NCBI GenBank assembly: GCA_963923945.1 | Contig: OZ000551.1 | Coordinates: 1,557,580-1,621,579 of the forward strand | From: Alphaproteobacteria bacterium | GTDB taxonomy: Bacteria; Pseudomonadota; Alphaproteobacteria; G963923945 | DNA length: 64,000 nucleotides | Direction of reading: 5' to 3' | Shown here: piece after piece, positions 1 to 64,000 of the stretch | How positions within the stretch are numbered: the stretch's first letter is position 1 | How the letters are laid out: each line of letters begins with the position of its first letter | Notes under the pieces: model-generated | Seen by the model: the letters and a program-made list of their open reading frames with translations, nothing else | Databases searched by the model: none | Told to the model about the DNA's origin: nothing | Position numbers and translations under genes: made by a program

Positions 1-126
1 GGCCTGAATCTTCATCCATGACCAAAGGCCGCTGGCAATCAAAACCGATGGGGCGTGCTTGTCTTGAAATAACCAGGTTTTGAGTCCGTTTTGCATGACG
101 ATCCTCTTGACGGGTATCTTATCGGC

Positions 127-1107
127 ATGGCTGTTTATACTGACGTTTCGGATACGCAGTTGCATTCTTTCATCGCCCAATATGATATTGGTGCGCTGGT
201 TTCGTGCAAAGGCATCGCTGAAGGTGTTGAAAACACCAATTATCTGGTTGAAACCACTCAAGATCGTTTCATTCTCACTTTGTATGAACAGCGGGTTCAA
301 CCGGCTGATTTGCCGTTTTTTCTCGAATTGATGGAGCATCTGGCCACGGGTGGTTTTCCCTCTCCGGCCCCGGTACAGGGACGCGATGGGCAGGCTTTGC
401 GTTCGCTCTGCGGACGTCCGGCCGCTTTGATCAGTTTTTTGGATGGTCTGTGGCCGCGCCAGATTGAGACATTCCATTGTGTTGCTCTGGGTCAGGCAAT
501 GGCTGAACTGCATAAAGCGGCGGCCGATTTCCCTTTACAGAGGGGCAATGATTATTCTCTTGCCGCGTGGCCGGGTTTGGCTGATGACACGCTCAGCCAT
601 GCTGATCAGATAGAAGAGGGTCTGGCCGATTTGATTCGTGATGAGCTGGCTGTTTTAACAGCCCGCTGGCCGGGTGATTTGCCCAGCGGCATCATCCATG
701 CGGATCTGTTTCCGGATAATGTCTTTTTCATTGATGGGCGTTTTTCCGGAGTGATTGATTATTACTTCGCCTGTAATGATTTTTTGGCTTACGATCTGGC
801 CATTGGTTTGAGTGCATGGTGTTTTAATCCCGATGGCACTGTTTTCGATATCGAAAAATCAACCGGCCTTTTACGCTCTTATGCAGCAATACGTCCGCTT
901 GAGGCATCGGAAATTGAAGCCTTACCTATTCTGGCCCGGGGTGGGGCGTTGCGCTTTTTGCTGACCCGGCTCCATGATTGGTTCCAGCAACCTTCCGGTG
1001 CTTTGGTCAAGCCGAAGGATCCGCGCCACTATATTCCCCGTTTGCTGTTTCACCGTTCTGCTCAGAGTGCCGCGGCTTATGGATTTTCCGGGCAACCCCC
1101 AGCATGA
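127..1107 (+). CDS. thrB: homoserine kinase, type II (ThrB, Pseudomonas/Rhizobiales type; APH-fold)
   Basis: The ORF track gives 91..1107. The translation contains MAVYTDVSD...YLVETT...[11 protein letters not shown], typical of type-II homoserine kinase. The conserved N-terminus begins at MAVYTDV, which puts the likely start at ATG 127. Stop codon overlaps the rnhA start (ATGA). Confidence 0.8.
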
Positions 1108-1571
1108 AGACGGTTGTCGATATTTTTACCGATGGAGCCTGTTCGGGAAATCCTGGCCCAGGCGGTTGGGGGGTTGTGTTGCGGGCCCAAGGCCACAGGA
1201 AAGAAATCTTCGGCGGGGCTTTGGATACCACCAACAACCGCATGGAATTGACTGCAGCGATTGAAGGACTTTCAATTCTCAAATATCCCAGCTATGTCCG
1301 TCTTCATACCGACAGCCTCTATCTACGTGATGGAATCACCAAATGGCTGCCGACCTGGAAAGTCCGGGGCTGGAAAACAGCCGCCAAGAAACCGGTCAAA
1401 AATAAGGACCTCTGGCTGCGTCTTGATGTGGCAATCAGCCGCCATCACATCGAATGGTTTTGGGTGAAGGGTCATGCCGGGCATCCAGATAATGAACAAG
1501 CTGACCTCTTGGCCCGGCGTGGTGCTTCTGAGGCTGTTGTACACGCCCACCCCCCAAGCCCGTCTGCTTAA
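1104..1571 (+). CDS. rnhA: ribonuclease HI
   Basis: Translation [23 protein letters not shown]...[15 protein letters not shown] matches the RNase H catalytic core (DEDD). The internal start at 1104 overlaps the thrB stop. The track ORF 978..1571 extends upstream into the thrB frame. Confidence 0.85.
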
Positions 1572-2056
1572 TACGGAAGAGTGTTTAGAAAATCGGACGC
1601 CGAACTGACATTCATTTCGTGGTTGCCTTCGTCGCGTATCACCTGGATCACCCCATCTTCGGCATAAAGGACATAGCGGTTGGAGCGGACCCCCAAACCA
1701 ATCACCGAGAGGTCAAGAGTGGCACCCATCGCCCGGGTAAAAGCCCCGGTCCCATCAGAGAGCATGGTGATACGATCACCAACCCCCAACGCTTTTCCCC
1801 ATGCCGCCATAACGAAGGCATCATTGACCGCCAAGCAGGCCATCACATCGACCCCTTTGGCGAAAAAATCCTTGGCTTTTTCGATATAGCCTGGCAGATG
1901 CTGCTCATGACATATCGGGGTAAAAGGACCCGGAACAGCGATGAGGATTGCTTTTTTCCCGGCGAAAAAGTCATGGCTGGATACGGCGGTGGGTCCCTCT
2001 TTTTTCAAATAAAACAGGGTTTCTGAGGGTATGCGGTCTCCCGCGGCAACAGTCAT
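1568..2056 (-). CDS. peroxiredoxin (AhpC/TSA, Prx5-like)
   Basis: Translation contains the PGPFTPIC peroxidatic Cys motif, and the length (about 160 aa) fits a PrxV-type peroxiredoxin. It ends convergently against rnhA. Confidence 0.75.
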
Positions 2057-2244
2057 CATTCGGTCATCCTCACAAGAAAAACAATTCTATGTCTGAAATT
2101 GATATCACGGGAGAAATGGATATCACAAATGAAAAGGCGGCTTAAAAAAATTACCCATAAAAGATCTGTCTTCATTCTTCATGAAAACCGATGGATATCA
2201 CCATGCATGGGATTATTTTCACCGGACTTAAAAAACATATATGT

Positions 2245-4461
2245 TCATTCCGAGCCGGTTGGTACACGTGCCTGATCAAGAGCGGTGTTGAGCGCGTTAA
2301 GGGTTAATAATTCCGGCAATAGGATTCCAGCCGGGGCACCCGGGCCATAAACAATATTAAACGGAATGCCGTAACGGCCATAGGCGGCCAGATAATCACT
2401 GATAATCGGGTTGGGACGGGTCCAATCGGCGCGTATTGCCAGAATTTTGTTCTGCTCAATCAAGGTTTCGATTGCCGGATTCTCTAAGACCAAATGCTTA
2501 TTGACTTGGCATGTCAAACACCAATCGGCTGTGACATCGACCAAGATGGTCTCTCCTGCGGCCACCTGCTGATCAAGCCAAACCGGATCAAACGGGTGCC
2601 ATGTATCGGCAAGATCACCACCGATATGGTCGGTTGTTATGCTCTTATAGTCTTTCAGGTTGGCAACAGTGATGATTGCGGCGATGCTGCATAGAATTCC
2701 CACCCAATGCCCAGCCCGCCGCATGATATTGGGCTGTTTTTTACCCAAAATAGTTGTTCTGGACGCAACTGCCAGCCCCAAAATCAGACCGGTTAAAAAG
2801 ATTCCGGTCACAACAGCAACCATGATGCCGCTTTGCGCCGCAATGACAGTGATCAACCAGAGGGCGGTTGCCGTCAATAAAATACCCAAAATCAATTTGA
2901 AGCGGTTCATCCACGCCCCTGGCTTTGGCAACCATCGGGCGGTAATCGGGAAAAAAGCCAAGAGCAGATAGGGGGTCGAAAAACCCACCCCCAAGGTTAT
3001 AAAAACCGCCAGAATGTCCCCGGCATCGCCAGCCAGCGCGAAACCAACCGCTGTGCCGAGGAAGGGGGCCGAACACGGTGTTGCCAGAAGAGTGGCAAAA
3101 GCCCCGGTCGCAAAATGACCCAGCCAGCCTTGTTCCTGTTTCCCTGTCGGCAAGCGGTCAAGCAGAAAGCGTGGCGCGGCAATCGGCAACCACCCCCATA
3201 AATTACAGGCGAATGCTGTCACAATCACCGCCATTGTAGCCAAAAAAATCGGCTGCTGAAACTGGAGGCCCCAGCCAATACGTTGACCCCCGACTTGAAG
3301 CATAATCAGACCCAGGGCCAAAACCACAAAAGAAGCCATAATTCCCGATGCTGTTGCCAAAAACCGCATCCGTGATGACATCCCATCGGCATGATCAATG
3401 ATGCTGAGGATTTTGAGGGATAAGACCGGTAACACGCAGGGCATGAGGTTGAGAATCAAGCCACCCAAAAAAGCCAAAACCAAGATGACCGCCAAACCGG
3501 TTTTTGTGTCGGTTGATGCACCGACTTGAATATCCCGCTCCCAGGCCCGCTGGCCATCAACCAGAGTCGCTTTGAGATCGGCATCAACAAAAGAAGCAAC
3601 CCCGCCAGCAGTGAAGGTGAATTGAACCCGCCGCCCGCCTTCTGATTGTGTGGTTGCTGGCTGGGAAAACCAGGTTCCAGCAGCCCCCTCAAGAAACAGG
3701 TCCGGTTCTTGGAAAGGCTCGGGAGAGCGGATTCCCACTTGCAAAGTAACCGTATCGGTTGCTTCATCGGGTGCCACCTCCTGAATGGTGATGTTGGGTG
3801 GAGATTGCGGACTTCCCACCACCGGCAAAGCCGCCCGATAACGGTCAATCAATGGCGATTCCGGGGTGGGCTGCGATGGTCCTGGCGGCACCACCAAAGA
3901 GACATTTTGTTGCACCGGAATGCAAATTTCCTCACAGACCAAATAATCAACCACGGCGTTGACCGATAGCGGAAGATCCGGATTAACCACGCGCAAATTG
4001 AGGGGTAAAATCACCTCATTTTCATAGCCAATGGTCTGGAGACCATGATCAAAATAGCGTTTAGGGGCTGGCCACAGGAGATCGGCCGCAGCGAGATTCT
4101 CTGATCCGGACCAATCCACCATCGGCGGATATCCGGCATCTCCTGGCGAACGCCAATATGTTTTCCAACCCCGGGCCAAGCGAAACCGCAGGCCAGCCAT
4201 GACCGGTTCGTTTCCAGGATTGGATATCCCAATGGCTGTTTGGGCGGCGATGAGATCAACCCGGCTGATCGTGTTGCTGGTCAGTGGGTTCTGCCCGCTC
4301 GCCCCACGCACCGTGCCATCACCACCAGCTGCATTGCTCATCGACCAAAAGAAAGCCAGCAAAACCGCCAAGCCAAAGAAAAACGCTAAAGCGGAATCCG
4401 TGCGGTCCTTTAAGGCTTTCAAACTGTTCTTATCGTACAAAAATGTCTTTACACACCGCAT
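2245..4461 (-). CDS. protein-disulfide reductase DsbD/ScsB family (N-terminal DsbD-alpha-like domain, polytopic TM core, C-terminal thioredoxin domain with WCLTC)
   Basis: The 738-aa ORF has an N-terminal periplasmic domain with Cys pairs, about 8 TM helices in the middle with two conserved Cys, and a C-terminal thioredoxin fold with CxxC (ADWCLTCQVN). Confidence 0.7.
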   Translation of the reverse strand: MRCVKTFLYDKNSLKALKDRTDSALAFFFGLAVLLAFFWSMSNAAGGDGTVRGASGQNPLTSNTISRVDLIAAQTAIGISNPGNEPVMAGLRFRLARGWKTYWRSPGDAGYPPMVDWSGSENLAAADLLWPAPKRYFDHGLQTIGYENEVILPLNLRVVNPDLPLSVNAVVDYLVCEEICIPVQQNVSLVVPPGPSQPTPESPLIDRYRAALPVVGSPQSPPNITIQEVAPDEATDTVTLQVGIRSPEPFQEPDLFLEGAAGTWFSQPATTQSEGGRRVQFTFTAGGVASFVDADLKATLVDGQRAWERDIQVGASTDTKTGLAVILVLAFLGGLILNLMPCVLPVLSLKILSIIDHADGMSSRMRFLATASGIMASFVVLALGLIMLQVGGQRIGWGLQFQQPIFLATMAVIVTAFACNLWGWLPIAAPRFLLDRLPTGKQEQGWLGHFATGAFATLLATPCSAPFLGTAVGFALAGDAGDILAVFITLGVGFSTPYLLLAFFPITARWLPKPGAWMNRFKLILGILLTATALWLITVIAAQSGIMVAVVTGIFLTGLILGLAVASRTTILGKKQPNIMRRAGHWVGILCSIAAIITVANLKDYKSITTDHIGGDLADTWHPFDPVWLDQQVAAGETILVDVTADWCLTCQVNKHLVLENPAIETLIEQNKILAIRADWTRPNPIISDYLAAYGRYGIPFNIVYGPGAPAGILLPELLTLNALNTALDQARVPTGSE

Positions 4462-4541
4462 TATTTTGGGGATTCTTCAAAGGTAAGACCAACAATTAGG
4501 TAGCATAGCATGTTTATCTGAAACATTTTGAACATTGAGTT

Positions 4542-5117
4542 TTGATTATGGGACATGACGCAGAGGTCGGTTTAACCGGGCAGGTTTTGGTGGCGATGCC
4601 ACAAATGGAAGATGAGCGCTTTGCTCGTTCGGTTGTTTATATTGTTGCTCATTCGCAAAACGGGGCGATGGGTTTGGTCCTTAACCGGCTGGTTGAGGCG
4701 GTATCTTTTCCGTCTCTGCTCGAACAGCTTGGCGTTGAATGCACGGCTTTGGATGCGGCTCCCAATATTCATTTTGGTGGTCCGGTCGAAACCCAGCGCG
4801 GCTTTGTCTTGCACTCAGCCGATTATCGCCAAGAATCAACGGTTGATATCCGATCGTCAATCTGTATTACCGCGACAGTTGAGATTTTGCGCGATATCGC
4901 CGATGGCTGTGGTCCGGAATGCTCTATCTTGGCTCTTGGTTATGCCGGATGGGCCCCTGGGCAGTTAGAAACCGAAATTCAGCGTAATGGCTGGCTCCAT
5001 GTGCCTGCCGATACCGACTTGGTTTTTCACACCCAGGTTCCAAAAATGTGGCAACAAGCCATTGCCAAAATGGGCTTTGATCCCTCAATGCTTTCGGCTC
5101 AATCTGGTCACGCGTAA
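4542..5117 (+). CDS. YqgE/AlgH family protein (UPF0301)
   Basis: The 191-aa product has an N-terminus GQVLVAMPQMEDERFARSVVYIV...GLVLNR characteristic of YqgE/AlgH. It is divergent from the dsbD-like gene. Confidence 0.65.
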   Translation: MIMGHDAEVGLTGQVLVAMPQMEDERFARSVVYIVAHSQNGAMGLVLNRLVEAVSFPSLLEQLGVECTALDAAPNIHFGGPVETQRGFVLHSADYRQESTVDIRSSICITATVEILRDIADGCGPECSILALGYAGWAPGQLETEIQRNGWLHVPADTDLVFHTQVPKMWQQAIAKMGFDPSMLSAQSGHA

Positions 5118-5150
5118 CCAGCCTTTACGCGCTTGAAATTATATTATTTG
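5111..5150 (+). terminator. putative rho-independent terminator after the yqgE-like gene
   Basis: The inverted repeat cgcgtaa-ccagcct-ttacgcg (5111-5131) overlaps the TAA stop and is followed by a T-rich run (cttgaaattatattattt). It lies in the convergent gap with the GNAT gene. Confidence 0.45.
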
Positions 5151-5792
5151 AGCTTGATCCAACCGGTGGGCAACATCTGAAAATAACACGGCAAAAGTTT
5201 GGTGATCTTGCCAACGGCCATTGATCTTAAGATAAGAACGCGCCAGTCCTTCCGGTTGAAATCCGGTCGCGAGTAAGGCTTTACGGCTTGCCTGATTGTT
5301 CAAAAGGCAGGCCGCTTCAATCCGGTGTAGATCCAGATAATGGAAGCAGAATTTAAGGCCAGCGGTCAGAGCCTCACGCATATAGCCTTGACGACTATGC
5401 GGCTGGCCCAGCCAATAGCCAAAATTAGCCGATTGGACAATCCCGCGACGCACATTGTTAATGTTCAAGGCACCCAGCAAGCACCCATCATCTCGGCGGA
5501 AAATAAAGAAACTATAAGATCGTCCCTGTTGCCAGTCCTGCCTATAGGTGGACAAGCGCTGCCGGTATGATCCCTCGGTGAGGTCATTCTTTCCCCAACG
5601 TGGTTCCCAGGGTATTAAAAAATCCCGTGATAATTGGCGCAGTTCAGACCAAGAGTGCCAATCCTTGATCGTGGGTGGACGTAGAAAAATTCGCCGACAA
5701 CGCACACGAATGGCGGGCAACCGGTTATGACGTGGCTGAAGAAAACGGGAGAGGGAAAAGGGTCTGGCGGATGCTGTATCGCCCTGCGCCAT
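5139..5792 (-). CDS. GNAT family N-acetyltransferase (RimJ/RimL-like)
   Basis: The 217-aa translation has a GNAT core (…FGYWLGQPHSRQGYMREALTAGLKF…) typical of ribosomal-protein-alanine acetyltransferase-like enzymes. Confidence 0.6.
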   Translation of the reverse strand: MAQGDTASARPFSLSRFLQPRHNRLPAIRVRCRRIFLRPPTIKDWHSWSELRQLSRDFLIPWEPRWGKNDLTEGSYRQRLSTYRQDWQQGRSYSFFIFRRDDGCLLGALNINNVRRGIVQSANFGYWLGQPHSRQGYMREALTAGLKFCFHYLDLHRIEAACLLNNQASRKALLATGFQPEGLARSYLKINGRWQDHQTFAVLFSDVAHRLDQAQII

Positions 5793-5845
5793 ATGATGAT
5801 CCTTATTCTATGAATATCGTCATATTGATTGTGATGACCTCATGG

Positions 5846-7108
5846 TTATTTGGCAAGTGCGCCGATGATCTTGTCTGCTTTGGCTAGATTACCAGATGGA
5901 CCCATCGCGACCAAGGTTGGGGCGGTTGAGAAGACTCGCTCTAAAGCCGCGCAGACGTCTTTTTTCTCAACCGCTTCGACGCGCTGTGTGAGTTCTTCAA
6001 CCCCAAGGGGCCGCCCATGAACCAGAATATGTTGACAATTTTGTTCACAACGTTGATGGGTGCTTTCCCGGGCCATCAACAACCCGGCTTTGATTTGGGC
6101 TTTGGCTCGGTCAAGGGCCGCAGTCTCAATATGATCACAGGACTGTTTGAATTCATTGCAGGTCACATCCAGAACCTCCTGGCCGCTTTCGCCGCCGGTT
6201 CCGGCATAGACACCAAAAATACCGCTATCGGCATAGGATGCCGAAAAGGCATAAATGCTGTAGACCAAACCACGCTTTTCGCGCACTTCCTGAAATAAAT
6301 TGGATGACATGCCACCGCCTAAAATCGCCGCCCCTAAGTTAAGAGCATAATAATCCCGGTCAGTATGCGACACCCCCTGGAATCCCAAAACCAAGTGCAG
6401 TTGTTCGAGTTCTTGGCGATCACGAATATCCATACCGCCGACATAACGAGCCGACGGTCGCTTGGCCGGGGGCGTAGTCGGTATGGTGCCGAATCTGTCC
6501 CGGGCCAAAGAGAGAAAATCTTCATGATCAATCCGGCCACAAGCCGCAATAATCATCCGTGAGGGGGCGTATGTTTTATCCATAAAACTTTGTAAGAAAG
6601 GCCGGGGTAAGCCACGAATGATCTCAGAGCGACCCAAAATCGGCCACCCCATCGCTTGATCGGGAAATGCCGCTTCTTGAAAAGTATCGAATACAGCGTC
6701 ATCCGGCGTGTCAGCGCAGAGGCCAATTTCTTGGAGAATGACATGACGCTCACGTTCTAAATCGGTCTCATCAAACACCGAATTGCGCAAAATATCAGCC
6801 AGAATATCAATCCCCAGCCGAACATCTTCCCGCAGCATTTTGGTGTAATACACCGTGCTCTCCCGGGAGGTGTAAGCATTGGCATGGCCGCCGACATTTT
6901 CAATCGCTTTGGCGATATCCAGGGCTGTGCGTTGTTTGGTTCCCTTGAAAGCCATATGTTCGAGAAAATGGGCAACCCCGTTATTTTCCGCCCATTCATC
7001 GCGTGTCCCGGCACCAACCCATACCCCGGCGGTGACCGACTCAACCGAATCCACCCGGTCCGTGATAACCCGCACGCCGTTATCCAGCTCGGTCATATTG
7101 AGAGTCAT
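5846..7108 (-). CDS. M16 family (pitrilysin-like) zinc peptidase
   Basis: Carries the HxxEH inverted zinc-binding motif (HFLEHMAFKGT) near the N-terminus. The 420-aa length is typical of the alphaproteobacterial M16 peptidase found next to thrC. Confidence 0.75.
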   Translation of the reverse strand: MTLNMTELDNGVRVITDRVDSVESVTAGVWVGAGTRDEWAENNGVAHFLEHMAFKGTKQRTALDIAKAIENVGGHANAYTSRESTVYYTKMLREDVRLGIDILADILRNSVFDETDLERERHVILQEIGLCADTPDDAVFDTFQEAAFPDQAMGWPILGRSEIIRGLPRPFLQSFMDKTYAPSRMIIAACGRIDHEDFLSLARDRFGTIPTTPPAKRPSARYVGGMDIRDRQELEQLHLVLGFQGVSHTDRDYYALNLGAAILGGGMSSNLFQEVREKRGLVYSIYAFSASYADSGIFGVYAGTGGESGQEVLDVTCNEFKQSCDHIETAALDRAKAQIKAGLLMARESTHQRCEQNCQHILVHGRPLGVEELTQRVEAVEKKDVCAALERVFSTAPTLVAMGPSGNLAKADKIIGALAK

Positions 7109-7121
7109 GGCATTTCCTTTT

Positions 7122-8522
7122 TCATGCTGTTGCCGTTGATGTCACATGATCGCGCATATAATTTTTTACCGCGGCGGCATCATTGGGGAATGGGGTGTAT
7201 TTTTCCTCTCCAGCAATCGCTTTTTGCAAAATCTCTGGCATCTCGGGATCTCGTCCCAAGGCCTGCTGAATCGCTTGGGGAAATTTAGCCGGATGGGCGG
7301 TCGCCAGGGCAACAATCGGCCCATCGCGGCGGCGGGTTTCGGCTGCCGCCACCCCAATCGCCGTATGGGGATCAAGGATGGAGCCGGTTTCGGCATAAAT
7401 CTGGGCAATCACCGCTAACGTTTGGTGATCATCGGCCCGAAACCCGTGAAATACTTCCAAGCAAGCCTCCCATGATGCGGCATCAAAACAGACGGCCCCA
7501 TCGCAGCGAAAATCACTCATTAATCTGGCCACCGCTCCACCATCGCGGTCAAGAAGGTCGTAGATCAAGCGCTCAAAATTACTCGAAATTTGGATATCCA
7601 TACTCGGCGAAAGGGTGTGGCTGAGTTCCGCAACCCGCATGTCACCGCTTTCAAAAGTACGGGTCAAAATATCATTGCTGTTGCTGCCGACAATCAATTC
7701 AGCAATCGGCAACCCCATTTGCCGGGCGCAATAGCCAGCATAAACATTGCCAAAATTGCCTGTTGGTACGGAAAAACCAACCGCGCGGTCCGGGCCACCC
7801 AAGCAAGACAGCGCGCGGGCATAATAAACAATCTGGATCATAATACGCGCCCAATTAATCGAATTGACCGCCGCCAAAGCCATGTCATGACGAAAATCAG
7901 CATCGGCAAACAAGGTTTTCACAATATCTTGGCAGTCATCAAAACTGCCATCAATGGCGATATTATGAACATTGTCAGCCTGTATTGTGGTCATCTGGCG
8001 GCGCTGAATATCGCTGCATCGTCCTTCTGGATGCAGGATGACGATATCCAGGGCTGAGCGATTGATACAAGCGGCAATCGCCGCCGATCCGGTATCCCCA
8101 GATGTGGCCCCCAAGATGGTCGCCCGCGCACCACGGCGAGTCAGGATATGATCAAACAGACGCCCAACCACCTGCAGAGCATAGTCCTTAAAAGCCAATG
8201 TTGGGCCATGAAACAATTCCATCAACCAAACATCATCCCCCATCTGCCACAGGGGTGCGATGGCCGGATGACGAAAATCACGGTATGAGTCGGCCAAAAT
8301 TTCTGCGTAATCATCTTCATGGATGGAGCCGATAACATAAGGCCAAGTCACACGAAAAGCCGCATCGGCATAGCTAAGACCACGTAAGGAAGCAATCTCA
8401 TCCCGGCTCAAAATCGGCCATTCTTGAGGCACATAAAGGCCCCCATCCTCAGCCAACCCGGTGAGGAGGACATCGGCAAAGCCAAGATCAGCAGCCGCCC
8501 CCCGGCTGCTGGTATAGGTCAT
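7122..8522 (-). CDS. thrC: threonine synthase
   Basis: The track ORF runs to 8561, but the conserved start MTYTSSRG is at 8522; this avoids a 26-nt overlap with the upstream carboxypeptidase. PLP-dependent threonine synthase motifs are present (…SGSFKDY…). Confidence 0.85.
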   Translation of the reverse strand: MTYTSSRGAAADLGFADVLLTGLAEDGGLYVPQEWPILSRDEIASLRGLSYADAAFRVTWPYVIGSIHEDDYAEILADSYRDFRHPAIAPLWQMGDDVWLMELFHGPTLAFKDYALQVVGRLFDHILTRRGARATILGATSGDTGSAAIAACINRSALDIVILHPEGRCSDIQRRQMTTIQADNVHNIAIDGSFDDCQDIVKTLFADADFRHDMALAAVNSINWARIMIQIVYYARALSCLGGPDRAVGFSVPTGNFGNVYAGYCARQMGLPIAELIVGSNSNDILTRTFESGDMRVAELSHTLSPSMDIQISSNFERLIYDLLDRDGGAVARLMSDFRCDGAVCFDAASWEACLEVFHGFRADDHQTLAVIAQIYAETGSILDPHTAIGVAAAETRRRDGPIVALATAHPAKFPQAIQQALGRDPEMPEILQKAIAGEEKYTPFPNDAAAVKNYMRDHVTSTATA

Positions 8523-8535
8523 GGGCTTTAATGAT

Positions 8536-10056
8536 TTACCCGGCATTGTTTTGCCCATCATGGAGATAGCGATGGGTCAGATGCCGCTTATAAGATTCGG
8601 CATCCAGAGGACGACCGGTGGCCCGCACCATTAAATCAGCACTTGAATAGCGTGATCCCCAAACATGGATATGGGTGCGCATCCAGTTGGTCAAATCAGT
8701 AAAATCCCCGCGACCGAGTTTGGTCATCAAATCCGGTTGATCATGGCAAGCAGCCTGGAACAACTGAGCGGCCGTCATCGCACCCAAAACATATGTGGGA
8801 AAATAGCCCCATAACCCTTCATACCAATGGATATCTTGTAGGCAGCCTTCTTGATCATTGGTTGGCCGATAGCCGACCAGACGTTTCATGCCATCGCGCC
8901 AGGCTATGGGCAGATCCGCCGGGGGGAGATCACCCGAGAGGATCGCTTTTTCCAGCTGGTAGCGCAGAATAACATGCGCTGGATATGTCACTTCATCAGC
9001 ATCAACCCGGATTGCTGAAGGTTGAACCCGGGTTGCCAAACGATAAAAATTGGCCGCCGACCAGGCCGGACCATCCTGGCCGAATAGATTGCCGGCTAAA
9101 GGAGCCAGAAAATCCATAAATTGGCGACTCCGGCAGGCCTGCATTTCTACCGACAAGGACTGACTTTCATGCAGGCTCATCCCGCGGGCTGATCCCACCG
9201 GCTGGCGTCGCCACTGATTGGGCAGACCCATTTCATAAAGGGCATGGCCGGTCTCATGAAGGACGGCCATGATTGCTTGCGTGAAATCATTCTCATCATA
9301 ACGCACGGTAATCCGCACATCATCACTGCCACCGCCACAAAACGGATGCAGGCTATCATCAAGGCTGCCGCGCTTGAAATCAAAACCGGCTGCCGTCATA
9401 AGTTCGGTAGCCAGACGGCGTTGATGGTCAATCGGGAAGGGTCCTGAAGGCGTCAGGGGCGGTGGGCGGGCTGCTTGCGCCTCCATCACTTGCGGGATAA
9501 ATCCCGATAAGAATGTTTCAAGATCAGCAAACAGATCATCAATATCAACAACCCGCATCCCGGGTTCCCAGCGGTCAATCAAGGCGTCATAGGTGCCGCA
9601 GCCAAAAGCGGCGGCTTTGGCTTGAGCGGCTTGGCGGGTGAGATCAACGAGATGAGAAAAATCGGCTAAGACCGCTTTGAAATCATCATTCTTGCGGGCA
9701 GATCGCCAAACCGCTTCACAGGCTGAGGCGGCCTTGGCTAGGGCAGCAACCAAATCACTCGGGACAGCGGTCGCATGCGCCACCAGGCGTTCCATTTCCC
9801 GCAGGTTGGCCCGTTGCCAGTCTCCAAGAGTCGTATCGCTCTGGGCTTGGGCCAAATATCCGCCCAGTGCCGGACCAGTGAGAATATCGTGAGCCAGCAT
9901 CTTAATCGTGGCCAGCTGTTCGCCGCGCACTTTGGCCGCGGCAAGCGGCATATGGGTTGCGGCATCCCAATGGAGAATTGATTCAATCTCGCTATAAACC
10001 CCTGCTTGGCCAAACGCGGCTTCCAACGCCGCGTAGCCTCTTAAATCCGGCATCAA
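8536..10056 (-). CDS. carboxypeptidase Taq-like metallopeptidase (M32 family)
   Basis: The 506-aa product carries the HETGHALYE zinc motif (HExxH) and M32-family C-terminal motifs (IRVDADEVTY). Confidence 0.8.
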   Translation of the reverse strand: MMPDLRGYAALEAAFGQAGVYSEIESILHWDAATHMPLAAAKVRGEQLATIKMLAHDILTGPALGGYLAQAQSDTTLGDWQRANLREMERLVAHATAVPSDLVAALAKAASACEAVWRSARKNDDFKAVLADFSHLVDLTRQAAQAKAAAFGCGTYDALIDRWEPGMRVVDIDDLFADLETFLSGFIPQVMEAQAARPPPLTPSGPFPIDHQRRLATELMTAAGFDFKRGSLDDSLHPFCGGGSDDVRITVRYDENDFTQAIMAVLHETGHALYEMGLPNQWRRQPVGSARGMSLHESQSLSVEMQACRSRQFMDFLAPLAGNLFGQDGPAWSAANFYRLATRVQPSAIRVDADEVTYPAHVILRYQLEKAILSGDLPPADLPIAWRDGMKRLVGYRPTNDQEGCLQDIHWYEGLWGYFPTYVLGAMTAAQLFQAACHDQPDLMTKLGRGDFTDLTNWMRTHIHVWGSRYSSADLMVRATGRPLDAESYKRHLTHRYLHDGQNNAG

Positions 10057-10067
10057 TCAATCATCCG

Positions 10068-10787
10068 TTAGGAATCTTTTCGGGTCGAATAAACAATAAA
10101 AACGCCAATCAGACCCAAAGCCAAGGCGAACCAAGTCAGCGCATATTGGAGATGGTCATTGGGTAAATATATTTTGGTTTGCCCACCCATAGGGAAACCG
10201 CCAGGATTGGCCTGAGGACCAGCATCAAGATAAAAATTTCCTAAATCATCCGTACCGGCATAGGGAGACATGGCCGCCAGATCAATATAAAACCAGAAAT
10301 CTTCTTCCGGTCGATTATCCGGAACGAAAGGACCCGGGCGGCCATCTTGACGAATGACAGCTTCAATATCGACCATGCCTTCAACCTGGCCATCCATCCG
10401 GGTTGCTGGGTCTTTCAACTCCAAAGGTACCCAACCGCGATTAACCAACAAGACCCGACCATCGTCGGTCTCCAGAGGGGTCAAAACATGATAACCCGGA
10501 TTCCCGCGCGGGCTGAGCGCCCCTCTATACATCTCCCGATCATGGCGAAACGTCCCACGCAGCTGCACCCGACGATAAGAGTCATGAGCAGGATCACTCA
10601 CCATCACCAGGGGAACGGCCGCTTGCTCAAACGCTGCACTACGTTCAGCAATCAGCTGTTCTTTCCAGGACAGCCGTTGCAGTTGCCATACGCCCAGACC
10701 AATGGTCACCACCAAGCCAACCAATGTTGCCAGAGTGAACCCTAACGGGGGTTGAAAAACATAGCCTTTGAAACGCATGACTCTCAT
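10068..10787 (-). CDS. surf1: SURF1 family cytochrome oxidase assembly protein
   Basis: The 239-aa product has an N-terminal TM followed by a SURF1 core (…NRGWVP…) and a C-terminal TM. It sits immediately downstream of the cta genes. Confidence 0.75.
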   Translation of the reverse strand: MRVMRFKGYVFQPPLGFTLATLVGLVVTIGLGVWQLQRLSWKEQLIAERSAAFEQAAVPLVMVSDPAHDSYRRVQLRGTFRHDREMYRGALSPRGNPGYHVLTPLETDDGRVLLVNRGWVPLELKDPATRMDGQVEGMVDIEAVIRQDGRPGPFVPDNRPEEDFWFYIDLAAMSPYAGTDDLGNFYLDAGPQANPGGFPMGGQTKIYLPNDHLQYALTWFALALGLIGVFIVYSTRKDS

Positions 10788-11239
10788 TGCCTCTCATGCG
10801 CGCCCTCATCTGATGGATAGCGATAGCGCGAAATCACCAAGAACGCTTTGAAGAAGCGGATGCTCAACAGAGATATAATGACAATCAGCGGCACCAAAAC
10901 CATCCCATAAACCCATAAAGACGGCATAAAATTGGTTTCCATCCAGACCACCACAATCAACGCCAAACCACCAGTGATCAATATGGAAAATGCCGCCGGT
11001 CCATCACCGCTATCATGTTGTGAGAGATCACAGCCACAGACCGCACAATGATCCACAATTTTGAGCACACCATCATAAAGAGGACCATTCCGGCAGCGAG
11101 GACAACGCGCCCTCAACGCCAGAAAGAGCGCGGAACCAACCAAGTTATGTTGCCGTCCACCAATAGACGAAGGTGAACAAAAACAGCCACACAACATCAA
11201 CAAAATGCCAATACCAAGCCGCCGCCTCAAACCCAACAT
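10784..11239 (-). CDS. DUF983 domain protein (Cys4 zinc-ribbon plus TM helices)
   Basis: Contains CPRCRNGPLYDG…CAVCGCDL (4 Cys) followed by two TM helices. This is the conserved small gene found between ctaE and surf1 in alphaproteobacteria. The start is uncertain because the ORF overlaps the ctaE 3' end. Confidence 0.5.
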   Translation of the reverse strand: MLGLRRRLGIGILLMLCGCFCSPSSIGGRQHNLVGSALFLALRARCPRCRNGPLYDGVLKIVDHCAVCGCDLSQHDSGDGPAAFSILITGGLALIVVVWMETNFMPSLWVYGMVLVPLIVIISLLSIRFFKAFLVISRYRYPSDEGAHERQ

Positions 11240-11975
11240 GATGATTCGGCTTAAAGTGACCGGCCAAGCCTCGGAAAAAGCAGACCAACAAAAATATTGT
11301 CCCGATGATCACATGGGCGCCATGAAAACCGGTGGCCATGAAAAAGGTTGATGAATAAATTCCTTCATCAAAATTGAACTCAGCAATATTGTATTCAAAA
11401 ACCTGTAAGCCGGTGAATGTGATCCCCAACAGAATGGTCAACGCGAGACCAATCAAGAAATTTTTACGGTCATTTTGCCGCAAAGCGTGATGAGCCCAAG
11501 TGACAGTCACCCCCGAAGAGAGCAAAATAAGCGTATTCAGCAACGGAATCCCAAAAGGATCAAAGAGCTTGCCCTGTAAATCGACCGGTGGCCAGACACC
11601 GCCGGTGACTTCCTTTCGGGTCACCAATTCCGGACTGTTTGCACCAGGAAATAAAGCCACATCAAAAAAGGCCCAAAACCAAGCAACAAAAAACATCACT
11701 TCCGAAGCGATAAACAAGACCATGCCATAACGCAGACCAATCTGAACAATGGCATTATGATGCCCCTCACGTTCGCCTTCCCGTACAACATCGCGCCACC
11801 ACATGCATGCCGTAAACAATAAGCCCAGTCCACCAATAGCCAACCAGGTGGAACCAAGGCCGTGCATGGTTTCGACAACGCCCCAAAACATGACCAAAGC
11901 CGAAACAGACCCGAAAAAGGGCCACGGGCTCGGATCAACAAGGTGATAGGGATGTTTTTGAACATGGTCGCTCAT
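11145..11975 (-). CDS. ctaE: cytochrome c oxidase subunit III
   Basis: The 276-aa, 7-TM product contains HHALRQ and the FVYWWTAT C-terminal motifs typical of COX3. Confidence 0.9.
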   Translation of the reverse strand: MSDHVQKHPYHLVDPSPWPFFGSVSALVMFWGVVETMHGLGSTWLAIGGLGLLFTACMWWRDVVREGEREGHHNAIVQIGLRYGMVLFIASEVMFFVAWFWAFFDVALFPGANSPELVTRKEVTGGVWPPVDLQGKLFDPFGIPLLNTLILLSSGVTVTWAHHALRQNDRKNFLIGLALTILLGITFTGLQVFEYNIAEFNFDEGIYSSTFFMATGFHGAHVIIGTIFLLVCFFRGLAGHFKPNHHVGFEAAAWYWHFVDVVWLFLFTFVYWWTAT

Positions 11976-12162
11976 GAGTTTTGCTCTCCTCTTGACCCAA
12001 TATGGATGAATCGCAATCGCACCGGGTCCCGATACTGTTGAATTAAAATTAAGTGAATCAAAAAATACTGAGAATTGAGATGGTTTTTCTGTTTGATCGT
12101 TTTAAAATTATCATTTTTAAAATTAACGTCTCACCCGCTTAATATCAGACCGATATCAGATA

Positions 12163-12849
12163 TCAAAATGGTCGGGTAGTGGTTAAATCATCCCTGATTA
12201 TGATGGAATTTGAAACACGCGACAAGCTCTTGCTGAAGATTTCCGGTTTCTCGCCATGAGCCGCATTGTGATTGGCTGTATCCGCGTTCCCTCCATCACG
12301 ATTGACGACCGGGAAAAATGTATAAGATAAAGTTATTGTCGAAATATCTTCCATATTGGGGTCATCATCAATCGCTGGATCAATATAAAATGCGACCGGC
12401 ATATCAACATCTTGACCGGGAGCCAGGGATTGCTCCTCAAAACAGAAACAATCAATTTTGTTGAAATAAGCACCGACTTTGAGCGGCGTAACATTATAAG
12501 TGGCCGTCCCGGTGGTTGTTGTCGTGCCCCGATTGGCAGCCTGGTAAAAAGCCAAGCCTTGTTCACCAACATGCAGAATGATTTCTTTTTGAGCCGGTTT
12601 AAAGCGCCACGGTAGAGAGCGGCTGATATCGGCATTAAAGCGGACGGTAATCTGGCGGTCTAAATGCTGGACCGGCGCGGTATCAGCACTACGTGGCGTA
12701 CCACCATAACCGGTGACTTGGCAAAACAGTTGATACAAGGGGACCGAAGCATAGGCCAAGCCGACCATCATCACCACAACACCAGCCAAAACGAACGCAG
12801 AGCGCCGATTATGGGCAGATCGGTTCTTATCATCACGCATTTTCATCAC
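12163..12849 (-). CDS. ctaG: cytochrome c oxidase assembly protein CtaG/Cox11 (copper delivery)
   Basis: Has an N-terminal TM and the Cox11 CFCF copper-binding motif (KIDCFCFEEQ). The track start is GTG at 12849; an ATG lies 3 nt downstream. Confidence 0.85.
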   Translation of the reverse strand: MMKMRDDKNRSAHNRRSAFVLAGVVVMMVGLAYASVPLYQLFCQVTGYGGTPRSADTAPVQHLDRQITVRFNADISRSLPWRFKPAQKEIILHVGEQGLAFYQAANRGTTTTTGTATYNVTPLKVGAYFNKIDCFCFEEQSLAPGQDVDMPVAFYIDPAIDDDPNMEDISTITLSYTFFPVVNRDGGNADTANHNAAHGEKPEIFSKSLSRVSNSIIIRDDLTTTRPF

Positions 12850-12983
12850 GACCCCCCCATACGCAATACGGTAATCATATAAAATAAAACAGCCAACCCC
12901 AACAGCGATAACCCTAAAACAATGTTGCGGAACCGACGGCGTTGTGCGGCCTCTTCCTGCTTATGTCTGTCTTTGGATACCAT
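12846..12983 (-). CDS. small (45 aa) single-TM protein translationally coupled to ctaG (stop TGA overlaps ctaG GTG/ATG)
   Basis: Manual translation of the minus strand gives MVSKDRHKQEEAAQRRRFRNIVLGLSLLGLAVLFYMITVLRMGGS. The reading frame is open in the ctaB-ctaG gap and its stop overlaps the ctaG start (gtcgTGATGaaa). The ORF track omits it because it is under 60 aa. Confidence 0.4.
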   Translation of the reverse strand: MVSKDRHKQEEAAQRRRFRNIVLGLSLLGLAVLFYMITVLRMGGS

Positions 12984-13009
12984 CGGATCAAAACGACCAA
13001 AAAACGTGA

Positions 13010-13939
13010 TCAAAAACCGCTAATGGTGACCGGATTGTCGATGATTGCATAATCGACCAGCATGGCTGAGAACAGAAGGAAGAGATAAAATATTGAATAC
13101 GTAAATAAAGCTCGGGCTGCCGCATGACCATCCCGCGCGCCGATATCCCAGACCGCCAAGGCATGATGCAAAAACAGCCAAGACAACAGAACCGCCGAAA
13201 CCCCATAAACCGCTCCGGCTAAACCCAAAACCCAGGGGAGTATGGCGCTCACCATCAACAGCAGACTATAAATAACAATTTGCCGACATGTTGCCCCGGC
13301 TCCCGCGGTCACCGGCATCATCGGGACCCCGGCTTTGGCATAATCACCATTGCGATACAAAGCCAAGGCCCAGAAATGCGGTGGTGTCCAAAGGAAAATG
13401 ATCAGAGTCATCAAAAGCGGGTAGAGGCTGATTTCTCCACTGGCGGCTGCCCAGCCCACCAGAGGCGGGAAGGCCCCGGCCAGACCACCAATGACAATAT
13501 TCTGCGGTGTGCGGCGTTTCAACCACATGGTGTAAATGAAAACATAAAACCCAATCGTCATCGCTAATAAGAAGGCGGCCAAATAATTCAGGGCCAAGCC
13601 GATGATGGTGACCGAAAATACGGCAAGAATGACCCCGAAGGCCAGGGCGTTGGCGGCGGTCAAACGGCCATCGGGAATCGGTCGTCGCCGTGTGCGAGTC
13701 ATGATGGCGTCGATATCCCGGTCAAACCACATATTGATCGCTCCAGCCGCTCCGGCGCCAACCGCGATACAGAGGACCGCGATGATGCCAAGAATTGGAT
13801 GCGGCTGATGAGGAGCCAACAAAAGGCCAACTGTTGCCGTGAAAACAGCCAACGACATGACCCCAGGTTTGAGGAGAGCCAGAAAATCACCAACCGCGCT
13901 CTCCTCAGTCTCGCAAGCCTCACGCTTAGAAGGCGTCAT
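13010..13939 (-). CDS. ctaB: protoheme IX farnesyltransferase (heme O synthase)
   Basis: UbiA-family motifs are present (…NMWFDRDIDAIMTRTRRRP…). The track ORF extends to 14062 but codes a repeat-derived low-complexity N-terminus (SSGSMSSGS…ESGVLDSGVLESG). The start at MTPSKRE (13939) gives about 309 aa, which is typical for this enzyme. Confidence 0.8.
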   Translation of the reverse strand: MTPSKREACETEESAVGDFLALLKPGVMSLAVFTATVGLLLAPHQPHPILGIIAVLCIAVGAGAAGAINMWFDRDIDAIMTRTRRRPIPDGRLTAANALAFGVILAVFSVTIIGLALNYLAAFLLAMTIGFYVFIYTMWLKRRTPQNIVIGGLAGAFPPLVGWAAASGEISLYPLLMTLIIFLWTPPHFWALALYRNGDYAKAGVPMMPVTAGAGATCRQIVIYSLLLMVSAILPWVLGLAGAVYGVSAVLLSWLFLHHALAVWDIGARDGHAAARALFTYSIFYLFLLFSAMLVDYAIIDNPVTISGF

Positions 13940-14100
13940 TCCAGATTCAAGAACGCCGGAATCAAGAACGCCAGACTCAAGAATGTTGGGTGCGGCAGAA
14001 AGAAGAGCCGGGCGCGACACGGAGCCAGATGACATGGAGCCAGATGACATGGGACCAAACAAAGTGAAATAAAAGAGCCCGTATTTTTACCGCACCACCC

Positions 14101-15684
<1,584 letters not shown>

Positions 15685-15831
15685 TTACTCTTTCGTTTTT
15701 TTGTTCGTTTTTGCAGTTTCACAAGAGACGTTTTTTATTAAGGAATTTTATTAAGAGATGGTTGTTTCGGAAAGTCTTACAAAAACCTCAGATAAGACGG
15801 TGACGAAATCATCAAGAACAGTTTCAGACTC

Positions 15832-16740
15832 TCAAGGGGTATCAGGCCGCATCATCGCGGTACGATCCCAATGGGAATCGGCTTGGGCAAATTCTTCTTG
15901 CGCTTCAATGACCCAAGCGTCGAATTCCTGTTGGCTCACCGCTCTAATGGCAATCGGCATAAAGCCATGATTGACCCCGCATAATTCCGAGCATTGTCCG
16001 TAATACATACCCTCTTGATCGATGCGTAGCCACGTTTCATTGAGGCGCCCAGGGACTGAATCCATCTTGACGCCGAGGGACGGAACCGCCCAAGAATGGA
16101 TAACCCCGGCCGGATCAGCGGCCACCAAAACCCGTATCGTTTTGCCTACCGGCAAGACAACATCGTAATCGGTGGCCAATAGACGCGGCTGGCCTTCTTC
16201 CAAATCTTCATCGGCAACCATAAAGGCATCATAAGTAAACCCGCCATGATCAGGATATTCATAAGACCAATACCACTGATAACTGGTTGTTTTAAGAGTC
16301 ATATCGGCTTCCGGAACGGTACCCGAATAATAGAGCAAACGGAAAGAAGGAATGGCGATAAAAACCAAAATAAGGACCGGGATGACCGTCCAGGCCACTT
16401 CCAAAAAACTGTTATGGACTGTTTTGGTCGGTTTGGGGTTGGCTGAGGCCCGAAACCGCACCATCACATAAATCATCAGACACAAAACAAATAAGGTAAT
16501 CACAGTGATGACCACAAAGACCCAATCATGGAAACCGGTGATCTGTTCCATGACCGGCGATGCGGCCGCTTGAAACCCGGTTTGCCACGGATAGGGTTGG
16601 CCAACAACCTCTGCATGGGCGAAAGACGCCGGGAAAACAGCGCCAACCATTGTGAGGGCAAGGCCAAACAATTGCTCTCTCATCGAACGAAACTTCACCA
16701 AACGAAACCTCATTGAATGAAACCTCCCTTTTTGTCCCAT
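15832..16740 (-). CDS. ctaC: cytochrome c oxidase subunit II
   Basis: Has a signal peptide, two TM helices and the CuA site (CSELCGVNHGFMP). Confidence 0.9.
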   Translation of the reverse strand: MGQKGRFHSMRFRLVKFRSMREQLFGLALTMVGAVFPASFAHAEVVGQPYPWQTGFQAAASPVMEQITGFHDWVFVVITVITLFVLCLMIYVMVRFRASANPKPTKTVHNSFLEVAWTVIPVLILVFIAIPSFRLLYYSGTVPEADMTLKTTSYQWYWSYEYPDHGGFTYDAFMVADEDLEEGQPRLLATDYDVVLPVGKTIRVLVAADPAGVIHSWAVPSLGVKMDSVPGRLNETWLRIDQEGMYYGQCSELCGVNHGFMPIAIRAVSQQEFDAWVIEAQEEFAQADSHWDRTAMMRPDTP

Positions 16741-17385
16741 GTTATATTTTGCTCTCTATAGATTATAAATTAACTCACTCTCCACAAGAGTTCCACGAGA
16801 GGCATATATAACATTTATAATATGTATAAAATCCGTAACACGTAATATTTACAACAAGATAAGATTCAACAATACCATTATGATACTTAGATATGATACT
16901 TAGGTATGATACTTAGGGGTATCCTGCAATCAATATCTCACGTTATTAAGATCAAAATTATTAAGATCAAAATTAAATTAAGATCAAAATTAAGACCAAA
17001 TAATTTTAATCAATTATTTAAAGACAACAAATGAGATCACTTTGTAAGAGATTTCTCGCCTAAAAAATATTCTGTCTAAAGAAACATAAAAGAATTAAGA
17101 GGATGCCGGGATATGAAACCGCATGAATAAATTTTCACATATACAATTGATATCTGCAATTGATGATATCTGCAATTGACATCAATGCAATCAATTATGT
17201 CATACACCAATCATTATAGTATACCAGTGCTTTACCCTTCAAGCATTCTTAAAAAAACTATATATAATCTAAGAACCAACAACTGGATTTTCTAGGTTTT
17301 TTTGTCGCATCCATCCATCGCTGTCATCATCCATTTACATTATAAAGAATGACCAAGCGATAAAGAATGACCAAGCGGCGGGCCC
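16741..17385. promoter_or_regulatory. 645-bp AT-rich divergent intergenic region (ctaC operon / tldD) packed with short tandem direct repeats
   Basis: Repeats present: tatgatacttag x3 (16879-16916), attaagatcaaa x3-4 (16945-17000), caattga(t)atctg x2-3 (17145-17195), and ataaagaatgaccaagcg x2 perfect (17342-17377). There are no spacers and units are too short for CRISPR. Probably promoter/operator DNA. Confidence 0.5.
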
Positions 17386-18867
17386 ATGACCAATATGTCG
17401 GATATGAATATGTCGGATATAAAGTATCCTCATATTGAGGCTTCTCAAGCAGCGGCTCTTTTTTTTCGCCAAAGGGATTTGGATCAACCGCAAGCGACCG
17501 CTCTGATTGCCGATATCCTGACTGGCTGCGATGATGGGGAACTGTTTCTTGAGCAGTGCCAGACCGAATCTCTGGCCTTGGACCGTGGTCATCTGAAATC
17601 AGCCGGGTTTGATATCCGTTGTGGTTTCGGTTTGCGGGCTGTTTATGGCGATGCCACCGGCTATGCCCATGCAACCGAGATCAGCAAAGCCGCCATTGAC
17701 CGAGCTGGCCAGACAATCCGGGCGGTACGCGGCAATTATTCCGGGGCCTTGGCGCCATCACCACCGGCCGCTCAGAGACAATTATACACCAATATTGATC
17801 CATCGACCGAAGCCTCTTTCGCTGAGAAAGCCGCGCTCCTCTCTGATATTGATTCTTATGCCCGTTCTCGTGATCCACGGGTGCAACAAGTCACCGCATC
17901 CCTTTCTTGTTCTTGGCAAGTGGTTTTGATCCTGCGCCCCGATGGCCGGGCGGCAGCCGATATGCGTCCTTTGACCCGTTTGAATGTTGCCATCACTGTG
18001 CGGGGCCGCGATGGTGTTATGGAAACCGGCTCTTACGGTGGTGGTGGACGCTCCCAACTCGGCCATTTATTGGCCTTAGACTATTGGCAGCACAGCGTTG
18101 ATGAAGCCTTGCGCCAAGCCCTGGTCAAGATTGAGGCGATAGCCGCTCCAGCCGGCGAGATGACGGTTGTCTTGGGTCCAGGATGGCCGGGTATTTTGCT
18201 CCATGAAGCGGTTGGCCACGGCCTTGAAGGAGATTTTAACCGCAAAAAAACCTCAGTTTTTGCTGGTTTAATGGGCCAACGGGTGGCCGCCAAAGGGGTG
18301 ACCGTGATTGACAATGGCAGCCTGCCTGATCAGCGGGGTTCCCTGACCATTGATGATGAAGGCACACCCAGTCACCAGACCGTCTTGATTGAGGATGGGG
18401 TCTTGGTCGGCTATATGCAAGATCGCCTAAATGCCCGTTTATCCGGGGTGGCCCCAACCGGCAATGGTCGTCGTCAAAGCTATGCCCATTGTCCGATGCC
18501 GCGAATGACCAATACTTATATGTTGGCCGGGGATCGCCATTCTGCTGATATTATTGCCGCAACCCCTAAGGGCATCTACGCCACCAGCTTCGGCGGTGGA
18601 TCGGTGGATATCACCTCGGGAAAATTCGTCTTTTCAGCCTCCGAGGCTTATATGATCGAAAACGGCAAAATCGGCCCGCCGGTCAAGGGGGCGACATTGA
18701 TCGGTAATGGTGCTGATGCTTTGACCAAAATCAAAGCGATTGGTAATGATTTAGCCTTTGATCAAGGGATTGGAACCTGTGGCAAGGAAGGCCAATATGT
18801 CCCGGTGGGTGTGGGGTTGCCGACTGTGCGTATTGATGGCCTGACGGTTGGTGGAACCCAGGGCTAA
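17386..18867 (+). CDS. tldD: metalloprotease TldD (peptidase U62 / PmbA-TldD family)
   Basis: The roughly 490-aa product has a conserved HExxxH-like region (LLHEAVGHGLEGDF) and a C-terminal GxC motif (GTCGKEGQ). The N-terminal codons (MTNMSDMNMSD) lie in a 15-bp tandem repeat, so the true start may be slightly downstream. Confidence 0.85.
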   Translation: MTNMSDMNMSDIKYPHIEASQAAALFFRQRDLDQPQATALIADILTGCDDGELFLEQCQTESLALDRGHLKSAGFDIRCGFGLRAVYGDATGYAHATEISKAAIDRAGQTIRAVRGNYSGALAPSPPAAQRQLYTNIDPSTEASFAEKAALLSDIDSYARSRDPRVQQVTASLSCSWQVVLILRPDGRAAADMRPLTRLNVAITVRGRDGVMETGSYGGGGRSQLGHLLALDYWQHSVDEALRQALVKIEAIAAPAGEMTVVLGPGWPGILLHEAVGHGLEGDFNRKKTSVFAGLMGQRVAAKGVTVIDNGSLPDQRGSLTIDDEGTPSHQTVLIEDGVLVGYMQDRLNARLSGVAPTGNGRRQSYAHCPMPRMTNTYMLAGDRHSADIIAATPKGIYATSFGGGSVDITSGKFVFSASEAYMIENGKIGPPVKGATLIGNGADALTKIKAIGNDLAFDQGIGTCGKEGQYVPVGVGLPTVRIDGLTVGGTQG

Positions 18868-18896
18868 AACGGCTCAACGCTCAATACGCCGTTTGG
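18867..18896. terminator. weak candidate bidirectional terminator between tldD and the orphan flp
   Basis: The palindrome aaaacggc…gccgttt has a 14-nt loop and T/A tracts on either side. It is the only hairpin in the convergent gap. Confidence 0.3.
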
Positions 18897-18975
18897 CGGG
18901 AATGCCAACCGGTCCATGCCGGTATTTTTCTTGATCGCTTTTCATTTATTGTGATGATGGGGTGGGGGTGTTCCC

Positions 18976-19224
18976 CTATGGTTGGGTGGCTTTATTTTCG
19001 GCATCACTCAGCGTGGTCTGCAGGTCGCTTGCTTGATCCTTGTAAGCGTCAGCAATATGGTCGGCCGCGGCGATGCCAACCAGGGTAATGGTCGCCAAAA
19101 GCAAAACATACTCAATGGCGGTGGCACCGTTCTGGTTGCCGAGCAGAGCGGGCTTGCCGCGTGCCGACCAAGTGCGGAAAAAATCCGATATTCGGCTGAA
19201 AAACAGAGCAAAATTCTTATTCAT
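18976..19224 (-). CDS. flp: Flp/Fap family pilin (orphan copy)
   Basis: Contains the Flp prepilin processing motif G/ATAIEYVLL followed by a hydrophobic helix. The start is chosen at MNKNFALFF (19224), giving an 82-aa prepilin. The track ORF extends to 19266. Confidence 0.6.
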   Translation of the reverse strand: MNKNFALFFSRISDFFRTWSARGKPALLGNQNGATAIEYVLLLATITLVGIAAADHIADAYKDQASDLQTTLSDAENKATQP

Positions 19225-19465
19225 CTGTGTTCTTCTTATCCGTTTTGAAATTTTGAGAATATTCAATGAAAAGCATTTTCAAAAGCACTCTTTATGTTTG
19301 AAGCCGCCAGGACCTCTCCTCTTAAAATAACCGAAAATTGGTAAGAATTTGGTTAATTGCCCGCCCAAAGCCATGCATAAAAAAGGGGCCGCAGAATATG
19401 CGGCCCCGCCAGTTCTTTTGTGATCAGCGATTGCTCGCCATGTTACCCACAAATAAAGACCACAC

Positions 19466-20233
19466 TTATCGCCGACTGCCAAACAGTTGCAACAACAGGA
19501 TGAACATATTGACGAAATCCAGATAAATCCGCAACGCACCATGAATGGCTTTTTTCCCAGCGGTCTCGCTATCATCACTTTCATGATAGCTTTGTTTGAT
19601 CATCTGGGTGTCATAAGCGGTCAAACCGATAAACACCAGCACCCCAATCACCGATATGGCAAACTGCAAGACGCTGCTTCCCAAAAATAGATTGACCAAG
19701 CTGGCGACAATCACACCGATCAGCCCCATGAACAGGAAGGAGCCAAAACGGGAAAGATCCGTCTTGGTGGTATACCCATACAAACTCATCGCCCCGAATG
19801 TCCCGGCGGTGATGAAAAAGACTCGCGCGACCGAGGCCCCAGTATAAACAATGAACAGCGAGGCCATGGATGCCCCCATCACAGCGGCAAACAGCCAAAA
19901 CACGGTCTGAGCGGTACTGGCCCGCATACGTTCAATGCCAAAACTCAAAACCAAAATGAACGCAAAGGGGGCCAGAATAACCAGCCAGCGCAAAGGCGAA
20001 TTGAACAAAGCCTCTCCCAAGCCGGTCAAAGAGAGAATCTGTCCTTCAGGACCAAATGTCACCGCCATTTGAGCCAGCCCGTAAGCAACAATACCGGTTA
20101 ATGCCAAGGCGGAAGCCATATAATTATAAACCCGCAACATAAAGGCGCGTAGACCTTCATCAATCGCCACATCCCGGGCCTGGCCGCGCGCCGACCAAGA
20201 TGTTTGATTACGTGTTTGATTACCCAGAGCCAT
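19466..20233 (-). CDS. Bax inhibitor-1/YccA family membrane protein
   Basis: The 255-aa, 7-TM product has a charged C-terminus, matching the BI-1/YccA (TMBIM) family. Confidence 0.75.
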   Translation of the reverse strand: MALGNQTRNQTSWSARGQARDVAIDEGLRAFMLRVYNYMASALALTGIVAYGLAQMAVTFGPEGQILSLTGLGEALFNSPLRWLVILAPFAFILVLSFGIERMRASTAQTVFWLFAAVMGASMASLFIVYTGASVARVFFITAGTFGAMSLYGYTTKTDLSRFGSFLFMGLIGVIVASLVNLFLGSSVLQFAISVIGVLVFIGLTAYDTQMIKQSYHESDDSETAGKKAIHGALRIYLDFVNMFILLLQLFGSRR

Positions 20234-20854
20234 AAGATTGTTTCTCCCTACCAGTTTTCAAATGAGGATTGACCATAAAAACAGCGTTTCAGAAACTTGA
20301 GAAAATTTCAAAGACTTAAAAAACCATATTTCAGATGGTGTCTCTTACTGAAAAAATCAAGTTCTCAAAAAATCAAGTTCAACCCAATAATGATATAAAT
20401 TAAACCAAAGTCAGGTTAACGTAAAGTCAAACCCATGAAGGATTAAACCAATATAAAGATATATTCCTCAAATAAATAGAATCATCATCTGATACGACCA
20501 TCAGCCTATTAACCTCCGAGCACCGGCCACCTTATGAATGAACAAATATGAATGAACAAATGAATGAACAAGAGCCGTTGCGTTTGGGGGCAACCGCTTT
20601 ATAGAATACCGATGCGATACCATCTGAGATGAACCATCATGGCGTCTATCATTGTTCTGGTCTATCATTGTTCCAGAGCGTTGGGATCAAACGTCTTGGG
20701 ACCATAGAGTTTTGAAGGATCATAGAGTGTTGAGATCGAATGATCACCGGTTCAGCCGATATGATTGCGGTACTCAACCGGTCCCATTCTTTGATCATTT
20801 TTTCTTTGATATTTTTCCCACAGATGAGGATTGACCATAAATGAGAACTGACCA
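20234..20854. repeat. AT-rich intergenic spacer containing at least 5 different tandem repeats, flanked by an 18-bp perfect direct repeat
   Basis: The 18-bp repeat atgaggattgaccataaa occurs at 20262-20279 and again at 20824-20841. Internal tandem repeats: aaaaatcaagttc x2 (20351-20380), atgaatgaacaa x3 (20533-20572), tctatcattgttc x2 (20644-20674), and gga(c/t)catagagt(t/g)ttga x2 (20699-20734). Confidence 0.5.
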
Positions 20855-21910
20855 ATGAAATATCGCCCGCTTGGCCGCACCGGTCTTGATGTGAGCGTGA
20901 TTGGTCTTGGGACCATGACTTGGGGGGAGCAAAACACCCCAGATGAAGCCTATGACCAACTTGATTATGCCCTTGAGCGGGGGGTCAATCTGATTGATGC
21001 TGCTGAATTGTACCCGGTTCCTCCGCGGGCCCAAACCGCAACCCGTACCGAGACCATCATCGGCAACTGGCTCACCGCCCGTAAAAACCGTGATCGGGTT
21101 ATTTTGGCCACCAAGGTGACCGGCCGCTCCGGCGGGCTGGCTTGGTTGCGTGATGGGGAACGTCCTTGCTTGTCGCGTGACCATATCATGATGGCGGTTG
21201 AGGGCAGTTTGAAACGGTTGCAGACCGATTATATTGATCTTTATCAAATTCATTGGCCGGATCGCGCGACCAATTTTTTCGGACAGCTGGGTTTTACCCT
21301 ACCCGAACATGCTCTTGATGACGACAGCATTCCGATTGAGGATCAGCTACAAACCTTGGATGATCTGGTCCGGGCTGGAAAAATTCGTTTTATCGGCCTT
21401 TCCAACGAAACCCCTTGGGGGGTGATGCGGTTTTTGGAATTGGCGGAAAAAAACCGCTGGCCGCGCGCGGTGTCGATCCAAAACCCCTATTCCTTGCTCA
21501 ATCGCAGTTTTGAGGTGGGTCTGGCTGAGGTTGCCTTTCGTGAATCGTGTGGTTTGTTGGCCTATTCACCGCTGGCTTTTGGGATGCTCACCGGTAAATA
21601 TGATGGCGGTAAACAGCCGGAAAAAGGCCGCTTGACCATATTTGGCGAGATGTTTGACCGCTATACCAAGCCGCGGGGCCGTCGGGCGGCGGCAATCTAT
21701 AACCGCATTGCGGTTGATCATGGACTCATTCCAGCCCAAATGGCCCTTGCTTATGTCAACAGCCGGTCTTTTGTGACCAGTAATCTCATCGGTGCCACCA
21801 CGATGGAACAGCTGGCGACCAATATTGATAGCGTTGATCTCACTGTGCCCGATTCGGTCATTCAGGCCATCGAAATGGCCCATGCTGAGGACACCTATCC
21901 TTGTCCTTAG
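20855..21910 (+). CDS. aldo/keto reductase (Tas-like, NADP-dependent)
   Basis: The 351-aa product has an AKR N-terminus (MKYRPLGRTGLDVSVIGLGTMTWG) and catalytic tetrad context (…DLYQIHWPD…). Confidence 0.85.
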   Translation: MKYRPLGRTGLDVSVIGLGTMTWGEQNTPDEAYDQLDYALERGVNLIDAAELYPVPPRAQTATRTETIIGNWLTARKNRDRVILATKVTGRSGGLAWLRDGERPCLSRDHIMMAVEGSLKRLQTDYIDLYQIHWPDRATNFFGQLGFTLPEHALDDDSIPIEDQLQTLDDLVRAGKIRFIGLSNETPWGVMRFLELAEKNRWPRAVSIQNPYSLLNRSFEVGLAEVAFRESCGLLAYSPLAFGMLTGKYDGGKQPEKGRLTIFGEMFDRYTKPRGRRAAAIYNRIAVDHGLIPAQMALAYVNSRSFVTSNLIGATTMEQLATNIDSVDLTVPDSVIQAIEMAHAEDTYPCP

Positions 21911-22003
21911 AGTCCTTGTCTTTGACCTCTGTTCCTGAGAGAGGCCGGGTTTATCGAGTCGCTGTTTTGAGATGGTTCTTAAGGCTGATCTGGTGGGCAA
22001 TTT

Positions 22004-23008
22004 TTATAAAACGCCGCCGCCCAGCCCCTTAAAGCTATCGGTGATTTTCAATATGGCCGGCCCACCGAGAACCACAAACAGAGGCGGAAAAATAAACAAC
22101 ATCAGCGGAATAGCCATCAGAGCCGGCAAGCGGGCGGCTTTTTCTTCAGCCTTCAACATACGTTCGTTGCGAAATTCGGCTGCCAAGACCCGCAAAGATT
22201 GAGCAATCGGGGTGCCGTATTTTTCCGATTGCCGCAGACTGTTGACAACCGCCTGAATCATCGCCAGATCGGTGCGATCACTGAGATTTTCCAGGGCTTT
22301 TTGACGGCTGGGTAGAAAACTCAACTCAACCGCGGTCAATTCCAACTCGGCCGCCATTTCAGAACAGGTTTCTCGGGTTTCCCGGGCGATCCGTTTGAGG
22401 GCGGCATCAAGACTGAGGCCGGCATCAGCACAAATCACCAACAAATCAAGCGCATCAGGCAATGCTTTTGCGAGCACCGCTTTACGTTTATCGGTTTTAT
22501 TGCGCACGATAATGGCCGGCAGATAATACCCCAAACCGACCGCCATCAGCATCGCCATGAAAGATTGAAACAGGCTGATGTCAGCAACCCGGACGATAAA
22601 AAGGAAAAAGAAAGCCCCGATTCCCAAAACCCCGGCGCCAAGAATACGCAGATAGAAAAAATACAAAACTGCATCAAGACCACGATACCCGGCCCGGGCC
22701 AGCTTATTCACAATCTCTTTATGTTGTTCACCATCATCAAGCCGCATCTTCTCAACGATGCGGCTGATTGATTTCATCCCAACGAAATTGCTGCGCCGCT
22801 TGGGGTCTTTGATCTCCATAACTTTGCTGACCAGTTTTTCTCGATGCTTACCAAGGGTGCGCAAATTTTTGGCCGTTTTATCCCGCTCAACCAAAGTCAA
22901 CCAAAACACCACGGTGGCTATCGCCGCGGCCACAGCGGCGGCCAACACGGTTATATCTTCCAGATTGAGAGAGAAAAAATCCTCAAGCATTTCGATGAGA
23001 TCAGTCAT
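22004..23008 (-). CDS. tadC: Flp pilus assembly inner-membrane platform protein TadC
   Basis: T2SS-F/GspF-like topology; it lies downstream of tadB in the cpa operon. Confidence 0.8.
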   Translation of the reverse strand: MTDLIEMLEDFFSLNLEDITVLAAAVAAAIATVVFWLTLVERDKTAKNLRTLGKHREKLVSKVMEIKDPKRRSNFVGMKSISRIVEKMRLDDGEQHKEIVNKLARAGYRGLDAVLYFFYLRILGAGVLGIGAFFFLFIVRVADISLFQSFMAMLMAVGLGYYLPAIIVRNKTDKRKAVLAKALPDALDLLVICADAGLSLDAALKRIARETRETCSEMAAELELTAVELSFLPSRQKALENLSDRTDLAMIQAVVNSLRQSEKYGTPIAQSLRVLAAEFRNERMLKAEEKAARLPALMAIPLMLFIFPPLFVVLGGPAILKITDSFKGLGGGVL

Positions 23009-23024
23009 ATCAAACTTTCCGATC

Positions 23025-24005
23025 TTAAATCTCGAACCGGGCCATATTGAACATCACAAAAGCCCCAATCGCCAACCAAACCGAGGCGAAAATAAGCATC
23101 GTATGGCCGCGCGGATCAGTAAATAAAACCGATGCATATTCTGGATTAAGGGTGTGGATGACTCCAAACAGGATAAAAGGCAGGGCGCCGATAATATAGG
23201 CGCTGACTTTTGCTTCACTGGATAATGCCTTGATTTTCAGTTTTAATTGCTTGCGGCGGCGCAAAATTTCTGAGAGATTTTCCAAAGTTTCAGCAAGGTT
23301 TCCCCCGGTTTCTCGCTGGATTGATAAGGTGATGGCAAAGAATTTGAAATCGGGCAGATCCAAACGGCGCGCGGTTTCGGTCATCGCATCATCCAGGCTC
23401 ACCCCGATCTTGATCTGATCAACGATCCAGCCAAATTCTTCGGCCACCGGTCCTTTCATTTCATCGGCAATGGCGGCAAAACCATCGGTGGTCGGCATGC
23501 CGCTTTTTAGGCCTCGTACAATCAGATCAAGAGCACCGGGAAACTGTTCCAAAAATGTGGCCAACCGGTTGCTGATCATGACGCTACAGGCCAGCCAAGG
23601 CAGCGCCAGAGCCAAGATAAAGCCCAACAACACAGCGGTCGGGTAGGGGAGTTGCAGATTCCATGATGCGACAACAAAGCCGCCCAATCCGGCCCCAACA
23701 CACCATAAGGCGTAATCACCCAAGCCAATCTCACGGCCGGTCCGGGCCAAGCGATCACGTAATTGATCCGGGTTGGGGAGCCAGGCCTGAACCAGACGAT
23801 CCAGGATGGGCACTCTGCTGGTGGCTTCGCGGCGGCGTAGATTGCCGTCCAATCCAACCGGATTAATGCTGCCGCCCTTGCCGCTGATCACGCCGAGGCG
23901 TTGATCAAGATGGCGGCGGGTATGGCCGGATTGAAGACCAATCGCCAAAGCCGCCACCATAAGAATAGCGCTGACCACTGCACCGAGAATGATGATAAAA
24001 CTCAT
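23025..24005 (-). CDS. tadB: Flp pilus assembly inner-membrane platform protein TadB
   Basis: GspF-like domain; its start overlaps the cpaF stop (ATGA-type coupling). Confidence 0.8.
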   Translation of the reverse strand: MSFIIILGAVVSAILMVAALAIGLQSGHTRRHLDQRLGVISGKGGSINPVGLDGNLRRREATSRVPILDRLVQAWLPNPDQLRDRLARTGREIGLGDYALWCVGAGLGGFVVASWNLQLPYPTAVLLGFILALALPWLACSVMISNRLATFLEQFPGALDLIVRGLKSGMPTTDGFAAIADEMKGPVAEEFGWIVDQIKIGVSLDDAMTETARRLDLPDFKFFAITLSIQRETGGNLAETLENLSEILRRRKQLKLKIKALSSEAKVSAYIIGALPFILFGVIHTLNPEYASVLFTDPRGHTMLIFASVWLAIGAFVMFNMARFEI

Positions 24006-26095
24006 CGGGCCCCCCCGGGTGCCGCCACATTCTGTTCTGAAGACGCGATGATTCGCATCAATTCATTCTCCAGGCCGAAATATGCCGCCTTGGCTGCGAA
24101 ATGTGGTCGCAATCCAGAACAGATATAATCTCCATAGAGGTTGCCGTCCTTATCTTCTCCCTTAAACTTGAATGTGAACAATTCTTGAGTGGTGATGACT
24201 TCACCTTCCATGCCAACAATCTCCATGATGCTGGTGACTCGCCGCTTGCCATCGCGCATACGGCTGATCTGGACAATCATATCCAGGGCTGAAGAAATCT
24301 GGGTGCGTACAGCCCGGGCCGGTAAATTGACATTGGAAAGGCCGATCATATTCTCCAGGCGTGATAAAGCCTCACGCGGCCGGTTGGCATGGATGGTGCC
24401 CAGTGATCCATCATGGCCGGTATTCATGGCTTGCAGCATATCAACCGCTTCTTCACCCCGCACCTCACCGAGAATGATCCGATCGGGACGCATGCGTAGA
24501 GAATTTTTCAGCAGATCACGCATGGTGATTTCATTCTCGCCTTCCAGGTTGGGTGGCCGGGTTTCCAGACGCACCACATGGGGCTGCTGCAGCTGCAGTT
24601 CTGCCGCATCTTCGATTGAGACGATGCGTTCGCCTTCATCAATCATTTGCGAAATAGCGTTGAGCAAGGTGGTCTTGCCCGAACCGGTCCCCCCGGCAAT
24701 CAGGATATTGAGCCGTGAGCGTCCGGCAATCCGTAAAACCGTCTCCATGGCTGGAGAGATATTGCCCTGCTGGGCCATCATTTCTAGGGTGATTTTTTTT
24801 GCTGAAAATTTGCGAATCGAGATGCTCGGGCCATCAATCGCCAAAGGCGGAATAATGATATTGACCCGGCTGCCATCCATCAGCCGGGCATCGGCCAGCG
24901 GCATCGTTTCATCAACCCGGCGCCCGACCGCGGTGACAATACGTGATGCGATATTCATCACATGCTGATTGTCGTTGAAATGCACATCGGTCAATTCCAA
25001 CCGGCCGCCACGTTCAACATAGATCTGGTCGGGACCATTGACCATGATATCGGTGATCTGTTCATCATCAAGCAACGGCTCCAAAGGCCCCAGCCCCAGC
25101 ATATCATCCAGCAACATTTCGGTTAGTCCTTGCTGCTCAACTTTGTTCAGCTGGATTTTCTGTTCCTGCAAGACTTCACGCAAAATGCCGCCGATTTGTT
25201 TGGCGATTTGAGACCGTCCGAGCTTGCTGGCCGCCTTGACGTCAATGCGTTCAATCAACAGGGGCTGGACTTTCCCTTTGGCTTCCATGAGTTCAGAGAG
25301 GTTGACGGTGCTCAAGCGGCTGTTGCCCCGTGATGAGGTGACCCGGGCTTGGCGAATGCGTGAGCGACGCGGCTCTCGATCGCGCTCTTCTGGTTCCGGT
25401 TCATAGAGTGGGGTTGACGGTGCGGCTGGCGCAACCGGTTGCTGAGGCGGGGCCATGTGAACAGGGGGCATGGGGACCGGTTGCGGCATCATCGCCGGAG
25501 CGCCCCCTCCATTGGGCATTCCTGGATGGATTCCCGGCTGAGTCATCATTGGGGCTGTCGGCTGAGAATACGGCATGGCGGTTGGTCCGCCGGGATGGGG
25601 AGACGCATAGGGATGGGGTCCAGCTTCCGGCATTGATGGTGCTGGTGGTGGCGTCATGGGTGCCGGGGCGGTTGCTGTGGGGGGTGGGGTTACTGCTGTG
25701 GCGGTTGTTGGTAAGGCTTCGGGTACTGGTGGTGGAGCCGCGATATTCTGCCCATCGGCCCAAGCCATATTGAACAAAGCCGCCAAAAGAGATTGATGAT
25801 CCGCCGCATTGAGGGTGATGGCGGCCCGGGTTAGGTAGTCATCAACAAAAATTTGGATTCGGCCTTGGATATCTTGCATATCACCGGTATTGGGGGATGC
25901 GGAGCGAATGGCCGCGATATGGGGGCTGAGAATCTGATACAATTCACCAACCCGATCTTGTGGTGTGGCTGAATTGATGGCCGCAGGTGTTTCTTGAGGC
26001 TGGTTATACTGGTGAGATGGCCCGGTTTCCGGGACCATTCCTTGGTTGACCGTTCCTTGATTGACTGTTGCGGTGGCACTTTGAGTATTATACAT
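24002..26095 (-). CDS. cpaF: Flp pilus assembly ATPase CpaF/TadA with a roughly 280-aa N-terminal extension (novel N-domain plus Pro/Ala/Met-rich low-complexity linker)
   Basis: The C-terminal roughly 420 aa are canonical: GLGPLEPLLDD, Walker A GGTGSGKTT, and Asp/His boxes. The N-terminal 280 aa have no CpaF counterpart; residues about 120-280 are an APPPVPEALPTTATAVTPPPTATAPAPMTPPPAP… low-complexity tract. Confidence 0.9.
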   Translation of the reverse strand: MYNTQSATATVNQGTVNQGMVPETGPSHQYNQPQETPAAINSATPQDRVGELYQILSPHIAAIRSASPNTGDMQDIQGRIQIFVDDYLTRAAITLNAADHQSLLAALFNMAWADGQNIAAPPPVPEALPTTATAVTPPPTATAPAPMTPPPAPSMPEAGPHPYASPHPGGPTAMPYSQPTAPMMTQPGIHPGMPNGGGAPAMMPQPVPMPPVHMAPPQQPVAPAAPSTPLYEPEPEERDREPRRSRIRQARVTSSRGNSRLSTVNLSELMEAKGKVQPLLIERIDVKAASKLGRSQIAKQIGGILREVLQEQKIQLNKVEQQGLTEMLLDDMLGLGPLEPLLDDEQITDIMVNGPDQIYVERGGRLELTDVHFNDNQHVMNIASRIVTAVGRRVDETMPLADARLMDGSRVNIIIPPLAIDGPSISIRKFSAKKITLEMMAQQGNISPAMETVLRIAGRSRLNILIAGGTGSGKTTLLNAISQMIDEGERIVSIEDAAELQLQQPHVVRLETRPPNLEGENEITMRDLLKNSLRMRPDRIILGEVRGEEAVDMLQAMNTGHDGSLGTIHANRPREALSRLENMIGLSNVNLPARAVRTQISSALDMIVQISRMRDGKRRVTSIMEIVGMEGEVITTQELFTFKFKGEDKDGNLYGDYICSGLRPHFAAKAAYFGLENELMRIIASSEQNVAAPGGAR

Positions 26096-26102
26096 ATCTC
26101 AA

Positions 26103-27377
26103 TCAATCTCCCATCAGCCAGCGACTGGCTTTTTCGAGAATTGTCTCCGGTTTGGTGGTAACATCATGACCTATCATGCGTTGGAGAACAGGAAGAATAT
26201 GGGCATGGGGTGCGACCATCGCCAAAGGTTTGCCGACATTCAAAGCCCGACTAACCGCGCTTGCTTCATGCGGTACAGAAAAATGAATCGGTATTCCCAA
26301 AGCCCGGGAAAATTGATCATGTTCAACTTGTCCGGGGGCACCGGTTGGGGCATTGGTCACAATCTTGATGGTTGCTTTGCACCCTGAGCGTTCAAGGGCC
26401 GCGCGCACACGAATGGTATCGCGTAGGCCGATCATGCTCAGATCACTGACAATAAAAATCTCATCAGCATTGATCGCCGCTTCGGGAAAATCCAACAGGC
26501 GGTAACGCGGCAGATCACAAATGATATGAGTAAACTGGCCCCGCAGTTCACTAATCAAGGTCTCAACCGCATCCTCGACCAGGTCAATATCTTCGCCGAT
26601 CTGTATATCCGCAGACATGATGGATAAGCTGTGGCTGTATTCGGAAAAAGCACCGGATAAAAAATGCGAATCGATCCTTTCCGGGTTTTCCAAAGCCGTC
26701 CTCAACGCTCCACCCGAATCCAGATTCAACTGCAGGCCCACACAGCCATATTCCAAATCAAAATCAATCACCAACACCTGGGCCGGTTTTTCTTGGGCTG
26801 ATTTTTCTTGGGCCGGTTTTTCTCTGGCCTCATCATGGGCGATGGCAAAAGCATAATTGACCGCCAGAGTGCTGGCCCCAACGCCGCCGCGCGCACCGAT
26901 GAATGTCACCAAGGAACTGCTCTGGGGCTTGGTTTTGATGATCCGGCTGTTATCGCCGGAGTCGTCGCCAGAATCCAGCTCCAGGCTTGCGCGTAATTCT
27001 TCTGGATCAAGCGGTTTGGTGAGATAGGCTTTGGCTCCAGCTTCGCGCATACGGGTGGTTGAACCGGCTGAATCATCCTGACCGATGACAATAATTTGGG
27101 TATTGTCTCCATAGGCGGCATCCATATCATTAACCGCCGCCAAAGGGTCGGATTGATCACTCACATCAATCACCGCAAATGGCGGCAGCATCTGTGACCA
27201 TGCCAGAAAATCACCCACCCCACCGTGATGGACACAATTGGTTTCCAGACCGTGTTCCTGGGCCATTTGTTTGATCGTCTCCAGGCAATCGGGATCATGC
27301 GAAAAAGCGATGAAAACATCCGACATAGAATCGGCCTCCAACCGCGACGATGACTGATCAGTGGGGCGCATTAACAT
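26103..27377 (-). CDS. cpaE: pilus assembly protein CpaE/TadZ (N-terminal receiver-like domain plus MinD/ParA-like ATPase with deviant Walker A)
   Basis: Contains a GARGGVGAST P-loop-like segment and a MinD-family fold. It carries an in-frame 15-bp x3 tandem repeat coding KPAQEKSAQEKPAQ (26781-26825). Confidence 0.75.
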   Translation of the reverse strand: MLMRPTDQSSSRLEADSMSDVFIAFSHDPDCLETIKQMAQEHGLETNCVHHGGVGDFLAWSQMLPPFAVIDVSDQSDPLAAVNDMDAAYGDNTQIIVIGQDDSAGSTTRMREAGAKAYLTKPLDPEELRASLELDSGDDSGDNSRIIKTKPQSSSLVTFIGARGGVGASTLAVNYAFAIAHDEAREKPAQEKSAQEKPAQVLVIDFDLEYGCVGLQLNLDSGGALRTALENPERIDSHFLSGAFSEYSHSLSIMSADIQIGEDIDLVEDAVETLISELRGQFTHIICDLPRYRLLDFPEAAINADEIFIVSDLSMIGLRDTIRVRAALERSGCKATIKIVTNAPTGAPGQVEHDQFSRALGIPIHFSVPHEASAVSRALNVGKPLAMVAPHAHILPVLQRMIGHDVTTKPETILEKASRWLMGD

Positions 27378-27402
27378 ATGGATTGCCGCTTTCTTATTGT
27401 TT

Positions 27403-28134
27403 TTATTGTCCTAAGCCTACTTCTTCGACCTGTTGGGTCTCTCCTTGCCGGTAGCTTTCCAGAGATTTGTGGAAACGCACCGCTTGGGCCGGTTCCAAAG
27501 TCCGGCCCTGGATAAGGTCACGCGGATGGGCAACCATCAGGCTGAGATTGCGGGCGGTCGCACAGCCAAAATTGCTGCTTGGGGCGTTGTTGATGCCGCT
27601 GTTCGAAGAACCAGACCAATCGGGGCAAGATGGGGGAATAGCCACATAACGCACCGCCTCCACAACAATGCCGTTGGCCTCATCAGAACGGGCCGCCCGG
27701 GGGGGCAAAAGATCCGATTGAAAGCCGCGGATGGCCGCGTATTCAGCGACCACTGCTTGTTGTTGAGCCAGAAGATCATCATTGATCATGCTGTCATCGC
27801 CACTCTCATCGCCACTCAACGGCGATAACCCATAAATCCTTAAAACCGGGTGCTGACCAGTTTTGATCTGACGCCGCAAGAATGCATCAAGAGTCTCGGC
27901 GGCTTGGGCATCAAGAGAACTGTAGCCATCCAGAAAGGGAATCACCTGAGAGACCAAAGAGACGTCAACTTCTGGTTCTTGCCATTTGAAATGACCGGCC
28001 GCATTGGGAGGCTCACCGGCCGAACAGGCACTGATCACAAGGGCCATCATGGCGATGCCGAACCCCTTGAGGAGGGTGTCCGGGCTTTGATAGGGAAAGT
28101 TTCTCATTGAGCGGGTTATTCCTTTCATGGTCAT
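27403..28134 (-). CDS. cpaD: pilus assembly lipoprotein CpaD
   Basis: Has a signal peptide with a lipobox (LVISAC). The size and position between cpaC and cpaE match CpaD. Confidence 0.6.
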   Translation of the reverse strand: MTMKGITRSMRNFPYQSPDTLLKGFGIAMMALVISACSAGEPPNAAGHFKWQEPEVDVSLVSQVIPFLDGYSSLDAQAAETLDAFLRRQIKTGQHPVLRIYGLSPLSGDESGDDSMINDDLLAQQQAVVAEYAAIRGFQSDLLPPRAARSDEANGIVVEAVRYVAIPPSCPDWSGSSNSGINNAPSSNFGCATARNLSLMVAHPRDLIQGRTLEPAQAVRFHKSLESYRQGETQQVEEVGLGQ

Positions 28135-28147
28135 GAATCCAACCTTT

Positions 28148-29551
28148 TTATTCGATGATGAATCCGGCCGCCCCGGTCAATGCGCCGCCATCGGGACCAA
28201 TCGGGCGGCTGCGGCCATCGGCGATGCGGCTGCGATAGAGGTGACCGCCGAATATGCGCTCAGAGTCACTGGCCGGTCGGAATCCATCACCGGGTGTGGC
28301 CAGGGTGGCAACACTGACCGGGCGAACGATATAAGGGGTGACAATAATCACCAGCTCGGTTTCCTGATCGCGCAGTTGGTTAGAACGGAACAAGGTCCCC
28401 AAAATCGGGATATTGGCCAATCCGGGCAATTTATTCAGACTCTGGTTGAGATCGCGCTGCAACAAACCACCGATGGCAAAACTCTGGCCGGATGCCAGCT
28501 CAACCGTGGTTTCAGCCCGGCGGGTGGTGATGGACGGGATATTGAGACCGCCGATGGTGGTCGAGCTCTCGGCGACATTGCTGACTTCCGGACGCACCCG
28601 CAGACTGATCCGGTTTTCGGATAACACCACCGGGGTGAAAGAGAGGCTCACCCCAAAATTTTTAAACTCCACTCCCGGGGTTCCGGTGGCGCTGGGGGTC
28701 GGGATAGGAATTTCACCCCCAACCAGAAAACTGGCGGTCTCCCCGGAAAGGGCGGTCAAGTTGGGCTCAGCCAGCACAGTAACCAAGCCTTCGGTTTCCA
28801 ATGCTTCCAAGACCCCCTTGCCCGAGATGGCACCGGTTGCATAATCACCGGCCAACACATTGGCCCCACGGGTGACCACATCCTCACCAAAGGCCCCACC
28901 AAAACCCCAAATCAGTGAGCTGGCTCCACTCTCAAACACTTGCTCCCATTGCAGGCCGAATCGTTTGGTCGCTGAGCGGGAAACCTCAGCCACCTTGACC
29001 CGCAAATGGACTTGCTGGCTGCTGCTAAGATCAAGCTGATTGACCACCGAACCGCCCTCACCGGCATAACTCTTGGCGATGGTCTCAATATCCAAGGCTG
29101 CGGTGGCATCCGGGACCACCCCTTCCAGAGTCAAGCCTCCCTCATAAGAAGATACCGTGGGCGGTAAGGGCAGATTGGCTTGCTCCAATGCCCGATCAAG
29201 GCCGTCGATATCACGGCCGACCACCACTTTGCGGGCCAAGATGATCCGTTGTTCACCACCCATGACGAATAGGCTGGTTTGGCCGTTCTTTTTTCCATAA
29301 ACATAAAGCAGACGCGGCGATTTTAATTGAATATCGGCAATTTCCGGCTGGGCAATGAACACACTGGTGGCTGAGGAATCCAGACGAAGAACCTGCCCCT
29401 GATCCACCTGTATAGTGATGGGGGTTGGTTCGGCCAGGATCACTTCATTGGCGTTGGGGCTGCGGTTTGGTGTGCTGGCCAAAGCAATCACCGCGATGCC
29501 AACAAGCCCAAAATGTAAGATCAATCGGGAAATGGTCTTTCTCATTGCCAT
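28148..29551 (-). CDS. cpaC: Flp pilus secretin CpaC/RcpA
   Basis: The 467-aa product has a signal peptide, N-terminal BON/secretin-N domains and a C-terminal secretin domain (…GGLLQRDL…PILGTLFRS…). Confidence 0.85.
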   Translation of the reverse strand: MAMRKTISRLILHFGLVGIAVIALASTPNRSPNANEVILAEPTPITIQVDQGQVLRLDSSATSVFIAQPEIADIQLKSPRLLYVYGKKNGQTSLFVMGGEQRIILARKVVVGRDIDGLDRALEQANLPLPPTVSSYEGGLTLEGVVPDATAALDIETIAKSYAGEGGSVVNQLDLSSSQQVHLRVKVAEVSRSATKRFGLQWEQVFESGASSLIWGFGGAFGEDVVTRGANVLAGDYATGAISGKGVLEALETEGLVTVLAEPNLTALSGETASFLVGGEIPIPTPSATGTPGVEFKNFGVSLSFTPVVLSENRISLRVRPEVSNVAESSTTIGGLNIPSITTRRAETTVELASGQSFAIGGLLQRDLNQSLNKLPGLANIPILGTLFRSNQLRDQETELVIIVTPYIVRPVSVATLATPGDGFRPASDSERIFGGHLYRSRIADGRSRPIGPDGGALTGAAGFIIE

Positions 29552-29609
29552 TCCTTTACTGTTTTTTCGTGTGTTTTTTTCATGTGTTTTTTATGTTTTC
29601 CGGTAGGGA

Positions 29610-30488
29610 TCAGAAACTTTCAATATTGGTCGCCGGGCCGCGGATCACTTCGACATTCCAGCTCTGCATCACCGGCTGTACGTTATTTCTGTTCCCCAGA
29701 GGGGTTCCCGCTTGCAAGGCGTCACTGATCTCGTAATCCCAAATCGGTTTACGATTTTCATCCAGGATCACCTCTAAATCTGGATCATCCTGCTCCATAT
29801 CCATCGCTTCGGCGATCCCGAACAGGCTGCGTAAAGACAGAGATAGTTGTCCCAAAGAACCGGCAACCGATATAATTTTGGCTTCTTTGGGTGTTACTTG
29901 TAGGGTGACCGTACTGGCGATAATCGGATCACGATCATCGGTATCCGAGCGTTGATCCACCGCCAGGATACGGATATCCTCAAGCAACAGTTCGGTGACT
30001 TGGCGGTCTTCAATCGAATGGGTGAGCAGGATATCCACCCGGTCACCAGGGAAAACAAAACCAGAAATACCGGTTGTCGCGCTGACCGGAATGGAAACCG
30101 CTTGCGATCCAGGCTTGAGAACAGCGGCCATGAAACCCCGTTCCCCCGGCAACACCACCATATTATGGGAAACCGGTTGCCCGGCATCCGCATTCACCCG
30201 GATGACCGCGCCAACAAATTCATCAATACTGGCATCGCTCTTGGTGAGGAAACTGCCGGGAATATCAAAAGCCGGCCAATCTTGCCATTTGAGATCATTG
30301 CTTTTAATGAAAGAGCCAACCGGTAAATTACGCCGGGCCACCAAGACCGAACGAGTCTCTATAGGCGACGGGACGCTGATCGCTTCAATGGCGCGGCGTT
30401 CATTATCCAGCCAGTTGCGAGCCAGCAGAGCGGTCACCAGACCAGCGGTAATCGCGGCCGCACCAAGGATGAGCAAACGCTTATTCAT
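29610..30488 (-). CDS. cpaB: Flp pilus assembly protein CpaB (SAF domain)
   Basis: The start is chosen at MNKRLLILGAAAI (30488), overlapping the cpaA stop in the palindromic tcatga. The track ORF extends to 30542. Confidence 0.8.
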   Translation of the reverse strand: MNKRLLILGAAAITAGLVTALLARNWLDNERRAIEAISVPSPIETRSVLVARRNLPVGSFIKSNDLKWQDWPAFDIPGSFLTKSDASIDEFVGAVIRVNADAGQPVSHNMVVLPGERGFMAAVLKPGSQAVSIPVSATTGISGFVFPGDRVDILLTHSIEDRQVTELLLEDIRILAVDQRSDTDDRDPIIASTVTLQVTPKEAKIISVAGSLGQLSLSLRSLFGIAEAMDMEQDDPDLEVILDENRKPIWDYEISDALQAGTPLGNRNNVQPVMQSWNVEVIRGPATNIESF

Positions 30489-31078
30489 GAGATCCCTTCC
30501 ATAATGATGATGTTGCGTAAAAACAGTTCGGTTGCCACCCAACCGCCCCCGGCCGCAATGGCGATTCCGTAGGGCAAATCGTCATAGGCTGCCTTTTTGT
30601 TGGAGCTGGTTTTTTGGTCGGGCCATGCCGCCGGTAAAAGCCGCATGGTCGGCGGCTTGGGATCACTTTTGGTCCAAGGAAGAGAAGCCATTAAGAGATA
30701 TAAAACAGCCAATAGGCCGCCGCTTAGGGAGACCACCAAGCCAAAAATCAAAGAGAGTTCAAAACCACACCACAAACCACAAGCGGTCATCAGCTTGACA
30801 TCGCCGCCGCCCATGGCACCCCGGGCAAACAAAAAAGCCCCCAGGCAAAAAGCCAGCGCCGCTACGCTAAAACTGCCCAGCCAATCGACCGGTTGCGGGG
30901 TGACCCAAGCATAGAGAAAAAAACACACCGCAATACCCGCACAGACCAGGTTGGGGATGCGCCGCTCAAACAAATCCTCCAAAGCCGCCCGCACCAGCAA
31001 ACCAGCAAAAGCCATGAGAGCCAGCATGGCCAAAATGGTCGCAACATTGATATGAGAGCTTATGGACATAGCGGTCAA
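30485..31078 (-). CDS. cpaA: prepilin peptidase CpaA/TadV (A24 family)
   Basis: Polytopic; contains the conserved catalytic Asp region (GAMGGGDVKLMTACGLW). Confidence 0.8.
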   Translation of the reverse strand: MTAMSISSHINVATILAMLALMAFAGLLVRAALEDLFERRIPNLVCAGIAVCFFLYAWVTPQPVDWLGSFSVAALAFCLGAFLFARGAMGGGDVKLMTACGLWCGFELSLIFGLVVSLSGGLLAVLYLLMASLPWTKSDPKPPTMRLLPAAWPDQKTSSNKKAAYDDLPYGIAIAAGGGWVATELFLRNIIIMEGIS

Positions 31079-31620
31079 TATGGCGGCTTAAGAATATGGC
31101 GATGGTCAATTAAAAACAGTCAATTAAAAACAGTAATTAAGAAATACTCATCATCCAAAATGATGGATGACATATAGTTATATTGAAATATTTAAATATT
31201 TTTATGTTCATGACTTTGCACTAATATATTGTTTTTATTTTATAGTTTATTGATCAATTATTATAATATTCTTTTTTTATTATGAAATTTCTTAATATTT
31301 ATTGTTTGCTTATTTTTTATTTTCTAATCCAGTACCGTCTCATATAGAATAAAATCAATCTGCATTTCCGGAACCTTTTTTGAAGGAATTAACTATAGAT
31401 GCAATTTATTTAAATAAATTTAATCCTATTTTGATTTTTCAATCAAAGTGAAAATAATTAAGAGTAAAAAATAAAGTCATTGAGAAAAAATTAACCAATA
31501 ATAATCATTTATTTTATTCTTAAAGACATATTTTTTAACAATAAAATCACCATAATAACTTAAAAAACTGTAAATTTTACTTTTAAGAAAAATTACTAAT
31601 AAGTAAAAGATTGGTATTTT
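31079..31620. promoter_or_regulatory. 540-bp extremely AT-rich spacer upstream of cpaA (about 20% GC) with a 14-bp x2 tandem repeat (gtcaattaaaaaca, 31105-31132) and long A/T tracts
   Basis: Composition is far below the flanking coding GC. It sits between the flp terminator and the cpaA start and is the likely promoter for cpaA-tadC. Confidence 0.5.
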
Positions 31621-31662
31621 TTTATTTTAAAAATAAAGGCGGTACGAGGCGCCGCCTTTTGA
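31620..31662 (-). terminator. rho-independent terminator downstream of flp
   Basis: On the minus strand the hairpin aaaggcgg-cgcctcgta-ccgccttt is followed by TTTATTTTTAAAA. Confidence 0.6.
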
Positions 31663-31833
31663 AAGATCAATCCGTATTTGGGAATGATCGCTCTCCTGGG
31701 CCCATCACCCCCAACCCCGTTTTAATGAAAAGGGGGTTGGGGGCAGAGAATGTCGGCGTTGCTTCGCGTGATCTCTCACCAGAAGCAAGACGCGACATGA
31801 AAGCTCCTCTGGGCAAGGGTATCGGTGTTGTTT

Positions 31834-32040
31834 TTAAGGTGCTTTGTTGCTTTGTGTTGCTGTTTTGGCCTTGCCCACTTCATCACCGACATGTTTAAAT
31901 GTCGCCTCGATCGAATCCCCGACACTGGTCATGGCGGCAATCGCGGCAATGGAGATCAAGCCAGCCAGCAAGACATACTCAATGGCCGTGGCACCATTTT
32001 CATTCTTCAGAAGTTTATTCACAAATTTTAACATCGACAT
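31834..32040 (-). CDS. flp: Flp family type IVb pilin (major pilin of the Tad locus)
   Basis: The 68-aa prepilin has a leader MSMLKFVNKLLKNENG, the processing motif G/ATAIEYVLLAGLI and a hydrophobic helix. Confidence 0.8.
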   Translation of the reverse strand: MSMLKFVNKLLKNENGATAIEYVLLAGLISIAAIAAMTSVGDSIEATFKHVGDEVGKAKTATQSNKAP

Positions 32041-32306
32041 TCTCCTTTAAGTCATGTTTTTGACATATGCGGCTTTACGAATCGTTCAGCCTCATAGGGG
32101 TCAGGTAATAAAGAGGATCCAGATACGAACCCCTCCGTATGATGAAAACAATTTAGCCCGATAACATGAAAAAATCGTTATCTCTGCCTGCGCCTGAAGG
32201 GGTATCGGCCCATCTATAAAGGGGTATGAGGACCATACAGCCAAAGAGGTATGGCATGCTTTTTTGGTGATGGTTGGGTGGCGGTGCCCTGGCGCTCAAA
32301 TCTTGG

Positions 32307-32990
32307 CTATCCCTTGGGTTTGAGCGAGTCGGGAGGATTTTGAATGCTGTCTCGGGGTGTCTCTTGGCCAGCCATATGGGCGATACGTTGTGGGCTGTGA
32401 TGATCAACAACATTGAAGGTGGCCGGAACCCGCGGGCGATAAAAGGCCCGGTGATAAATACGTTGCGGGGAGGCAAAAATATCGGTCAGGAACCAAGGTT
32501 GGTATTCATAGAACACCTCCCCAGCAATGACGGTTTCCCAGGTTTCGGGGACAAAATTGGCCGGGAAGTTGGGGTGTTGTTTTTCCCGACCCAGTTCACT
32601 TTGGACATTCAAGGTCCCGCCACCGGCATTTTGCTTGATGATGGTTGGCTGGGGATCACTCGGGTTGCGTCTTTGGATGATCGAGATGATGATTCGTCCA
32701 TCGGGTTCATTGTCCCGGAAACGGAAAGGCTGCATCAAACTTGGGGCAATCGCATAAATTGTCTGCAGTTGGCTGTTGTCGATCAAGGTTTCACGGGCGG
32801 TCAAATCGGCCACCCGATTGGCCAAATAGCTCAGCTTCTGATTCAAAAATAGGTAGAGAACCAATTCACTGCCGCCAAGGGCGAGCAAAACCAGCAACGG
32901 GATGACGATGGCAAATTCGATCAAGACCGAGCCGCGTTCACCCTCTCCTTGCCGTTTATTGGCCCTCATACTGATCCATCGTATCATCAC
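32307..32990 (-). CDS. TadE/TadF-like pseudopilin (TadE N-terminal domain)
   Basis: The N-terminus ERGSVLIEFAIVIPLLVLLALG matches the TadE-like processed N-terminal domain; 227 aa. Confidence 0.65.
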   Translation of the reverse strand: MMIRWISMRANKRQGEGERGSVLIEFAIVIPLLVLLALGGSELVLYLFLNQKLSYLANRVADLTARETLIDNSQLQTIYAIAPSLMQPFRFRDNEPDGRIIISIIQRRNPSDPQPTIIKQNAGGGTLNVQSELGREKQHPNFPANFVPETWETVIAGEVFYEYQPWFLTDIFASPQRIYHRAFYRPRVPATFNVVDHHSPQRIAHMAGQETPRDSIQNPPDSLKPKG

Positions 32991-33037
32991 ATAACCCTAA
33001 TTACCCTAATTGTGGTTCCGCCTTTGACGCCGCCGCA

Positions 33038-33646
33038 TCAAAAGGGTTCGTTGCGCACCGCAATCCGTGCTGAAACCTGGCTGTTGCCGAGGAACGGCTC
33101 CATAATCGGACTGATGGCATCCCAGGGATGGCTGGCCTCATAGAGGACAACATCATTCCCCCCACCCAGGCCTTGGCGGCCTTGATCCGGGTCCCAACGG
33201 CCGTTGCCATTGGTATCGGTGTAATGCTCACCGGGATCATAGCGGCCGTTGCCGTTGCCATCATTGAAGGGTTCGGGCTGGTCGATATTATCAAAAGAAT
33301 CATAGACCTTATAGGTCAGGGTGAGTTGGGTGTTTTCAAACAAGCCGTAGCTGTTTTCCAGAATGATCCGGCGGATCATGTCTTCGCGTGAAGACCCGGC
33401 CAAGCTCCGGCCGACCGCCCCAAAACGCGAGGCCTCCTGAATGCCCGACTGAAGAACAATATCGGCGAAAAAACGCAGCGAAAACTCGGCAATACCAATG
33501 ATCAAAAGAAAAAAAATCGGCAGAATATAGGCCATTTCCAGAACCGTCGCGCCGCGCTGGTCGGCAGCCAAACCAGGCCGTAAAGATGCGGGATGCATGC
33601 GCATATCACGCATATGTAAAAAAGAATGAGCAGCTACCATCATCAA
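33038..33646 (-). CDS. TadE-like pseudopilin with duplicated Asp/Asn/Gly-rich putative Ca-binding loops
   Basis: Has the TadE motif GATVLEMAYILPIFFLLIIG and an internal segment FNDGNGNGRYDPGEHYTDTNGNGRWDPDQG (two NGNGRxDP repeats). The start is uncertain; an alternative is MRMHPASL. Confidence 0.65.
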   Translation of the reverse strand: MMMVAAHSFLHMRDMRMHPASLRPGLAADQRGATVLEMAYILPIFFLLIIGIAEFSLRFFADIVLQSGIQEASRFGAVGRSLAGSSREDMIRRIILENSYGLFENTQLTLTYKVYDSFDNIDQPEPFNDGNGNGRYDPGEHYTDTNGNGRWDPDQGRQGLGGGNDVVLYEASHPWDAISPIMEPFLGNSQVSARIAVRNEPF

Positions 33647-33761
33647 TCCAGATTAACAAATCAAGGTTAGGGATCACTTAACGCGCCGGTCCATCTTTTG
33701 AATAAAAAGGTCTGCACGAAGGGGCCGTCTTGCAAAAAGAATTAAGACACCGGTCCAATGT

Positions 33762-35018
33762 TTAATTGACCACCCGCAACGTGGTGAGCTGATCGCCGAT
33801 ATTGATGAACGCCTCTTCCAATGTTTTTTGATCCACCGATTCAAAAAAATGATCGGCTGAACTGGCGCAATCCAGCATCACTTGCCGGGCCTGGGTGTTG
33901 TTGAGTTCCAGACCGATGGTATAAATCACCACCCCTAAGGTTTTCATGGCCGAACAAGCGGCACTCTGCTGGGCATCAGAATGGGAGTTGTCATTGGCAC
34001 CATCGCTGAGCATCACCACAATTTTTTGAACCCCGGGGAGCTGGTAATCGGCAATATCCTGAAGCCCCCAATCATTGCGCCAGCGGGGTGATAAGCTGCG
34101 CCAGCCCCATAATATGCCGTAATCACCACGGGTTGAGCTGAAAAGGCCCGGAAATATCTGGGCGATATAGCCATGGAGAGCATTTTTATTATTGGTGAGG
34201 GGCTGGATGGTTTTGTTGCATCCGTCAAGGGCAAAGGCGATTTGAAATTTGCCATCACCAGGTGGTGCGTCCCCTTGCTCGCCATTGACCCGTTCTTGAA
34301 CACAGCCCCGCCAAAAAATCCAATCGGCAAAACCGCCGTCGGCCCAGCCGTTGCGGCTGCTGCCGATATTGATCACCGAAGTGTAAGGAATGACCGAAAC
34401 CCGGACATTGGTCGGATAATCCTCAGGCCCAAACAGAATATCAATCAGCCTGTTGGCCCCCTCTTTGACGCTGTTTATTCGGCTTCCCCGCATGCTGGTG
34501 CTGGCATCAATAACCAGGGCCAGTTCAACCCGACCGGAACTGCCCCGTTGGATCGCTGACGAAACCTGGACCGGGATCGTATTGATCCCGAACAAGCGGC
34601 TAAAAGCGGTCTCTACATGTGCGGTTGCGGTGAGCGAGAGTTGGCCCTCTTGCTCTTGTATATTCAACTGCATACTGTTCCCGACCCAGCCTTCCAGGGA
34701 GAGGGCATTGGCAGAAAAATAATCCTCAGCAACGCTTTCTCTTTGGGCGGATTCGGCGTGCATGGCTGCCAGACCGGCCGAATCAAGGGCCGCGCGCATA
34801 CCAATCTGAACCGTGTAAACACTCACCCCATCCATCGCCAACCCCATCAAGCCGAGAATGGGCAAGGCCATCACCGCCAATGCCAGGGTGCTGACACCCC
34901 GTTGATCGCTATGGAATGCTTTGGCTCTGATCATCGCCACCAGTGCCGCGCAGCTTTGCGCCCCAATCATCACCCAGTCGTCTCCAAACAAGTTGATGGG
35001 ATCGTGGATGTAAGACAA
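33762..35018 (-). CDS. tadG: TadG-like pilus assembly protein with vWA domain
   Basis: Has the N-terminal TadG/Flp-pilus-assembly TM segment (STLALAVMALPILGLMGLAMDG) and a vWA MIDAS motif (LALVIDASTSMRGS). Confidence 0.7.
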   Translation of the reverse strand: MSYIHDPINLFGDDWVMIGAQSCAALVAMIRAKAFHSDQRGVSTLALAVMALPILGLMGLAMDGVSVYTVQIGMRAALDSAGLAAMHAESAQRESVAEDYFSANALSLEGWVGNSMQLNIQEQEGQLSLTATAHVETAFSRLFGINTIPVQVSSAIQRGSSGRVELALVIDASTSMRGSRINSVKEGANRLIDILFGPEDYPTNVRVSVIPYTSVINIGSSRNGWADGGFADWIFWRGCVQERVNGEQGDAPPGDGKFQIAFALDGCNKTIQPLTNNKNALHGYIAQIFPGLFSSTRGDYGILWGWRSLSPRWRNDWGLQDIADYQLPGVQKIVVMLSDGANDNSHSDAQQSAACSAMKTLGVVIYTIGLELNNTQARQVMLDCASSADHFFESVDQKTLEEAFINIGDQLTTLRVVN

Positions 35019-35211
35019 TCCACCCGACCACCATTGATCCAGCGACCTCCTGATAGAAGGCCGTGCCGACTTGTGGTTATGTTAGGGGATGGAATTTACG
35101 GTTTTCTTAAATTGACCTCTTAATTTCCCAACCCTCCCTCTTATGATCCGTATAATCTCCAAGAGACCCCATGCTCAAGAGTTGGGGAGCAGGCCTTGCT
35201 CAACATTCTCT

Positions 35212-35919
35212 TTATAGAGTTTCTCTTGGTGAAGATTCGGCTTGATTTCTTGATGAGGAGCCGGTTTGCCAGGAAAAGTAAAAGCTGGCCAAAACCGCCC
35301 CGATAATTTGGGCGGTGATGAACAACCCAATATCAGCCGGCGCGATGCCGGTGAAACCATCGGTCAAGGCCCGGCCCACAGTCACCGCCGGGTTGGCAAA
35401 AGAGGTTGAGGCTGTAAACCAAATGGCTGCGGTGATATAGCCCCCGACCGCACCAGCGACCGCTTCAGCGCGCCATCGGCCGACAAATAAAATGACCGTG
35501 AGCAACCCGAAAGTGGCCACCATTTCACTGAGGAATTGTCCAAACCCGTTGCGGCTGGTTTGAGAAATTTGCCATAATGATTGATCAAACATGGCATGAA
35601 TGATCAAAACGCCCGAAATACCCCCCAAGATCTGAACCACCATATAGGCGGCCGCCGTACGGGACGTGATTTCTCGCCGCAACGCCATGACCAATGTCAC
35701 CGCCGGGTTGAAATGGCCCCCGGAAACCGGTCCCCAAATGCTAATAAAAACCTGTAGCGCCATGCCGGTCGCCAACGCATTAGCCATCAAGACCAGTGCC
35801 AATACGCCATTAGCCAACTGGCTGCCCATGATTCCAGAACCAACAATCGCCATCAGTAAAGCGGCGGTCCCGCAATATTCAGCCCCCAAGCGGCGGCCGA
35901 GTGTCGTGGTGTTATCCAT
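35212..35919 (-). CDS. MIP family channel (aquaporin/glycerol facilitator)
   Basis: The 235-aa, 6-TM product carries the NPA motif (GGHFNPAVTL) and a second NPA-like box. Confidence 0.85.
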   Translation of the reverse strand: MDNTTTLGRRLGAEYCGTAALLMAIVGSGIMGSQLANGVLALVLMANALATGMALQVFISIWGPVSGGHFNPAVTLVMALRREITSRTAAAYMVVQILGGISGVLIIHAMFDQSLWQISQTSRNGFGQFLSEMVATFGLLTVILFVGRWRAEAVAGAVGGYITAAIWFTASTSFANPAVTVGRALTDGFTGIAPADIGLFITAQIIGAVLASFYFSWQTGSSSRNQAESSPRETL

Positions 35920-36250
35920 GAGTGAAATCTCCGTTTTTTTGCTTTTTTCTAGCTTTTTTCTAAAGTGTTACGGGAAAGATTGAATCTTTGAAAATCCATA
36001 AAAACCAGATCAAAGATAATTGTATCAAAACATATTGATCCATTTTCGCAACCGGATATGAAGGTTGAAACCCGATAGGATGATCAAGCGATGATACAGC
36101 CTTGCCACGGCCGATTGGTGACGCTATCACCCAAGAGGTTTTTTTAAGAGATCATTGCGCCAGAATATGAAAAACCGGCGCGTGAGAAACCAGCTCATCA
36201 CGAGTGAGGCCAACAATGACCAATACAAACCATGACTTCTACGGCCTATC

Positions 36251-37276
36251 ATGACCTATAATGTTGCTGTTGTTGGCGCAACCGGTAATGTTGGGCGCGA
36301 AATTGTGCAAATTTTGGCCGAACGTCAATTTCCGATTGCCGATATTGCGGCCTTGGCTTCCAGCAATTCGGCCGGAAAAGAAATATCCTTCGGGGCCGAT
36401 CGGGTGCTCACGGTGGCGCCTTTGGATGGATATGATTTTTCTCAGACTGATATTGTTCTTTCCTCCCCGGGCAGTAAAGCCGCGGCTGCCTTTGTGCCGC
36501 GTGCGGTTGCGGCTGGGGCGGTGGTGATTGATAATAGTTCGTATTTTCGGATGGAACCGGATGTGCCGCTGGTTGTTCCAGAGGTCAACCCACAGGATAT
36601 CGCCGATTATGGCCAGCGGCATATCATTGCCAACCCGAATTGCTCAACCATTCAAATGGTGATGGCTTTGAAACCGCTTCATGACATGGCACCAATTAAA
36701 CGGGTGGTGGTGGCGACATATCAATCGGTTTCTGGAGCCGGCAAAGCCGCGATGGATGAATTATTCAGCCAAACCCGCAATATTTATGTCAATGATCCGA
36801 TAGAAAAAACCGCCTTTACCAAGCAGATTGCTTTTAATGTCATCCCGCATATTGATGCATTCATGGGCGGGGGCGAAACCAAGGAAGAATGGAAGATGAG
36901 TGTTGAGACTCGCAAGATTCTCGATCCATCAATTGAGGTCATCGCCACTTGTGTCCGGGTCCCGACCTTCATCGGTCATGGTGAGGCGGTTCATGTCGAG
37001 TTCGCCTCACCGATTGATGAAGAGGTGGCGCGTGATCGGTTGAAGAATTTCCCGGGGCTGGTGGTGGTTGATCACCGGGTTGATGAGGGTTATGTCACCC
37101 CGGTTGAGTCTGTGGGTGAGGACGGCGTTTATGTGAGCCGCATACGTATTGATCCAACGGTTGATCATGGTCTGGCGTTTTGGCTGGTTGCCGATAATCT
37201 GCGCAAAGGGGCCGCTTTGAATGCCGTACAAATTGCTGAAATTCTGGCCAAAGATTATCTGGCTGATCGGCGGTGA
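36251..37276 (+). CDS. asd: aspartate-semialdehyde dehydrogenase
   Basis: Contains the NAD-binding motif GATGNVG and the catalytic Cys region NPNCSTIQMV; 341 aa. Confidence 0.9.
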   Translation: MTYNVAVVGATGNVGREIVQILAERQFPIADIAALASSNSAGKEISFGADRVLTVAPLDGYDFSQTDIVLSSPGSKAAAAFVPRAVAAGAVVIDNSSYFRMEPDVPLVVPEVNPQDIADYGQRHIIANPNCSTIQMVMALKPLHDMAPIKRVVVATYQSVSGAGKAAMDELFSQTRNIYVNDPIEKTAFTKQIAFNVIPHIDAFMGGGETKEEWKMSVETRKILDPSIEVIATCVRVPTFIGHGEAVHVEFASPIDEEVARDRLKNFPGLVVVDHRVDEGYVTPVESVGEDGVYVSRIRIDPTVDHGLAFWLVADNLRKGAALNAVQIAEILAKDYLADRR

Positions 37277-37291
37277 TGATGGGTCTACCTC

Positions 37292-37320
37292 GAAAGAGGG
37301 GGGCTGATCCCTCTTAATTT
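37292..37320 (+). terminator. putative terminator after asd
   Basis: Hairpin agagggg-ggctgat-ccctct followed by taattt. Confidence 0.4.
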
Positions 37321-37332
37321 CCGGGGCCATAT

Positions 37333-38874
37333 TTGCAGAAAATTTACCTTATAGAGCCGATAGTGGGCGGTGACGTTCGGCCGCTGATCTGGCCGGTTGT
37401 GAAACTGCCCCAGCCATCGGGTATAGGCTTTGATGAGGTCAAGATGACATCTGCCCAACAGCTTTTAAGGCGTTTGATCTGTTTTCATTTTCTCCGGTTG
37501 GGACGGTCTGAGGAAGGATCAATCGCCATTTATATGTCCATCTCCATCGTTGCGCTGATTGGTCTTGCCGGATTGGCTCTTGACGGTGCACGGGTTTACA
37601 GCGTCAAGACGCGGTTACAAGAATCCCTTGATGCAGCCGCTTTGGCGGCAACCCAGTCGACCGACAAAGAACGCGAAGACACCGCAATCCGCTATTTCCA
37701 CTCCAATTATGGACGTTTTTTAGAAAGTGAACTTAAAGAGCCCGCGACTCGCTACGATGCCCAAGAGCGGGAATTGTCGATGGATGTTGCGGCCACCGTC
37801 CCGGTCACCTTCATGAAGCTGTTCGGCTTTGATGAGGTCACGGTCCGGGTATCGACAACCATCAAACGTCAGATCAGCGAATTGGAGGCCGCCTTGGTGC
37901 TGGATGTGAGCACCAGCATGGGCCAGTACGGGCGAATCGAAAGCCTACGTCAAGCGACCAGAGATTTTATTGATGTCCTGTACGGCAAAGATGATCGCAT
38001 CAATGAAATTCGGGTTTCCATTGTCCCTTATACCGGTTCGGTGAATATTGGGAATGGGTTTAAGAAATGGACAACCCCGCAATGGGAAGATTGGAAAGGC
38101 TGTGTCCATGATCGAGCTGGCTCCTCAAAGGGGGATGCGCCGCCATCAAGTGGGCATTTCAAAACCGATTTTTATCACCCCGAGCATCCCTTCATCCAAT
38201 GGGAGGATCAAGCACGGCGCAAGGGATGGACAAAAACCGGCAAACGAAGCTGGGTGCGCAAAGCCAACGCCGCCGAAGTGATCGCCTCATTGGGGGCCTT
38301 GCGCTTTGTGCCGGAAAAAAATCCCCACACCCATCCGTCTGAAGAGCGTCAATTTTGCACCAGTAGCGTGGTCGAACCATTGCGCAGCAATCGGCCCGCT
38401 TTGCTGAATGATCTGCGGGGAATACAAGCAACCACCAGATATCAAACCTTGCGTAAACCCCCATCGAACGGAACCCGCACTGATCTTGGTTTGCTATGGG
38501 GATGGCGGACCCTTTCACCGCAATGGCGCACTCTATGGTCCGGGAGTCCCCGAGTCACCAATTACCACCAAGATGGGGTGACCAAAGCCGTGGTTCTGAT
38601 GACCGATGGTTCCAACACCGCCAATATCAGCCGCCATCTCACCGCCAACAAGATTGATCAAAACATGGATCGAATTTGTGCCGATATGAAACAAAGAGAT
38701 GGTATTATTGTTTACGTGGTGGCTCTTGAGGTTAAGCAGGCGGCTTTCAAGCAGCGTTTGCGGAGATGTGCTTCCTCGGCTTCGCATTATTTTGAGTCGG
38801 TTTCTCGCGAAGATCTACGCCAAGCTTTTCAAACCGTGGCCAATCAACTGATTGGATTGCGGGTGACCCAATAA
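37333..38874 (+). CDS. second TadG-like vWA-domain pilus protein (paralog)
   Basis: Has the TadG-type N-terminal TM segment (SIAIYMSISIVALIGLAGLALDGARVY) and a vWA MIDAS (LVLDVSTSMGQ). The start is probably downstream of 37333, for example at MTSAQQ (37444). Confidence 0.65.
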   Translation: MQKIYLIEPIVGGDVRPLIWPVVKLPQPSGIGFDEVKMTSAQQLLRRLICFHFLRLGRSEEGSIAIYMSISIVALIGLAGLALDGARVYSVKTRLQESLDAAALAATQSTDKEREDTAIRYFHSNYGRFLESELKEPATRYDAQERELSMDVAATVPVTFMKLFGFDEVTVRVSTTIKRQISELEAALVLDVSTSMGQYGRIESLRQATRDFIDVLYGKDDRINEIRVSIVPYTGSVNIGNGFKKWTTPQWEDWKGCVHDRAGSSKGDAPPSSGHFKTDFYHPEHPFIQWEDQARRKGWTKTGKRSWVRKANAAEVIASLGALRFVPEKNPHTHPSEERQFCTSSVVEPLRSNRPALLNDLRGIQATTRYQTLRKPPSNGTRTDLGLLWGWRTLSPQWRTLWSGSPRVTNYHQDGVTKAVVLMTDGSNTANISRHLTANKIDQNMDRICADMKQRDGIIVYVVALEVKQAAFKQRLRRCASSASHYFESVSREDLRQAFQTVANQLIGLRVTQ

Positions 38875-38966
38875 AAAAGATATCCAATAAAAAACTACTC
38901 AGACCCATTGGCGCCCTTGTTCAGGAAGCCCGAACCGGGCATGATAATCCTCTTTATGTTGCTGAT

Positions 38967-39641
38967 TTGATGTCCCTGGTATGTATGTCTCAGTCCCCAG
39001 AACTTTCCGGCCCTTTTTTGCCGCCTGTTGATGATGGTCCGGTTCAACATTTGGTGGTGTTGCTGCATGGCTATGGAGCCGATGGTCATGATCTGATCGG
39101 GTTGGGCCGGGAATGGGGGCCTGATTTGCCAGGCACCGCCTTTATCTCCCCCCATGCGCCCTCCCCGTGCGCGATGGCCGGTCGGCAATGGTTTCCGTTG
39201 CCAGAAATGAGCATTGAAGTGGCCCGCAACGGTGTCGCGATGGCCCTGCCGATTCTTGACTCTTTCCTTGCTGCCACCTTGCGGGCGCATCGGCTCACTG
39301 TGGGTGATGTTTCCCTGGTTGGTTTTTCACAAGGCGGGATGATGGCTTTGGCTGCCGGTCTGAAACATGCTTACGCGGCGGTCATTTCTTATTCTGGTAT
39401 TTTGGGCCTGGATATGCCGCCAGCACCCCCCGCCTCGGGTTATCCACCGGTTTTATTGGTTCATGGTGATGCCGATCCGGTGGTGCCATCGGCTTCTTTG
39501 GGCTATTCGCGTGATCTTCTTGAAAACTGGGGGATTAGGGTTTGCGCCCATCTGCGCCCGGGTCTGGGGCATGGGATTGATGGTCAAGGATTACGTTTGG
39601 GGCTGGATTTTCTCAGACAAAATAAAAATCAAGGACAATAA
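38967..39641 (+). CDS. alpha/beta hydrolase, phospholipase/carboxylesterase family
   Basis: Contains HGYGADGHDL and the nucleophile elbow GFSQGG; about 224 aa. Confidence 0.7.
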   Translation: MMSLVCMSQSPELSGPFLPPVDDGPVQHLVVLLHGYGADGHDLIGLGREWGPDLPGTAFISPHAPSPCAMAGRQWFPLPEMSIEVARNGVAMALPILDSFLAATLRAHRLTVGDVSLVGFSQGGMMALAAGLKHAYAAVISYSGILGLDMPPAPPASGYPPVLLVHGDADPVVPSASLGYSRDLLENWGIRVCAHLRPGLGHGIDGQGLRLGLDFLRQNKNQGQ

Positions 39642-39841
39642 TCTTATATTGGGTTTGGTGGTCAGGATTGCTTTTATGGTGCAGAGCCTGTCAATCTCTT
39701 ACATGTTGATGGCCTTATCGGAACCCTTTGAATATATTGATCATATCAACAGCATCTATTGAATAAATATAGGGATGAGATAAATATAATCATGAGATAA
39801 ACAAAGAACAAAAAAAAGAATAAAAAAAGAGAGCAAAACCC

Positions 39842-40399
39842 TTGTCGGTTCCTGACCATTGTCCAGCCCTGGTTCTCAATGCTGATTTTCAGCCATTGAG
39901 TTATTTTCCCTTGTCATTATGGTCATGGCAGGATGCCATCAAGGCGGTCTTTTTGGAGCGGGTCAATGTGGTCTCGGAATATGATTATCAGGCTCATTCG
40001 CCCAATCTTTCAATCCGCTTGCCCAGTGTCATCAGCTTAAAACGTTATGTCTCTCTTTCGCGCCAGCCGGCCTTTACCCGGTTCAATGTCTTTTTGCGGG
40101 ATCGATTTTGTTGCCAATATTGCCATCATCTGTTTCAGGCTGAGGAACTCACATTCGATCATCTGGTGCCGCGTTCACGCGGTGGGCGGACCACCTGGAA
40201 TAATGTGGTGACCGCGTGCACGGCTTGTAACTTGCGTAAAGGCAATCGCGCCTTGGCTGAATGCGGTCTCAATCTTAAAACCAGCCCAATTTGTCCGACC
40301 ACCCGCGATTTACAGGAAAAAGGACGGGCCTTCCCGCCCAATTATCTTCATAAGAGTTGGGGGGATTTTCTCTATTGGGATTCCGAATTGGACCCTTGA
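39842..40399 (+). CDS. HNH endonuclease family protein
   Basis: Carries an HNH motif with Cys4 zinc ligands (CQYCHH…FDHLVPRSRGG…NNVVTACTACNLRKG); 185 aa. Confidence 0.75.
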   Translation: MSVPDHCPALVLNADFQPLSYFPLSLWSWQDAIKAVFLERVNVVSEYDYQAHSPNLSIRLPSVISLKRYVSLSRQPAFTRFNVFLRDRFCCQYCHHLFQAEELTFDHLVPRSRGGRTTWNNVVTACTACNLRKGNRALAECGLNLKTSPICPTTRDLQEKGRAFPPNYLHKSWGDFLYWDSELDP

Positions 40400-40929
40400 G
40401 TCACGCTGAGAGAAGCGCCACGGATGCAGAGGAGCATCAAAAACAGCGACAGGACTCCGTTATAAGCGGCCATCGACAGACCCAACAACGACCACGCCAC
40501 TTCATCGCAGCGCACCACCGGTGCCGCCAAGAGAGCGGCCCGCAATGCATCAATCGAGTCCGCCTCCAGCGGGGCCGAACACTCGGCACTTCCGCTCCAC
40601 CAGCCTTGCTCAACCCCGACATGGTTTGCGGCCAACCCCAGCCCGATAAGGGCCGCCACCCCGGCCAGGGTGAAGAGCACCGCCACCATATGATCGGCTT
40701 TCGGGCTATCTCCGGCCTTCCATCGCAGCCAAGCCGCCGCCCCAGCGGTCATAATAATCGCCAGATGCGGCCAACGTTGATCAACGCATAAGGGACAAGG
40801 CCGCAAGCCGCCGACATATTGGGAAAGCAGGGCCGCCGCCAAGGCAACGGCGGATAAACCGGCAACCAATAACGCCAAGAGACGCGGCTCCAATGTGTTG
40901 CCAAACAATTTTTTGATCATGTTGGGCAT
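40372..40929 (-). CDS. dsbB: disulfide bond formation protein B
   Basis: Four TM helices with the CxxC pair (LRPCPLCVDQRW) and a second periplasmic-loop Cys pair. Its 3' end overlaps the HNH gene convergently by 28 nt. Confidence 0.7.
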   Translation of the reverse strand: MPNMIKKLFGNTLEPRLLALLVAGLSAVALAAALLSQYVGGLRPCPLCVDQRWPHLAIIMTAGAAAWLRWKAGDSPKADHMVAVLFTLAGVAALIGLGLAANHVGVEQGWWSGSAECSAPLEADSIDALRAALLAAPVVRCDEVAWSLLGLSMAAYNGVLSLFLMLLCIRGASLSVTQGSNSESQ

Positions 40930-41001
40930 AATTGTTCAGCTGCTCTGGTCAGGCTGTGAGTGAGGGTATGGGGGCCGATTTTTGGATTGTTCGATCATTG
41001 T

Positions 41002-41589
41002 TCAAGCCCCCATCAGCCGACCAATCGCCATGAAGCCGCCAATCAAAATAATCAAAAAGAGGACTGTCACCCAACCCAGCCGTTTTTCCAAAAAGACCTG
41101 CACCGGGGGGCCGAATTTCCATACCAGCCCGGCCACAAGAAAAAATCGCGCACCCCGCGATGCCAGAGCCGCCAGGCAGAAAACCGCTAAATTGAGATCA
41201 ACCACGCCGCTGGCGATGGTTACAACCTTGAACGGGATCGGTGTGAAGCCGCCAACCGCCACAATCCAGGCTCCGTATTGGGTGTAGAGGTCCTGAAAAT
41301 TTTGAAATTCACTGCTGTAATGATAAAAATCGAGCAAAGGACGGGCCACCGTTTCAAAGAACAGAAAACCGATCCCATACCCCAATAATCCCCCGGCGAC
41401 CGAGGTGAGCGTACACAGGGCGGCATAACGCCATGCCCGGTCCCGGCGGGCCAGGACCATCGGGATCAATAAGACATCAGGGGGTATGGGAAAAACCGTG
41501 CTTTCGGCAAAGCTCACCCCCGCCAATGCCGTCCCGGCCCGGCGGTGACCGGCCAGACGCAAAGTCCAATTATAGAGTTTTGCCATCAT
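41002..41589 (-). CDS. YqaA/DedA family membrane protein
   Basis: The 195-aa product has conserved DedA-type re-entrant motifs (VFPIPPDVLLIPMV…GFTPIPFKV). Confidence 0.7.
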   Translation of the reverse strand: MMAKLYNWTLRLAGHRRAGTALAGVSFAESTVFPIPPDVLLIPMVLARRDRAWRYAALCTLTSVAGGLLGYGIGFLFFETVARPLLDFYHYSSEFQNFQDLYTQYGAWIVAVGGFTPIPFKVVTIASGVVDLNLAVFCLAALASRGARFFLVAGLVWKFGPPVQVFLEKRLGWVTVLFLIILIGGFMAIGRLMGA

Positions 41590-41818
41590 AAGAACGGCAT
41601 AACAGCCTTTGCCCGAGGCGTCCAGAATTCAACCTTTCTTTTGCCAATAAAACAGCCCAATAAAACAACCAGGAATGCCCAAGCTTGATTGCTTCAAACG
41701 CATGGTCCTTAAAAGCCACGATGATGCAACCGAATCTGGACAACAGGTGGTGGGCTGTTTACTCTGCTTATGTATTGAGATACCCATAAATGAATTGCAT
41801 GGGTTGAAAATCTCTCGT

Positions 41819-41905
41819 GCGGATGTGGCGGAATTGGTAGACGCGCCAGACTCAAAATCTGGTGGGGGCAACTCCGTGAGAGTTCGAGTCTCTCCATCCG
41901 CACCA
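41819..41905 (+). tRNA. tRNA-Leu (anticodon CAA)
   Basis: Folded by hand: acceptor GCGGATG/CATCCGC, D-arm GCGG…ACGC, anticodon stem CCAGA/TCTGG with loop CTCAAAA, a long class II variable arm, T-arm GAGAG-TTCGAGT-CTCTC, and an encoded CCA. Confidence 0.9.
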
Positions 41906-42062
41906 TTGCCCAATTTCCGGCGTTGGTGCAGTGTTGGGTATTGCTCTTGGCCTCGCGATGGCTGTTTTGTGCATCTGTTTCGCCCAATGGGATGATTGAT
42001 TGTGCCGATGCCATTTCCGCTATTTTGCGATGGCGCGTTGCCTCGTAATTGATTTTTCCGGA

Positions 42063-42806
42063 TCATCCATCAATATCAGGCGGCGGGATGTATTGAGGTG
42101 GGTCGTGATCGCCGCGCAGCCGGGCCTCGAAGATCATTTTCAGGGTTTTCCAACTGAACTTTAACAAGAACCCAAAACGTATGGTGCCGGAGCTGGCGTC
42201 CGATTGCGGCGTCAATGTGACCGGCACTTCTGTATAAGTCTCCAATATTGAAAAGAGTCGAATCAGGCTGACCTCGTGATAGCGATAGTCCTTTGGGAAC
42301 GAAATTGACCGGGCCGCGCTGACCGGCCAAACAAAAAGACTATGTCCATCGCGAATGGGACACCGGGTGGCAAGCCGTATAAGCCGGGTGCAGATGATCG
42401 ATAGCAGTCGGCGCAGAGGTTCCCGCTCTTGCATATTGTGTCGATAGGAAATCACCATATCCGCTGCTCCAGCCGCTTTGAAAACCGCAGCGACACCGGA
42501 TGCCTCGAAGGCTTTGTCTCCAGGAATGAGGGTTATGAATGGGTGAGTGGCTCTGGCGAGTGCTGCAGCGTAAGCCGCACCGACGCCTTGATTGGTAGGG
42601 TGATGGATGACGTCAACTTCATCGTACTGGGTTGCCAACAATTCACTGACCGTGTCCGTGCCATCGCTGCTGCCGTCATTCACAATGATCAATTCGAACG
42701 CCTCTAAATGATCCCGGGCGGCAGAAAGAGCTTCTTCAACCGTGCTTCGCAAGCGGTCCGCCTCGTTATAGGCTGGCACGACAATGGTTACGGATGCTCT
42801 ATTCAC
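42063..42806 (-). CDS. family 2 glycosyltransferase (DPM1/GtrB-like soluble catalytic domain)
   Basis: Has the N-terminal motif VVPAYNEADRL, a DXD-like box (IVNDGSSDGT) and GVGAAY; 247 aa. Confidence 0.8.
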   Translation of the reverse strand: MNRASVTIVVPAYNEADRLRSTVEEALSAARDHLEAFELIIVNDGSSDGTDTVSELLATQYDEVDVIHHPTNQGVGAAYAAALARATHPFITLIPGDKAFEASGVAAVFKAAGAADMVISYRHNMQEREPLRRLLSIICTRLIRLATRCPIRDGHSLFVWPVSAARSISFPKDYRYHEVSLIRLFSILETYTEVPVTLTPQSDASSGTIRFGFLLKFSWKTLKMIFEARLRGDHDPPQYIPPPDIDG

Positions 42807-43371
42807 AAGAGACCTGCGTCACGGTTTGTTATCTTTTGACTTGATCTTGCGCAGATATGGCAACACAATACCGGAAATAACGGACATGAGTTTGCGCCTG
42901 CGGGGAACCCGAACCGATGCTGAGCCCATCTCGGCCATCGTGTCCCGCGCGAAGGGAAATCCGTGGTGTGCCAGGTGCTGATGGCCTTTTTCATCCTGTA
43001 GATATGTATGTGCGCCCAGAAAGTTGGCCCGCCCGGCACCAATGGGTTGCTGCGAGTAGGCCTTGGTCTGAATATCCGTCAACGATGGCGGCAGAGAATC
43101 CCGATGGAAGCTCAAATAAAACAATTGTAGAATCCAACATGGCGGTGTATCACTTTCTCTTCAAGAATGGACGGCAATTCGATACTGCCATGATATGCCG
43201 CTCCTTGGGAACCATGGCCAGCCTTCCTGCACCTGCGCTCCAACAAAATCAATATCACACCTGAACCAACGCCAAATCGGTTATCCATCATGCTGATGCG
43301 GCGATAAACTGCGATTGGCTTGCAATAATTTTTAATGCAGAAATGCGAAGACACAGAATAACCCCCCCAAA

Positions 43372-44949
43372 ATGCATCAAAAATTCAATAAATACACCAG
43401 TATATATGTTCTTTTAGTGACGTTTTTACTGTTGTTTTGTGCTTTTGCCACAGCGAAATATTTGGGTCTCAACAAAGCTGATCCGACAAATCGCCTCATG
43501 CATCATGCGATGCCGGTGGCGATGTCGGTACTTTATCAAGGTTGGCCATTCGATTATACCGCAAACAGAGCCTTGGCAATGAAATTTCGCATGTATGAAG
43601 GAGCGCACGAACCGAAAGTTGGATTTACAAGTATTGACCAACTCATCGAAAAATTGAAGGATACTTCATTCGATAAAAGCCAAACATATTTTTGGGTTGT
43701 CGACGATAAAGGATTAGGACTTTACGCCATTATCGCGGGGGCAATATTTGGCCTGAGTCTGAACGGACTTTTTTTATTTTACTTTTTTATCATAGGAGCA
43801 AGTTCGCTCCTTTTCATATATGGAAATAAAAACAGTAAAGAAAACGTCATCATTCTTTATTCTTATCTCGCAGCTTTATGTTTTTTGATTCCAATTTTTA
43901 TTTTTTTGAGTGTCTCGAATCCCGGTCAAGCAATTCATATCAGCGAAGCCCGATTGTTTGGAATGCTCTCAATCCTGCCTATTGTGCATTTGTTTCTTTT
44001 CGGGATTCAAAAAAGAGAAATCCATTCACATGAGATGATCGCGGTCATCGGTCAAGTCATTATCTTTATATTTTTACTGCATATTCGGTCCTCTATGACT
44101 GGTCAAATGGGCATTTTGGTGCTTGCGGTCTTATTATTTGGATGCCGTAGCATAAGAATGAGAAACTGGAACATCAGAGCCATTATTTCCGCAGTGAGTC
44201 TGGTTTTCGCGGTCACTGTGGCCTTGCCGTTATTTGAAAGAATTTTCTTCCACGATCATTATTTCGGAAATTCCGGCCAAAGAACCATATGGCATAATGC
44301 TGTTATGGGACTCGCTTATAATACTCATTTCAAGAAAAATTACTGTTTGGGAGTCGATGATTGGAAATCAGCGCTTGCTGTTTTGAAATATAAATATGGA
44401 ATTGAATTCACCAAAAAAACCGCATGTGATTCCAATCCAAAACTTGATGAGGAAGTCAATACGGCGATGAAATCTATTGGAAATGTAGCAGAGTATAACT
44501 GGGAAGAACATGAAAGAACGGCCAGAAATTTAGTTTTTTCATTACTGCAAAAATACCCGAGAGAAGGTATAGAATTATTTTTTTATAATAAACCAATGAG
44601 TATTTTTTATGAAATAAAAGGTTATTTTCGCAATCTTCAAAATATACTGATGAAAGATCTCGGATTATTATTACTTCTTTCTTCTGGTTTTTTGGTGATG
44701 ATTTTTGGAAGTTTTTTGTTGAGTTTTGTTTTTTTATCTGAAAATTTTAAAGTGAATGTTTTTCCAATAGTTTTTTTCATGGGGATTTTGACAATAGGGG
44801 GAGGTATTCCTCCGTTTTTGTTCTATCCAGCCCTTTCGTCGGTGGCCGGCATTATTCTTTCATTGGCTTTGCTGGTGTTTTTTTGTTTGTCCTTTCTTTC
44901 GGCCATGTTTGGATACAAAATGGCATCTGCGAAAAAAGCCGCCGGATAA
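43372..44949 (+). CDS. low-GC polytopic membrane protein, possible O-antigen ligase/Wzy-type polymerase
   Basis: The 525-aa product has more than 10 predicted TM helices and a large loop containing GNSGQRTIWHNAV, which resembles the Wzy_C SxRxxxW signature. Its codon usage is conspicuously more A/T-rich than the neighbours. Confidence 0.45.
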   Translation: MHQKFNKYTSIYVLLVTFLLLFCAFATAKYLGLNKADPTNRLMHHAMPVAMSVLYQGWPFDYTANRALAMKFRMYEGAHEPKVGFTSIDQLIEKLKDTSFDKSQTYFWVVDDKGLGLYAIIAGAIFGLSLNGLFLFYFFIIGASSLLFIYGNKNSKENVIILYSYLAALCFLIPIFIFLSVSNPGQAIHISEARLFGMLSILPIVHLFLFGIQKREIHSHEMIAVIGQVIIFIFLLHIRSSMTGQMGILVLAVLLFGCRSIRMRNWNIRAIISAVSLVFAVTVALPLFERIFFHDHYFGNSGQRTIWHNAVMGLAYNTHFKKNYCLGVDDWKSALAVLKYKYGIEFTKKTACDSNPKLDEEVNTAMKSIGNVAEYNWEEHERTARNLVFSLLQKYPREGIELFFYNKPMSIFYEIKGYFRNLQNILMKDLGLLLLLSSGFLVMIFGSFLLSFVFLSENFKVNVFPIVFFMGILTIGGGIPPFLFYPALSSVAGIILSLALLVFFCLSFLSAMFGYKMASAKKAAG

Positions 44950-45289
44950 CTCGACATTCTTGCTGTCTGTCCGGGGAAAAAGGGAAAGTGAGCGGCACAT
45001 TCTTGCCGATGCCTGTGGTTTGCTGATGCGTTTTTTAATGCATACCGCTGACTGGCAGAATCATGGTGGTGGTGTCATGGTGGTGGGGGTATTATTCCGT
45101 CAGTTTCTTTTCCTGTTGAAGCGGTATACCAAGAGCGGCTATCAAGGTGACCGGTTTGAGAGTGGGGTGAAAAAATCTCATCGCCGAGTCAATGCTGGGA
45201 CCATTAAATTCTCGGACCAAGTTGAAAAATTCTCTGCGCCGCCGGAACGCTGGATTGTCGAGCGCGCCTTTGCCTGGTTTGGCGACTAA
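44909..45289 (+). pseudogene. C-terminal remnant of a DDE transposase (IS5/IS4 superfamily, DDE_Tnp_1-like)
   Basis: The ORF ends …PPERWIVERAFAWFGD*, matching the conserved C-terminal ERWxVERTFAWL motif of IS5-family transposases. I see no N-terminal catalytic region or inverted repeats. Confidence 0.5.
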
Positions 45290-45348
45290 TGTTGGAAAGC
45301 CAGAATCGCGCATTCATAAAAGCATCCTGCTCATAGAAGCGCCATATA

Positions 45349-46395
45349 ATGGGTTATAATGCGTTTACAATGAGTTCGAATGTTCAATTTGTTGTGAAGA
45401 TTGTGATTGTCATCGCGGTGTTCGGTGTCATTTTGATGTCGGTCGACCGCGACATGCTTTTCAATACAATCAGCAAAGTGACGCCCGCAACCTATCTCAT
45501 CTTGATTGGCATGGTGTTTGTTCAAGCGGGATTTTTAGGCTACCGTTGGCATCTTATAACCCGGCAGGTTGGGGGTGTTTTGCCTATTGGGTCCAGTTAC
45601 TCCGGCACCCTTGTCAGTTTCTTCTTTTCACAAGGTTTGCCGTCATCCGTAGGTGGAGACGTTCAGCGAATATGGTGGCTTAAGGCGCGCCATGACATTC
45701 CGGTTGGCCAAGCAGCCCGCAGCGTCCTGCTTGATCGGGTCGCTGGGCTGGTTTCGCTTCTCATTCTTTGTGCTGTCAGTGTCGTGCTGTTGGAAAGACG
45801 GGTCGATAGTGAGATTTTTGACCGGCTCGGTACCCTTCTTATGATCACCATCGCAGGCGGATTGGGCATACTGGCACTGGCGGTGGTGCCGTTTCGCTAT
45901 GGAGTCTCTCAATGGCTGCGCACCCTTTCGGATCGAATGCCCAAACGATTCAGCCAATTCTTGCTCTGGCTGGTGGCGTTTCGCGAGAACTTTGTGGGGT
46001 TGCGCCCGGGGCCGGCCACCGCGATTATGCTTATTGGTGTGACGATTCATTTGGTGAGCGTGGCGTTGGGTTATGTGGTTACCCGAGACTTGGTGCTGGG
46101 TCTGACATTTCTTGATTGTGTGGCTTTGATCGCGCCGGCATTGTTGCTGAGCTATTTGCCGATTTCGATCGCTGGCTGGGGGGTGCGAGAAGCGTCCTTG
46201 ATCGGTGCGTTCAGCTTGATGGGTGTGTCGCTGGAAGCCGGATTGACGGTTTCTCTGATCCTCGGATTCAGCTTCCTGATCACATCGCTTTTCGGGGGAT
46301 TGCTGTGGCTGTTTAGCGGGGCTCGGGGCACTTGGGTCCGTGGTGGTGGAACGGCACTGACCAAACCGGAAACGCCGCCGCTGTCAAGGCAGTAG
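45349..46395 (+). CDS. flippase-like / lysylphosphatidylglycerol-synthase-TM-domain (UPF0104) membrane protein
   Basis: The 348-aa product has about 8 TM helices and a conserved Arg-rich loop (QRIWWLKARHDIPVGQAARSVLLDRVAGL). Confidence 0.55.
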   Translation: MGYNAFTMSSNVQFVVKIVIVIAVFGVILMSVDRDMLFNTISKVTPATYLILIGMVFVQAGFLGYRWHLITRQVGGVLPIGSSYSGTLVSFFFSQGLPSSVGGDVQRIWWLKARHDIPVGQAARSVLLDRVAGLVSLLILCAVSVVLLERRVDSEIFDRLGTLLMITIAGGLGILALAVVPFRYGVSQWLRTLSDRMPKRFSQFLLWLVAFRENFVGLRPGPATAIMLIGVTIHLVSVALGYVVTRDLVLGLTFLDCVALIAPALLLSYLPISIAGWGVREASLIGAFSLMGVSLEAGLTVSLILGFSFLITSLFGGLLWLFSGARGTWVRGGGTALTKPETPPLSRQ

Positions 46396-46402
46396 CATTG
46401 CA

Positions 46403-46915
46403 ATGGAATTCGTCCCTGCTTTTTCGGTCTGGACCGCTCTGAGCGGGCTGGTGTTTCTTCCTGTTTTGTTGGCACTTCTCGCGCGACCCCCTTTCAAACT
46501 TCGGCCGCCGGGGCGGCGGTTCCAATTATCGGCCCTGATCATCTTCATCAGTTGGGCGGCGGCCCAATTCACCCAAGATGCCCCTGAAAGCCAAGACCTC
46601 TTGATTGGCGGTATTCTCCTCACCGGTGGCCTGCTCTGCGCCTCTACTCTTTGGACTCTTTTGGCATGGGGCTTTACGGTCTTCTTGCTGCTGGCCCTGG
46701 CCGGGAACCGTGATGCCCCGTCATTGGATGATTGGATTGCCCGCTACACGGCGGGGCGAGGCGTGACCATGTTCACCCGGGATAGGGCCGGGGTTCTGCT
46801 GCGATTCGGTTTGGCCCGGGTGGTCGATGGTCGATTTCGGATCACCGACTGGCCGGGACGCAAAGTTTTGGCAGCGGCGCGCCTGGTCGCCAGAATCTTC
46901 GGAATTGCCCTATGA
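46403..46915 (+). CDS. membrane protein with C-terminal winged-helix-like domain (paralog A)
   Basis: The 170-aa product has 3-4 TM helices and a C-terminus RDRAGVLLRFGLARVVDGRFRITDWPGRKVLAAARLVARIFG. It is coupled to the upstream gene by an 8-nt gap and to the downstream gene by an ATGA overlap. Confidence 0.4.
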   Translation: MEFVPAFSVWTALSGLVFLPVLLALLARPPFKLRPPGRRFQLSALIIFISWAAAQFTQDAPESQDLLIGGILLTGGLLCASTLWTLLAWGFTVFLLLALAGNRDAPSLDDWIARYTAGRGVTMFTRDRAGVLLRFGLARVVDGRFRITDWPGRKVLAAARLVARIFGIAL

Positions 46916-47457
46916 CCGGTGAAGCCGCATCCTTCGGGCTGGGTTTCATGAGCCTGTTTGTCCATGTTGCTGTGACGTTGGGGTTGCTGTGGACCCTTCG
47001 TGATCGGTCACCGGTCATACTTCAATTATTCTCCGCATTGATTGCCGAGACCCTGTTTGTTGCTGTTGGTTTGATTATTGATCCGGTGATCGATTTTTGG
47101 ATTGGCAGCGTTATGATTGGATTTGGCGCGGTGCTCCTGCTGTTTGTTCATTCAGCCTTGTACAAGTCGGTATCATTGCGCATGTTGGCCGCGCTGGCCA
47201 GATCCCCTGACCCTGAGACCGATATTCATAGGATCAGCGAAGAGGTTACCCGGCCGTTATTTGCTGACCGGGTGGGGGTTTTGATAGAGATGGGATATGT
47301 CTGCGTAGAGCGGCGATGCGGCATGGAATGCTATGCGGTTACCGAGGCCGGCCAGCACTTCGTCGCCCGGTTGGCCGGGGTTCAACGGCTATTTGGCGTT
47401 GATGCCAACGGCTTTTATGACTCAGGACCAAACAACCGCCGACAACGTGATCTCTAA
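46912..47457 (+). CDS. membrane protein with C-terminal winged-helix-like domain (paralog B)
   Basis: The 181-aa product has 3 TM helices and a C-terminus ADRVGVLIEMGYVCVERRCGMECYAVTEAGQHFVARLAGVQRLFG. That region aligns position-by-position with paralog A (xDRxGVLxxxGxxxVxxR…YxxTxxGxxxxARLxxxxRxFG). Confidence 0.4.
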   Translation: MTGEAASFGLGFMSLFVHVAVTLGLLWTLRDRSPVILQLFSALIAETLFVAVGLIIDPVIDFWIGSVMIGFGAVLLLFVHSALYKSVSLRMLAALARSPDPETDIHRISEEVTRPLFADRVGVLIEMGYVCVERRCGMECYAVTEAGQHFVARLAGVQRLFGVDANGFYDSGPNNRRQRDL

Positions 47458-47546
47458 ATCCTGGCACTCCAGCATATTGAGAGTTTTGGCGGGCACCATC
47501 ACCCCATCGCCGGTTGAGGACATCTATAATACCAGACCGGCATCAC

Positions 47547-49091
47547 TCATTTCTCAATCACCGCTTTGTGATAGCCGCCGATTTTGGCCAGGTTATTGAG
47601 GGATTGGGAAACAGTATCTTCGGGTAAAGGAAACGCGGTATCGGTGATTTTCAGCTTCACAACCTCTTTTTCAACCATCAGATGGCTCTGCTTGAAAAAA
47701 GTCTTGATCCCTCCGGAAGCTTGATACGCCAGATGAAGAGCCGCCCCGCATAAAGCGGCTTGGTGCACTCCATCGCCGCCCAGCAAGGATGTGATACCCG
47801 AGGCGACGTGATCGGACATTTGGCCACCATAGCGAATAAAAACAGCCAGAGCGATATAGGCCCGTCCGGGATGATCAATTCCATAAAGCGGCATCCATAA
47901 TATATGTTGCAAGGCTTGGACAGCCCGATAATCGGAATATTCTTGCCAAGCAATGTCGGAAAAACAGCACGCGGCCAGCCGCAGACGTTGCTTTTCTGGA
48001 TCGACATTGCTGCCGAATAAGGGGGCAATCCATTGTTCCAAGACCGGCCCCAATCGACCAAAACGGCCAAAGCGTTCCTCATATTCCAGAGCCATGCTTT
48101 CCAGAGGATCTTGGGCCAAAATGGCCGCCGGGAGATTATTCAAGAGACAGCCTTCGCGTAATCCGGTCGATGGAAAAACCACGCCCGCCGGTTTCATGCG
48201 TTGCAAAATAATAGTCAAAATGCTGGCTGCATAAGGTAAGATTTCAACCCGACGGCTGGGAATCCCTTTGATTCCAGACAAGGATTGCCGACTTTGGCGG
48301 CTGATCAATCGGACCAAATTATCAATATCCCGGGTCGCGGCTTGATATCCTTGGAGCAACCGCAATGGATAATTCCTATGGGCCATATGCAGACGTGCAA
48401 ACACCCGCCACGCCCCGCCAATCGCATAGAAATTCTGGCCCTGATGATCTTGGAGAAAATCAGCCTTTTTCAATTCTTTTCTGATCAGACGATGAATCTT
48501 GGCTTGATGCGCATCCCCGCGGTCAGCCAGTCGCAACGGTCCGATGGGTAAGGAAACAACCGCCCCGACTTTGTGATTCTCCAAGACCGCCAATTCCAAA
48601 CTGCCGCCACCCAAATCACCGGCAATCCCAGAGGCCTGAGGGCAAGAGGCCAGAACCCCGGTGGCGGCCAGCCGACCTTCCTCGGCCCCGGTCAAAACCC
48701 GCACCCGGTGCGAGAAAATCTGCTCGACCCGGTCGACGAATACAGCACCATCCTTTGCTTCACGTACCGCAGCAGTGGCCAGAATATCCAATCTCTCAAC
48801 CGCCATCGCCTGGATGATCATCACAAAGCGTTGCAGGGTCTCCAAGGCCGCAACCACACCGTGTGGATTGAGCAATCGGGTGGTTTGCAGACCGCGTCCC
48901 AAGCCGCAAATAGAGCGTTCGTTGAACAAAACACCCGGAACCCGACCCAAGCCATCATAAATGACCAAGCGGACCGAGTTGGAGCCGATATCAATAATCC
49001 CGACCCGCTTTTGTGCTTGTTTCTGTGATCTCTTCTCAAAAAGAGGGAAAACAGGCCGAAACTGCTGAGAAAGGGAAAAAATTGATGGCAT
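47547..49091 (-). CDS. ppx: exopolyphosphatase / guanosine pentaphosphate phosphohydrolase (Ppx/GppA family)
   Basis: The 514-aa product has the ASKHA-fold N-terminus (VGIIDIGSNSVRLVIY) followed by an HD-like C-terminal domain. Confidence 0.85.
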   Translation of the reverse strand: MPSIFSLSQQFRPVFPLFEKRSQKQAQKRVGIIDIGSNSVRLVIYDGLGRVPGVLFNERSICGLGRGLQTTRLLNPHGVVAALETLQRFVMIIQAMAVERLDILATAAVREAKDGAVFVDRVEQIFSHRVRVLTGAEEGRLAATGVLASCPQASGIAGDLGGGSLELAVLENHKVGAVVSLPIGPLRLADRGDAHQAKIHRLIRKELKKADFLQDHQGQNFYAIGGAWRVFARLHMAHRNYPLRLLQGYQAATRDIDNLVRLISRQSRQSLSGIKGIPSRRVEILPYAASILTIILQRMKPAGVVFPSTGLREGCLLNNLPAAILAQDPLESMALEYEERFGRFGRLGPVLEQWIAPLFGSNVDPEKQRLRLAACCFSDIAWQEYSDYRAVQALQHILWMPLYGIDHPGRAYIALAVFIRYGGQMSDHVASGITSLLGGDGVHQAALCGAALHLAYQASGGIKTFFKQSHLMVEKEVVKLKITDTAFPLPEDTVSQSLNNLAKIGGYHKAVIEK

Positions 49092-49360
49092 GGAAAACGA
49101 CGCGTATGCAAAAGCGGGAAGTCTTCTCTTTTCGTTGAGAATTTTCCTCGGTGTGGTGAGAATTTTTTTAATTCAGTGAGAATTTTTCTTGATCAAGTAC
49201 AGTCTTCAATCAGGATGATTCATCTTCAAGGGTGGCTCATTTCTTGGTCAGTGATTGAGAATCAGTCTGATATCGTGACCTTGTATGGTGATTTTAGTCT
49301 ATTGCAGAACTGAAGAACGGCGAGGCGGGGTTGAAAACCCAAAATGCGATTCGACTTTTT

Positions 49361-51541
49361 CTACCCGGTCCTTAAGGAGAGGTGGGCGACCGTATGATCA
49401 TTTTTTAAGGCACTGCCACGTCCCGATAAGCTCGGATTGGTCATGAAATATTGATGGGCGGAAAAACCGGCTTTACCGGCGTCAAAACGCCGATAGCTGC
49501 CATCGGCCTGCAAGGCCCAACTCTGTTCATGATCATTCAGGTTGGCGATCATGACTTGATTCATGACTTGTTGTTTCACGGTGGCGTTTTCGATCGGCAC
49601 CATGACCTCGACTCGTCGATCAAGATTGCGTTTCATCCAATCGGCGGATGATATATAAACCGCCGCTTCCGGGTCTGGCAGACCTTTGCCGTCACCAAAG
49701 CAAAAGACCCGGCTGTGTTCCAAAAAGCGTCCAATGATGCTTTTGACCCGAATTGTTTCTGAAAGCCCAGAAATTCCCGGCCTCAAGCAACAGATACCAC
49801 GGACAATCAGATCAATCTCGACCCCGGCTTGGGATGCCTTATACAGGGCCTCAATGATTTCCCGATCGACCAGGGCATTCATTTTGGCCCAAATCGCTGC
49901 CGGACGACCGGCTTGGGCATGGTCGATTTCAGCATGAATATGGTTGAGCAGGCTTTCGCGCAAGGTAAATGGGGCAACCGCGATTTTTTCCATCTTCTCA
50001 GGCTTGGCATAGCCGGTCATGAAGTTGAACATTTTACCCGCATCCCGACAAAATGCCGGATCAGCGGTAAAAAAGGACAGATCAGTATAAATTTTGGCGG
50101 TCAGCGGATGATAATTACCGGTGCCAAAATGGATATAAGAACGCAGATTGTCCCCCTCACGGCGCACCACCAAGGACACCTTGGCATGGGTCTTTAATTC
50201 GATGAAGCCGTAAACCACCTGGACCCCGGCCCGTTCCAAATCCCGGGCCCAGCGGATATTGCGTTCCTCATCAAAACGGGCCTTCAACTCGACCAGAGCG
50301 GTGACCGACTTTCCGGACTCAGCGGCCTCAATCAGAGCCGCAACAATGGGAGAATTTTCACCCGTGCGGTAAAGGGTTTGCTTGATCGCCACCACCGCCG
50401 GATCACGCGCGGCCTGACGGATGAATTGAACAACAACATCAAAACTTTCATAAGGATGGTGAACAATAATATCTTTTGTCCGAATGGCGGCCAGGCAGTC
50501 ACCACCAAAATCGCGGATACGTTCGGGAAAACGGGCACTATAGGGGGTGAATAAAAGATCATGACGCTCATCAGTGATCAGATTTAGGATATCGGATAAA
50601 CCAACAACACCGCTGGTGTGGTAAGCCGATTCGGCATCAACCGCCAATTCTTCAACCAGGAAATTTTGCAAAGATTCCGGCATGCCTTCATTAACGCCCA
50701 AGCCAATGACAACACCGCGTCGACGCCGCTTCAAGGCACTCTCAAAAGAGCTGGCCAAGTCTTCGGCTTCTTCCTCTATCTCCAAGTCACTGTCTCGAAT
50801 GACCCGAAAAACCCCGTAAGACACCACCCCCATACCCGGAAACAAGCTGTCGAGAAAGAGGCTGATGGCATCTTCCAGCAAAATAAAGCGGCTTTCCTCT
50901 CCAGGCAGGCGGATAAAACGGTCCAGATAATTGGGCAACGGAATAATACCATTGAAGGGGTCGGTCTCTTTGGGGCGCAGCAGCTGAACCGCCAGGCTCA
51001 GACCAAGATTGGGGATAAAAGGAAAAGGATGGGCCGGATCGATGGCAATCGGGGTGAGAACTGGGAAAATGTCGGCCATGTAACGGGCGTGTAACCACTG
51101 CCGATCATCCACGTCCAGTTCTTTGGGTCCGAGAACCGCAATGCCTTGTCCCCGCATTTCTTGTTTGAGTTCTTCCCAACAGGCATCTTGCCGGGCCAGT
51201 AAATCATCAATCCCGGTATCGATTTCTTTTAATTGCTGGGCTGGAGTCCGGCCATCAAGGCTGGTCTGGGTGATTCCCTCGCGGACCATCTCCTTAAGAC
51301 CGGCCACTCTGACCATGCGAAATTCATCAAGATTGCTGCCCGAGATGGATAGGAATCGAATCCGTTCCAGCAATGGATGGGCGCGATTGGCCGCTTCCTC
51401 CATCACCCGAAGATTGAACGCCAACCACGATAATTCACGATTGATGTAACGTTCCTCGGGCCGTGACAAATCCATTCCCGACGGCGATTCAGCCGGTGAT
51501 GATTCTTCAGCTGGGGTTAGAATTTTGGCAACACGGCTCAT
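49361..51541 (-). CDS. ppk: polyphosphate kinase 1
   Basis: The 726-aa product has the PPK1 N-domain ([21 protein letters not shown]) and two PLD-like HKD regions. Confidence 0.95.
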
Positions 51542-51886
51542 GATGATTTTGATGCGATGATTTTGATATGATAATCTTAATATTAGGGGTTTTGGGTATT
51601 GAGAACATATCTTTCACATACCCGAAAAAGCAACCCAAGGCCGCAACCGCGATAACAATACACGGAAATATACGGAAACAAAAATACAAACAAAAAAATC
51701 ATGTCCCAATTGATTATGGCGGTCATCGTCTCCAAAATAGAACCAAGCCAGAATAATCGGCAACAAACCACGCCAAATGATGGATCAAGAATACGCCGAA
51801 TCAAAAGTGATCACTCACGATCATATTCTGGTGGCGATAAAGGATTGATGCGGTGATCACAAGGATCAGAGAAGCACAATGCTTGA

Positions 51887-52435
51887 ATGATAATCATGTC
51901 TGAAGCCCGGACCCTATTCATTTTGCGTCACGCCAAATCCGACTGGGGCGGCCCGATGCGTTCCGATAAAGACCGGCCGCTCAATCAGCGCGGGCACCAA
52001 GCAACCAAAATAATGGCGGCCTTTATGACTCGGTGCGGATACCACCCGGATGCGGTTTTTTGTTCGACCGCGCGGCGCACGGTCGAGACCTGGAGCGGGC
52101 TGGAGAATGCTTGGGTTGGCCGGAAAGAAAAGCCGCAGGTTTTGATGATGGATCGGCTTTACCTGGCCTCGGCGGCCAGTGCTTTGGCGGTGATCCAAGG
52201 CTGTGATGATCGCCATCATTGTCTTTTGGTACTTGGCCATAACCCGGGTTGGGGTGATCTTGCCTTGGGCCTGAGCGGTGCGGGTGAGCCGGAGGCTCTG
52301 GAGGCTCTTAGTGAAAAATTCCCCACTACCGCTCTGGCGGTGATTGATTTTGCTGTTTCTTCTTGGGCCGAAGTGACATGGCAGGCCGGGGTTCTGCGCG
52401 ATTATCAAACCCCTAAACGGATCAATTCTCAGTGA
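51887..52435 (+). CDS. sixA: histidine phosphatase family protein, SixA-like phosphohistidine phosphatase
   Basis: Contains the RHG motif (LFILRHAKSDW) and a second catalytic His region (LVLGHNPG); 182 aa. Confidence 0.7.
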   Translation: MIIMSEARTLFILRHAKSDWGGPMRSDKDRPLNQRGHQATKIMAAFMTRCGYHPDAVFCSTARRTVETWSGLENAWVGRKEKPQVLMMDRLYLASAASALAVIQGCDDRHHCLLVLGHNPGWGDLALGLSGAGEPEALEALSEKFPTTALAVIDFAVSSWAEVTWQAGVLRDYQTPKRINSQ

Positions 52436-52485
52436 TCATGTTTTCTTGCCAAGATGATTCTGAGGACTCCCAAATTTTTATAAAT

Positions 52486-52932
52486 TTATGCATTGGCCCG
52501 GGCGTGGCGTCTGGCCAGGGCGGCATCGCGATCATCCAGACCCAACAAGCCGACCACCCGGCGTATCAAGGCGGCTTCATAATCATGAACCACAGCATCG
52601 GCATCAACCACCCGCCATAATGCTTCGACAATTTTGAGCCGTTCTTGTTCCGAAAGATTCTGGGTCAAAAGACGGGTTTGGGCGAACAGATCAACCGCTT
52701 CTTTGGCCTTTTGTTCCGCCGCATTGAGCAGATGATCGGTCTCGGCTGCATCCAGTTCAAACAGCTCCATCAGCGCGGTGCTGATTTTTTTACGTTCATC
52801 ATCACAAAATGTCCCATCGGCCAAAGCCGCCTGAACCATCAATATGGCCGCAGCAGCACCGATGCGTGCCTCATGATCATCGGCCGTTTGCGGCTGATCA
52901 TCGCGGAGCAAGCGACGTAGACGATCCCACAT
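52486..52932 (-). CDS. TerB family (tellurite-resistance-like) protein
   Basis: The 148-aa product has a TerB-fold repeat pattern (…ADGTFCDDERKKISTALMELF…ALWRVVDADAVVHDYEAALIRRV…). Confidence 0.6.
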   Translation of the reverse strand: MWDRLRRLLRDDQPQTADDHEARIGAAAAILMVQAALADGTFCDDERKKISTALMELFELDAAETDHLLNAAEQKAKEAVDLFAQTRLLTQNLSEQERLKIVEALWRVVDADAVVHDYEAALIRRVVGLLGLDDRDAALARRHARANA

Positions 52933-52960
52933 GATGACTCCTTTTTGAGAAAAAACCCGA

Positions 52961-54421
52961 TCAGCCGGGCAGCGTTGACTCCCCCATCAGATAGGCATCA
53001 ACCGACCGGGCGGCTTGGCGTCCCTCACGGATGGCCCAAACAACCAGGGATTGTCCGCGCCGCATATCCCCGGCCACAAAGACATGATCCAGCGAACTGC
53101 GATAATCTTGATCATTGGCGGCAATATTGCCTTGTGAGTCACGTTCAAGCCCCAGCGTCTCCACCAGACCTTTACCAATCGGCCCGGTAAACCCCATCGC
53201 CAGGAGAACCAAATCAGCGGCAATATCAAAACGACTCCCGGTTATTTCTTTCATAGTCATGCGGCCTTGGGAATTGTCCTGCCAACGGACCCGATGCAGT
53301 TGCAGGGCACGTACCTGACGGCCACCCTCATCACCGATAAAACGGCTGGTGGCGACATTCCATTCCCGCTCTGCACCTTCTTCTTGCGATGAGGATGTCC
53401 GCATTTTGAGCGGCCAATGGGGCCAGGTCAGGCTTTTGTTTTCTTTTTCCGGCGGTCGATCAAGAATCTCCAGCTGAGTCACCGATGCGGCCCCTTGGCG
53501 GTTGGCGGTGCCGATACAATCCGAACCGGTATCCCCACCCCCGATGACCACCACATGTTTCCCTTGAGCCAAGATGGGGGCATTCCCGGAAGCGGTGGCT
53601 TCATCATCGCCTTCACAGCGTTTGTTCTGTTGGGTGAGAAAATCCATGGCAAAATGGATACCGCTCAAATCGCGTCCTGGAATGGGCAGATCACGGGGTT
53701 TCTCGGCCCCGGCCGCCAGAACAACCGCATCATGGGTGGCCAGAATATCGGCAACCGGCAGATCAATCCCGACTTCATGACCCGGTTTGAATTCAACCCC
53801 TTCAGCAACCATTTGCTCAACCCGACGATCAATGGCTGGTTTTTCCATTTTGAAATTGGGGATGCCGTAACGTAACAAGCCACCGATACGGTCGGCTTTT
53901 TCATAGATGATGATGCTGTGGCCGACCCGGGCCAACTGTTGCCCGCAAGCCAAGCCAGCCGGGCCGGAGCCGATGATCGCCACCCGTTTGCCGGTTTTAT
54001 GAGCAGCCGGTTGCGGCTTGACCCAGCCTTCTTGCCAACCCCGGTCAATGATCGCCCGTTCAATGCTTTTAATCGTGACCGGGTCATCGGTAATATTGAG
54101 GGTACAAGCGGCCTCACAAGGGGCCGGGCAAATACGGCCGGTAAATTCGGGAAAATTATTGGTCGCATGCAGAATCTCCAGAGCCCGGTGCCAATCGCCC
54201 CGATAGACCAGATCATTCCAATCGGGAATAATGTTATCGACCGGGCATCCTTGATGACAAAACGGAATCCCGCAATCCATACAGCGCGCGCCTTGGGCGG
54301 CCATGTCCTGCGCATCAAGGGGAAGAATGAATTCATCAAAGTGACGCAGCCGCTCCGCAACCGGGGCCGCCGCGGCTTCTTGACGATCAATCTCCAGAAA
54401 ACCAGTCGCTTTACCCATCAT
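52961..54421 (-). CDS. gltD: glutamate synthase (NADPH) small subunit
   Basis: The 486-aa product has Fe-S Cys clusters ([14 protein letters not shown]) and FAD/NAD Rossmann motifs ([25 protein letters not shown]). Confidence 0.9.
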
Positions 54422-54466
54422 AAGAATCCATTAAAAAAACCCAATCCCCATGACCGCCGGGATCCA

Positions 54467-57400
54467 TTATTGTAGGGCTGGGGCGGCCATTTTTGCCGCC
54501 ACAACCGGATCTTTTTGGCTGAGCGCGCGCCGGTAATCACGCGGTGTGACTTTGATAAATTGGGATGCTGTTTGTGGCCAATTTTCAAGCAGACGGCCCG
54601 CTTGGTCCGAGTTGGTATAATGCAGATGCCGTTGCAAAAGATGCCGTAACCGCGCCTCATCTTGGTGTAATAAATTGCCCATGAGAGTGCCCAAATCACT
54701 CCTGCCCAAATCACCATTATGCGCTGTCTTGTTCAATCGGCTGTTCAAAGGGGCTTTCTCATCCTCTGTTAAACCGACAGGCTCAATATCGACCATGCCG
54801 GGATTGCAACGGCGTTCAAATTGACCATCCGCATCCAAAATATAGGCAATCCCACCACTCATTCCAGCGGCAAAATTGCGCCCGGTGGGACCAAGACAAA
54901 CCACCACCCCGCCGGTCATATATTCGCAACAATGGTCACCAACCCCCTCAATCACCGCCACCGCACCGGAGTTGCGCACCGCGAATCGCTCCCCCGCCAC
55001 ACCCCGGAAATAGCATTCCCCGGCAATCGCGCCATATAATACCGTGTTGCCAACAATGATGTTCTCTTCGGCCTTGAAAGGCGACCGCGCGGGTGGATAG
55101 ACCACCAACCGGCCGCCAGATAATCCTTTGCCGACATAATCATTGGCTTCACCAATCAATTCCATCGTCACACCTTTGGTGAGAAAAGCACCGAAACTTT
55201 GACCGGCCGTACCTTGGGCCCGAATCACAATACAATCATCAGGCAACCCTTTAAATCCGTAGCGTTTGGCAATCTCCCCCGACAACATGGCACCGGTGGT
55301 TCGATCATGGTTGCCGATTGTTGTTTCAATATGCACCGGCTTGCCGTGATCAAGGGCCGGTCGCGCTTGTTTAATCAGGCGTCGATCGAGAACGGTTTCG
55401 ATATCATGGATTTGTCGTTCACGGTTGCGGATGGCCACATGGTCGGGGACTGCGGGTTTTTTCAGCAGACGACCAAAATCCAAGCCTTTGGCTTTCCAAT
55501 GATCAACCGCATCCCGGGTATTCAGGCGATCCATTTGGCCAATCATGGCATCAATGGTGGTAAAACCCAGTTCAGCCATCAAAGAGCGGGCTTCCTCGGC
55601 GACAAAGAAAAAATAATTGATCACATGCTCCGGCGTTCCGGTGAATCGTTTACGCAATTCTGGGTTTTGAGTGGCCACCCCGACCGGGCAGGTATTGAGA
55701 TGACATTTACGCATCATGATGCAGCCAGCCGCAATCAGCGGCGCGCTGGAAAAACCGAATTCATCGGCTCCCAACAACGCCCCAATCACCACATCACGGC
55801 CGGTGCGCAATCCCCCATCGACTTGGACCGAGACCCGTCCGCGCAGATTATTGAGGACAAGGGTTTGATGGGTTTCAGCCAAGCCGATTTCCCAGGGGCT
55901 GCCGGCATGACGGATTGAGGTCAGCGGTGACGCCCCGGTTCCGCCGTCATAACCGGCGATGGTGATATGGTCGGCCCGGGCTTTGACGACTCCGGCCGCC
56001 ACCGTCCCGACCCCAACCTCAGAAGCCAGCTTGACGCTGATTCGAGCGGTTGGATTGACATTCTTGAGATCATAAATCAGCTGGGCCAGATCTTCAATCG
56101 AGTAGATATCATGATGGGGTGGGGGTGAGATCAAACCGACCCCCGGGGTGGCATAGCGCACCTTGGCAATCACATCATCAACCTTATGGCCGGGGAGTTG
56201 TCCCCCTTCTCCCGGTTTGGCACCCTGGCAGATTTTGATCTGAATATCATCGGCATTCACCAGATATTCGGTGGTGACCCCGAAACGTCCGGAAGCCACT
56301 TGTTTGATCGCCGAGCGCATGGAGTCGCCATTGGGCAACGGCTGAAATCGTTCCGGTTCCTCACCCCCTTCGCCGGTGTTTGACTTGCCACCGATCCGAT
56401 TCATCGCCACCGCCAAAGTGGTATGGGCTTCGCGTGAAATAGACCCGAAAGACATGGCCCCGGTCACAAAGCGTTTGACAATATTTTCCGCCGACTCAAC
56501 CGCCTCAAGCGGTACCGGGTCACCGGGCGTGAATGCCATCAGCCCCCTCAAGGTCAGGAGTTGGGTGTTTTGGATATTCACCCCATCGGCAAATTGGCGA
56601 TATTTTTCCGGCAAGCCGCCCCGGACCGCATGTTGGAGATCAGCAATCGAATGGGGGTTCCAGACATGGGATTCACCGCGCAAACGAAAGGCATATTCAC
56701 CCCCGACATCCAAAGAGCGGTTTTGGTTTTTTCCATAAGCCAGACGTCCGTAGGCCAAACGGTGGCGGCGTATGGATTCTTCGGCCACTTCAGCCAGACC
56801 AATACCCTCAACCGTGGTCGCGGTGCCGGGAAAATAGGTATTAACAAAATGGCTGTTGAGGCCAACGGCGTCAAAAATTTGGGCACCACAATAAGATTGA
56901 TAGGTTGATATGCCCATCTTGGACATAATTTTAAGCAGGGCCTTACCGCATGCTTTGATATAATGGGCACGCGCTTCCTCAGGCGATAAATCGCCACGTC
57001 GCACCGCCAAATCTCTCAGAGTCTCAAAAGCCAGATAGGGGTTGATGGCCTCAGCCCCATAGCCGGCCAAAACCGCAAAATGATGCAGTTCGCGCGCTTC
57101 GCCGGTTTCGACCACCAGGCCGGTTCTGGTGCGCCGCCCTTGGGCAACCAGATGATGATGAACCGCCGCGGTGGCCAACAAGGCCGGAATGGCAATATGT
57201 TCCGGCCCCATCTGGCGATCAGACAGAATCAGAATGTTATTCCCATTAGCCAGAGCCTCTTCGGCCTCGCGCAATACCCGGTCAAGGGCTGCTTTCAGAC
57301 CGTCACATCCGGTAGCGGCGGCAAAGGTGATATCAAGGGTTCGGGCGCGAAAAAAACCATCATTCTGGGTCCCGATGGTTCGAATTTTTGCCAGATCATC

Positions 57401-59158
57401 ATCGGTCAAAATCGGCTGGGGAACTTCCAGATGCTGATGCCCCTGGCTCCCTTCAAGATCAAATAAATTGGGTCGTGGTCCGACCAGGGAAGCCAAGGAC
57501 ATGACCAATTCTTCACGGATCGGATCAATGGCCGGGTTGGTCACTTGGGCAAAACATTGCTTGAAATAAGAATAGAGGGTTTTTGGCTGATCAGAGAGCA
57601 CCGAAAGCGGTGTATCCACCCCCATTGAGCCGGTGGGTTCTTGACCCGATTGGGCCATCGGCTCCAGGAAGAAGGCAATATCCTCGCGGCTGTACCCAAA
57701 GGCTTGCTGACGCTTGAGCAAGGCTTCCGGGTCATGCTGGGCGGTCTGAGTTTTTGGCGGGGGTATGTCGGCCAGCCGGATTCGGTTGGCGTGCAACCAT
57801 TCGCGATAAGGATATTCGGCAACAATCCGGCTTTTGATCTCCGAATCATCAATGATTCGCCCTTCCTCAAGATCAATCAGCAGCATTTTCCCCGGTTGTA
57901 GACGCCATTTTTTGACAATCTTGTCAGCGGGGACATCCAGGACTCCCATCTCTGAGGCCATCAACACCATATCATCATCGGTCACCAGATAGCGGGCCGG
58001 CCGCAACCCATTGCGGTCAAGGGTGGCCCCGATTTGGCGGCCATCGGTAAAAGCGATGGCTGCTGGACCATCCCAAGGTTCCATAAAGGCGGCATGATGT
58101 TCGTAAAAAGCCCGTCTATGTGGATCCATCAGATCATTATCGGACCAGGCCTCGGGGATCATCAACATCATGGCATGGGCCAGCGAATAGCCACCCGCCA
58201 ATAGGAATTCAAACGCGTGATCAGCACAAGCTGAATCCGACAATCCTTCCGGAATCAATGGCCATACCTTGTTGATATCAGAACCCAAAACCTGCGACGT
58301 AAGGGATGCCCGACGGGCATTCATCCAGTTCAGATTGCCGCGCAATGTATTGATTTCGCCGTTGTGACAGAGCAGCCGAAACGGTTGCGCCAAACTCCAT
58401 GTCGGAAAGGTATTGGTGGAAAAACGCTGATGGACCAGAGACAAAGCGGATTCAACCCGCTGATCGCGCAGATCAAGGAAATAACGCCCGACATCGGCGG
58501 ATAAGACCATGCCTTTATAAACCACGGTCCGGGACGATAGGGAGGCGATATAGAAATCATCCTGGCCAATGCCTTGGTTTAAGGCCCAATTTTCGGCTTG
58601 TTTACGGATGATGTAAAGGATGCGTTCAAAAGCGGCTTGGTCACTATAGTCCTTCCCAGCCGCAACCACGACTTGACGTATGAGGGGTGCTTTTCCTTTG
58701 ACCGTTTCACCCAAAACCGAAGAGTCACAGGGAACATCGCGCCAGCCCAGAACATCTTGCCCTTCGGCGGCAATCAATTCCTCCAACTGTTTCTGGCAGC
58801 GATTATGGAGATTGTTATCCATCGGCATATACACCATGCCCAAGCCGTAGCGACCCGCTGGCGGCAGTTGGAACCCCAGGCTTTCTGCTTGGGCACGTAA
58901 AAATCGATCCGGGAGTTGCAACAACATACCCGCTCCATCACCGGCTTGCGGGTCGGCCCCCACCGCGCCACGATGGGCCAAATTTTTCAAGATGGTCAGA
59001 CCGTGGTCAATGATGGTGTGGCTTTTGACATTTTTTACATTGGCGACAAAACCGATCCCGCAGGAATCTTTTTCATGACGGGGGTCATACAGTCCTTGCG
59101 CTTCAGGCAGACCGACCGAATATGAAGATGCAGAATATGAAAATGTTTGTTGTCGCAT
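54467..59158 (-). CDS. gltB: glutamate synthase large subunit
   Basis: The 1563-aa product has an Ntn amidotransferase N-terminus (CGIGFVA), an FMN/3Fe-4S central domain and a GXGXG C-terminal domain. Confidence 0.95.
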
Positions 59159-59528
59159 GAATATATCTGGTCATAACCGCTGTAATCGCATCCAATCATT
59201 GGGGTGATATTTCCCATATGGGATGCCAAGCTTTGTCCGGCAACTGTTTTCGGGGCAAGGAAACTAGCGGAAAAAGGCTCTTCAGGTAAAGCCCCTGATC
59301 AGATTGGTTGATTTTTTAGGCACAGAAAGGGCTGGTTGATCCTCCATGAAACCTTATGATAACCTCTATTTTATGGTCTCCTCTGGTTGCTGGTTTTGGC
59401 TTTCTTGACATTACATTTGGCATAACGGATAGATTGCCAATATAGGAAATCAGGCAACGGTATGAGACAAAAGAATTATCATTAAGAAAGAATTATCATT
59501 AAGTAAGAGACAAGAGTGAGAGACAATT

Positions 59529-60404
59529 ATGAAGAAAATTTTTATCGGCATCGGTCTGTTGGCTGTCTTTATCATCGGTGTGGGGATTTATGTCGCTAGT
59601 AATCTCGGCTCCATCGTTAAAGCGGCGATTGAAGAATATGGATCGCAAGCCGCCGGAGCCCCGGTCACGGTTGGCAGCGTTGATATCGAATTGGATCAGG
59701 GGAGTGCGGCCATTCATACCCTTTCTCTGGGCAACCCCCCTGGTTTCAACGCCTCCAGCGCCTTTGATATGGGCCGGATCAGCGTCACCCTGGCCCCGGA
59801 TTGGAAACAAGGGGATACGATTGTCATTGATGAAATTATGGTCGATAAGCCAAAAGTCACGTATGAATTGGCCGAGCAGGGGAGCAATTTCGACATTCTC
59901 AAGGCCAATATGCAAAAAGCCGCTGGCGACTCCTCGAAAACCGGTTCAGATGCGCAATCTAAGGAATCCCAATCCAAGGAATCCCAATCCAAGGAATCCA
60001 AAGTCTCGGTCATTATCAATAATTTCCGGCTCCAAAATGGGGAAATTGCCGCGACCGCCCCTATCCTCGGCGGAAAAACGCTCAGCTTGCCGTTGCCGAA
60101 TCTGCATCTGACCGATATCGGTAAAGATAAAGGCGGGATTGGTCCCGATGAAGTTGCTCAGAAGATTTTGAGTGCTCTGGAAAGCAATGTAACCAAATCG
60201 GTAACCAATCTTGATTTTGGCGTGGTCGGTGATGCCGCCAAAGCGGCTAAGGAAAAAATCGGCGCGATCACCGAAGGCGTGACGGATCGTGTTGATGAGA
60301 TGGTTGGTGGTGATGCCGGAGCGGCGGCTGATGCCATCGGTAAAAACTTGGATAAGAATCTGGATGATGCTGGGAATGCAGTGAAATCTTTATTCGGCAA
60401 TTAA
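59529..60404 (+). CDS. membrane-anchored hypothetical protein (DUF748/AsmA-like N-terminal region) with in-frame KESQS x3 tandem repeat
   Basis: The 291-aa product has an N-terminal TM (IFIGIGLLAVFIIGVGIYVA). An internal 15-bp x3 DNA repeat (59955-59999) codes SKESQSKESQSKESK. Confidence 0.5.
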   Translation: MKKIFIGIGLLAVFIIGVGIYVASNLGSIVKAAIEEYGSQAAGAPVTVGSVDIELDQGSAAIHTLSLGNPPGFNASSAFDMGRISVTLAPDWKQGDTIVIDEIMVDKPKVTYELAEQGSNFDILKANMQKAAGDSSKTGSDAQSKESQSKESQSKESKVSVIINNFRLQNGEIAATAPILGGKTLSLPLPNLHLTDIGKDKGGIGPDEVAQKILSALESNVTKSVTNLDFGVVGDAAKAAKEKIGAITEGVTDRVDEMVGGDAGAAADAIGKNLDKNLDDAGNAVKSLFGN

Positions 60405-60665
60405 GACCATTCCACTGCCGATCATGCGGCAGAAAATGGCCGACCATTCTTGGTTTATATTTGAGCAGGCCTATCTTTTGGTGCATGTCTTAACTTGTGT
60501 CTCGGTGGGGGCTGAAAAGCCGACATCAATGAGCGCCAGTGTCAATCGGCACCGGTGCCAACAAACAATAAGACCCGACCATATATTGACTCTTGCATTG
60601 TGAATGCCGTTGTTCTGTTTTGCTGGCTGGTACAGCGGCTTCAGAGCCGCATCATGTGGAGAGAG

Positions 60666-61013
60666 TTAATTGGCGTCTGGGCGGGCCAAGCGGCTGATCT
60701 TGACCGCGATTCGATCATTGACCACCACCACTTGTCCGTAAGCAATCAGTTTGCCTGATGCAAAGAGAGTGACATCCTCTTTGACTTTTTGGTCGAGTTC
60801 AATGATGGCCCCGCGTCCCAGCTTCAAGAGATTGCTGACTTCCATATGGGCTGACCCCAAAATGGCCCGCAATTCCAAAGTGACGTCGTAAAGCGCGTCA
60901 TCCCGGTCATCATCGCTGGTGGCCGGTTGCGGCGGGCTCTGATCATCGCTGGCCGGTTGAGAATCCGTCTTGGTTATACCGGCTGCTTGGTCATCTGTTT
61001 GATCTGACATCAC
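60666..61013 (-). CDS. fliN: FliN/SpoA-domain protein (flagellar motor switch FliN-like), orphan
   Basis: The C-terminal SpoA domain (VTLELRAILGSAHMEVSNLLKLGRGAIIELDQKVKEDVTLFASGKLIAYGQVVVVNDRIAVKI) follows an acidic low-complexity N-terminus. No other fli genes are in the window. Confidence 0.6.
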   Translation of the reverse strand: MMSDQTDDQAAGITKTDSQPASDDQSPPQPATSDDDRDDALYDVTLELRAILGSAHMEVSNLLKLGRGAIIELDQKVKEDVTLFASGKLIAYGQVVVVNDRIAVKISRLARPDAN

Positions 61014-61192
61014 CGGTTCCCTCTATTTTTTGCTCTTGCTTGGGGCTATTTTTAAGAATCCCCAGTTCAATCCAATATCTTCATCCAAGATCGTTTCATA
61101 TGCAATGCATAAACGCAAAAAATAAGGTAGAGGATACCAGGATATCGTAAGAAATGATGCCGTAATCGGCATATAGTCAGAAAAAGGCTATC

Positions 61193-61948
61193 ATGCATTC
61201 GCACAAGAAACCGTTGTTCTTCAGGCAGTTTGAAGAATGGGCAAAATATGGTCTCGTACCGGGTCGGCTCTATATCGCCAATTTGGCCCGCCGGAATATG
61301 GGCAAGGGGCAGCCGGAATTGGCTTACGCGCGTGATCATTTTGCCGACCGGGGGAAAATTTTTGTCGATATTGGGGCCAATAAGGGCTTATGGTCATGGG
61401 TGCTGGCACCGGGTTTTGCTGCGGTTCATGCTTTTGAACCCAATCCGAAAAACTTCCGCTTGCTGACCAAGTGGCGGCGGGCCAATGTTTTCAAATATGC
61501 GGTCGCGTTGTCTGACCAGGATGGAACGGCACAACTGCGCATTCCGCGTGGGGTCGGCCAATTTTCCGACAATATGGGTTCGCTTCAGCCTCCCACCGGG
61601 ACGACAAACCACACCGCGGTTGAGGTTGCGACTCGGTGCCTTGATTCTTACGATTTGTTCGATGTCGGCCTGATCAAGATTGATGTTGAGGGCCATGAGG
61701 AGGCGGTTTTGAAGGGCGCATGGGGCATCATCGAACGTGACCAGCCGGTGCTTATCATTGAAATGCTGGATAACCAATCCCCATTGATAGAGAGAATGGC
61801 ACCCTTGTTCGCCCGGGATTATGCCTGTTATTCTATCCGAGAAGGTTCATGCATACGCCTTGGCGATGGGCATAGCAATCGCAGGTTAGCCAATACCGGG
61901 TCGTATTGTCGGGATTTTATTTTTCTCCCCAAACATCTGAATATTTGA
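61193..61948 (+). CDS. FkbM family methyltransferase
   Basis: The 251-aa product has a SAM-binding motif (FVDIGANKGLWS) and the FkbM core (KIDVEGHEEAVLKGA). Confidence 0.7.
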   Translation: MHSHKKPLFFRQFEEWAKYGLVPGRLYIANLARRNMGKGQPELAYARDHFADRGKIFVDIGANKGLWSWVLAPGFAAVHAFEPNPKNFRLLTKWRRANVFKYAVALSDQDGTAQLRIPRGVGQFSDNMGSLQPPTGTTNHTAVEVATRCLDSYDLFDVGLIKIDVEGHEEAVLKGAWGIIERDQPVLIIEMLDNQSPLIERMAPLFARDYACYSIREGSCIRLGDGHSNRRLANTGSYCRDFIFLPKHLNI

Positions 61949-62088
61949 CATAGAGGGTGAGAGCAATGACCCGATGCTGTGACCATACATGCCCACTCAT
62001 GCTGTTTATCATGTTATTTATGTAGAGCATTTATACCAAAAACCGATTATTATCCCTCATCATTCTCATATTCAGCGGTGACCATAAA

Positions 62089-63354
62089 ATGGATTTATTT
62101 TCCAAAGCCCGCAGCCGTCTTGATGAAGCGGCCCGTCATATTGATATCCATTCCGATGTTTTGGAGAAACTGCGCTACCCCAAGGAGACCCTGGCGGCCA
62201 ATCTTCTGGTGCGGATGGATGATGGTTCGCGTAAATCCTTCAAGGCGTGGCGGTGTCGCTATGACGATACCCTCGGGCCGACCAAAGGCGGTATTCGCTA
62301 TCATCCGGCGGTCAATATGGAAGAAGTGATGACCTTGGCGTTCTGGATGACCTTCAAATGCGCGGTGGCCGGCTTGCCGTTTGGCGGCGGCAAGGGCGGC
62401 ATACAGGTGGATACCAAGACTCTCTCCAAAGCCGAGTTGGAGCGGTTATCGCGCACCTATGCCCATGCGTTCAGCCGCTTTATCGGCCCTGACCGTGATA
62501 TTCCGGCTCCCGATGTATCAACCAACTCTATCGTCATGGGCTGGATTGCCGATGAATATGGCTCAATTATTGGTCATCCTTCTCCAGCCGTGATCACCGG
62601 TAAGCCGATTGCGCTTGGCGGCTCACGGGGTCGTGAAGATGCCACCGGGCGCGGCGGATATTTGAGTCTTCATCGAATGCTTGATGATTTTGGCCTGAAA
62701 CCGCACAGCAGTCGGGTTGCTTTTCAGGGTTTTGGCAATGCCGCCAGCCATTGTGCGCGTCTTTTATCCAGCGATGGGTTCAAGATTGTTGCGGCCTCTG
62801 ATTCGCGCGGTGCGATTGCCGCCAAGGGTGACCACTTGGACCTTGATGCGGTGCTGGCCCATAAGCAGCAGAGCGGTGCCCTGGATGGGGCACCGGGAAC
62901 CCGGTCCATCAGCCCAGCTGATCTGATTGCCTATGATTGTGACATTCTGATTCCGGCTGCTTTGGAAAATCAGATCAACCAGAACAATGCCCCTACAGTC
63001 CAAGCCAAGGTCATTTTGGAACTGGCCAACGGCCCGATCACCCCGGAAGCTGACGCCATTCTTGAAAAAGCCGGGGTGACAGTGATCCCGGATATTCTGG
63101 CCAATGCTGGCGGGGTGACGGTGTCTTATTTTGAATGGGTACAAAACCGGGCCGGTTTTTACTGGCCGGAAAGCGATATCCGTCAGCGTTTGGCTGATAT
63201 GCTTGAACCCAGTGCCGATGCCATTCGTGATTTGGCTCGTCATCATGGTGTCTCTTTGCGCACCGCCGCCTATATCCTGGCTCTGAAACGTATCGCTACG
63301 GCCATCGCCGCCCAAGGGACACAGGATTTTTTCTCTCAAGTCGAGCGTCGGTGA
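62089..63354 (+). CDS. gdh: Glu/Leu/Phe/Val dehydrogenase family, glutamate dehydrogenase
   Basis: The 421-aa product has the catalytic Lys region (KGGIRYHP…GLPFGGGKGGI) and the Rossmann motif (AFQGFGNAASHCA). Confidence 0.9.
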   Translation: MDLFSKARSRLDEAARHIDIHSDVLEKLRYPKETLAANLLVRMDDGSRKSFKAWRCRYDDTLGPTKGGIRYHPAVNMEEVMTLAFWMTFKCAVAGLPFGGGKGGIQVDTKTLSKAELERLSRTYAHAFSRFIGPDRDIPAPDVSTNSIVMGWIADEYGSIIGHPSPAVITGKPIALGGSRGREDATGRGGYLSLHRMLDDFGLKPHSSRVAFQGFGNAASHCARLLSSDGFKIVAASDSRGAIAAKGDHLDLDAVLAHKQQSGALDGAPGTRSISPADLIAYDCDILIPAALENQINQNNAPTVQAKVILELANGPITPEADAILEKAGVTVIPDILANAGGVTVSYFEWVQNRAGFYWPESDIRQRLADMLEPSADAIRDLARHHGVSLRTAAYILALKRIATAIAAQGTQDFFSQVERR

Positions 63355-63473
63355 TCCTTAAAAACCGCGAATATAATCTTTAAGCCCGCCTCCCGGCGTC
63401 CGTGTTGTCATTCAAGAATGCTCAAAAAGATATCCGGAGGTCCCTATCTCTGTTCTGATATTTATACATATAT

Positions 63474-64000
63474 TTACACAAAGCCACCGACCAAATGGCA
63501 TGGGGTGCCGCCCAGCCCGCGTTTGAAGGCGGTGACCCCCTCGGCGGTATGGGGATTGAGACCGCCAAGGTCAAACCAATCAACCCGGTTGGCGCGCAAG
63601 CGTTGAATGGCTTGCCACAACAGCCAGTGATGGGCCCGTGATTGACGTCCGCGGGTATCACTCCAGGCGGCGACATAGGTTGCCGCTTGGCCATGCCGGG
63701 CGATCATCACCCCGGCAATAATATTGGTGTCATTGACACTGGCGCTATCGGTGTGCCCTGATTGTCGAGCGGCCAGCAACCAAAGATCATGACAACCGCG
63801 CGCTTGACTCTTTAAATGGCCGAGAAAAGCCGGGCTGGGGCCGCGATAGCCCTTGGTCTGTTTGTCTGTATCGTAAGCGGCCATCACTTGGTTGAAGGCC
63901 GGTCCGCGCTCAAGGGTTTCGCAGATCAGGTCGCCCCGCTCTGCTTGGGTCAGGGCATGACGCCATTTTCCTTTCATCTGGGCCCGGATGGTTTTGAGGG
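63474..64000 (-). CDS. FemAB/GNAT-like peptidoglycan peptide-bridge transferase family protein, partial (5' end beyond window)
   Basis: Has a FemAB-type C-terminal half (…YVAAWSDTRGRQSRAHHWLLWQAIQRLRANRVDWFDLGGL…). The frame stays open to the window edge upstream of the annotated Met at 63977. Confidence 0.45.
   Translation of the reverse strand, partial: LKTIRAQMKGKWRHALTQAERGDLICETLERGPAFNQVMAAYDTDKQTKGYRGPSPAFLGHLKSQARGCHDLWLLAARQSGHTDSASVNDTNIIAGVMIARHGQAATYVAAWSDTRGRQSRAHHWLLWQAIQRLRANRVDWFDLGGLNPHTAEGVTAFKRGLGGTPCHLVGGFV

Follow-up and report, generated by a model that had tools for sequence, protein, structure and literature searches.

The repeats of phase-variable loci, known from Neisseria, Haemophilus and Campylobacter, are built of many copies of a 1-9-bp unit and act by shifting the reading frame or the -35/-10 spacing of surface or restriction-modification genes, while iterons consist of several copies of one motif that a single protein recognises. 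Arrays of another kind have been described in Ehrlichia ruminantium, where tandem repeats in long non-coding regions actively expand and contract (Collins et al. 2005, Frutos et al. 2006, via PMC10710844), and tandem duplications are reported to arise de novo in bacteria generally, a process tied to Okazaki-fragment maturation (bioRxiv 10.64898/2026.02.28.708716). Here, we describe a cluster of short tandem arrays in the divergent spacer between coxB and tldD of an alphaproteobacterium, set within a 64-kb window (the whole stretch of DNA analysed, out of a genome of ~2.1 Mb), and argue that these arrays are probably the near-neutral products of slippage or tandem duplication, a general process that would be unusually active, or unusually well tolerated, throughout the genome.

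The genes on either side of the spacer have the identities given to them in the initial annotation, the ctaC operon and tldD both being borne out by Pfam. On the minus strand, the domains found are COX2 (coxB/ctaC), COX1, UbiA/CtaB, CtaG, COX3 and SURF1, with the coxB/ctaC ORF for cytochrome c oxidase subunit II (Pfam COX2 and COX2_TM) at 15832-16740, and on the plus strand the tldD ORF (17386-18867, 493 aa at its longest) encodes the metalloprotease TldD, with PmbA_TldD domains 1-3. The AT-rich divergent spacer between them (16741-17385) is 645 bp long and has a GC content of 0.30, locally down to 0.245, which places it ~21 GC points below the 51% of the window. It is also far more AT-rich than synonymous sites, where GC3 is ~0.55, so that neutrality alone does not account for its composition, which may have a function in its own right. 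Coding sequence takes up 88% of the window (56,616 of 64,000 bp) and spacers longer than 400 bp are few. We regard the coxB-tldD spacer, with reasonable confidence, as an ordinary divergent promoter and leader region of a conserved gene pair.

The repeats noted previously are all present, the 18-bp x2 and 15-bp x2 arrays included, but the earlier count of four families is one short, as the interval 16741-17421 holds five unrelated tandem families, four in the spacer and a fifth on the tldD start; a sixth, older array lies on the coxB start, just outside this interval. Nearest to coxB within the interval, a 13-bp x3 array of TATGATACTTAG(A/G) at 16879-16917 (TRF score 71, 96% matches) has copies that are 92-100% identical and a period that is no multiple of 3; each unit contains TATCAT on the minus strand, part of one weak sigma-70-like match. 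This is followed by a 15/17-bp x3 array, (TT)ATTAAGATCAAAA(TTAA), at 16943-16993 (TRF scores 82-84), of which positions 16960-16993 form two exact 17-bp copies, and by a perfect 16-bp x2 duplication of TGATATCTGCAATTGA at 17148-17179 (TRF score 64, 100%), with exact copies, flanks free of microhomology and a looser CAATTGA periodicity around it (17144-17183). The fourth array, in the probable tldD leader, is a perfect 18-bp x2 duplication of ATAAAGAATGACCAAGCG at 17342-17377 on the plus strand (TRF score 72, 100%), its copies again exact and its flanks again without microhomology, and 8 bp separate its end from the ATG at 17386. Each 18-bp unit includes ATGACCAA, copies of which begin at 17349, 17367 and 17386; the third (17386-17393, plus strand) lies 19 bp past the second, provides the tldD ORF with its first ATG and is perhaps what remains of a former copy of that unit.

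The two remaining arrays lie directly on translation starts. On tldD, a 15-bp x2 in-frame duplication, AATATGTCGGATATG / AATATGTCGGATATA, occupies 17392-17421 on the plus strand (TRF score 58), with 14 of 15 positions identical (93%), and encodes MSDMN-MSDI. The older array on the coxB translation start (16679-16726, minus strand) has 3.2 copies of a 15-bp unit (TRF score 61, 75% matches, 80% identity), which on the coding strand read GGUUUCAUUCAAUGA / GGUUUCGUUUGGUGA / AGUUUCGUUCGAUGA and offer an in-frame AUG, GUG and AUG, respectively. Weak arrays of 11 bp x1.9 and 9 bp x3 are also found at 16781-16829. Arrays cover about one-third of the interval 16741-17421, and in three of its five copy pairs the copies are 100% identical, which recent origin would explain, but so would selection or homogenisation.

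The start of coxB is probably the ATG at 16713, which is favoured by a GGGAGG Shine-Dalgarno sequence 9 nt upstream (16728-16723), the ATG at 16740 being without one. The true start of tldD is ambiguous between 17386, 17395, 17404 and 17410, the 18-bp and 15-bp arrays between them placing as many as six ATGs, spread over two frames, in 17349-17412. Homologues of TldD have 477 aa, compared with 493 aa for the longest ORF here, and begin MSDL.. or MTDL.. at 9-10 residues ahead of a conserved LFF, a distance that is 24 residues here. In each of coxB, ctaB and tldD, the region around the start codon carries an in-frame duplication, which fits a tolerance of such duplications at N-termini, and the long ORF calls of all three genes probably include the duplicated start regions.

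The number of arrays was compared with that in 200 dinucleotide-preserving shuffles, counting TRF arrays that score at least 45. The focal interval has five arrays against a shuffle mean of 0.03 (maximum 1), the other intergenic DNA of the window has eight against 0.37 and its coding DNA has 10 against 0.64; an independent two-copy scan gave five against 0.03 for the focal interval and 25 against 1.0 expected for the whole window. The class that is in excess window-wide has units of 11-18 bp in 2-3 copies, with a density of 1.63 arrays per kb in intergenic DNA compared with 0.19 per kb in coding DNA. In the next long divergent spacer, between a Bax1-I-family gene and an aldo-keto reductase gene (20195-20860), there are five unrelated duplications (12 bp x2, 16 bp x2, 14 bp x2.9, 16 bp x2 and 15 bp x2), to which TRF adds an 18-bp x1.9 array, and a 200-bp spacer at 39642-39841 contains two arrays. 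With like repeats in coding DNA and in other spacers, the view that the arrays are special to this one promoter is not supported. The claim that their density is unusual stands when orthologous spacers are compared (see below) and is weakly upheld within the window, where the coxB-tldD spacer is the densest (nominal Poisson P = 0.01 against other intergenic DNA) but the 20195-20860 spacer equals its count of five. Randomly distributed low-complexity AT DNA, which the initial annotation had named as the outcome that would undo its reading, describes the arrays in part: they are not confined to promoters, but neither are they low-complexity DNA. All intergenic arrays of the window fall in promoter-containing spacers and none in the five convergent spacers, a difference that is not significant, as the convergent spacers total 1.1 kb and ~2 arrays would be expected there.

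The distribution of the arrays looks filtered by selection. All 10 arrays of genuine ORFs have a period of 12 or 15 and thus preserve the reading frame, whereas the period is a multiple of 3 in five of the 13 non-coding arrays (Fisher P = 0.0027), and six of the 10 coding arrays lie either within the first ~30 codons or outside Pfam domains, in linkers and N-terminal extensions.

Such arrays are sparser in the other alphaproteobacteria compared. Across 45 orthologous coxB-tldD spacers, there are six arrays in 20.7 kb and no comparable cluster; these spacers have a median length of 271 bp and a GC drop of ~3 points, so that the spacer described here is 2.4 times the median length and has ~25 times the repeat density. 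Perfect duplications with units of at least 11 bp number 13 in the 64 kb of the window, compared with 20 in 929 kb of loci from 80 other alphaproteobacteria, a ~9-fold difference in density. The high duplication load is likely to be a trait of the lineage rather than of the coxB-tldD locus. An upper size limit of 18 bp was considered as a further lineage trait and rejected, since in the relatives, too, only one of 20 perfect duplications exceeds 18 bp. An unrelated 37%-GC alphaproteobacterial MAG (L040) carries arrays of 20 bp x2, 15 bp x6.3 and 18 bp x4.3. A single 2.10-Mb contig is the only known source of the exact TldD, the nearest other TldD being 67% identical, and no protein at least 90% identical to it is present among 15 billion sequences; an apparent second-best match turned out to be a 741-aa internally duplicated protein with just 54-65% identity. 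A metagenome scan with the 18-mer returned 18 loci, every one a chance match of ~20 nt.

The arrays had been likened to iterated operators or UP-element-like sites, and more broadly they might be binding sites through which the divergent ctaC and tldD promoters are regulated together, whether operators, activator sites, UP-element-like sequences or phased sites bound by a nucleoid-associated protein (MucR or IHF, for example). In favour of this, the setting is a long and very AT-rich divergent promoter region, in a window whose spacer arrays occur only in promoter-containing spacers; the 16-bp unit has the small palindromes CAATTG and GATATC, and TGCAAT(C/T)(A/G)A is present four times, although this recurrence is within chance for AT-rich DNA. 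The five units, however, are unrelated to each other and share no motif, and none recurs elsewhere in the window, where blastn of the spacer finds no dispersed copies, its matches of 12-26 nt being no more than chance. FNR/FixK boxes are absent from the spacer, as are DnaA boxes at up to one mismatch and CtrA sites, the last being absent from the entire 64 kb, and the sigma-70-like promoter matches of the spacer fall below shuffle expectation (two against 4.4). No -35/-10 pair has an array between its elements, and the 13-bp unit contains one weak -10-like hexamer. Together with the lack of a comparable array set in any of the 45 orthologous spacers, and with identical-looking duplications inside ORFs, where one would not look for binding sites, these results do not support the operator or UP-element reading, and we judge binding sites of any of these kinds unlikely. 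Other identities for the spacer were also rejected: a replication origin, given no DnaA or CtrA boxes and no GC-skew switch; a decayed gene, since its six-frame peptides gave a best tblastn E of 0.16 against the 80 related loci; and a mobile element or dispersed repeat (REP/BIME/MITE), for which blastn found chance matches only. Rfam searches of the window returned, at the gathering threshold, only a tRNA at 41819-41902, and noise alone in the spacer at E up to 1, and folding revealed no leader RNA structure beyond chance (z = -0.35 and -0.06). A 12-nt direct repeat at 16729 and 17299 (11 of 12 identical) is at chance level.

The initial annotation had offered slipped-strand contingency loci as its other reading. 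In a minisatellite-type version of it, gain and loss of units of 13-18 bp would switch or tune expression, by altering the geometry of promoter or leader, which upstream ATGs are used, or the N-terminus of the protein. Similar repeats in E. ruminantium are, after all, reported to expand and contract actively (PMC10710844). The copies here are perfect or nearly so, which suggests that they are recent and prone to slippage, and the leader and start codon of tldD, with its several ATGs, are occupied by the 18-bp and 15-bp arrays. With just 2-3 copies of units of 12-18 bp, though, they differ from classical phase-variable tracts, whose 1-9-bp units are far shorter; every ORF array preserves the frame (the Fisher test above), so that no on/off frameshift would result; and the repeats target housekeeping respiration and protease genes and are scattered over many unrelated genes besides. 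In its classical form the proposal is not supported, and in the minisatellite form it is unlikely. That the arrays are assembly or consensus artefacts of a metagenome-derived genome is suggested by their source, one contig of 2,099,932 bp in one assembly, but artefacts would ignore the reading frame, which 10 of 10 ORF arrays keep, and the spread of array identity from 75% to 100% indicates arrays of different ages. L040, an independent assembly, has a like trait, and no assembly error mode is known to produce units of 11-18 bp in complex sequence. An artefact is accordingly highly improbable.

Arrays of unrelated units, in excess throughout the window and frame-preserving in ORFs, are most readily explained as near-neutral by-products of slippage or tandem duplication, an origin also raised at the outset and one that fits. 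Independent tandem duplications of 11-18 bp, mostly recent ones, would have extended the spacer one after another. They would stem from a general, replication-associated process, namely slippage or else tandem duplication as the lagging strand is synthesised, which may run, or be tolerated, at an unusually high level across the whole genome. Duplications would survive where they do little harm, in AT-rich non-coding DNA and 5' leaders and, for units whose length is divisible by 3, also in start-codon regions and the N-terminal tails of proteins. A general duplication process with survival where selection is weak would make the arrays mutational by-products rather than a designed set of binding sites, and any effect on ctaC or tldD expression, via altered spacing, extra upstream ATGs or 5-residue N-terminal extensions, would be incidental. 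We think it probable that this mechanism is the right one, that the arrays are close to neutral and that the rest of the 2.1-Mb genome resembles the window.

Flanking microhomology is absent from 12 of the 16 perfect duplications, which equals the random expectation of 75% and so lends no positive support to the classical microhomology-mediated route, although with n = 16 the result is also indistinguishable from the 50-60% reported for bacterial reference genomes (bioRxiv 10.64898/2026.02.28.708716). A further reading would have a lineage with a much raised rate of 9-18-bp tandem duplication and no microhomology signature, possibly caused by a lost or altered lagging-strand or single-strand-exonuclease function, in which arrays clustered on promoters, leaders and start codons would vary the expression of housekeeping genes reversibly and across the genome; this we consider quite improbable. 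Under the preferred explanation, near-neutral duplication products, the result mainly prevents mis-annotation, as such arrays ought to be taken neither for operators nor for phase-variation switches. The genome is gene-dense and of 51% GC, yet carries perfect short tandem duplications at ~9 times the usual density, and given its complete sequence and reads it could serve as a natural case in which to ask which replication and repair functions set the rate of tandem duplication in bacteria, and to show how such duplications lengthen spacers and N-termini.

Set beside the described systems, the arrays share with phase-variable loci the placement of slippage-prone repeats at promoters and gene 5' ends, but differ in having 12-18-bp units in 2-3 copies that keep the frame, at housekeeping genes (cytochrome oxidase subunit II and TldD). 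Iteron and operator arrays are similar in that an AT-rich control region carries direct repeats of 13-22 bp, whereas here there are five unrelated units of 2-3 copies each that are not conserved in relatives. The de novo duplications described as present in all bacteria, microhomology-mediated ones among them, are two-copy, head-to-tail and at least 8 bp in length, with some reaching three copies, and are linked to processing of the lagging strand (bioRxiv 10.64898/2026.02.28.708716); those described here differ in that 12 of 16 perfect ones have no microhomology arm and in a density ~9 times that of 80 related loci. By analogy, the arrays most resemble the intergenic tandem repeats of E. ruminantium, also an alphaproteobacterium, in which many unrelated arrays are likewise concentrated in long AT-rich non-coding regions and are read as ongoing expansion and contraction that lengthens intergenic DNA, not as binding sites. 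The likeness has its bounds: the E. ruminantium genome is very AT-rich and ~64% coding, its low coding density coming from repeat-filled spacers, whereas the window has 51% GC, is 88% coding and lacks that trait; the units here are just 11-18 bp in 2-3 copies, unlike those of E. ruminantium; and the key observation there is a change of copy number from strain to strain. In their excess, their site-specific and unrelated units, their concentration in non-coding DNA and their preservation of the coding frame, the arrays of the window fit short tandem duplications of the VNTR type.

The coxB-tldD spacer (16741-17385) is about 645 bp long, and the interval that spans it and the first codons of tldD (16741-17421) is flanked by a minus-strand ORF for cytochrome c oxidase subunit II (15832-16740; Pfam COX2 and COX2_TM), with COX1, CtaB/UbiA, CtaG, COX3 and SURF1 downstream of coxB by Pfam, and a plus-strand ORF for TldD (17386-18867; Pfam). 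GC content in the spacer is 0.30, falling locally to 0.245, the window mean being 0.51. On the agreement of TRF and an independent repeat finder, the interval contains a 13-bp unit in three copies (16879-16917), a 15/17-bp unit in three (16943-16993), perfect two-copy arrays of 16 bp (17148-17179) and 18 bp (17342-17377, ending 8 bp 5′ of the ATG at 17386), and a two-copy 15-bp array with 14/15 identity (17392-17421) that codes for MSDMN-MSDI in tldD. Two weak arrays were also called at 16781-16829, as was a decayed 15-bp array of 3.2 copies within the coxB ORF (16679-16726). At scores of at least 45, TRF reports five arrays here; when each segment was shuffled separately 200 times with its dinucleotide counts preserved, the mean was 0.03. 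The repeats described in the initial annotation are therefore present, real and statistically strong, in five families rather than the four it had counted.

How unusual this density is depends on the yardstick. Of 80 alphaproteobacterial loci that a TldD search retrieved, 45 keep the divergent coxB-tldD order, and the orthologous spacers have a median length of 271 bp (quartiles 214-353), against 646 bp for the focal spacer measured in the same way. Their GC content drops by some 3 points below the locus average, as against some 21 points here, and they hold six arrays in 20.7 kb as against five in 0.68 kb. The spacer is thus atypical for its gene pair, and to that extent the claim of an unusual density stands; it is much weaker within the same genome, as the rest of the window carries eight arrays scoring at least 45 in other intergenic DNA (0.37 in shuffles) and ten in coding DNA (0.64 in shuffles). 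A two-copy scan more sensitive than the TRF cut-off (adjacent units of 11-60 bp, identity at least 86%) found 25 duplications across the window versus 1.0 in shuffles, with five in the focal region and five in the next long divergent spacer (20195-20860); the 200-bp spacer 39642-39841 has two arrays. At the rate of other intergenic DNA, four arrays in 645 bp give a nominal Poisson P of 0.01; the focal spacer is therefore no outlier but ranks among the densest of its class.

Several further repeats and segments were seen elsewhere in the window. An exact 18-bp direct repeat, ATGAGGATTGACCATAAA (20262-20279 and 20824-20841, 562 bp apart), encloses nearly the whole 621-bp Bax1-I/aldo-keto-reductase spacer, each copy 15-30 bp from a gene start; its chance expectation is ~0.1 even allowing three mismatches, and the pair may have come from duplication of a ribosome-binding region, or may mark the two ends of an inserted stretch in the manner of att or target sites. 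The exact 17-mer ATGATGGGGTGGGGGTG, borderline for chance (~0.1 expected), occurs in the tldD-flp convergent spacer (18954-18970) and inside gltB (56111-56127). Directly 5′ of an HNH endonuclease ORF (39842-40399) lie two overlapping tandem arrays, one of a 17-bp unit (2.3 copies) and one of an A-rich 12-bp unit (3.2 copies). At the margin of the Tad pilus cluster, a segment of 433 bp at only 18% GC (31178-31610) adjoins small ORFs resembling Flp pilins; its left border carries tandem arrays with units of 14 and 8 bp.

The initial annotation had proposed that the arrays are iterated operator or UP-element-like sites, or slipped-strand contingency loci. The operator reading finds no backing in the spacer: the units share no common motif and have no further copy in the 64 kb, FNR/FixK, CtrA and DnaA boxes are absent, and sigma-70-like sites number two versus 4.4 in shuffles. 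Nor did the other searches point to a control device, with no Rfam match in the spacer, putative leader RNAs folding no better than shuffles, and no GC-skew switch or gene remnant detected. In classical contingency loci, long tracts of short units alter the reading frame or promoter spacing; the arrays here do neither, and this reading is likewise unsupported.

The distribution of the arrays is what would result if duplications formed throughout the DNA and were purged where they disrupt function. Intergenic DNA has 1.63 arrays per kb and ORFs 0.19; every one of the ten arrays in genuine ORFs has a period of 12 or 15, versus a multiple of 3 in only five of 13 non-coding arrays (Fisher P = 0.0027), a test with a mild ascertainment bias in that the label 'coding' needs an open frame through the array. 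Six of the ten ORF arrays fall in the first ~30 codons, and the remainder in linkers or N-terminal extensions of Tad-pilus and AsmA-like proteins. At coxB, ctaB and tldD, the initiation region itself is duplicated in frame. The coxB start has GGGAGG with an AUG 9 nt on, the repeated unit giving in-frame AUG, GUG and AUG; ctaB has two copies of AUGUCAUCUGGCUCC and then GUG; and ATGACCAA occurs three times around the tldD start (17349, 17367 and 17386). TldD homologues open with MSDL or MTDL, 9-10 residues ahead of a conserved LFF; this ORF has 24 residues ahead of it, beginning MTN-MSDMN-MSDIK.

The ctaB ORF carries, at 13937-14062, an N-terminal extension of ~40 residues made of two 15-bp arrays, encoding MSSGS-MSSGS-VS and LESGV-LDSGV-LESGM; the second array stops at an ATG (13939) from which translation would give a normal-length CtaB, so the annotated start is doubtful. 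The Tad/Flp pilus locus (22004-31100 and 37333-38874; CpaF with a 333-aa N-terminal extension, CpaE, CpaD, CpaC secretin and a TadG-like VWA protein) has several in-frame tandem duplications, at 26033, 26779, 27794 and 37557, and a 32-nt stretch at 31967-31998 is paralogous to part of the Flp-like pilin ORF 18976-19266 (91% identity). Among glycosyltransferase and LPG-synthase-like genes, a 525-aa ORF (43372-44949) with a GC content of 0.37, against 0.51 for the window, and no Pfam match is probably foreign or an orphan, coding for a membrane or surface protein.

The duplication load looks like a trait of the lineage and is high relative to other alphaproteobacteria, with 13 perfect duplications of units of at least 11 bp in the 64 kb (0.20 per kb) and 20 in 929 kb of the 80 comparison loci (0.022 per kb). 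The source is a single contig of 2,099,932 bp whose nearest TldD relatives are 67% identical, and a metagenome scan returned chance matches only. L040, an unrelated alphaproteobacterial MAG at 37% GC (2.14-Mb contig; coxB-tldD spacer 20% GC), behaves likewise: its AT-rich spacers carry a two-copy 20-bp array and, around tldD, near-perfect arrays of a 15-bp unit in 6.3 copies (7680-7790) and an 18-bp unit in 4.3 copies (12954-13031), all 98-100% identical, which suggests a recurrent trait of alphaproteobacteria drifting towards AT. Either weaker purifying selection in a population of small size or a higher mutation rate could account for the raised load; loss of single-strand exonucleases or flap processing makes such events more frequent in E. 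coli and yeast. Slippage, microhomology-mediated duplication and fill-in of staggered breaks are candidate routes; small variable segments are usually put down to slippage between short repeats (PMC2884548). Flanking microhomology is absent in 12 of 16 perfect duplications, which equals the random expectation of 75% and, at n = 16, is inseparable from a reported 50-60% in bacterial reference genomes (bioRxiv 10.64898/2026.02.28.708716).

The arrays are short tandem duplications of VNTR type, a kind already known, and what remains of interest is the genome-level load and the repeated duplication, in frame, of regions around start codons. De novo tandem duplication in this size range is general among bacteria and has been linked to the maturation of Okazaki fragments (bioRxiv 10.64898/2026.02.28.708716). 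Among described cases the nearest is Ehrlichia ruminantium, whose long non-coding regions hold intergenic tandem repeats that undergo expansion and contraction (PMC10710844), although the present window is gene-dense (88% coding) at 51% GC, and its units are short and present in only two to three copies.

Follow-up and report, generated by a model that had tools for sequence, protein, structure and literature searches.

To our knowledge, CpaF (TadA) is alone among pilus motors in powering extension as well as retraction. Research on this protein now centres on its N-terminal disordered region (IDR) and on the three-helix bundle (3HB, also called N1), which is predicted to make the contact with the platform and to act as steric determinant in a proposed model of motor inversion. 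The CpaF motor core is already known, as are the IDR of class II and the FHA-IDR plan of class III.

The class II protein of Caulobacter crescentus (IDR-3HB-NTD-CAD; PDB 8RJF/8RKD/9E24-9E29; 501 aa) has just 79 residues ahead of the 3HB, with no folded domain among them. Removal of its IDR reduces pilus extension and retraction and leaves the ATPase activity unchanged (PMC12019362). Deletion of NTD0 in Caulobacter leaves phage sensitivity intact (PMC11300603), so N-terminal appendages may be modulatory only. CpaF is encircled by a ring of CpaE dimers and moves closer to the membrane in the piliated state (PMC13170226). The 3HB/N1 is predicted to touch the platform's N-terminal helices, and inversion of the motor has been proposed (bioRxiv 10.64898/2026.02.24.707734, which also gives the retraction-linked role of R387). 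Class III proteins, e.g. E3HIW0 of Achromobacter xylosoxidans (FHA-IDR-3HB-NTD-CAD; Yen et al. 2025, PMC12019362), are mostly betaproteobacterial and carry a folded N-terminal domain joined via an IDR. The archaellum ATPase FlaI (PDB 4II7) also has the 3HB-NTD-CAD core and a small extra N-terminal element whose function is separable from assembly; this element is a directly attached 29-residue segment, with no duplicated bundle and no long IDR.

The window analysed here is a 64,000-nt stretch of an alphaproteobacterial genome (contig OZ000551.1). Its minus strand carries a Tad locus in the order cpaA-B-C-D-E-F-tadB-tadC, with Flp pilin and TadE-like genes upstream:

22004..23008, minus strand: tadC/cpaH, platform protein
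23025..24005, minus strand: tadB/cpaG, platform protein, its start overlapping the cpaF stop (ATGA)
24002..26095, minus strand: cpaF/tadA, an ORF of 697 aa plus stop, whose product is identical to P0001 of the public collection
26103..27377, minus strand: cpaE/tadZ (REC-like and MinD/ParA-like ATPase), directly upstream of cpaF
27403..31078, minus strand: cpaD, cpaC (secretin), cpaB (RcpC) and cpaA (prepilin peptidase), in the same operon upstream of cpaF

The plus-strand frame over 24002-26095 is full of stops and the coding strand is the minus strand, on which we recovered the 697-aa ORF described in an earlier note on this DNA, including the peptides quoted there. The start ATG of cpaF (26093-26095) lies 7 nt past the cpaE stop, and its TGA shares an ATGA with the tadB ATG, an overlap that the note had also pointed out. 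The ORF is a genuine cpaF within a complete cpa/tad pilus operon. Scans for promoters and terminators returned sites no commoner than expected by chance.

The encoded protein is comprised of the following parts:

25964..26095, minus strand: disordered N-tail, aa 1-44, rich in Gln, Thr and Pro (pLDDT 32-45)
25748..25963, minus strand: N-terminal three-helix bundle (3HB'), aa 45-116 (AF2 pLDDT 78-94)
25301..25747, minus strand: disordered linker, aa 117-265 (149 aa; pLDDT 31-40, no secondary structure)
25310..25390, minus strand: acidic-then-basic segment, aa 236-262 (EPEPEERDREPRRSRIRQARVTSSRGN), just ahead of the canonical 3HB
25076..25300, minus strand: canonical CpaF three-helix bundle (3HB, N1 or NTD1), aa 266-340, ending GLGPLEPLL and aligning to the 3HB of Caulobacter CpaF
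24005..25075, minus strand: NTD (N2) and C-terminal ATPase domain, aa 341-697

Judged by its domains and conserved residues, the gene product is a complete CpaF/TadA motor ATPase with its catalytic residues intact, serving a Tad (type IVc) pilus, in agreement with the complete ATPase claimed earlier. PF00437 (T2SSE) spans aa 334-612 (E 5e-66), and the alignment with the CpaF structures of Caulobacter begins at aa 279 (8rjf) or aa 200 (9e24) and runs to approximately aa 686 (E 1e-143), with the 3HB, NTD and ATPase domain matching end to end. The ATPase domain contains (i) the Walker A K474, (ii) the Asp-box E499, (iii) the Walker B E544 and (iv) the His-box H569, and these residues, together with R404, R410 and the Arg finger R534, sit in invariant alignment columns. 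P573/R574, corresponding to the retraction-linked P386/R387 of Caulobacter, are also kept, and all catalytic and retraction residues lie at a constant offset of +187 relative to that protein, whose operon position is likewise the same. The helices of the canonical 3HB (266-283 with 286-289, 294-311 and 318-333 in the AF2 model) are followed by GLGPLEPLL, the GxGPLEPLL hinge of the CpaF/TadA family. The ATPase core of the full-length AF2 model was poor (shallow alignment) and that part was not used.

The extension ahead of this core amounts to 265 residues (tail, extra bundle and 149-aa linker). The earlier note had put it at approximately 280 aa; a long extension is indeed present, and the canonical enzyme begins at aa 266 with a three-helix bundle of its own. 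The structured segment assigned to the first 110 or so residues proved to be folded, with limits of aa 45-116, aa 1-44 being disordered (AF2). The Pro-rich tract is disordered, in line with the flexible linker described in the note, and its length is 149 aa rather than about 170. Structure prediction, which had been suggested as a check, gave a confident three-helix bundle (helices 45-66, 73-90 and 97-115), seen with pLDDT 77 when the sequence was modelled by itself and 78-94 once an alignment was supplied. The proposed arrangement, a folded N-domain on a long disordered Pro-rich linker before a complete CpaF, therefore stands. The linker contains 28% Pro, 13% Ala and 6.7% Met and has a conserved Arg-rich stretch at its end; residues 203-265 of the present protein align with residues 15-79 of Caulobacter CpaF, both proteins having a Pro/Ala-rich disordered region before the 3HB. 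Searched against Pfam and NCBIfam, the extension matched no family.

The pattern of substitutions and indels indicates that the first 265 residues of the protein are translated and that selection maintains them, as the earlier view of the extension as genuine coding sequence implied. An ortholog (P0002/L001; 85% identical) retains the extension, none of the four indels between the two genes (15, 6, 3 and 6 nt) shifts the frame, and a single uninterrupted cpaF frame was found in two independent assemblies. In the comparison with this ortholog, dN/dS was 0.072 (dS 0.85) for aa 48-113 of the N-domain, 0.37 for the N-tail, which has one 15-nt in-frame indel, 0.385 for the linker, with in-frame indels, and 0.025 for the canonical 3HB (core range 0.016-0.025). 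Within the linker, the segment at aa 236-262 is better kept than the remainder (85% identical, dN/dS 0.26). An internal start near residue 280, named earlier as the observation that would overturn this view, was not found: M270, within helix 1 of the essential 3HB and without a Shine-Dalgarno-like sequence upstream, was rejected, while Mets 20, 73 and 110 are absent at the corresponding positions of the ortholog, so that no internal Met is conserved. In a close genome (OZ240684.1) cpaF is split across the ends of the record and its N-terminus is unreadable there. The long form of this cpaF is correctly delimited and intact and is worth keeping in the annotation, which is a modest practical result.

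Profile comparisons identify the N-terminal bundle of the closest relatives as a copy of the motor's 3HB (N1) that was duplicated within the protein. The canonical-3HB HMM matched the extension in 115 of the 120 closest homologs (best E 2e-16), and hhalign of the N-copy family with the canonical family gave 99.5% (E 2.3e-22, 74 columns). The canonical copies form a clean clade apart from the N-copies, which evolve faster (mean identity 41%, compared with 64% for the canonical copies). It is probable that the N-domain of the present protein is a diverged duplicate of the same element. In hhalign with the N-copy family it aligned over all three helices (66 columns, P 4.5e-4), with a score of 22.8, compared with 9.4 ± 1.9 for shuffled sequences (0 of 300 reached the score) and 8.9 for the reversed sequence. 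Its helix starts (45/73/97) map onto those of the canonical 3HB (266/294/318) with a single offset of +221, the helix and loop lengths are the same, and the helix-1 Pro, the LN motif and the core Leu/Ile positions are shared with the 3HB copies. The HMMs reached only E 0.005-0.16, identity to either 3HB family is approximately 15%, and the two conserved Arg positions are missing; this is the most diverged of the N-copies compared. Taken together, the comparisons argue fairly strongly that the bundle is a fast-evolving ortholog of the N-copy of its relatives.

We consider it unlikely that the lineage acquired or invented this helical N-domain independently (for binding e.g. a lineage-specific regulator) and that the N-domain's resemblance to the 3HB is a mere likeness of small three-helix bundles, since it sits where the N-copy sits in 115 of the 120 closest homologs, and since the alignment over all three helices, the identical helix and loop lengths and the retained Pro, LN and Leu positions all speak against this. 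A Foldseek search with the N-domain returned only 36 matches, CpaF chains among them, a fold search being non-diagnostic for a three-helix bundle. An exhaustive phmmer search with aa 40-125 against 1.84 billion representatives yielded its own cluster and P0121 only, the latter being a 1329-aa repeat protein matched seven times via a short helical motif and rejected as spurious; beyond its lineage the N-domain shows no significant similarity at the sequence level.

The 3HB'-linker-3HB layout, present in the same 115 of 120 homologs, is a clade-wide architecture and not peculiar to this gene; neither this nor the duplicate nature of the bundle had been anticipated in the earlier note, which had called for such a comparison. 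The homologs P0004, P0021 (Kiloniellales), P0062 (Dongiaceae), P0072 (Pelagibius marinus) and P0082 show the same order of parts as the present protein: short tail, N-copy, Pro/Ala-rich linker, canonical 3HB, NTD and CAD, the two bundles being separated by the disordered linker within one polypeptide. In the homologs the N-copy is readily recognisable and the linker is shorter (median 61 aa), whereas the linker studied here is the longest seen and also the richest in Pro and Met among the homologs compared. Only the linker length and the divergence of the N-domain sequence are unusual in this gene. The excess of length noted earlier holds against model proteins such as Caulobacter CpaF and is smaller against the nearest relatives (520-654 aa).

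The tandem-3HB layout fits none of the three published CpaF classes. The folded aa 45-116 precede the IDR at aa 117-265, whereas the N-terminus of class II is disordered and has no folded domain. The all-helical N-domain also differs from the FHA domain of class III, of which no match was found in Pfam or NCBIfam scans, and the tandem-3HB proteins are alphaproteobacterial. A duplicated 3HB on an IDR ahead of the motor has no place among these classes, which leaves the published classification of CpaF architectures incomplete. In many CpaFs of Alphaproteobacteria another 3HB, kept by selection, sits on the far side of the IDR, which recasts the IDR as a tether; the extra bundle and linker give a concrete handle on what the CpaF N-terminus does.

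The regulatory or localisation role suggested for the extension in the earlier note is plausible. Seen against the published work on CpaF, the extra bundle may help to dock or retain the motor at the machine, acting as a docking module on a leash. Six tethers per hexamer might be held at the pilus base and would raise the local concentration of the motor, which could then move toward or away from the membrane, and even invert, without diffusing away. The N-copies are charge-neutral and the canonical 3HB is acidic (-4.2). The N-copies lack this acidic character, so they have probably come to bind another partner than the canonical copy, or to bind in another way, and the difference argues against plain re-use of the same platform contact. 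Taken as a whole, the explanation towards which we lean is that of an intact Tad motor with a translated and selected extension, in which an orthologous duplicated 3HB would serve for docking on a leash. A bolder form, to which we give little credence, makes tandem-3HB CpaF a fourth, unclassified class of Tad motor, in which the leashed N1/3HB would stay on the stationary machine (anchored either to the platform's N-terminal helices or to the CpaE ring) and the hexamer would shuttle, or physically turn over, between its extension and retraction orientations. If this were true, a flipping single-motor pilus would owe its processivity to the leash, and Caulobacter, with its plain IDR, would have the same function in reduced form within a short motif.

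Somewhat less probable again is that the disordered Pro/Ala/Met-rich region is itself functional, whether by entropic spacing, by crowding or condensate formation or through short linear motifs that it carries, and that the bundle is a decaying relic. Caulobacter works with an IDR alone, whose truncation lowers pilus activity, the present linker is the longest in the set, and the N-copies evolve faster than the canonical ones. A relic would be expected to drift or vanish, and the far stronger purifying selection on the N-domain than on the linker (dN/dS 0.072 vs 0.385) counts against it, as does its confidently predicted fold. We regard as improbable a signal-input module like that of class III (FHA-IDR) or MshEN, binding a phospho-protein or a c-di-GMP-type messenger and gating the motor. 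The order of folded domain, IDR and motor parallels class III, and the Arg-rich RRSRIRQAR, conserved in the ortholog, adjoins the canonical 3HB, but no FHA, T2SSE_N/MshEN, PilZ or other sensor family was detected in Pfam or NCBIfam, and the nearest relatives of the N-domain are 3HB copies, without known ligand binding. Finally, an annotation or assembly artefact, with a start near aa 270-280 or a small upstream gene fused by sequencing error, has in its favour only the unusual length and the ATG at codon 270, and is practically dismissed by the single frame in two assemblies, the exclusively in-frame indels, the low dN/dS of aa 48-113, the unsuitability of M270 and the other Mets, and the fused layout in more than 115 relatives.

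A profile search with the N-copy against a set of 5.8 billion proteins returned 27 contig-end fragments only and was uninformative on taxonomic spread, and the tandem region of a relative had no tblastn match among plasmids. P0164, a candidate stand-alone N-copy, is the frameshift-broken N-terminus of a cpaF in an error-prone long-read contig. A precomputed annotation attaches PF27713, an accession absent from the local Pfam copy, to four homologs. At the DNA level, the linker has a G+C content of 0.62-0.65 and a strong G skew on the plus strand. An origin of the linker from DNA tandem repeats was rejected: the sole repeat found is a 15-nt tandem duplication in the N-tail (26033-26069, VNQGT/VNQGM).

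The 697-codon ORF that the earlier note had reported at 24002-26095 was confirmed, as were the peptides quoted from it, although its strand had to be corrected to minus; the plus-strand frame there is riddled with stop codons. The encoded ATPase (the query) is the product of the sixth gene of a complete minus-strand cpa/tad operon.

Genes of the tad locus (window positions, strand, product)
33762-35018, vWA/TadG-like gene (418 aa), further upstream
32307-32990 and 33038-33646, two TadE-like genes, upstream of the Flp pilin
31834-32040 (-), Flp-type pilin, 68 aa (MSMLKFVNKLLKNENG/ATAIEYVLLAGL), heading the locus upstream of cpaA
30485-31078 (-), cpaA prepilin peptidase
29610-30542 (-), cpaB/RcpC
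28148-29551 (-), cpaC secretin
27403-28134 (-), cpaD
26103-27377 (-), cpaE/tadZ
24002-26095 (-), cpaF, 697-aa ATPase
23025-24005 (-), tadB
22004-23008 (-), tadC

Since Flp pilin, TadE-like and vWA/TadG-like genes are all present, the Tad system appears complete. The cpaF ATG (26093-26095) lies 7 nt past the stop codon of cpaE; at the other end, the cpaF TGA and the tadB ATG overlap, as noted earlier.

Judged from its sequence, the enzymatic portion is that of an ordinary CpaF and is intact. A PF00437 match spans aa 334-612 (E 5e-66), and the alignment with solved Caulobacter CpaF structures begins at aa 279 (8RJF) or aa 200 (9E24) and extends to approximately aa 686 (E ~1e-143), with a constant Caulobacter-to-query residue offset of +187. 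The key residues are all present and do not vary among 50 homologs; they comprise Walker A K474, Asp-box E499, arginine finger R534, Walker B E544, His-box H569 and R404/R410, together with P573/R574 (P386/R387 in Caulobacter), a pair linked to retraction. Because the query retains this retraction-type C-terminal face, a bidirectional motor would be expected.

AlphaFold2 predicted three helices for aa 40-125 alone (pLDDT 77, pTM 0.67). A full-length model was built with a 50-sequence alignment; its ATPase core, poor owing to the shallow alignment, was left unused.

AlphaFold2 layout of the N-terminal region
aa 1-37, N-tail, pLDDT <50, disordered
aa 45-66, 73-90, 97-115, N-domain helices, pLDDT 78-94, folded
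aa 118-261, linker, pLDDT 31-40, no secondary structure
aa 266-283 (+286-289), 294-311, 318-333, helices of the canonical three-helix bundle (3HB, or N1), pLDDT 69-91, folded

All three helix starts of the N-domain match those of the canonical 3HB at a single offset of +221. The folded N-domain, flexible Pro-rich linker and complete ATPase of the earlier note are thus retained, with altered boundaries: the linker comprises 149 aa rather than ~170. It contains 28% Pro and 6.7% Met. In 115 relatives the linker has a median length of 61 aa (IQR 47-64; maximum 143, in the tandem-3HB relative P0006), with median contents of 10% Pro and 1.7% Met; the query linker stands at the far end of a continuous range and is no new kind. 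Ten Met and five His residues lie amid its prolines (25301-25747 (-)), e.g. HPGMPNGG and MMPQPVPMPPVHM, and several of these motifs are also present in the ortholog.

We compared the N-domain with the 120 closest homologs (core identity 64-76%, mostly 520-590 aa). Their GLGPLEPLL hinge lies at residue 170-240 (the query has it at 333), so that an N-terminal extension is normal for this clade. A canonical-3HB HMM, run only against sequence upstream of that bundle, matched 115 of the 120 (E<1e-3, best 2e-16), usually over a near-complete profile. In profile-profile comparison these N-copies matched the canonical 3HB with 99.5% probability (E 2.3e-22, 74 columns). All 68 distinct canonical copies formed one clade in a neighbour-joining tree, separate from the N-copies, and mean identity was 41% for N-copies versus 64% for canonical copies, a pattern consistent with a single old duplication, after which the N-copy evolved faster. 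Pfam accession PF27713 is attached to four homologs.

The query N-domain, very probably one of the N-copies, is the most diverged of them. Its HMM E-values were 0.16 (canonical profile) and 0.005 (N-copy profile), two conserved Arg residues are missing, and exhaustive phmmer searches gave no match beyond its own cluster apart from P0121, a large repeat protein (1329 aa, tape-measure-like by composition) whose seven matches to helix 2, via a 'GIQDAQGKAALFIDQLV' repeat, were judged chance similarity amplified by repetition. It could be an unrelated, lineage-specific helical domain, which we consider unlikely. hhalign aligned it with the N-copy family over 66 columns and all three helices (P 4.5e-4), with a score of 22.8; 300 column shuffles scored 9.4±1.9 (maximum 16.8), and reversing the sequence gave 8.9. 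Only one gap, one residue long, is needed to align it, and it retains the helix-1 Pro, the Leu-Asn opening helix 3 with the acidic residue that comes next, and the Leu/Ile positions of the core. Given also its equivalent position in orthologous proteins, the domain is very probably a diverged ortholog of the N-copy.

The extension is translated and under selection, as a comparison with P0002, the ortholog encoded on an independent metagenome contig (L001) with the same gene order, shows. This protein (699 aa, 85% identity) retains the entire extension, and the indels in the nucleotide alignment there (15, 6, 3 and 6 nt) are all multiples of three. In the disordered N-tail, 15 nt are tandemly duplicated (2.5 copies, VNQGT/VNQGM; 26033-26069 (-), aa 9-21), which resembles the product of recent replication slippage within a coding region; the ortholog is one copy short, which explains the 15-nt indel. 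On L001, cpaE is divided into three ORFs and tadB into two, probably through long-read frameshift errors; cpaF is unbroken.

dN/dS per segment, query versus ortholog (Nei-Gojobori)
aa 1-47, N-tail, 0.37
aa 48-113, N-domain, 0.072 (dS 0.85)
aa 114-235, Pro-rich linker, 0.385
aa 236-262, Arg-rich segment, 0.26
aa 263-340, canonical 3HB, 0.025
aa 341-680, enzyme core, 0.016

A bundle that is only a relic, with function residing in the disordered region (IDR), is quite improbable, as the N-domain dN/dS of 0.07 speaks against it. A sensor module, FHA- or MshEN-like, is a still more doubtful identity, and no supporting motif was found. A mis-start or fusion artefact is effectively refuted: none of Met 20, Met 73 and Met 110 is conserved in the ortholog, and M270 sits within helix 1 of the essential 3HB with no Shine-Dalgarno-like sequence upstream, which argues against the internal start near residue 280 that the earlier note had envisaged.

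Yen et al. 2025 (PMC12019362) divided 292 CpaF orthologs into (i) class I, 3HB-NTD-CAD, (ii) class II, with an added IDR, and (iii) class III, with an added FHA-IDR, and placed nearly all alphaproteobacteria in class II. The 3HB'-IDR-3HB-NTD-CAD layout of the query group matches none of these: a folded domain under strong selection precedes the IDR, which separates it from class II, and the FHA domain of class III is absent (none detected in family scans). Caulobacter CpaF differs in having only a linker (residues 15-79, which align with 203-265 of the query), and the 79 residues ahead of its 3HB are too short for a bundle. The extra domain in all likelihood arose as a copy of the 3HB of the motor itself and has since diverged. 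This tandem layout, common among related alphaproteobacterial CpaFs, is missing from the published classification, and the query is its long-linker extreme; no description of a duplicated 3HB in CpaF was found among the open-access papers searched.

In Caulobacter, removing the IDR leaves ATPase activity undiminished and lowers pilus extension and retraction equally (PMC12019362); in a separate study, deletion of NTD0 did not abolish phage infection (PMC11300603). Six CpaE dimers form a ring around CpaF, which shifts membrane-ward in piliated machines (PMC13170226). A 2026 preprint (bioRxiv 10.64898/2026.02.24.707734) puts forward a model in which the hexamer undergoes a physical inversion between extension and retraction and the platform N-termini clash with the N1 domain. 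Against this background, a second 3HB at the end of a 60-150-residue leash is most readily seen as a putative docking module, which would hold the moving motor captive at the machine. Since the N-copies are charge-neutral (mean net charge +0.1) and the canonical 3HB acidic (-4.2), a divergence in partner or binding mode is probable, and CpaE or an intramolecular site thereby becomes no less plausible as a putative partner than the platform helices. In this one lineage the pattern is reversed (canonical 3HB, 25076-25300 (-), net 0; N-terminal bundle, 25748-25963 (-), -3), and the acidic contact surface could have shifted to the N-copy.

Several further features were observed. CpaE carries a low-complexity insert, 'EKPAQEKSAQEKPAQ', soon after the P-loop region, and its receiver-domain match is weak (E 2.5e-5, under the Pfam cutoff). 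Plus-strand ORFs antisense to cpaF (24189-24968, 259 aa; 25360-25773, 137 aa, the latter mirroring the Pro-rich linker) are most likely non-coding by-products of a GC-rich coding strand. Just downstream of the operon, an AT-rich intergenic stretch (20233-20800, GC 0.34-0.41 versus ~0.52 around it) is flanked by genes for a Bax-inhibitor-like membrane protein and an aldo/keto reductase. In the closest species-representative genome (OZ240684.1, a 2.07 Mb alphaproteobacterial MAG chromosome) the cpaF ortholog, 94% identical over aa 384-690, is split between the two ends of the circular record.

Follow-up and report, generated by a model that had tools for sequence, protein, structure and literature searches.

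The interval between the tRNA-Leu(CAA) gene and the exopolyphosphatase gene (ppx), located in a 64-kb window (the whole stretch of DNA that was analysed), raises the question whether it is an islet inserted at the 3' end of a tRNA gene, as proposed in a sequence-only reading, or an intact functional unit. The features of the interval and its boundaries are as follows:

41819..41905, plus strand: tRNA-Leu(CAA), left neighbour of the module (ARAGORN; Rfam RF00005, 62.7 bits)
42063..42806, minus strand: GT2 glycosyltransferase of 247 aa (PF00535, E 2e-21)
42837..43082, minus strand: probable IS256-family transposase remnant (tblastn), inside the ORF 42819-43124
43372..44949, plus strand: p525, a 525-aa membrane protein with approximately 12 helices and a predicted GT-C class-A fold
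44966..45283, plus strand: dead fragment of an IS5-family transposase (NCBIfam NF033580, IS5_3, E 3.7e-9; tblastn)
45349..46395, plus strand: flip348, a flippase-like membrane protein of 348 aa (PF03706, E 1.6e-35; TIGR00374)
46403..46915, plus strand: p170, a small membrane protein with orthologues at the same position in relatives
46912..47457, plus strand: p181, a small membrane protein, likewise with orthologues at the same position in relatives
47547..49091, minus strand: ppx, the right-hand housekeeping boundary (PF02541 and PF21697)

The GT2 gene is convergent with tRNA-Leu(CAA), and ppx is convergent with the operon of flip348, p170 and p181, the genes of which are tightly coupled by a 7-bp gap and a 4-bp overlap, respectively. 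The tRNA gene, the coupled three-gene membrane operon and the neighbouring GT2 gene had been recognised correctly in the sequence-only reading, but the latter gene lies on the minus strand. The evidence given below indicates that the interval is probably a compact, intact five-gene glycosylation system acting outside the cytoplasm, and not a tRNA-integrated island.

The low-GC p525 gene is bracketed by two truncated IS elements, of which the IS256-family one is probable. The spacer upstream of p525 (positions 42807-43371) measures 565 bp, close to the 560 bp estimated before, and contains only overlapping ORFs of 101 aa (minus strand) and 115 aa (plus strand), without Pfam or NCBIfam matches. 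It is not anonymous, however, as positions 43082-42837 (minus strand) match residues 19-112 of an IS256-family transposase (tblastn against 7.3 Gb of plasmids, E 1e-4). The matches concern 27 Bradyrhizobium plasmid records, two of the eight listed carrying an IS256 family transposase annotation there, and the H9 gene matching the spacer is annotated as a 427-aa IS256-family transposase. A reciprocal tblastn search gave 34% identity (E 2e-7), and no HMM match was found for the fragment. These matches point, with moderate confidence, to a probable N-terminal remnant cut just upstream of the GT2 start. The second element fills the spacer between p525 and flip348. Its earlier identification as an IS5-superfamily transposase remnant was corroborated by a match to IS5_3 over positions 122-228 of 258 and by a tblastn alignment with residues 143-245 of a 281-aa OrfAB (47% identity, E 1e-25); identity to IS copies on Bradyrhizobium plasmids amounted to 47.6% (E 2e-24). 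The transposase is incomplete, being restricted to residues 143-245, and the aspartate of the catalytic-region motif YADGGYQG is replaced by lysine (YTKSGYQG). The orfA of this element was not found anywhere in the 64-kb window, and IS-type terminal inverted repeats were not found either.

Concerning base composition, p525 was the strongest outlier among the 50 genes scored, with a GC content of 0.370 versus a median of 0.527 (robust z -7.3) and a GC3 of 0.367 versus 0.558 (z -3.9), in line with its previous description as an A/T-rich gene. Maximum likelihood placed GC change points at approximately 43320 and 44795, and this block is the lowest-GC 1.7 kb of the window. The remaining low-GC stretches of the window are non-coding. 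The shift postulated for the whole islet was not found, as the GC content of GT2, flip348, p170 and p181 (0.535-0.598) is normal compared with the median. The synonymous-codon likelihoods of GT2, flip348 and p170 were the three lowest of the 50 genes; we calculate a probability of approximately 5e-4 for their joint occurrence in one five-gene set. Similarly, dsbB and dedA, membrane-protein genes outside the block, showed a low codon likelihood. In unrelated contigs too, the p525-equivalent gene is the lowest in GC of its cluster, for instance in L088 (0.459 versus 0.59-0.68). This indicates that low GC belongs to the gene slot as such and does not merely mark recent import, for which it does not serve as evidence; the very low GC of p525 fits a general pattern in which this specificity-determining slot deviates in composition and is probably exchanged between lineages.

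As to the tRNA gene itself, local alignment retrieved no repeat of its 3' half in positions 41950-50000 or 30000-41800, the best score (9.5) being below the mean of shuffled queries (10.0 +/- 1.1), so that the direct repeat already reported as missing was not recovered by an attR-like search either. A repeat search yielded no relevant repeat family as island boundary, and every ORF of at least 100 aa in the 41.6-49.2 kb region was accounted for, none of them encoding a recombinase or integrase. Tested in this way, integration targeted at the tRNA gene is unsupported, because there is neither an integrase gene nor a tRNA-derived repeat; nothing shows that tRNA-Leu(CAA) was used as an attachment site. 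Gene order in other genomes is less informative. The adjacency of ppk and ppx was kept in 76 of 80 alphaproteobacterial loci and the module genes occurred in none of the 80, but these loci are distant (ppk identity of at most 68%, also for the nearest comparison genomes, in which synteny with the window is limited to ppk-ppx) and lack the tRNA gene, dedA and dsbB too. A metagenome scan revealed no closer relative of this genome, and all proteins formed singleton clusters at 90% identity.

The function of the interval can be approached from p525. Its AF2 model (pLDDT 90.9) gave ArnT and DPY19 as top Foldseek matches (probability 0.82-0.84), and the polytopic core of this predicted model superposes on solved GT-C enzymes. 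In agreement with a class-A GT-C fold, acidic residues occur in the first loop, on the putative extracytoplasmic side: D111, D112 and D117, at least 90% conserved among 67 sequences, lie between helix 1 (residues 2-30) and helix 2 (residues 114-126). Furthermore, R304, W307 and N309 are at least 90% conserved and H308 is invariant in the family, and p525 retains all invariant and near-invariant residues. Neither p525 nor its 66 aligned relatives matched any Pfam or NCBIfam model, including PMT_2, STT3 and GT87, and the family profile found no PDB sequence. The p525 protein is predicted to be a periplasm-facing glycosyltransferase that uses a lipid-linked sugar; its fusion and linkage with GT2 in relatives suggest that this sugar would be linked to polyprenyl phosphate.

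The GT2 protein is predicted to be a polyprenyl-phosphate sugar synthase, making the lipid-linked donor. Its longest solved-structure matches were to ArnC (residues 5-149); similarity to ArnC, PpgS and AglJ is partial and weak, far below equivalog cut-offs, and no recognisable membrane anchor was found in it. The flip348 protein matches PF03706 over its full length (123.4 bits versus a cut-off of 33.4; profile positions 2-302 of 302) and is of the MprF/UPF0104/PplT type; it is predicted to move the lipid-linked sugar across the inner membrane. Its closest homologues are 40-47% identical and are always followed by the two small genes. The module contains no GtrA or MATE protein; the PF03706 protein and the two small membrane proteins stand in that place. 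The first of these, p170, possesses a soluble C-terminal domain of approximately 70 aa and has no family match in Pfam or NCBIfam, and its orthologues (31-46% identity) directly follow the flippase gene in L081, L082, L084, L086, L087 and L088. The p181 gene, translationally coupled to p170 by an ATGA overlap, has orthologues (28-39% identity) at the same position in six contigs. It is a distant paralogue of p170, with weak similarity between both proteins (E 0.015) and a cross-match of p170 with the p181 orthologue of L082 (E 2.9e-4).

Linkage of GT2, the GT-C protein, the flippase-like protein and the two small membrane proteins was found on seven unrelated metagenome contigs. A p525-family gene adjoins the flippase gene and the two small genes, or is one gene away from them, in L082, L086, L087 and L088 (32, 27, 27 and 25% identity to p525, respectively), and an orthologous GT2 gene adjoins this trio in L081 (51% identity) and L088 (47%). 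In two of the seven contigs, GT2 and p525 homologues are fused, in both orders, namely GT2 followed by the p525-family domain in P0146 and the reverse in P0172, the latter on at least four contigs; the fused GT2 domains are 47% and 40% identical to GT2, respectively, and each fusion gene directly adjoins the flippase-like gene and the two small genes. The neighbours in relatives encode sugar-nucleotide enzymes, sugar C-methyltransferases, Wzy_C, UbiA-HAD and an ABC-2 transporter, indicating a polysaccharide context. The earlier idea of a surface-glycan modification cassette is supported. In the present interval, the position of GT2 relative to p525 is reversed with respect to relatives, whose methyltransferase and sugar-nucleotide genes are missing here, and no O-antigen or exopolysaccharide cluster was found in the 64-kb window. 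The five proteins look intact, as they align nearly end to end with their homologues.

Two alternatives concern the origin of the locus. Entry of the whole 42.0-47.5 kb block as one mobile unit that integrated site-specifically at the tRNA-Leu 3' end would account for the tRNA adjacency, the IS scars, the GC deviation of p525, the low codon likelihood of three module genes and the absence of the module beside ppk-ppx in 80 loci. Such an event is nevertheless quite unlikely, given the missing integrase and attR-like repeat, the normal GC content of four of the five genes, the low codon likelihood shared by dsbB and dedA outside the block and the distance of the comparison loci, which makes them uninformative. 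The locus could also be the decaying, functionless remainder of what was once a larger polysaccharide cluster, the genome being reduced (2.1 Mb), as might be read from the two truncated IS elements, the relocated GT2 gene, the loss of methyltransferase and sugar-nucleotide genes and the failure to find an acceptor-synthesis cluster nearby. This is very unlikely, since the five ORFs are full length compared with their homologues and contain no internal stops, p525 keeps its conserved family residues and the start/stop coupling of the operon is preserved.

Two other alternatives concern the biochemistry. The Wzy_C-like SxRxxxW loop noticed in p525 exists as a motif (S301, R304 and W307), and a large periplasmic loop carries the conserved R304-x-x-W307-H308-N309, which bears a superficial likeness to the R...HN motifs seen in ligases and polymerases. 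Wzx/Wzy-style genes typically have a low GC content, and WaaL appeared at Foldseek rank 8. It is, however, highly improbable that p525 belongs to GT-C class B, as a polymerase of the Wzy type or a ligase of the WaaL type, and acts on Und-PP-linked repeat units instead of a monophosphate-linked single sugar. Indeed, PF04932 (Wzy_C) did not match p525 even at E<=10, nor any of the 67 family members; the Foldseek probability was 0.16 for WaaL versus 0.84 for ArnT, and the class-B fold of WaaL, Wzy and SEDS proteins was not found in p525. Moreover, L086 and L087 carry a distinct Wzy_C gene in addition to their p525 homologue, and the fusion to GT2 fits a pair of donor synthase and transferase. Alternatively, as in GpgSDF or HexSDF, GT2 might synthesise a glycosylated glycerolipid and flip348 translocate it, with this lipid as end product or as donor for p525 and without polyprenyl carrier. 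The UPF0104 systems that have been characterised, at least in part, act on phospholipids or glycolipids (PMC12713373; bioRxiv 10.1101/2022.03.11.483950), and the membrane helices present at the C-terminus of GtrB/ArnC-type enzymes are missing from GT2. Yet this alternative is unlikely, because the solved GT-C structures matched by p525 are all of enzymes with polyprenyl- or dolichyl-phosphate-linked donors, GpgS belongs to GT4 and not to GT2 (PMC12713373), and in relatives the genes are surrounded by polysaccharide clusters rather than lipid-synthesis operons.

The best reading of the module is a pared-down glycosylation system of the Gtr/Arn type, based on a lipid-linked sugar and with an unusual flippase. 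For periplasmic glycosylation by three components, a synthase of the lipid-linked sugar is needed together with a flippase and a GT-C enzyme (PMC11127046). Gtr-type O-antigen glucosylation (GtrA/GtrB/Gtr*) and the GT136 pentofuranose systems follow this logic (PMC11127046), which is inferred here from the genes. As in Gtr-type systems, variability and deviant composition reside in the GT-C gene, which is linked to synthase and flippase genes (seven contigs, two fusion architectures). In contrast with these systems, the putative flippase is of the 8-helix MprF/UPF0104 class (PF03706) and accompanied by two small proteins, instead of being GtrA/SMR-like or MATE; GT2 is devoid of membrane helices; the GT-C protein has neither a Pfam model nor a sequence link to solved structures; and there is no phage context at this locus. 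Compared with lipid A modification by ArnC/ArnE-F/ArnT, no sequence-level similarity of p525 to ArnT or PMT_2 was detected, Arn sugar-nucleotide enzymes are absent from the locus and the flipping component is of another type. UPF0104 proteins have been predicted to act as glycosylation flippases in archaea, where they occur beside GT2 and PMT/STT3-like enzymes (PMC5898192). These AglD/UPF0104 neighbourhoods display the same triad of GT2, UPF0104 and a PMT/STT3-related GT-C enzyme (Makarova et al. 2015, PMC5898192), but they serve S-layer N-glycosylation and often have GT2 fused to the UPF0104 domain (PMC5898192), whereas the present system is bacterial, occurs in O-antigen-like clusters, has its GT2 fusions with the GT-C protein and conserves two extra small proteins. 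Like the MprF flippase domain, PplT (YbhN) and GpgF, flip348 belongs to PF03706, in its case over the full length. Those proteins have aminoacyl- or glycosyl-phospholipids as known or proposed cargos, and the experimentally studied systems (MprF, GpgSDF) act on glycerolipids, not on polyprenyl-linked sugars (PMC12713373; bioRxiv 10.1101/2022.03.11.483950), whereas a polyprenyl-phosphate sugar is suggested here by gene context only. With Wzy_C (PF04932) proteins, p525 shares a polytopic architecture, a large periplasmic loop with conserved Arg and His, and low GC, but not the profile or the WaaL fold.

Most likely, the five genes add a sugar to a cell-surface polysaccharide at the outer face of the inner membrane. 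Family and fold placement, the recurrent association of the genes and their fusions are observed, and the following steps are inferred. At the inner face of the membrane, GT2 would charge polyprenyl (undecaprenyl) phosphate with a sugar taken from a nucleotide sugar. The MprF/UPF0104-type protein flip348, probably assisted by the two small paralogous membrane proteins, would carry the lipid-linked sugar to the periplasmic face. There, p525 would use a surface glycan (LPS/O-antigen or an exopolysaccharide, for instance) as acceptor, transferring the sugar through its conserved first-loop pair D111-D112 and the large-loop cluster of R304, W307, H308, N309 and D330. Concerning its history, the module would have resided inside a large polysaccharide gene cluster, as in relatives. 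IS256-family and IS5-family elements may then have inserted beside p525, and later deletions may have cut both elements short and eliminated neighbouring genes, with end points approximately 20-60 bp from the gene ends, leaving the five genes intact.

In a wider sense, we tentatively propose, as a possibility that falls somewhat short of probable, that the five genes represent a widespread, undescribed bacterial system, consisting of a new GT-C family without a model in Pfam or CAZy (approximately 450 cluster representatives), a dedicated GT2 donor synthase, and a flippase of the MprF/UPF0104 type together with two paralogous small membrane proteins carrying soluble C-terminal domains. If true, translocation of a polyprenyl-phosphate sugar by an MprF-type flippase would be without precedent in bacteria, and the present window would contain the system in its minimal, self-sufficient form, after IS-mediated deletions had pared it down to the core.

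The interval that runs from tRNA-Leu(CAA) to ppx and ppk is laid out as follows, and every feature listed by the sequence-only reading (tRNA, GT2, spacer, p525, IS5 fragment, and operon) was retrieved in the window:

41819-41905 (+), tRNA-Leu(CAA), Rfam tRNA match
42063-42806 (-), GT2 glycosyltransferase of 247 aa, converging on tRNA-Leu
42807-43371, spacer of 565 bp
43372-44949 (+), p525, a polytopic protein of 525 aa
44909-45289, ORF containing an IS5-family transposase fragment (matched part 44966-45283)
45349-46395, 46403-46915, and 46912-47457, three closely coupled membrane-protein genes (a flippase-like gene, p170, and p181)
right end of the interval, ppx and ppk, convergent with the membrane operon

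The rest of the window encodes housekeeping functions (cytochrome oxidase, threonine synthase, a tad pilus locus, asd, ppk/ppx, and gltBD). An Rfam scan detected the tRNA as the sole element, and scans for promoters and terminators gave no informative signal (11 sites versus 7.7 expected and 15 versus 8.6, respectively). An HNH-endonuclease ORF (39842-40399, +) is convergent with dsbB (40372-40929, -) and overlaps the 3' end of the latter by 28 bp; this stand-alone gene amid housekeeping genes could be a further trace of a mobile element.

Comparison with unrelated metagenome contigs indicates that the five genes, coding for GT2, p525, the flippase-like protein (PF03706, MprF/UPF0104 type), p170, and p181, are one conserved module. 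The flippase-like gene, whose product is 33-47% identical to its nearest homologues, is followed by orthologues of p170 and p181 in all six contig families inspected (orthology by BLAST), and a p525 homologue adjoins this trio or lies one gene off in four of the six (L082, 32% identity to p525, E 4e-79; L087, 27%; L086, 27%; L088, 25%). A GT2 orthologue is convergent to the trio on the contigs L081 (51%) and L088 (47%). Furthermore, two p525-family proteins are fused to a GT2 domain, located at the N-terminus of P0146 (47% identical to the GT2 of the window) and at the C-terminus of P0172 (40% identical), the latter being encoded on at least four contigs; both fusion genes directly adjoin the flippase-like gene and the two small genes. 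The small proteins p170 and p181, which invariably accompany the flippase-like gene, are weak paralogues of each other and look like the products of an ancient tandem duplication. Neither matched a Pfam or NCBIfam model at E<=0.1, the only hit among the matches listed being that of p181 to an EarA-like model (E 0.28); read from the sequence, each starts with three to four transmembrane helices and ends in a soluble domain of about 70-100 aa at the C-terminus.

In the relatives, the module is surrounded by genes of polysaccharide clusters, coding for sugar-nucleotide epimerases/dehydratases, sugar C-methyltransferases, and NUDIX proteins, and further for ManC/PGM, Wzy_C, UbiA-HAD, and ABC-2 transporter proteins. 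On L086 (12537-15266) and L087 (13785-17845), a Wzy_C gene and a UbiA-HAD fusion come after the module, accompanied on L087 by a FAD_binding_4 gene. This set resembles the polyprenyl-phosphoribose/DprE1-type pathway for pentofuranose donors, so that two lipid-linked-sugar branches may run in parallel in these clusters.

An exhaustive HMMER search retrieved 453 cluster representatives at E<=1e-3, 57 of them at E<=1e-30, indicating that p525 is a member of a real protein family. A word-indexed protein search returned one p525 homologue only, overlooking the 32% identical homologue on L082, and yielded no extra homologues when rerun with the family alignment. Where named by their source, the family members are called "hypothetical protein"; none of the 67 aligned members (p525 and 66 relatives) matched any Pfam model, and no sequence-level link to solved structures was found. 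AlphaFold2 with the 67-sequence alignment gave a model of p525 with a pLDDT of 90.9 and a pTM of 0.92, the alignment being required for a usable model (pLDDT 43.7 from the single sequence). Foldseek placed ArnT and DPY19 on top for this model (probability 0.82-0.84, versus 0.16 for WaaL). The gene had been read as Wzy-like, with an SxRxxxW loop. This loop is present and conserved in the family, but the predicted scaffold is that of GT-C class A and not that of Wzy_C. Class-A GT-C enzymes are characterised by an acidic motif in their first outward-facing loop. In p525, the family-conserved residues D111, D112, and D117 are located in the loop joining helix 1 and helix 2, and a further conserved set (R194, R239, R304, W307, H308, N309, D330, and E381) falls within or close to a large loop (residues 293-395). 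Hence, p525 is a predicted GT-C class-A enzyme and not a Wzy-like one.

In their make-up, the parts of the module match the scheme of three-component periplasmic glycosylation (PMC11127046). GT2 would produce a polyprenyl-phosphate sugar, the MprF/UPF0104-type protein would flip it, and p525 would move the sugar onto a surface glycan. Archaeal UPF0104 proteins, whose genes occur together with those for a GT2 and for a PMT/STT3-like enzyme, have been predicted to act as glycosylation flippases (PMC5898192). The main alternative for steps one and two is that GT2 and the flippase-like protein constitute a GpgSDF-type glycolipid system (PMC12713373), against which both the polysaccharide gene context in the relatives and the presence of p525 as a GT-C partner argue.

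The description of p525 as an A/T-rich outlier was confirmed by calculation, as its GC content is 0.370 versus a median of 0.527 (robust z -7.3) and its GC3 0.367 versus 0.558 among the 50 genes scored. GC change points were located at about 43320 and 44795, and the 1.7-kb block here has the lowest GC of the window. Among these 50 genes, synonymous-codon likelihood is lowest in three: GT2, the flippase-like gene, and p170. Two further A/T-rich stretches occur in the window. The first (31080-31640; about 560 bp, 1-kb GC down to 0.33) is extremely A/T-rich and non-coding. It belongs to the tad pilus locus, lies downstream of what reads as a short Flp-type pilin gene on the (-) strand (about 31850-32040), and has a GC content as low as that of p525 without containing an ORF; the second (16750-17380; 1-kb GC about 0.37) contains only short nonsense ORFs and lies between a cytochrome oxidase subunit II-like gene (15832-16740, -) and tldD/pmbA (17386-18867, +).

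Low GC is also found at the corresponding position in the relatives, where the gene for the large membrane protein, located upstream of that for the flippase-like protein, has the lowest GC content of its cluster on L081 (0.48-0.49 versus 0.55-0.59), L088 (0.459 versus 0.59-0.68), and, with a smaller dip, L082, L086, and L087. Low GC thus recurs in this specificity gene, as it does in wzy, wzx, and gtrC, and therefore does not prove that an island was inserted recently. On L081, the slot is filled by proteins of 593 and 445 aa without detectable similarity to p525, so that it appears to be exchangeable.

The IS5 fragment (44966-45283) corresponds to residues 143-245 of an OrfAB of about 281 aa, has lost an aspartate of the catalytic region, and fills the spacer between p525 and the flippase-like gene, which is 48 bp long on L087; no orfA counterpart was found anywhere in the window. 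A possible read-through of this remnant past its stop toward about 45380 was seen by eye only and is not claimed. The spacer upstream of p525 had been described as holding only degenerate ORF fragments; its extent stands, but it contains a probable second IS scar, as the stretch 43082-42837 (-) matches an IS256-family transposase over residues 19-112 and breaks off about 30 bp ahead of the GT2 start. A frameshifted SAM-methyltransferase pseudogene had been suspected in this spacer, since the relatives on L088 and L082 carry such a gene upstream of GT2; this was rejected in favour of the IS256-family match, as nothing was found in Pfam at E<=10 and the L088 and L082 methyltransferases gave no spacer match as tblastn queries. 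The low-GC p525 gene is thus flanked on both sides by truncated IS elements, the IS256-family one being probable, and GT2 is found on the side of p525 opposite to that in the relatives. We infer that IS insertion may have been followed by deletions that trimmed a larger cluster to the five-gene core. An IS66-family transposase fragment (DDE_Tnp_IS66_C; 12449-12739) directly follows the module on the unrelated contig L091, so that IS elements adjoin the module elsewhere too.

Integration at tRNA-Leu was not borne out, as nothing ties the block mechanistically to the tRNA. When the 3' half of the tRNA was aligned with 41950-50000, the top score (9.5) was below the shuffled-query mean (10.0 +/- 1.1), which confirms that no attR-like repeat could be found. 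Among 185,579 GTDB species representatives, ppk was matched at 68% identity at best, in Rhodospirillales-like alphaproteobacterial MAGs, and all interval proteins checked were singleton clusters at 90% identity, which indicates that the window, part of a small chromosome (2.1 Mb), stems from an alphaproteobacterial lineage that is deeply isolated. No closer relative came up in a metagenome scan with ppx. The ppk-ppx adjacency was present in 76 of 80 ppk loci of these distant representatives (ppk <=68%), which have only ppk-ppx and a histidine-phosphatase gene in common; tRNA-Leu, dedA, dsbB, and the interval genes were found in none of the 80 within 10 kb, the loci being too distant to show whether the interval varies. 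Evidence for a foreign origin of the interval is mixed: the low codon likelihoods, the p525 GC outlier, and the IS scars speak for a foreign origin or for unusual expression, but the GC argument is weakened by its recurrence in the relatives. The earlier interpretation is supported in part, namely as regards a cassette for glycan modification that bears IS scars and includes one deviant gene.

Periplasmic "post-polymerisation" glycosylation determines O-antigen serotype, phage receptor availability, and immune recognition. To our knowledge, the flippase step is unproven in every known system of this kind. The module would provide a new testable flippase candidate, namely an MprF-type protein with two obligate small partners, paired with a GT-C enzyme and a GT2 synthase. 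The p525 family adds a predicted, unclassified GT-C family without Pfam match to the catalogue and, with respect to annotation, indicates that a low-GC polytopic membrane gene beside a GT2 should not default to Wzy.

Follow-up and report, generated by a model that had tools for sequence, protein, structure and literature searches.

The segment 42063-47457 of the window (the whole stretch of 64,000 nucleotides that was analysed) is one five-gene envelope-glycosylation module of the lipid-carrier three-component type, of the kind known from the Arn, Gtr and Gac systems. Within this module only the pair of small membrane proteins A and B is new. They belong to a widespread uncharacterised family, and the reading that we favour, at a little short of an even chance, is that they act as a heterodimeric, non-catalytic membrane adaptor for a family-2 glycosyltransferase (GT2) without transmembrane (TM) helices.

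Gene content and conservation of the module

41819-41905, plus strand: tRNA-Leu(CAA) (ARAGORN; Rfam RF00005, 62.7 bits), bordering the module on the GT2 side
42063-42806, minus strand: GT2, a 247-aa TM-less family-2 glycosyltransferase, ArnC/GtrB/DPMS-like putative catalytic subunit
42807-43371, no strand: intergenic region separating the divergent GT2 and GT-C genes, with presumed shared promoters
43372-44949, plus strand: M525, a 525-aa polytopic membrane protein of GT-C fold, putative periplasmic transferase using lipid-linked sugar
44909-45289, plus strand: fragment of an IS5-family transposase between the GT-C gene and F, no working part of the module
45349-46395, plus strand: F, a 348-aa UPF0104/LPG_synthase_TM protein (MprF flippase-domain-like, 'PplT'), putative lipid-linked-sugar flippase
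46403-46915, plus strand: A, 170 aa, 3 TM (N-out), with a cytoplasmic winged-helix-like domain
46912-47457, plus strand: B, a 181-aa paralog of A, 3 TM, with a cytoplasmic winged-helix-like domain

The reading frames of F, A and B lie exactly where an earlier note, made from the sequence alone, had placed them. Of the tight packing described there, the ATGA overlap between A and B was found, but the gap between F and A is 7 nt (cattgca) rather than 8 nt. The insertion sequence remnant reported upstream of F matches the IS5 transposase profile NF033580 in part (E 3.7e-9, covering positions 122-228 of 258) and PF13586 weakly. The tRNA gene may mark an insertion site; a search for genomic-island repeats at the module borders, either tRNA-derived or other direct repeats, returned short chance repeats only, and the far end of the module showed no direct repeat derived from the tRNA gene.

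GT2 matches PF00535 (E 2e-21), and the profile of its family aligns to ArnC over the full length (positions 4-220 against 9-228, E 2.5e-10), acceptor-side motifs included; the other, non-ArnC GT2 matches cover only the N-terminal ~110 residues. The profile also matches DPMS (5mlz) and GtrB (5ekp), and weak NCBIfam matches to ArnC and PpgS were obtained. No TM helix was detected in GT2, which ends at residue 247 and has a maximum 19-residue Kyte-Doolittle score of 1.29, and 10 GT2 orthologs are likewise without C-terminal TM helices. By sequence, GT2 therefore appears to be a polyprenyl-phosphate sugar synthase of the ArnC/GtrB/DPMS type, minus the C-terminal TM anchor of that family.

The predicted structure of M525 has a GT-C fold with ArnT as its best match, at moderate confidence (pLDDT 71.9, from an alignment of 8 sequences), while searches of its sequence against Pfam, NCBIfam and the PDB gave no match. 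The stretch from TM1 to TM2 holds the conserved residues W108..D111-D112-G114, of which D112 is the same in all 8 sequences. The earlier description of this gene as a foreign-looking 'glycan polymerase' holds for its low GC content (0.32-0.41 versus 0.53-0.60), but not for its relation to the A/B unit, since M525 is a conserved partner of A and B.

F was correctly recognised as a UPF0104/MprF-type flippase-like protein, matching PF03706 LPG_synthase_TM over profile positions 2-302 of 302 (E 1.6e-35; 123.4 bits, cut-off 33.4) and TIGR00374 (44.7 bits, cut-off 43.2). Hydropathy gives it 7 hydrophobic segments, and it has no match among PDB sequences, even by profile search. Based on its family, F probably moves lipid-linked sugar across the membrane in this locus; flippase activity of stand-alone UPF0104 proteins, GpgF included, is still unproven (PMC12713373).

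Neighbourhoods were surveyed in 31 loci related to this one (numbered L001 and so on). A is followed by B in all 30 assessable loci, mostly with a 4-nt overlap, and the most constant neighbour of the pair is the GT2 subfamily, which lies within 3.6 kb of A-B in 12 of the 15 loci flanked by at least 3 kb on each side, and beside A-B in every short contig that reaches far enough; L012, L014 and L029, with long flanks, have A-B and no family GT2 nearby. Most loci with sufficient flank also encode a large polytopic membrane protein along with the module, and the gene for A is translationally coupled to the polytopic gene upstream, which is F in L001 and L005 and M525 in L010 and L018. The divergent arrangement of GT2 against (GT-C)-A-B is seen again in L010, L013, L015, L017 and L018. 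In Gemmataceae, the partner is a ~700-aa 10-TM family without Pfam matches, whose kinship to M525 was undetected (hhalign probability 2.5%). The large partners may also be paired, with two M525 genes in L005, tandem M525 in L015 and two ~700-aa genes in Gemmataceae. F is a partner of A/B in only 4 loci of the 31: F-A-B is contiguous, with 4-nt overlaps, in L001 and L005, and a mobile gene separates F from A in L022.

The unit proposed earlier, a trio of F, A and B, is thus not the one that is conserved, as GT2 and M525 accompany A/B and F is optional. Nor does the locus lie outside every textbook operon, as had been thought: the conserved association of A-B with an ArnC-like, TM-less GT2 identifies the module as a lipid-carrier glycosylation system, and it fits the three-component scheme of the Arn, Gtr and Gac systems and of archaeal AglD neighbourhoods. 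The earlier suggestion of an accessory module for cell-envelope glycan modification is in line with these findings.

Architecture and extent of the A/B family

In pairwise BLASTP, A and B share 28% identity over 109 aa (E 0.015), whereas hhalign of the A alignment (9 sequences) against the B alignment (92 sequences) gives a probability of 95.4% and an E-value of 1.8e-8 over 71 C-terminal columns. They had been called clear paralogs matching residue for residue; the profile comparison upholds the paralogy, but the pairwise identity does not bear out so close a correspondence. Judged from these alignments, A and B are remote paralogs, with a relationship that is real at the family level.

A word-indexed search with B alone returned B itself only, and its family was reached via B orthologs on contigs beside A homologs, followed by a profile search. 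Against 1.84 billion cluster representatives, with clusters counted at 50% identity, the B-family profile yields at least 846 matches at E<=1e-3 and 121 at E<=1e-30. All members are labelled 'hypothetical', and they are especially common in Planctomycetota. One protein, P0115, is a natural B::M525 fusion.

The AlphaFold2 model of B (pLDDT 90.8) has three TM helices (residues 3-28, 34-56 and 62-84), followed by helices at 87-97 and 105-126, a beta-hairpin at 130-143 (strands 130-135 and 138-143) and a helix at 145-160. Hydropathy gives A and its homologs the same 3-TM layout, against the three to four N-terminal helices claimed earlier. The periplasmic loops are 5-9 residues long, and loop charges, read by the positive-inside rule, place both C-terminal domains in the cytoplasm, on the same side as GT2. 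In B this domain begins after a break of only 2 residues from TM3, and is therefore held against the membrane.

Foldseek comparison of the B model with the PDB returned almost exclusively winged-helix proteins in the top 50, with probabilities up to 1.0 but E-values of only 0.14-1, including SSV1 F-93, ArsR/BigR/SmtB, AspA, Sso10a-2, MarR, TubR and the winged-helix domain of RIOK2. The aligned part of the model would be the C-terminal domain, based on the alignment lengths. The winged-helix-like character suspected by the earlier note was thereby recovered, albeit at weak E-values, but membership in MarR or PadR was not: neither family matched the window proteins at E<=1, and neither is among the 25 most-matched of the 41 families found with 92 B members at E<=5. 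No Pfam or NCBIfam family model matched A or B, and the 9 A members gave no Pfam match even at E<=5. Among B members, sub-threshold Pfam matches to HTH_45 (19 of 92) and HVO_A0261_N (22 of 92) were seen, none of the HTH families being significant (best single-member E 0.002), and a search of PDB sequences with the B profile yielded nothing beyond chance TM matches to GABA-A receptors and Sso10a at E=1. GtrA, ArnE/F (SMR/EamA), DUF2304, DPM2 and DPM3 are likewise absent among the 25 most-matched of these 41 families, and none matched the 9 A members at E<=5. GtrA-like accessory subunits, which the earlier note had named as a known family that the proteins could prove to be, were rejected, given the lack of a profile match and a different architecture.

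Conservation in A and B peaks (0.84-0.88) where TM3 reaches the cytoplasm and in the helix that opens the C-terminal domain, and in A is highest at residues 84-100 (0.88). The recognition helix (0.66-0.70), the wing (0.50-0.55), and TM1 and TM2 are less conserved. In B, an invariant YKSVSL at the cytoplasmic end of TM3 is followed by a near-invariant R90, and the tail carries a conserved G..G.Y; in A, PGRRF is conserved in the cytoplasmic loop and W..AWGFT at the interface.

Possible roles of A and B

Our preferred reading, the adaptor, would work as follows. The cytoplasmic, TM-less GT2 would use a nucleotide sugar to glycosylate polyprenyl phosphate at the inner leaflet, the lipid-linked sugar would reach the outer leaflet, probably via F in this locus, and the ArnT-like M525, judging from its fold, would pass the sugar to a periplasmic acceptor. 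A and B would pair as a heterodimer of 3+3 TM helices with their winged-helix domains flush on the cytoplasmic membrane face, where they could dock GT2, which appears to have lost the C-terminal TM helices of ArnC, GtrB and DPMS. Through YKSVSLR in B and W..AWGFT and PGRRF in A, they would probably make the lipid-phosphate acceptor site of GT2 complete or more active, and they may tie GT2 physically to the polytopic product of the gene immediately upstream, whether F or the GT-C enzyme. Since the partners vary (M525, the ~700-aa family or F) while A/B and GT2 persist, it is plausible that A and B serve the GT2 step, and the coupling of A to the upstream polytopic gene, together with the fusion P0115, argues for one membrane complex.

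Some observations count against the adaptor. No similarity of A and B to DUF2304/GacJ, DPM2/3, GtrA or ArnE/F was detectable among the Pfam matches listed, and the pair stands without a family GT2 in L012, L014 and L029.

Alternatively, A and B might themselves be a heterodimeric lipid-linked-sugar flippase like ArnE/ArnF or GtrA, with the winged helices merely receiving the GT2 product, which we regard as unlikely. The arn layout comprises arnC, arnT, arnE and arnF, and it is mirrored by tandem, overlapping, paralogous small membrane genes beside an ArnC-like GT2 and an ArnT-like GT-C gene. Further, UPF0104, GtrA and Wzx genes are all missing from the module in about 27 of the 31 loci, and something must therefore flip the intermediate there; the lack of a recognisable flippase in most loci leaves room for A/B in this role, although the flippase may be encoded elsewhere in those genomes. 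B also carries a few conserved polar TM residues in its consensus, with His in TM1 and TM2. However, A/B would then be redundant in the 4 loci with F upstream, coupled to A in L001 and L005, and it is the cytoplasmic interface rather than TM1 and TM2 that is most conserved. In addition, A and B have 3 TM helices instead of the 4 of SMR and GtrA proteins, and EamA, SMR and GtrA are not among the Pfam matches listed. A variant to which we give less credence is that A and B constitute a new and widespread bipartite translocase class (3+3 TM, with two winged-helix domains lying against the membrane), which would take the polyprenyl-phosphate sugar from the docked, anchor-less GT2.

Just as doubtful as that translocase is a role of A and B as accessory subunits of the GT-C transferase, for its stability or acceptor choice, rather than of GT2. 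The B::M525 fusion suits this equally well, M525-A-B is translationally coupled in L010 and L018, and the large partners are often paired, as A and B are. However, A and B are unchanged when the large partner is an unrelated family or F, GT-C catalysis takes place in the periplasm while the conserved and globular parts of A and B lie in the cytoplasm, and it is the GT2 subfamily that neighbours them most constantly.

Still less probable is that the module makes a membrane glycolipid, with GT2 glycosylating a glycerolipid that F then flips. UPF0104 genes do partner glycolipid synthases in GpgSDF of P. aeruginosa (PMC12713373) and HexSDF of C. difficile (PMC10128005). However, GpgS belongs to GT4, the present locus has no deacetylase, and GT2 aligns with ArnC over its full length. 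Moreover, most A/B loci lack F, but a large polytopic protein is common among those with enough flank, the GT-C fold being shown for the M525 family only. GT-C enzymes typically use polyprenyl-phosphate-linked sugars as donors.

Finally, it is very improbable that A and B are membrane-tethered winged-helix transcription regulators or sensors controlling the module, as the earlier note had considered, and a DNA-binding role is disfavoured: the winged-helix-like domain with mostly DNA-binding nearest structural matches, the net charge of the A domain (+4.9 on average, mostly in the last helix) and the presumed divergent promoter region nearby would suit such a role, but there is no periplasmic sensor domain in loops of 5-9 residues, the B family has an acidic wing (mean charge -1.75) and a near-neutral recognition helix (H3, +0.6), the membrane-interface motif is better conserved than the recognition helix and wing, no HTH family matches significantly, the domain is held at the membrane, and winged helices also make protein-protein and RNA contacts, for example in RIOK2.

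Comparison with known systems and significance

To our knowledge, few helpers of anchor-less GT2 synthases are known, namely GacJ, Rv3632 and DPM2/3. GacJ (113 aa, 3 TM) complexes with and stimulates the GT2 enzyme GacI, and Rv3632 stimulates PpgS (bioRxiv 10.1101/180810). In both GacI/GacJ/GacK/GacL of Streptococcus pyogenes and PpgS/Rv3632 of Mycobacterium tuberculosis, a GT2 makes the polyprenyl-phosphate sugar and a 3-TM protein from the adjacent gene binds and stimulates it, while the remaining steps of the transfer fall to a flippase and a GT-C enzyme, as we propose here; the window GT2 resembles PpgS through its weak NCBIfam match. However, GacJ and Rv3632 are single ~110-aa DUF2304 proteins without a soluble domain, whereas A and B are a paralogous pair of 170-180 aa with winged-helix-like domains, and the flippase-like component of the present module is a UPF0104-type protein, not Wzx. 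The Arn system differs in that ArnC has two C-terminal TM helices and the window GT2 none, ArnE/F are 4-TM SMR-like proteins without soluble domains whereas A/B have 3 TM and a soluble domain, and no other arn genes are present here.

In the eukaryotic dolichol-phosphate-mannose synthase (DPM), one of the small subunits holds DPM1 through a cytoplasmic C-terminal segment. DPM1 depends on DPM2 and DPM3 (PMC7728079), a catalytic GT2 without TM anchor with two small membrane subunits, which is similar to the arrangement here, where the interaction would be by analogy only. DPM2 and DPM3, however, are ~85-92 aa long with 2 TM each, have no winged helix and show no sequence kinship to A/B.

F belongs to the same Pfam family (PF03706) as AglD/UPF0104 (arCOG00899), PplT, GpgF and HexF. 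In AglD a GT2 and a UPF0104 domain form a single fusion protein, archaeal neighbourhoods join UPF0104, a GT-C enzyme and a GT2, and such fusions and neighbourhoods are predicted to flip lipid-linked sugars or lipids (PMC5898192). An A/B-like pair is not described for the AglD/UPF0104, PplT, GpgF or HexF systems. With winged-helix DNA-binders (ArsR/SmtB, MarR, the PadR-like AspA, Sso10a, SSV1 F-93), A and B share the fold of the C-terminal ~80 residues (helices, hairpin wing and trailing helix), but they have no significant sequence match to them, their domain is fused directly to 3 TM helices, the wing of B carries acidic charge, and the best-conserved positions lie outside the recognition helix.

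Three-component glycosylation, with a cytoplasmic GT2, a flippase and a periplasmic GT-C enzyme, decorates LPS, teichoic acids, cell-wall polysaccharides and surface proteins, and affects antibiotic and phage susceptibility. How an anchor-less GT2 gains access to its lipid acceptor, and how the product is handed over from synthase to flippase to transferase, are only partly understood, and the envelope glycans of Planctomycetota, which are rich in the A/B family, are poorly known. The A/B family has a clear genomic association with such a synthase while using a fold normally read as 'transcription factor', and recognising it would improve annotation, because these genes most likely do not encode regulators. 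Such recognition would also provide a tractable model of how lipid-carrier glycosylation complexes assemble. If A and B were indeed a translocase, they would represent a fifth architecture for flipping lipid-linked sugars beside Wzx/MurJ (MOP), ABC, GtrA/SMR-like and UPF0104 proteins, in which winged-helix domains would serve to dock an enzyme and not to bind DNA.

Genes F, A and B and the fold of their products

The three open reading frames F, A and B lie exactly where the earlier note had placed them, within a proposed envelope-glycosylation module (42063-47457) whose components and neighbours are as follows.

41002-41589 (-): DedA/VTT-domain membrane protein (PF09335, E 6e-9), just beyond the tRNA beside the module
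41819-41905 (+): tRNA-Leu(CAA), 157 nt away from where the GT2 gene ends
42063-42806 (-): GT2, family-2 glycosyltransferase
43372-44949 (+): M525, polytopic membrane protein of 525 aa
44909-45289: IS5 fragment, inserted between M525 and F
45349-46395 (+): F, 348 aa
46403-46915 (+): A, 170 aa
46912-47457 (+): B, 181 aa
within 47547-51541 (-): exopolyphosphatase gene ppx (Ppx-GppA and Ppx_C, E 5e-42, profile search), tail-to-tail with B

The ATGA overlap of A and B was also correctly described, the TGA of A sharing ATGA with the ATG of B, and the gap from F stop to A start measures 7 nt (cattgca) rather than 8. Judged from PF03706 (E 1.6e-35) and TIGR00374 (slightly over its cut-off), F is an LPG_synthase_TM/UPF0104 protein of full length. 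A and B matched no model in Pfam and NCBIfam, the sole match being the winged-helix family EarA to B (E 0.28). Compared pairwise, they offer little evidence of paralogy (28% identity over 109 residues, E 0.015), and therefore an alignment "residue-for-residue" was too strong a claim; the paralogy itself holds, and is solid at the family level by profile comparison, since hhalign of 9 A sequences against 92 B sequences gave a probability of 95.4% (E 1.8e-8), the aligned part being 71 columns of the C-terminal domain. A word search with A recovered 5 metagenomic homologs, and the next gene after every A homolog encodes a B homolog; the same search with B alone found none, and the B family was gathered with a three-sequence B profile (99 proteins). 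Both families have the pattern F-x-x-R-(L/V)-x-(V/L)-L ... G ... R-x-(L/F)-G. At the exit of TM3 from the membrane they differ, B carrying a near-invariant YKSVSLR motif and A a near-invariant W-x-L-x-AWGFT.

The AlphaFold2 model of B (92-sequence alignment, pLDDT 90.8) has three TM helices (3-28, 34-56, 62-84) and, past a two-residue break, helices 87-97 and 105-126, a beta-hairpin (130-135/138-143) and a helix 145-160. Almost all of the top 50 Foldseek matches in the PDB were winged-helix structures, with probabilities up to 1.0 and E-values of only 0.14-1, including SSV1 F-93, ArsR/BigR/SmtB/CzrA, AspA, Sso10a-2, MarR proteins, TubR and the wH domain of RIOK2. On this modelling we accept a winged-helix-like fold for the C-terminal domain of B, the part of the suggested "MarR/PadR-like winged helix" that stands. 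Membership in MarR/PadR is rejected, neither being among the 25 most-matched families in a lax Pfam scan of 92 B members; that scan gave recurring hits to the winged-helix families HVO_A0261_N (22/92) and HTH_45 (19/92), both sub-threshold (best E 0.002). Loop 1 carries a charge of +2.0 in B and +3.6 in A and loop 2 is negative, obeying the positive-inside rule; therefore, the N-termini are predicted to be outside and the C-terminal domains cytoplasmic. Conservation is highest (0.84-0.88) where TM3 ends on the cytoplasmic side and in the helix that opens the C-terminal domain; it drops to 0.66-0.70 in the recognition helix and to 0.50-0.55 in the wing, which is acidic in B.

Constant and optional parts of the neighbourhood

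Family profiles were placed on 31 loci (the window, loci from four contig look-ups, 9 genome and 16 metagenome loci). A preceded B in 30/30 assessable loci, typically with a 4-nt overlap. Orthologs of the window GT2, about 250 aa long (E 1e-60 to 1e-74), lay within 3.6 kb of A-B, usually divergent from it, in 12 of the 15 loci flanked on each side by 3 kb or more of sequence, and also on shorter contigs reaching far enough (L001, L013, L017, L018, L028 and the contigs of the B-family proteins P0003 and P0115). Therefore, the constant core is GT2, A and B, joined in nearly every case by a large polytopic membrane protein. M525 homologs adjoin GT2 in L005, sit between GT2 and A in L010, L013, L015, L017 and L018, and immediately precede A in L020, L023 and L027, on contigs that end before a GT2 could be seen; the overlap with A is 4 nt in L010 and L018. 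The upstream polymerase, previously called foreign-looking, is thus a recurrent neighbour. In Gemmataceae loci, M525 is replaced by two 10-TM proteins of about 700 aa downstream of GT2, with no detectable relation to M525. F is an optional addition, present only in the window, L001, L005 and L022 and overlapping A by 4 nt in L001 and L005; the real unit is larger than the F-A-B trio that the earlier note had singled out.

The polytopic partners, like A and B, tend to come in pairs, as with two M525 copies in one 1024-aa ORF (L015, 6403-9477), two divergent M525 paralogs (L005, 10081-11628 and 11743-13341) and the ~700-aa Gemmataceae paralogs, 52-55% identical to each other (L003, 2303-6561); the window has a single one. 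Two F-containing loci (L022, 2998-15574; L005, 1-16507) have in common a transketolase split into N and C halves and several methyltransferases, to which L022 adds an APH-type kinase, a HAD phosphatase and an epimerase; together these genes suggest synthesis of an unusual sugar donor, and the window has none of them. L022 also holds an RRXRR-family gene (PF14239, E 2e-52) between F and A (8701-9840) and an IS605 OrfB/TnpB-like gene just downstream of the module (14372-15574); with the IS5 fragment of the window, mobile elements are recurrent in or beside the module.

Glycosyltransferase partners and the proposed role of A and B

The GT2 profile matched many GT2 structures, DPMS and GtrB among them, across the N-terminal Rossmann half, and aligned over its full length (4-220), acceptor-side segments included, solely with ArnC (E 2.5e-10), the Und-P Ara4FN transferase. 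Unlike ArnC, DPMS and GtrB, the window GT2 has no TM helix. Sequence searches with M525 matched nothing known; its model (8-sequence alignment, pLDDT 71.9, pTM 0.75) points to a GT-C fold, with a conserved W..DD.G motif in the first extracytoplasmic loop. With an ArnC-like GT2 and a predicted GT-C enzyme, the module thus reproduces the logic of the Arn, Gtr and Gac systems, in which a cytoplasmic GT2 makes a lipid-phosphate sugar that passes via a flippase to a GT-C enzyme outside. Published work already ties UPF0104 proteins to this scheme: in AglD a GT2 and a UPF0104 domain are fused, and UPF0104, GT-C and GT2 genes are neighbours in archaea (PMC5898192); UPF0104 proteins are tied to glycolipid export in GpgSDF and HexSDF (PMC12713373), and in the PplT preprint too.

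We tentatively propose, at somewhat less than an even chance, that A and B form a non-catalytic heterodimer that would serve as a docking platform for the anchor-less GT2 and probably activate it, by way of the winged-helix domains and interface motifs, and would link it with a flippase or GT-C partner. Several lines lead us to this proposal: the most constant neighbour of A/B is a GT2 subfamily without a TM anchor; A/B persist while the polytopic partner switches family, and are translationally coupled to whichever polytopic gene stands upstream; and the wing of B is acidic. The conservation peak coincides with the site at which a peripheral GT2 would encounter the lipid-phosphate head group. 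In one lineage, P0115 is a natural B::M525 fusion (B 6-171, M525 193-700; contig order GT2-A-B::M525), topologically consistent because the B C-terminus and M525 N-terminus are both cytoplasmic. There are direct precedents for a small membrane helper of a GT2: GacJ, a 3-TM protein of 113 aa, stimulates the GT2 GacI and binds it in a complex that withstands detergent, PpgS is likewise stimulated by Rv3632 (bioRxiv 10.1101/180810), and DPM1 depends on DPM2 and DPM3 (PMC7728079).

It is unlikely that A/B are themselves the flippase for the lipid-linked sugar: ArnE and ArnF likewise form a tandem pair of small paralogs in the Arn layout, and in most A/B loci nothing else is recognisable as a flippase, but A/B are tightly coupled to F in four loci, TM1 and TM2 are more weakly conserved, and the architecture is neither SMR nor GtrA. 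That they are subunits of the GT-C enzyme would fit the B::M525 fusion, but is quite improbable given their retention alongside unrelated partners and their cytoplasmic conserved surface. A glycolipid pathway of the GpgSDF kind, which concerns the acceptor lipid rather than A/B, is decidedly unlikely with an ArnC-like GT2 and, usually, a large polytopic partner (modelled as GT-C for M525). The sensor/regulator pair suggested earlier, which a winged-helix-like fold permits, is very improbable in view of the missing periplasmic domain, the charge pattern with its acidic wing, the conservation peak outside the recognition helix and wing, and the pinning of the C-terminal domain to the membrane.

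Genomic setting and distribution

The module lies between tRNA-Leu(CAA) and ppx, an arrangement that suggests a tRNA-associated island; no att-like repeats were found around it and no tRNA-derived direct repeat at its far end. GC is 0.32-0.41 in the M525 gene, abutted by the IS5 fragment, vs. 0.53-0.60 in the other module genes (42063-42806, 45349-47457), a mosaic that suggests horizontal acquisition; the transferase gene looks as if replaced from a low-GC donor, though of the same protein family as partners in other loci. The DedA/VTT protein weakly matches the model of the undecaprenyl-phosphate transporter UptA (NF052605, E 2.6e-4, far below cut-off), and a candidate carrier-lipid recycling flippase adjoining a carrier-lipid glycosylation module may be no coincidence. 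Beside ppx, for which the profile search was made, a 726-aa ORF within 47547-51541 (-) has the look of a polyphosphate kinase. Several ORFs of 100-145 aa at 41629-42066 (-) and 41675-42014 overlap the tRNA gene on both strands and are almost certainly spurious. A same-strand run at 22004-31078 (-), including 697-aa and 424-aa proteins and small membrane proteins, resembles a Tad/Flp pilus cluster, judged from N-terminal sequences alone.

Among 1.84 billion cluster representatives, the B-family profile matched 846 proteins at E<=1e-3; at the stricter cut-offs of E<=1e-10 and E<=1e-30 the counts fall to 307 and 121. Almost all of them measure 155-200 aa. Most named sources are MAGs of Gemmataceae and other Planctomycetota, and the proteins are all annotated as hypothetical. 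All module proteins in the window are singleton clusters at 90% identity, another part of the mosaic that suggests horizontal acquisition. GC of A/B loci ranges from 37% to 74%, so the module is phylogenetically scattered. The earlier note saw no textbook operon here; the kind of system is known, and what is undescribed in it is the accessory A/B pair.
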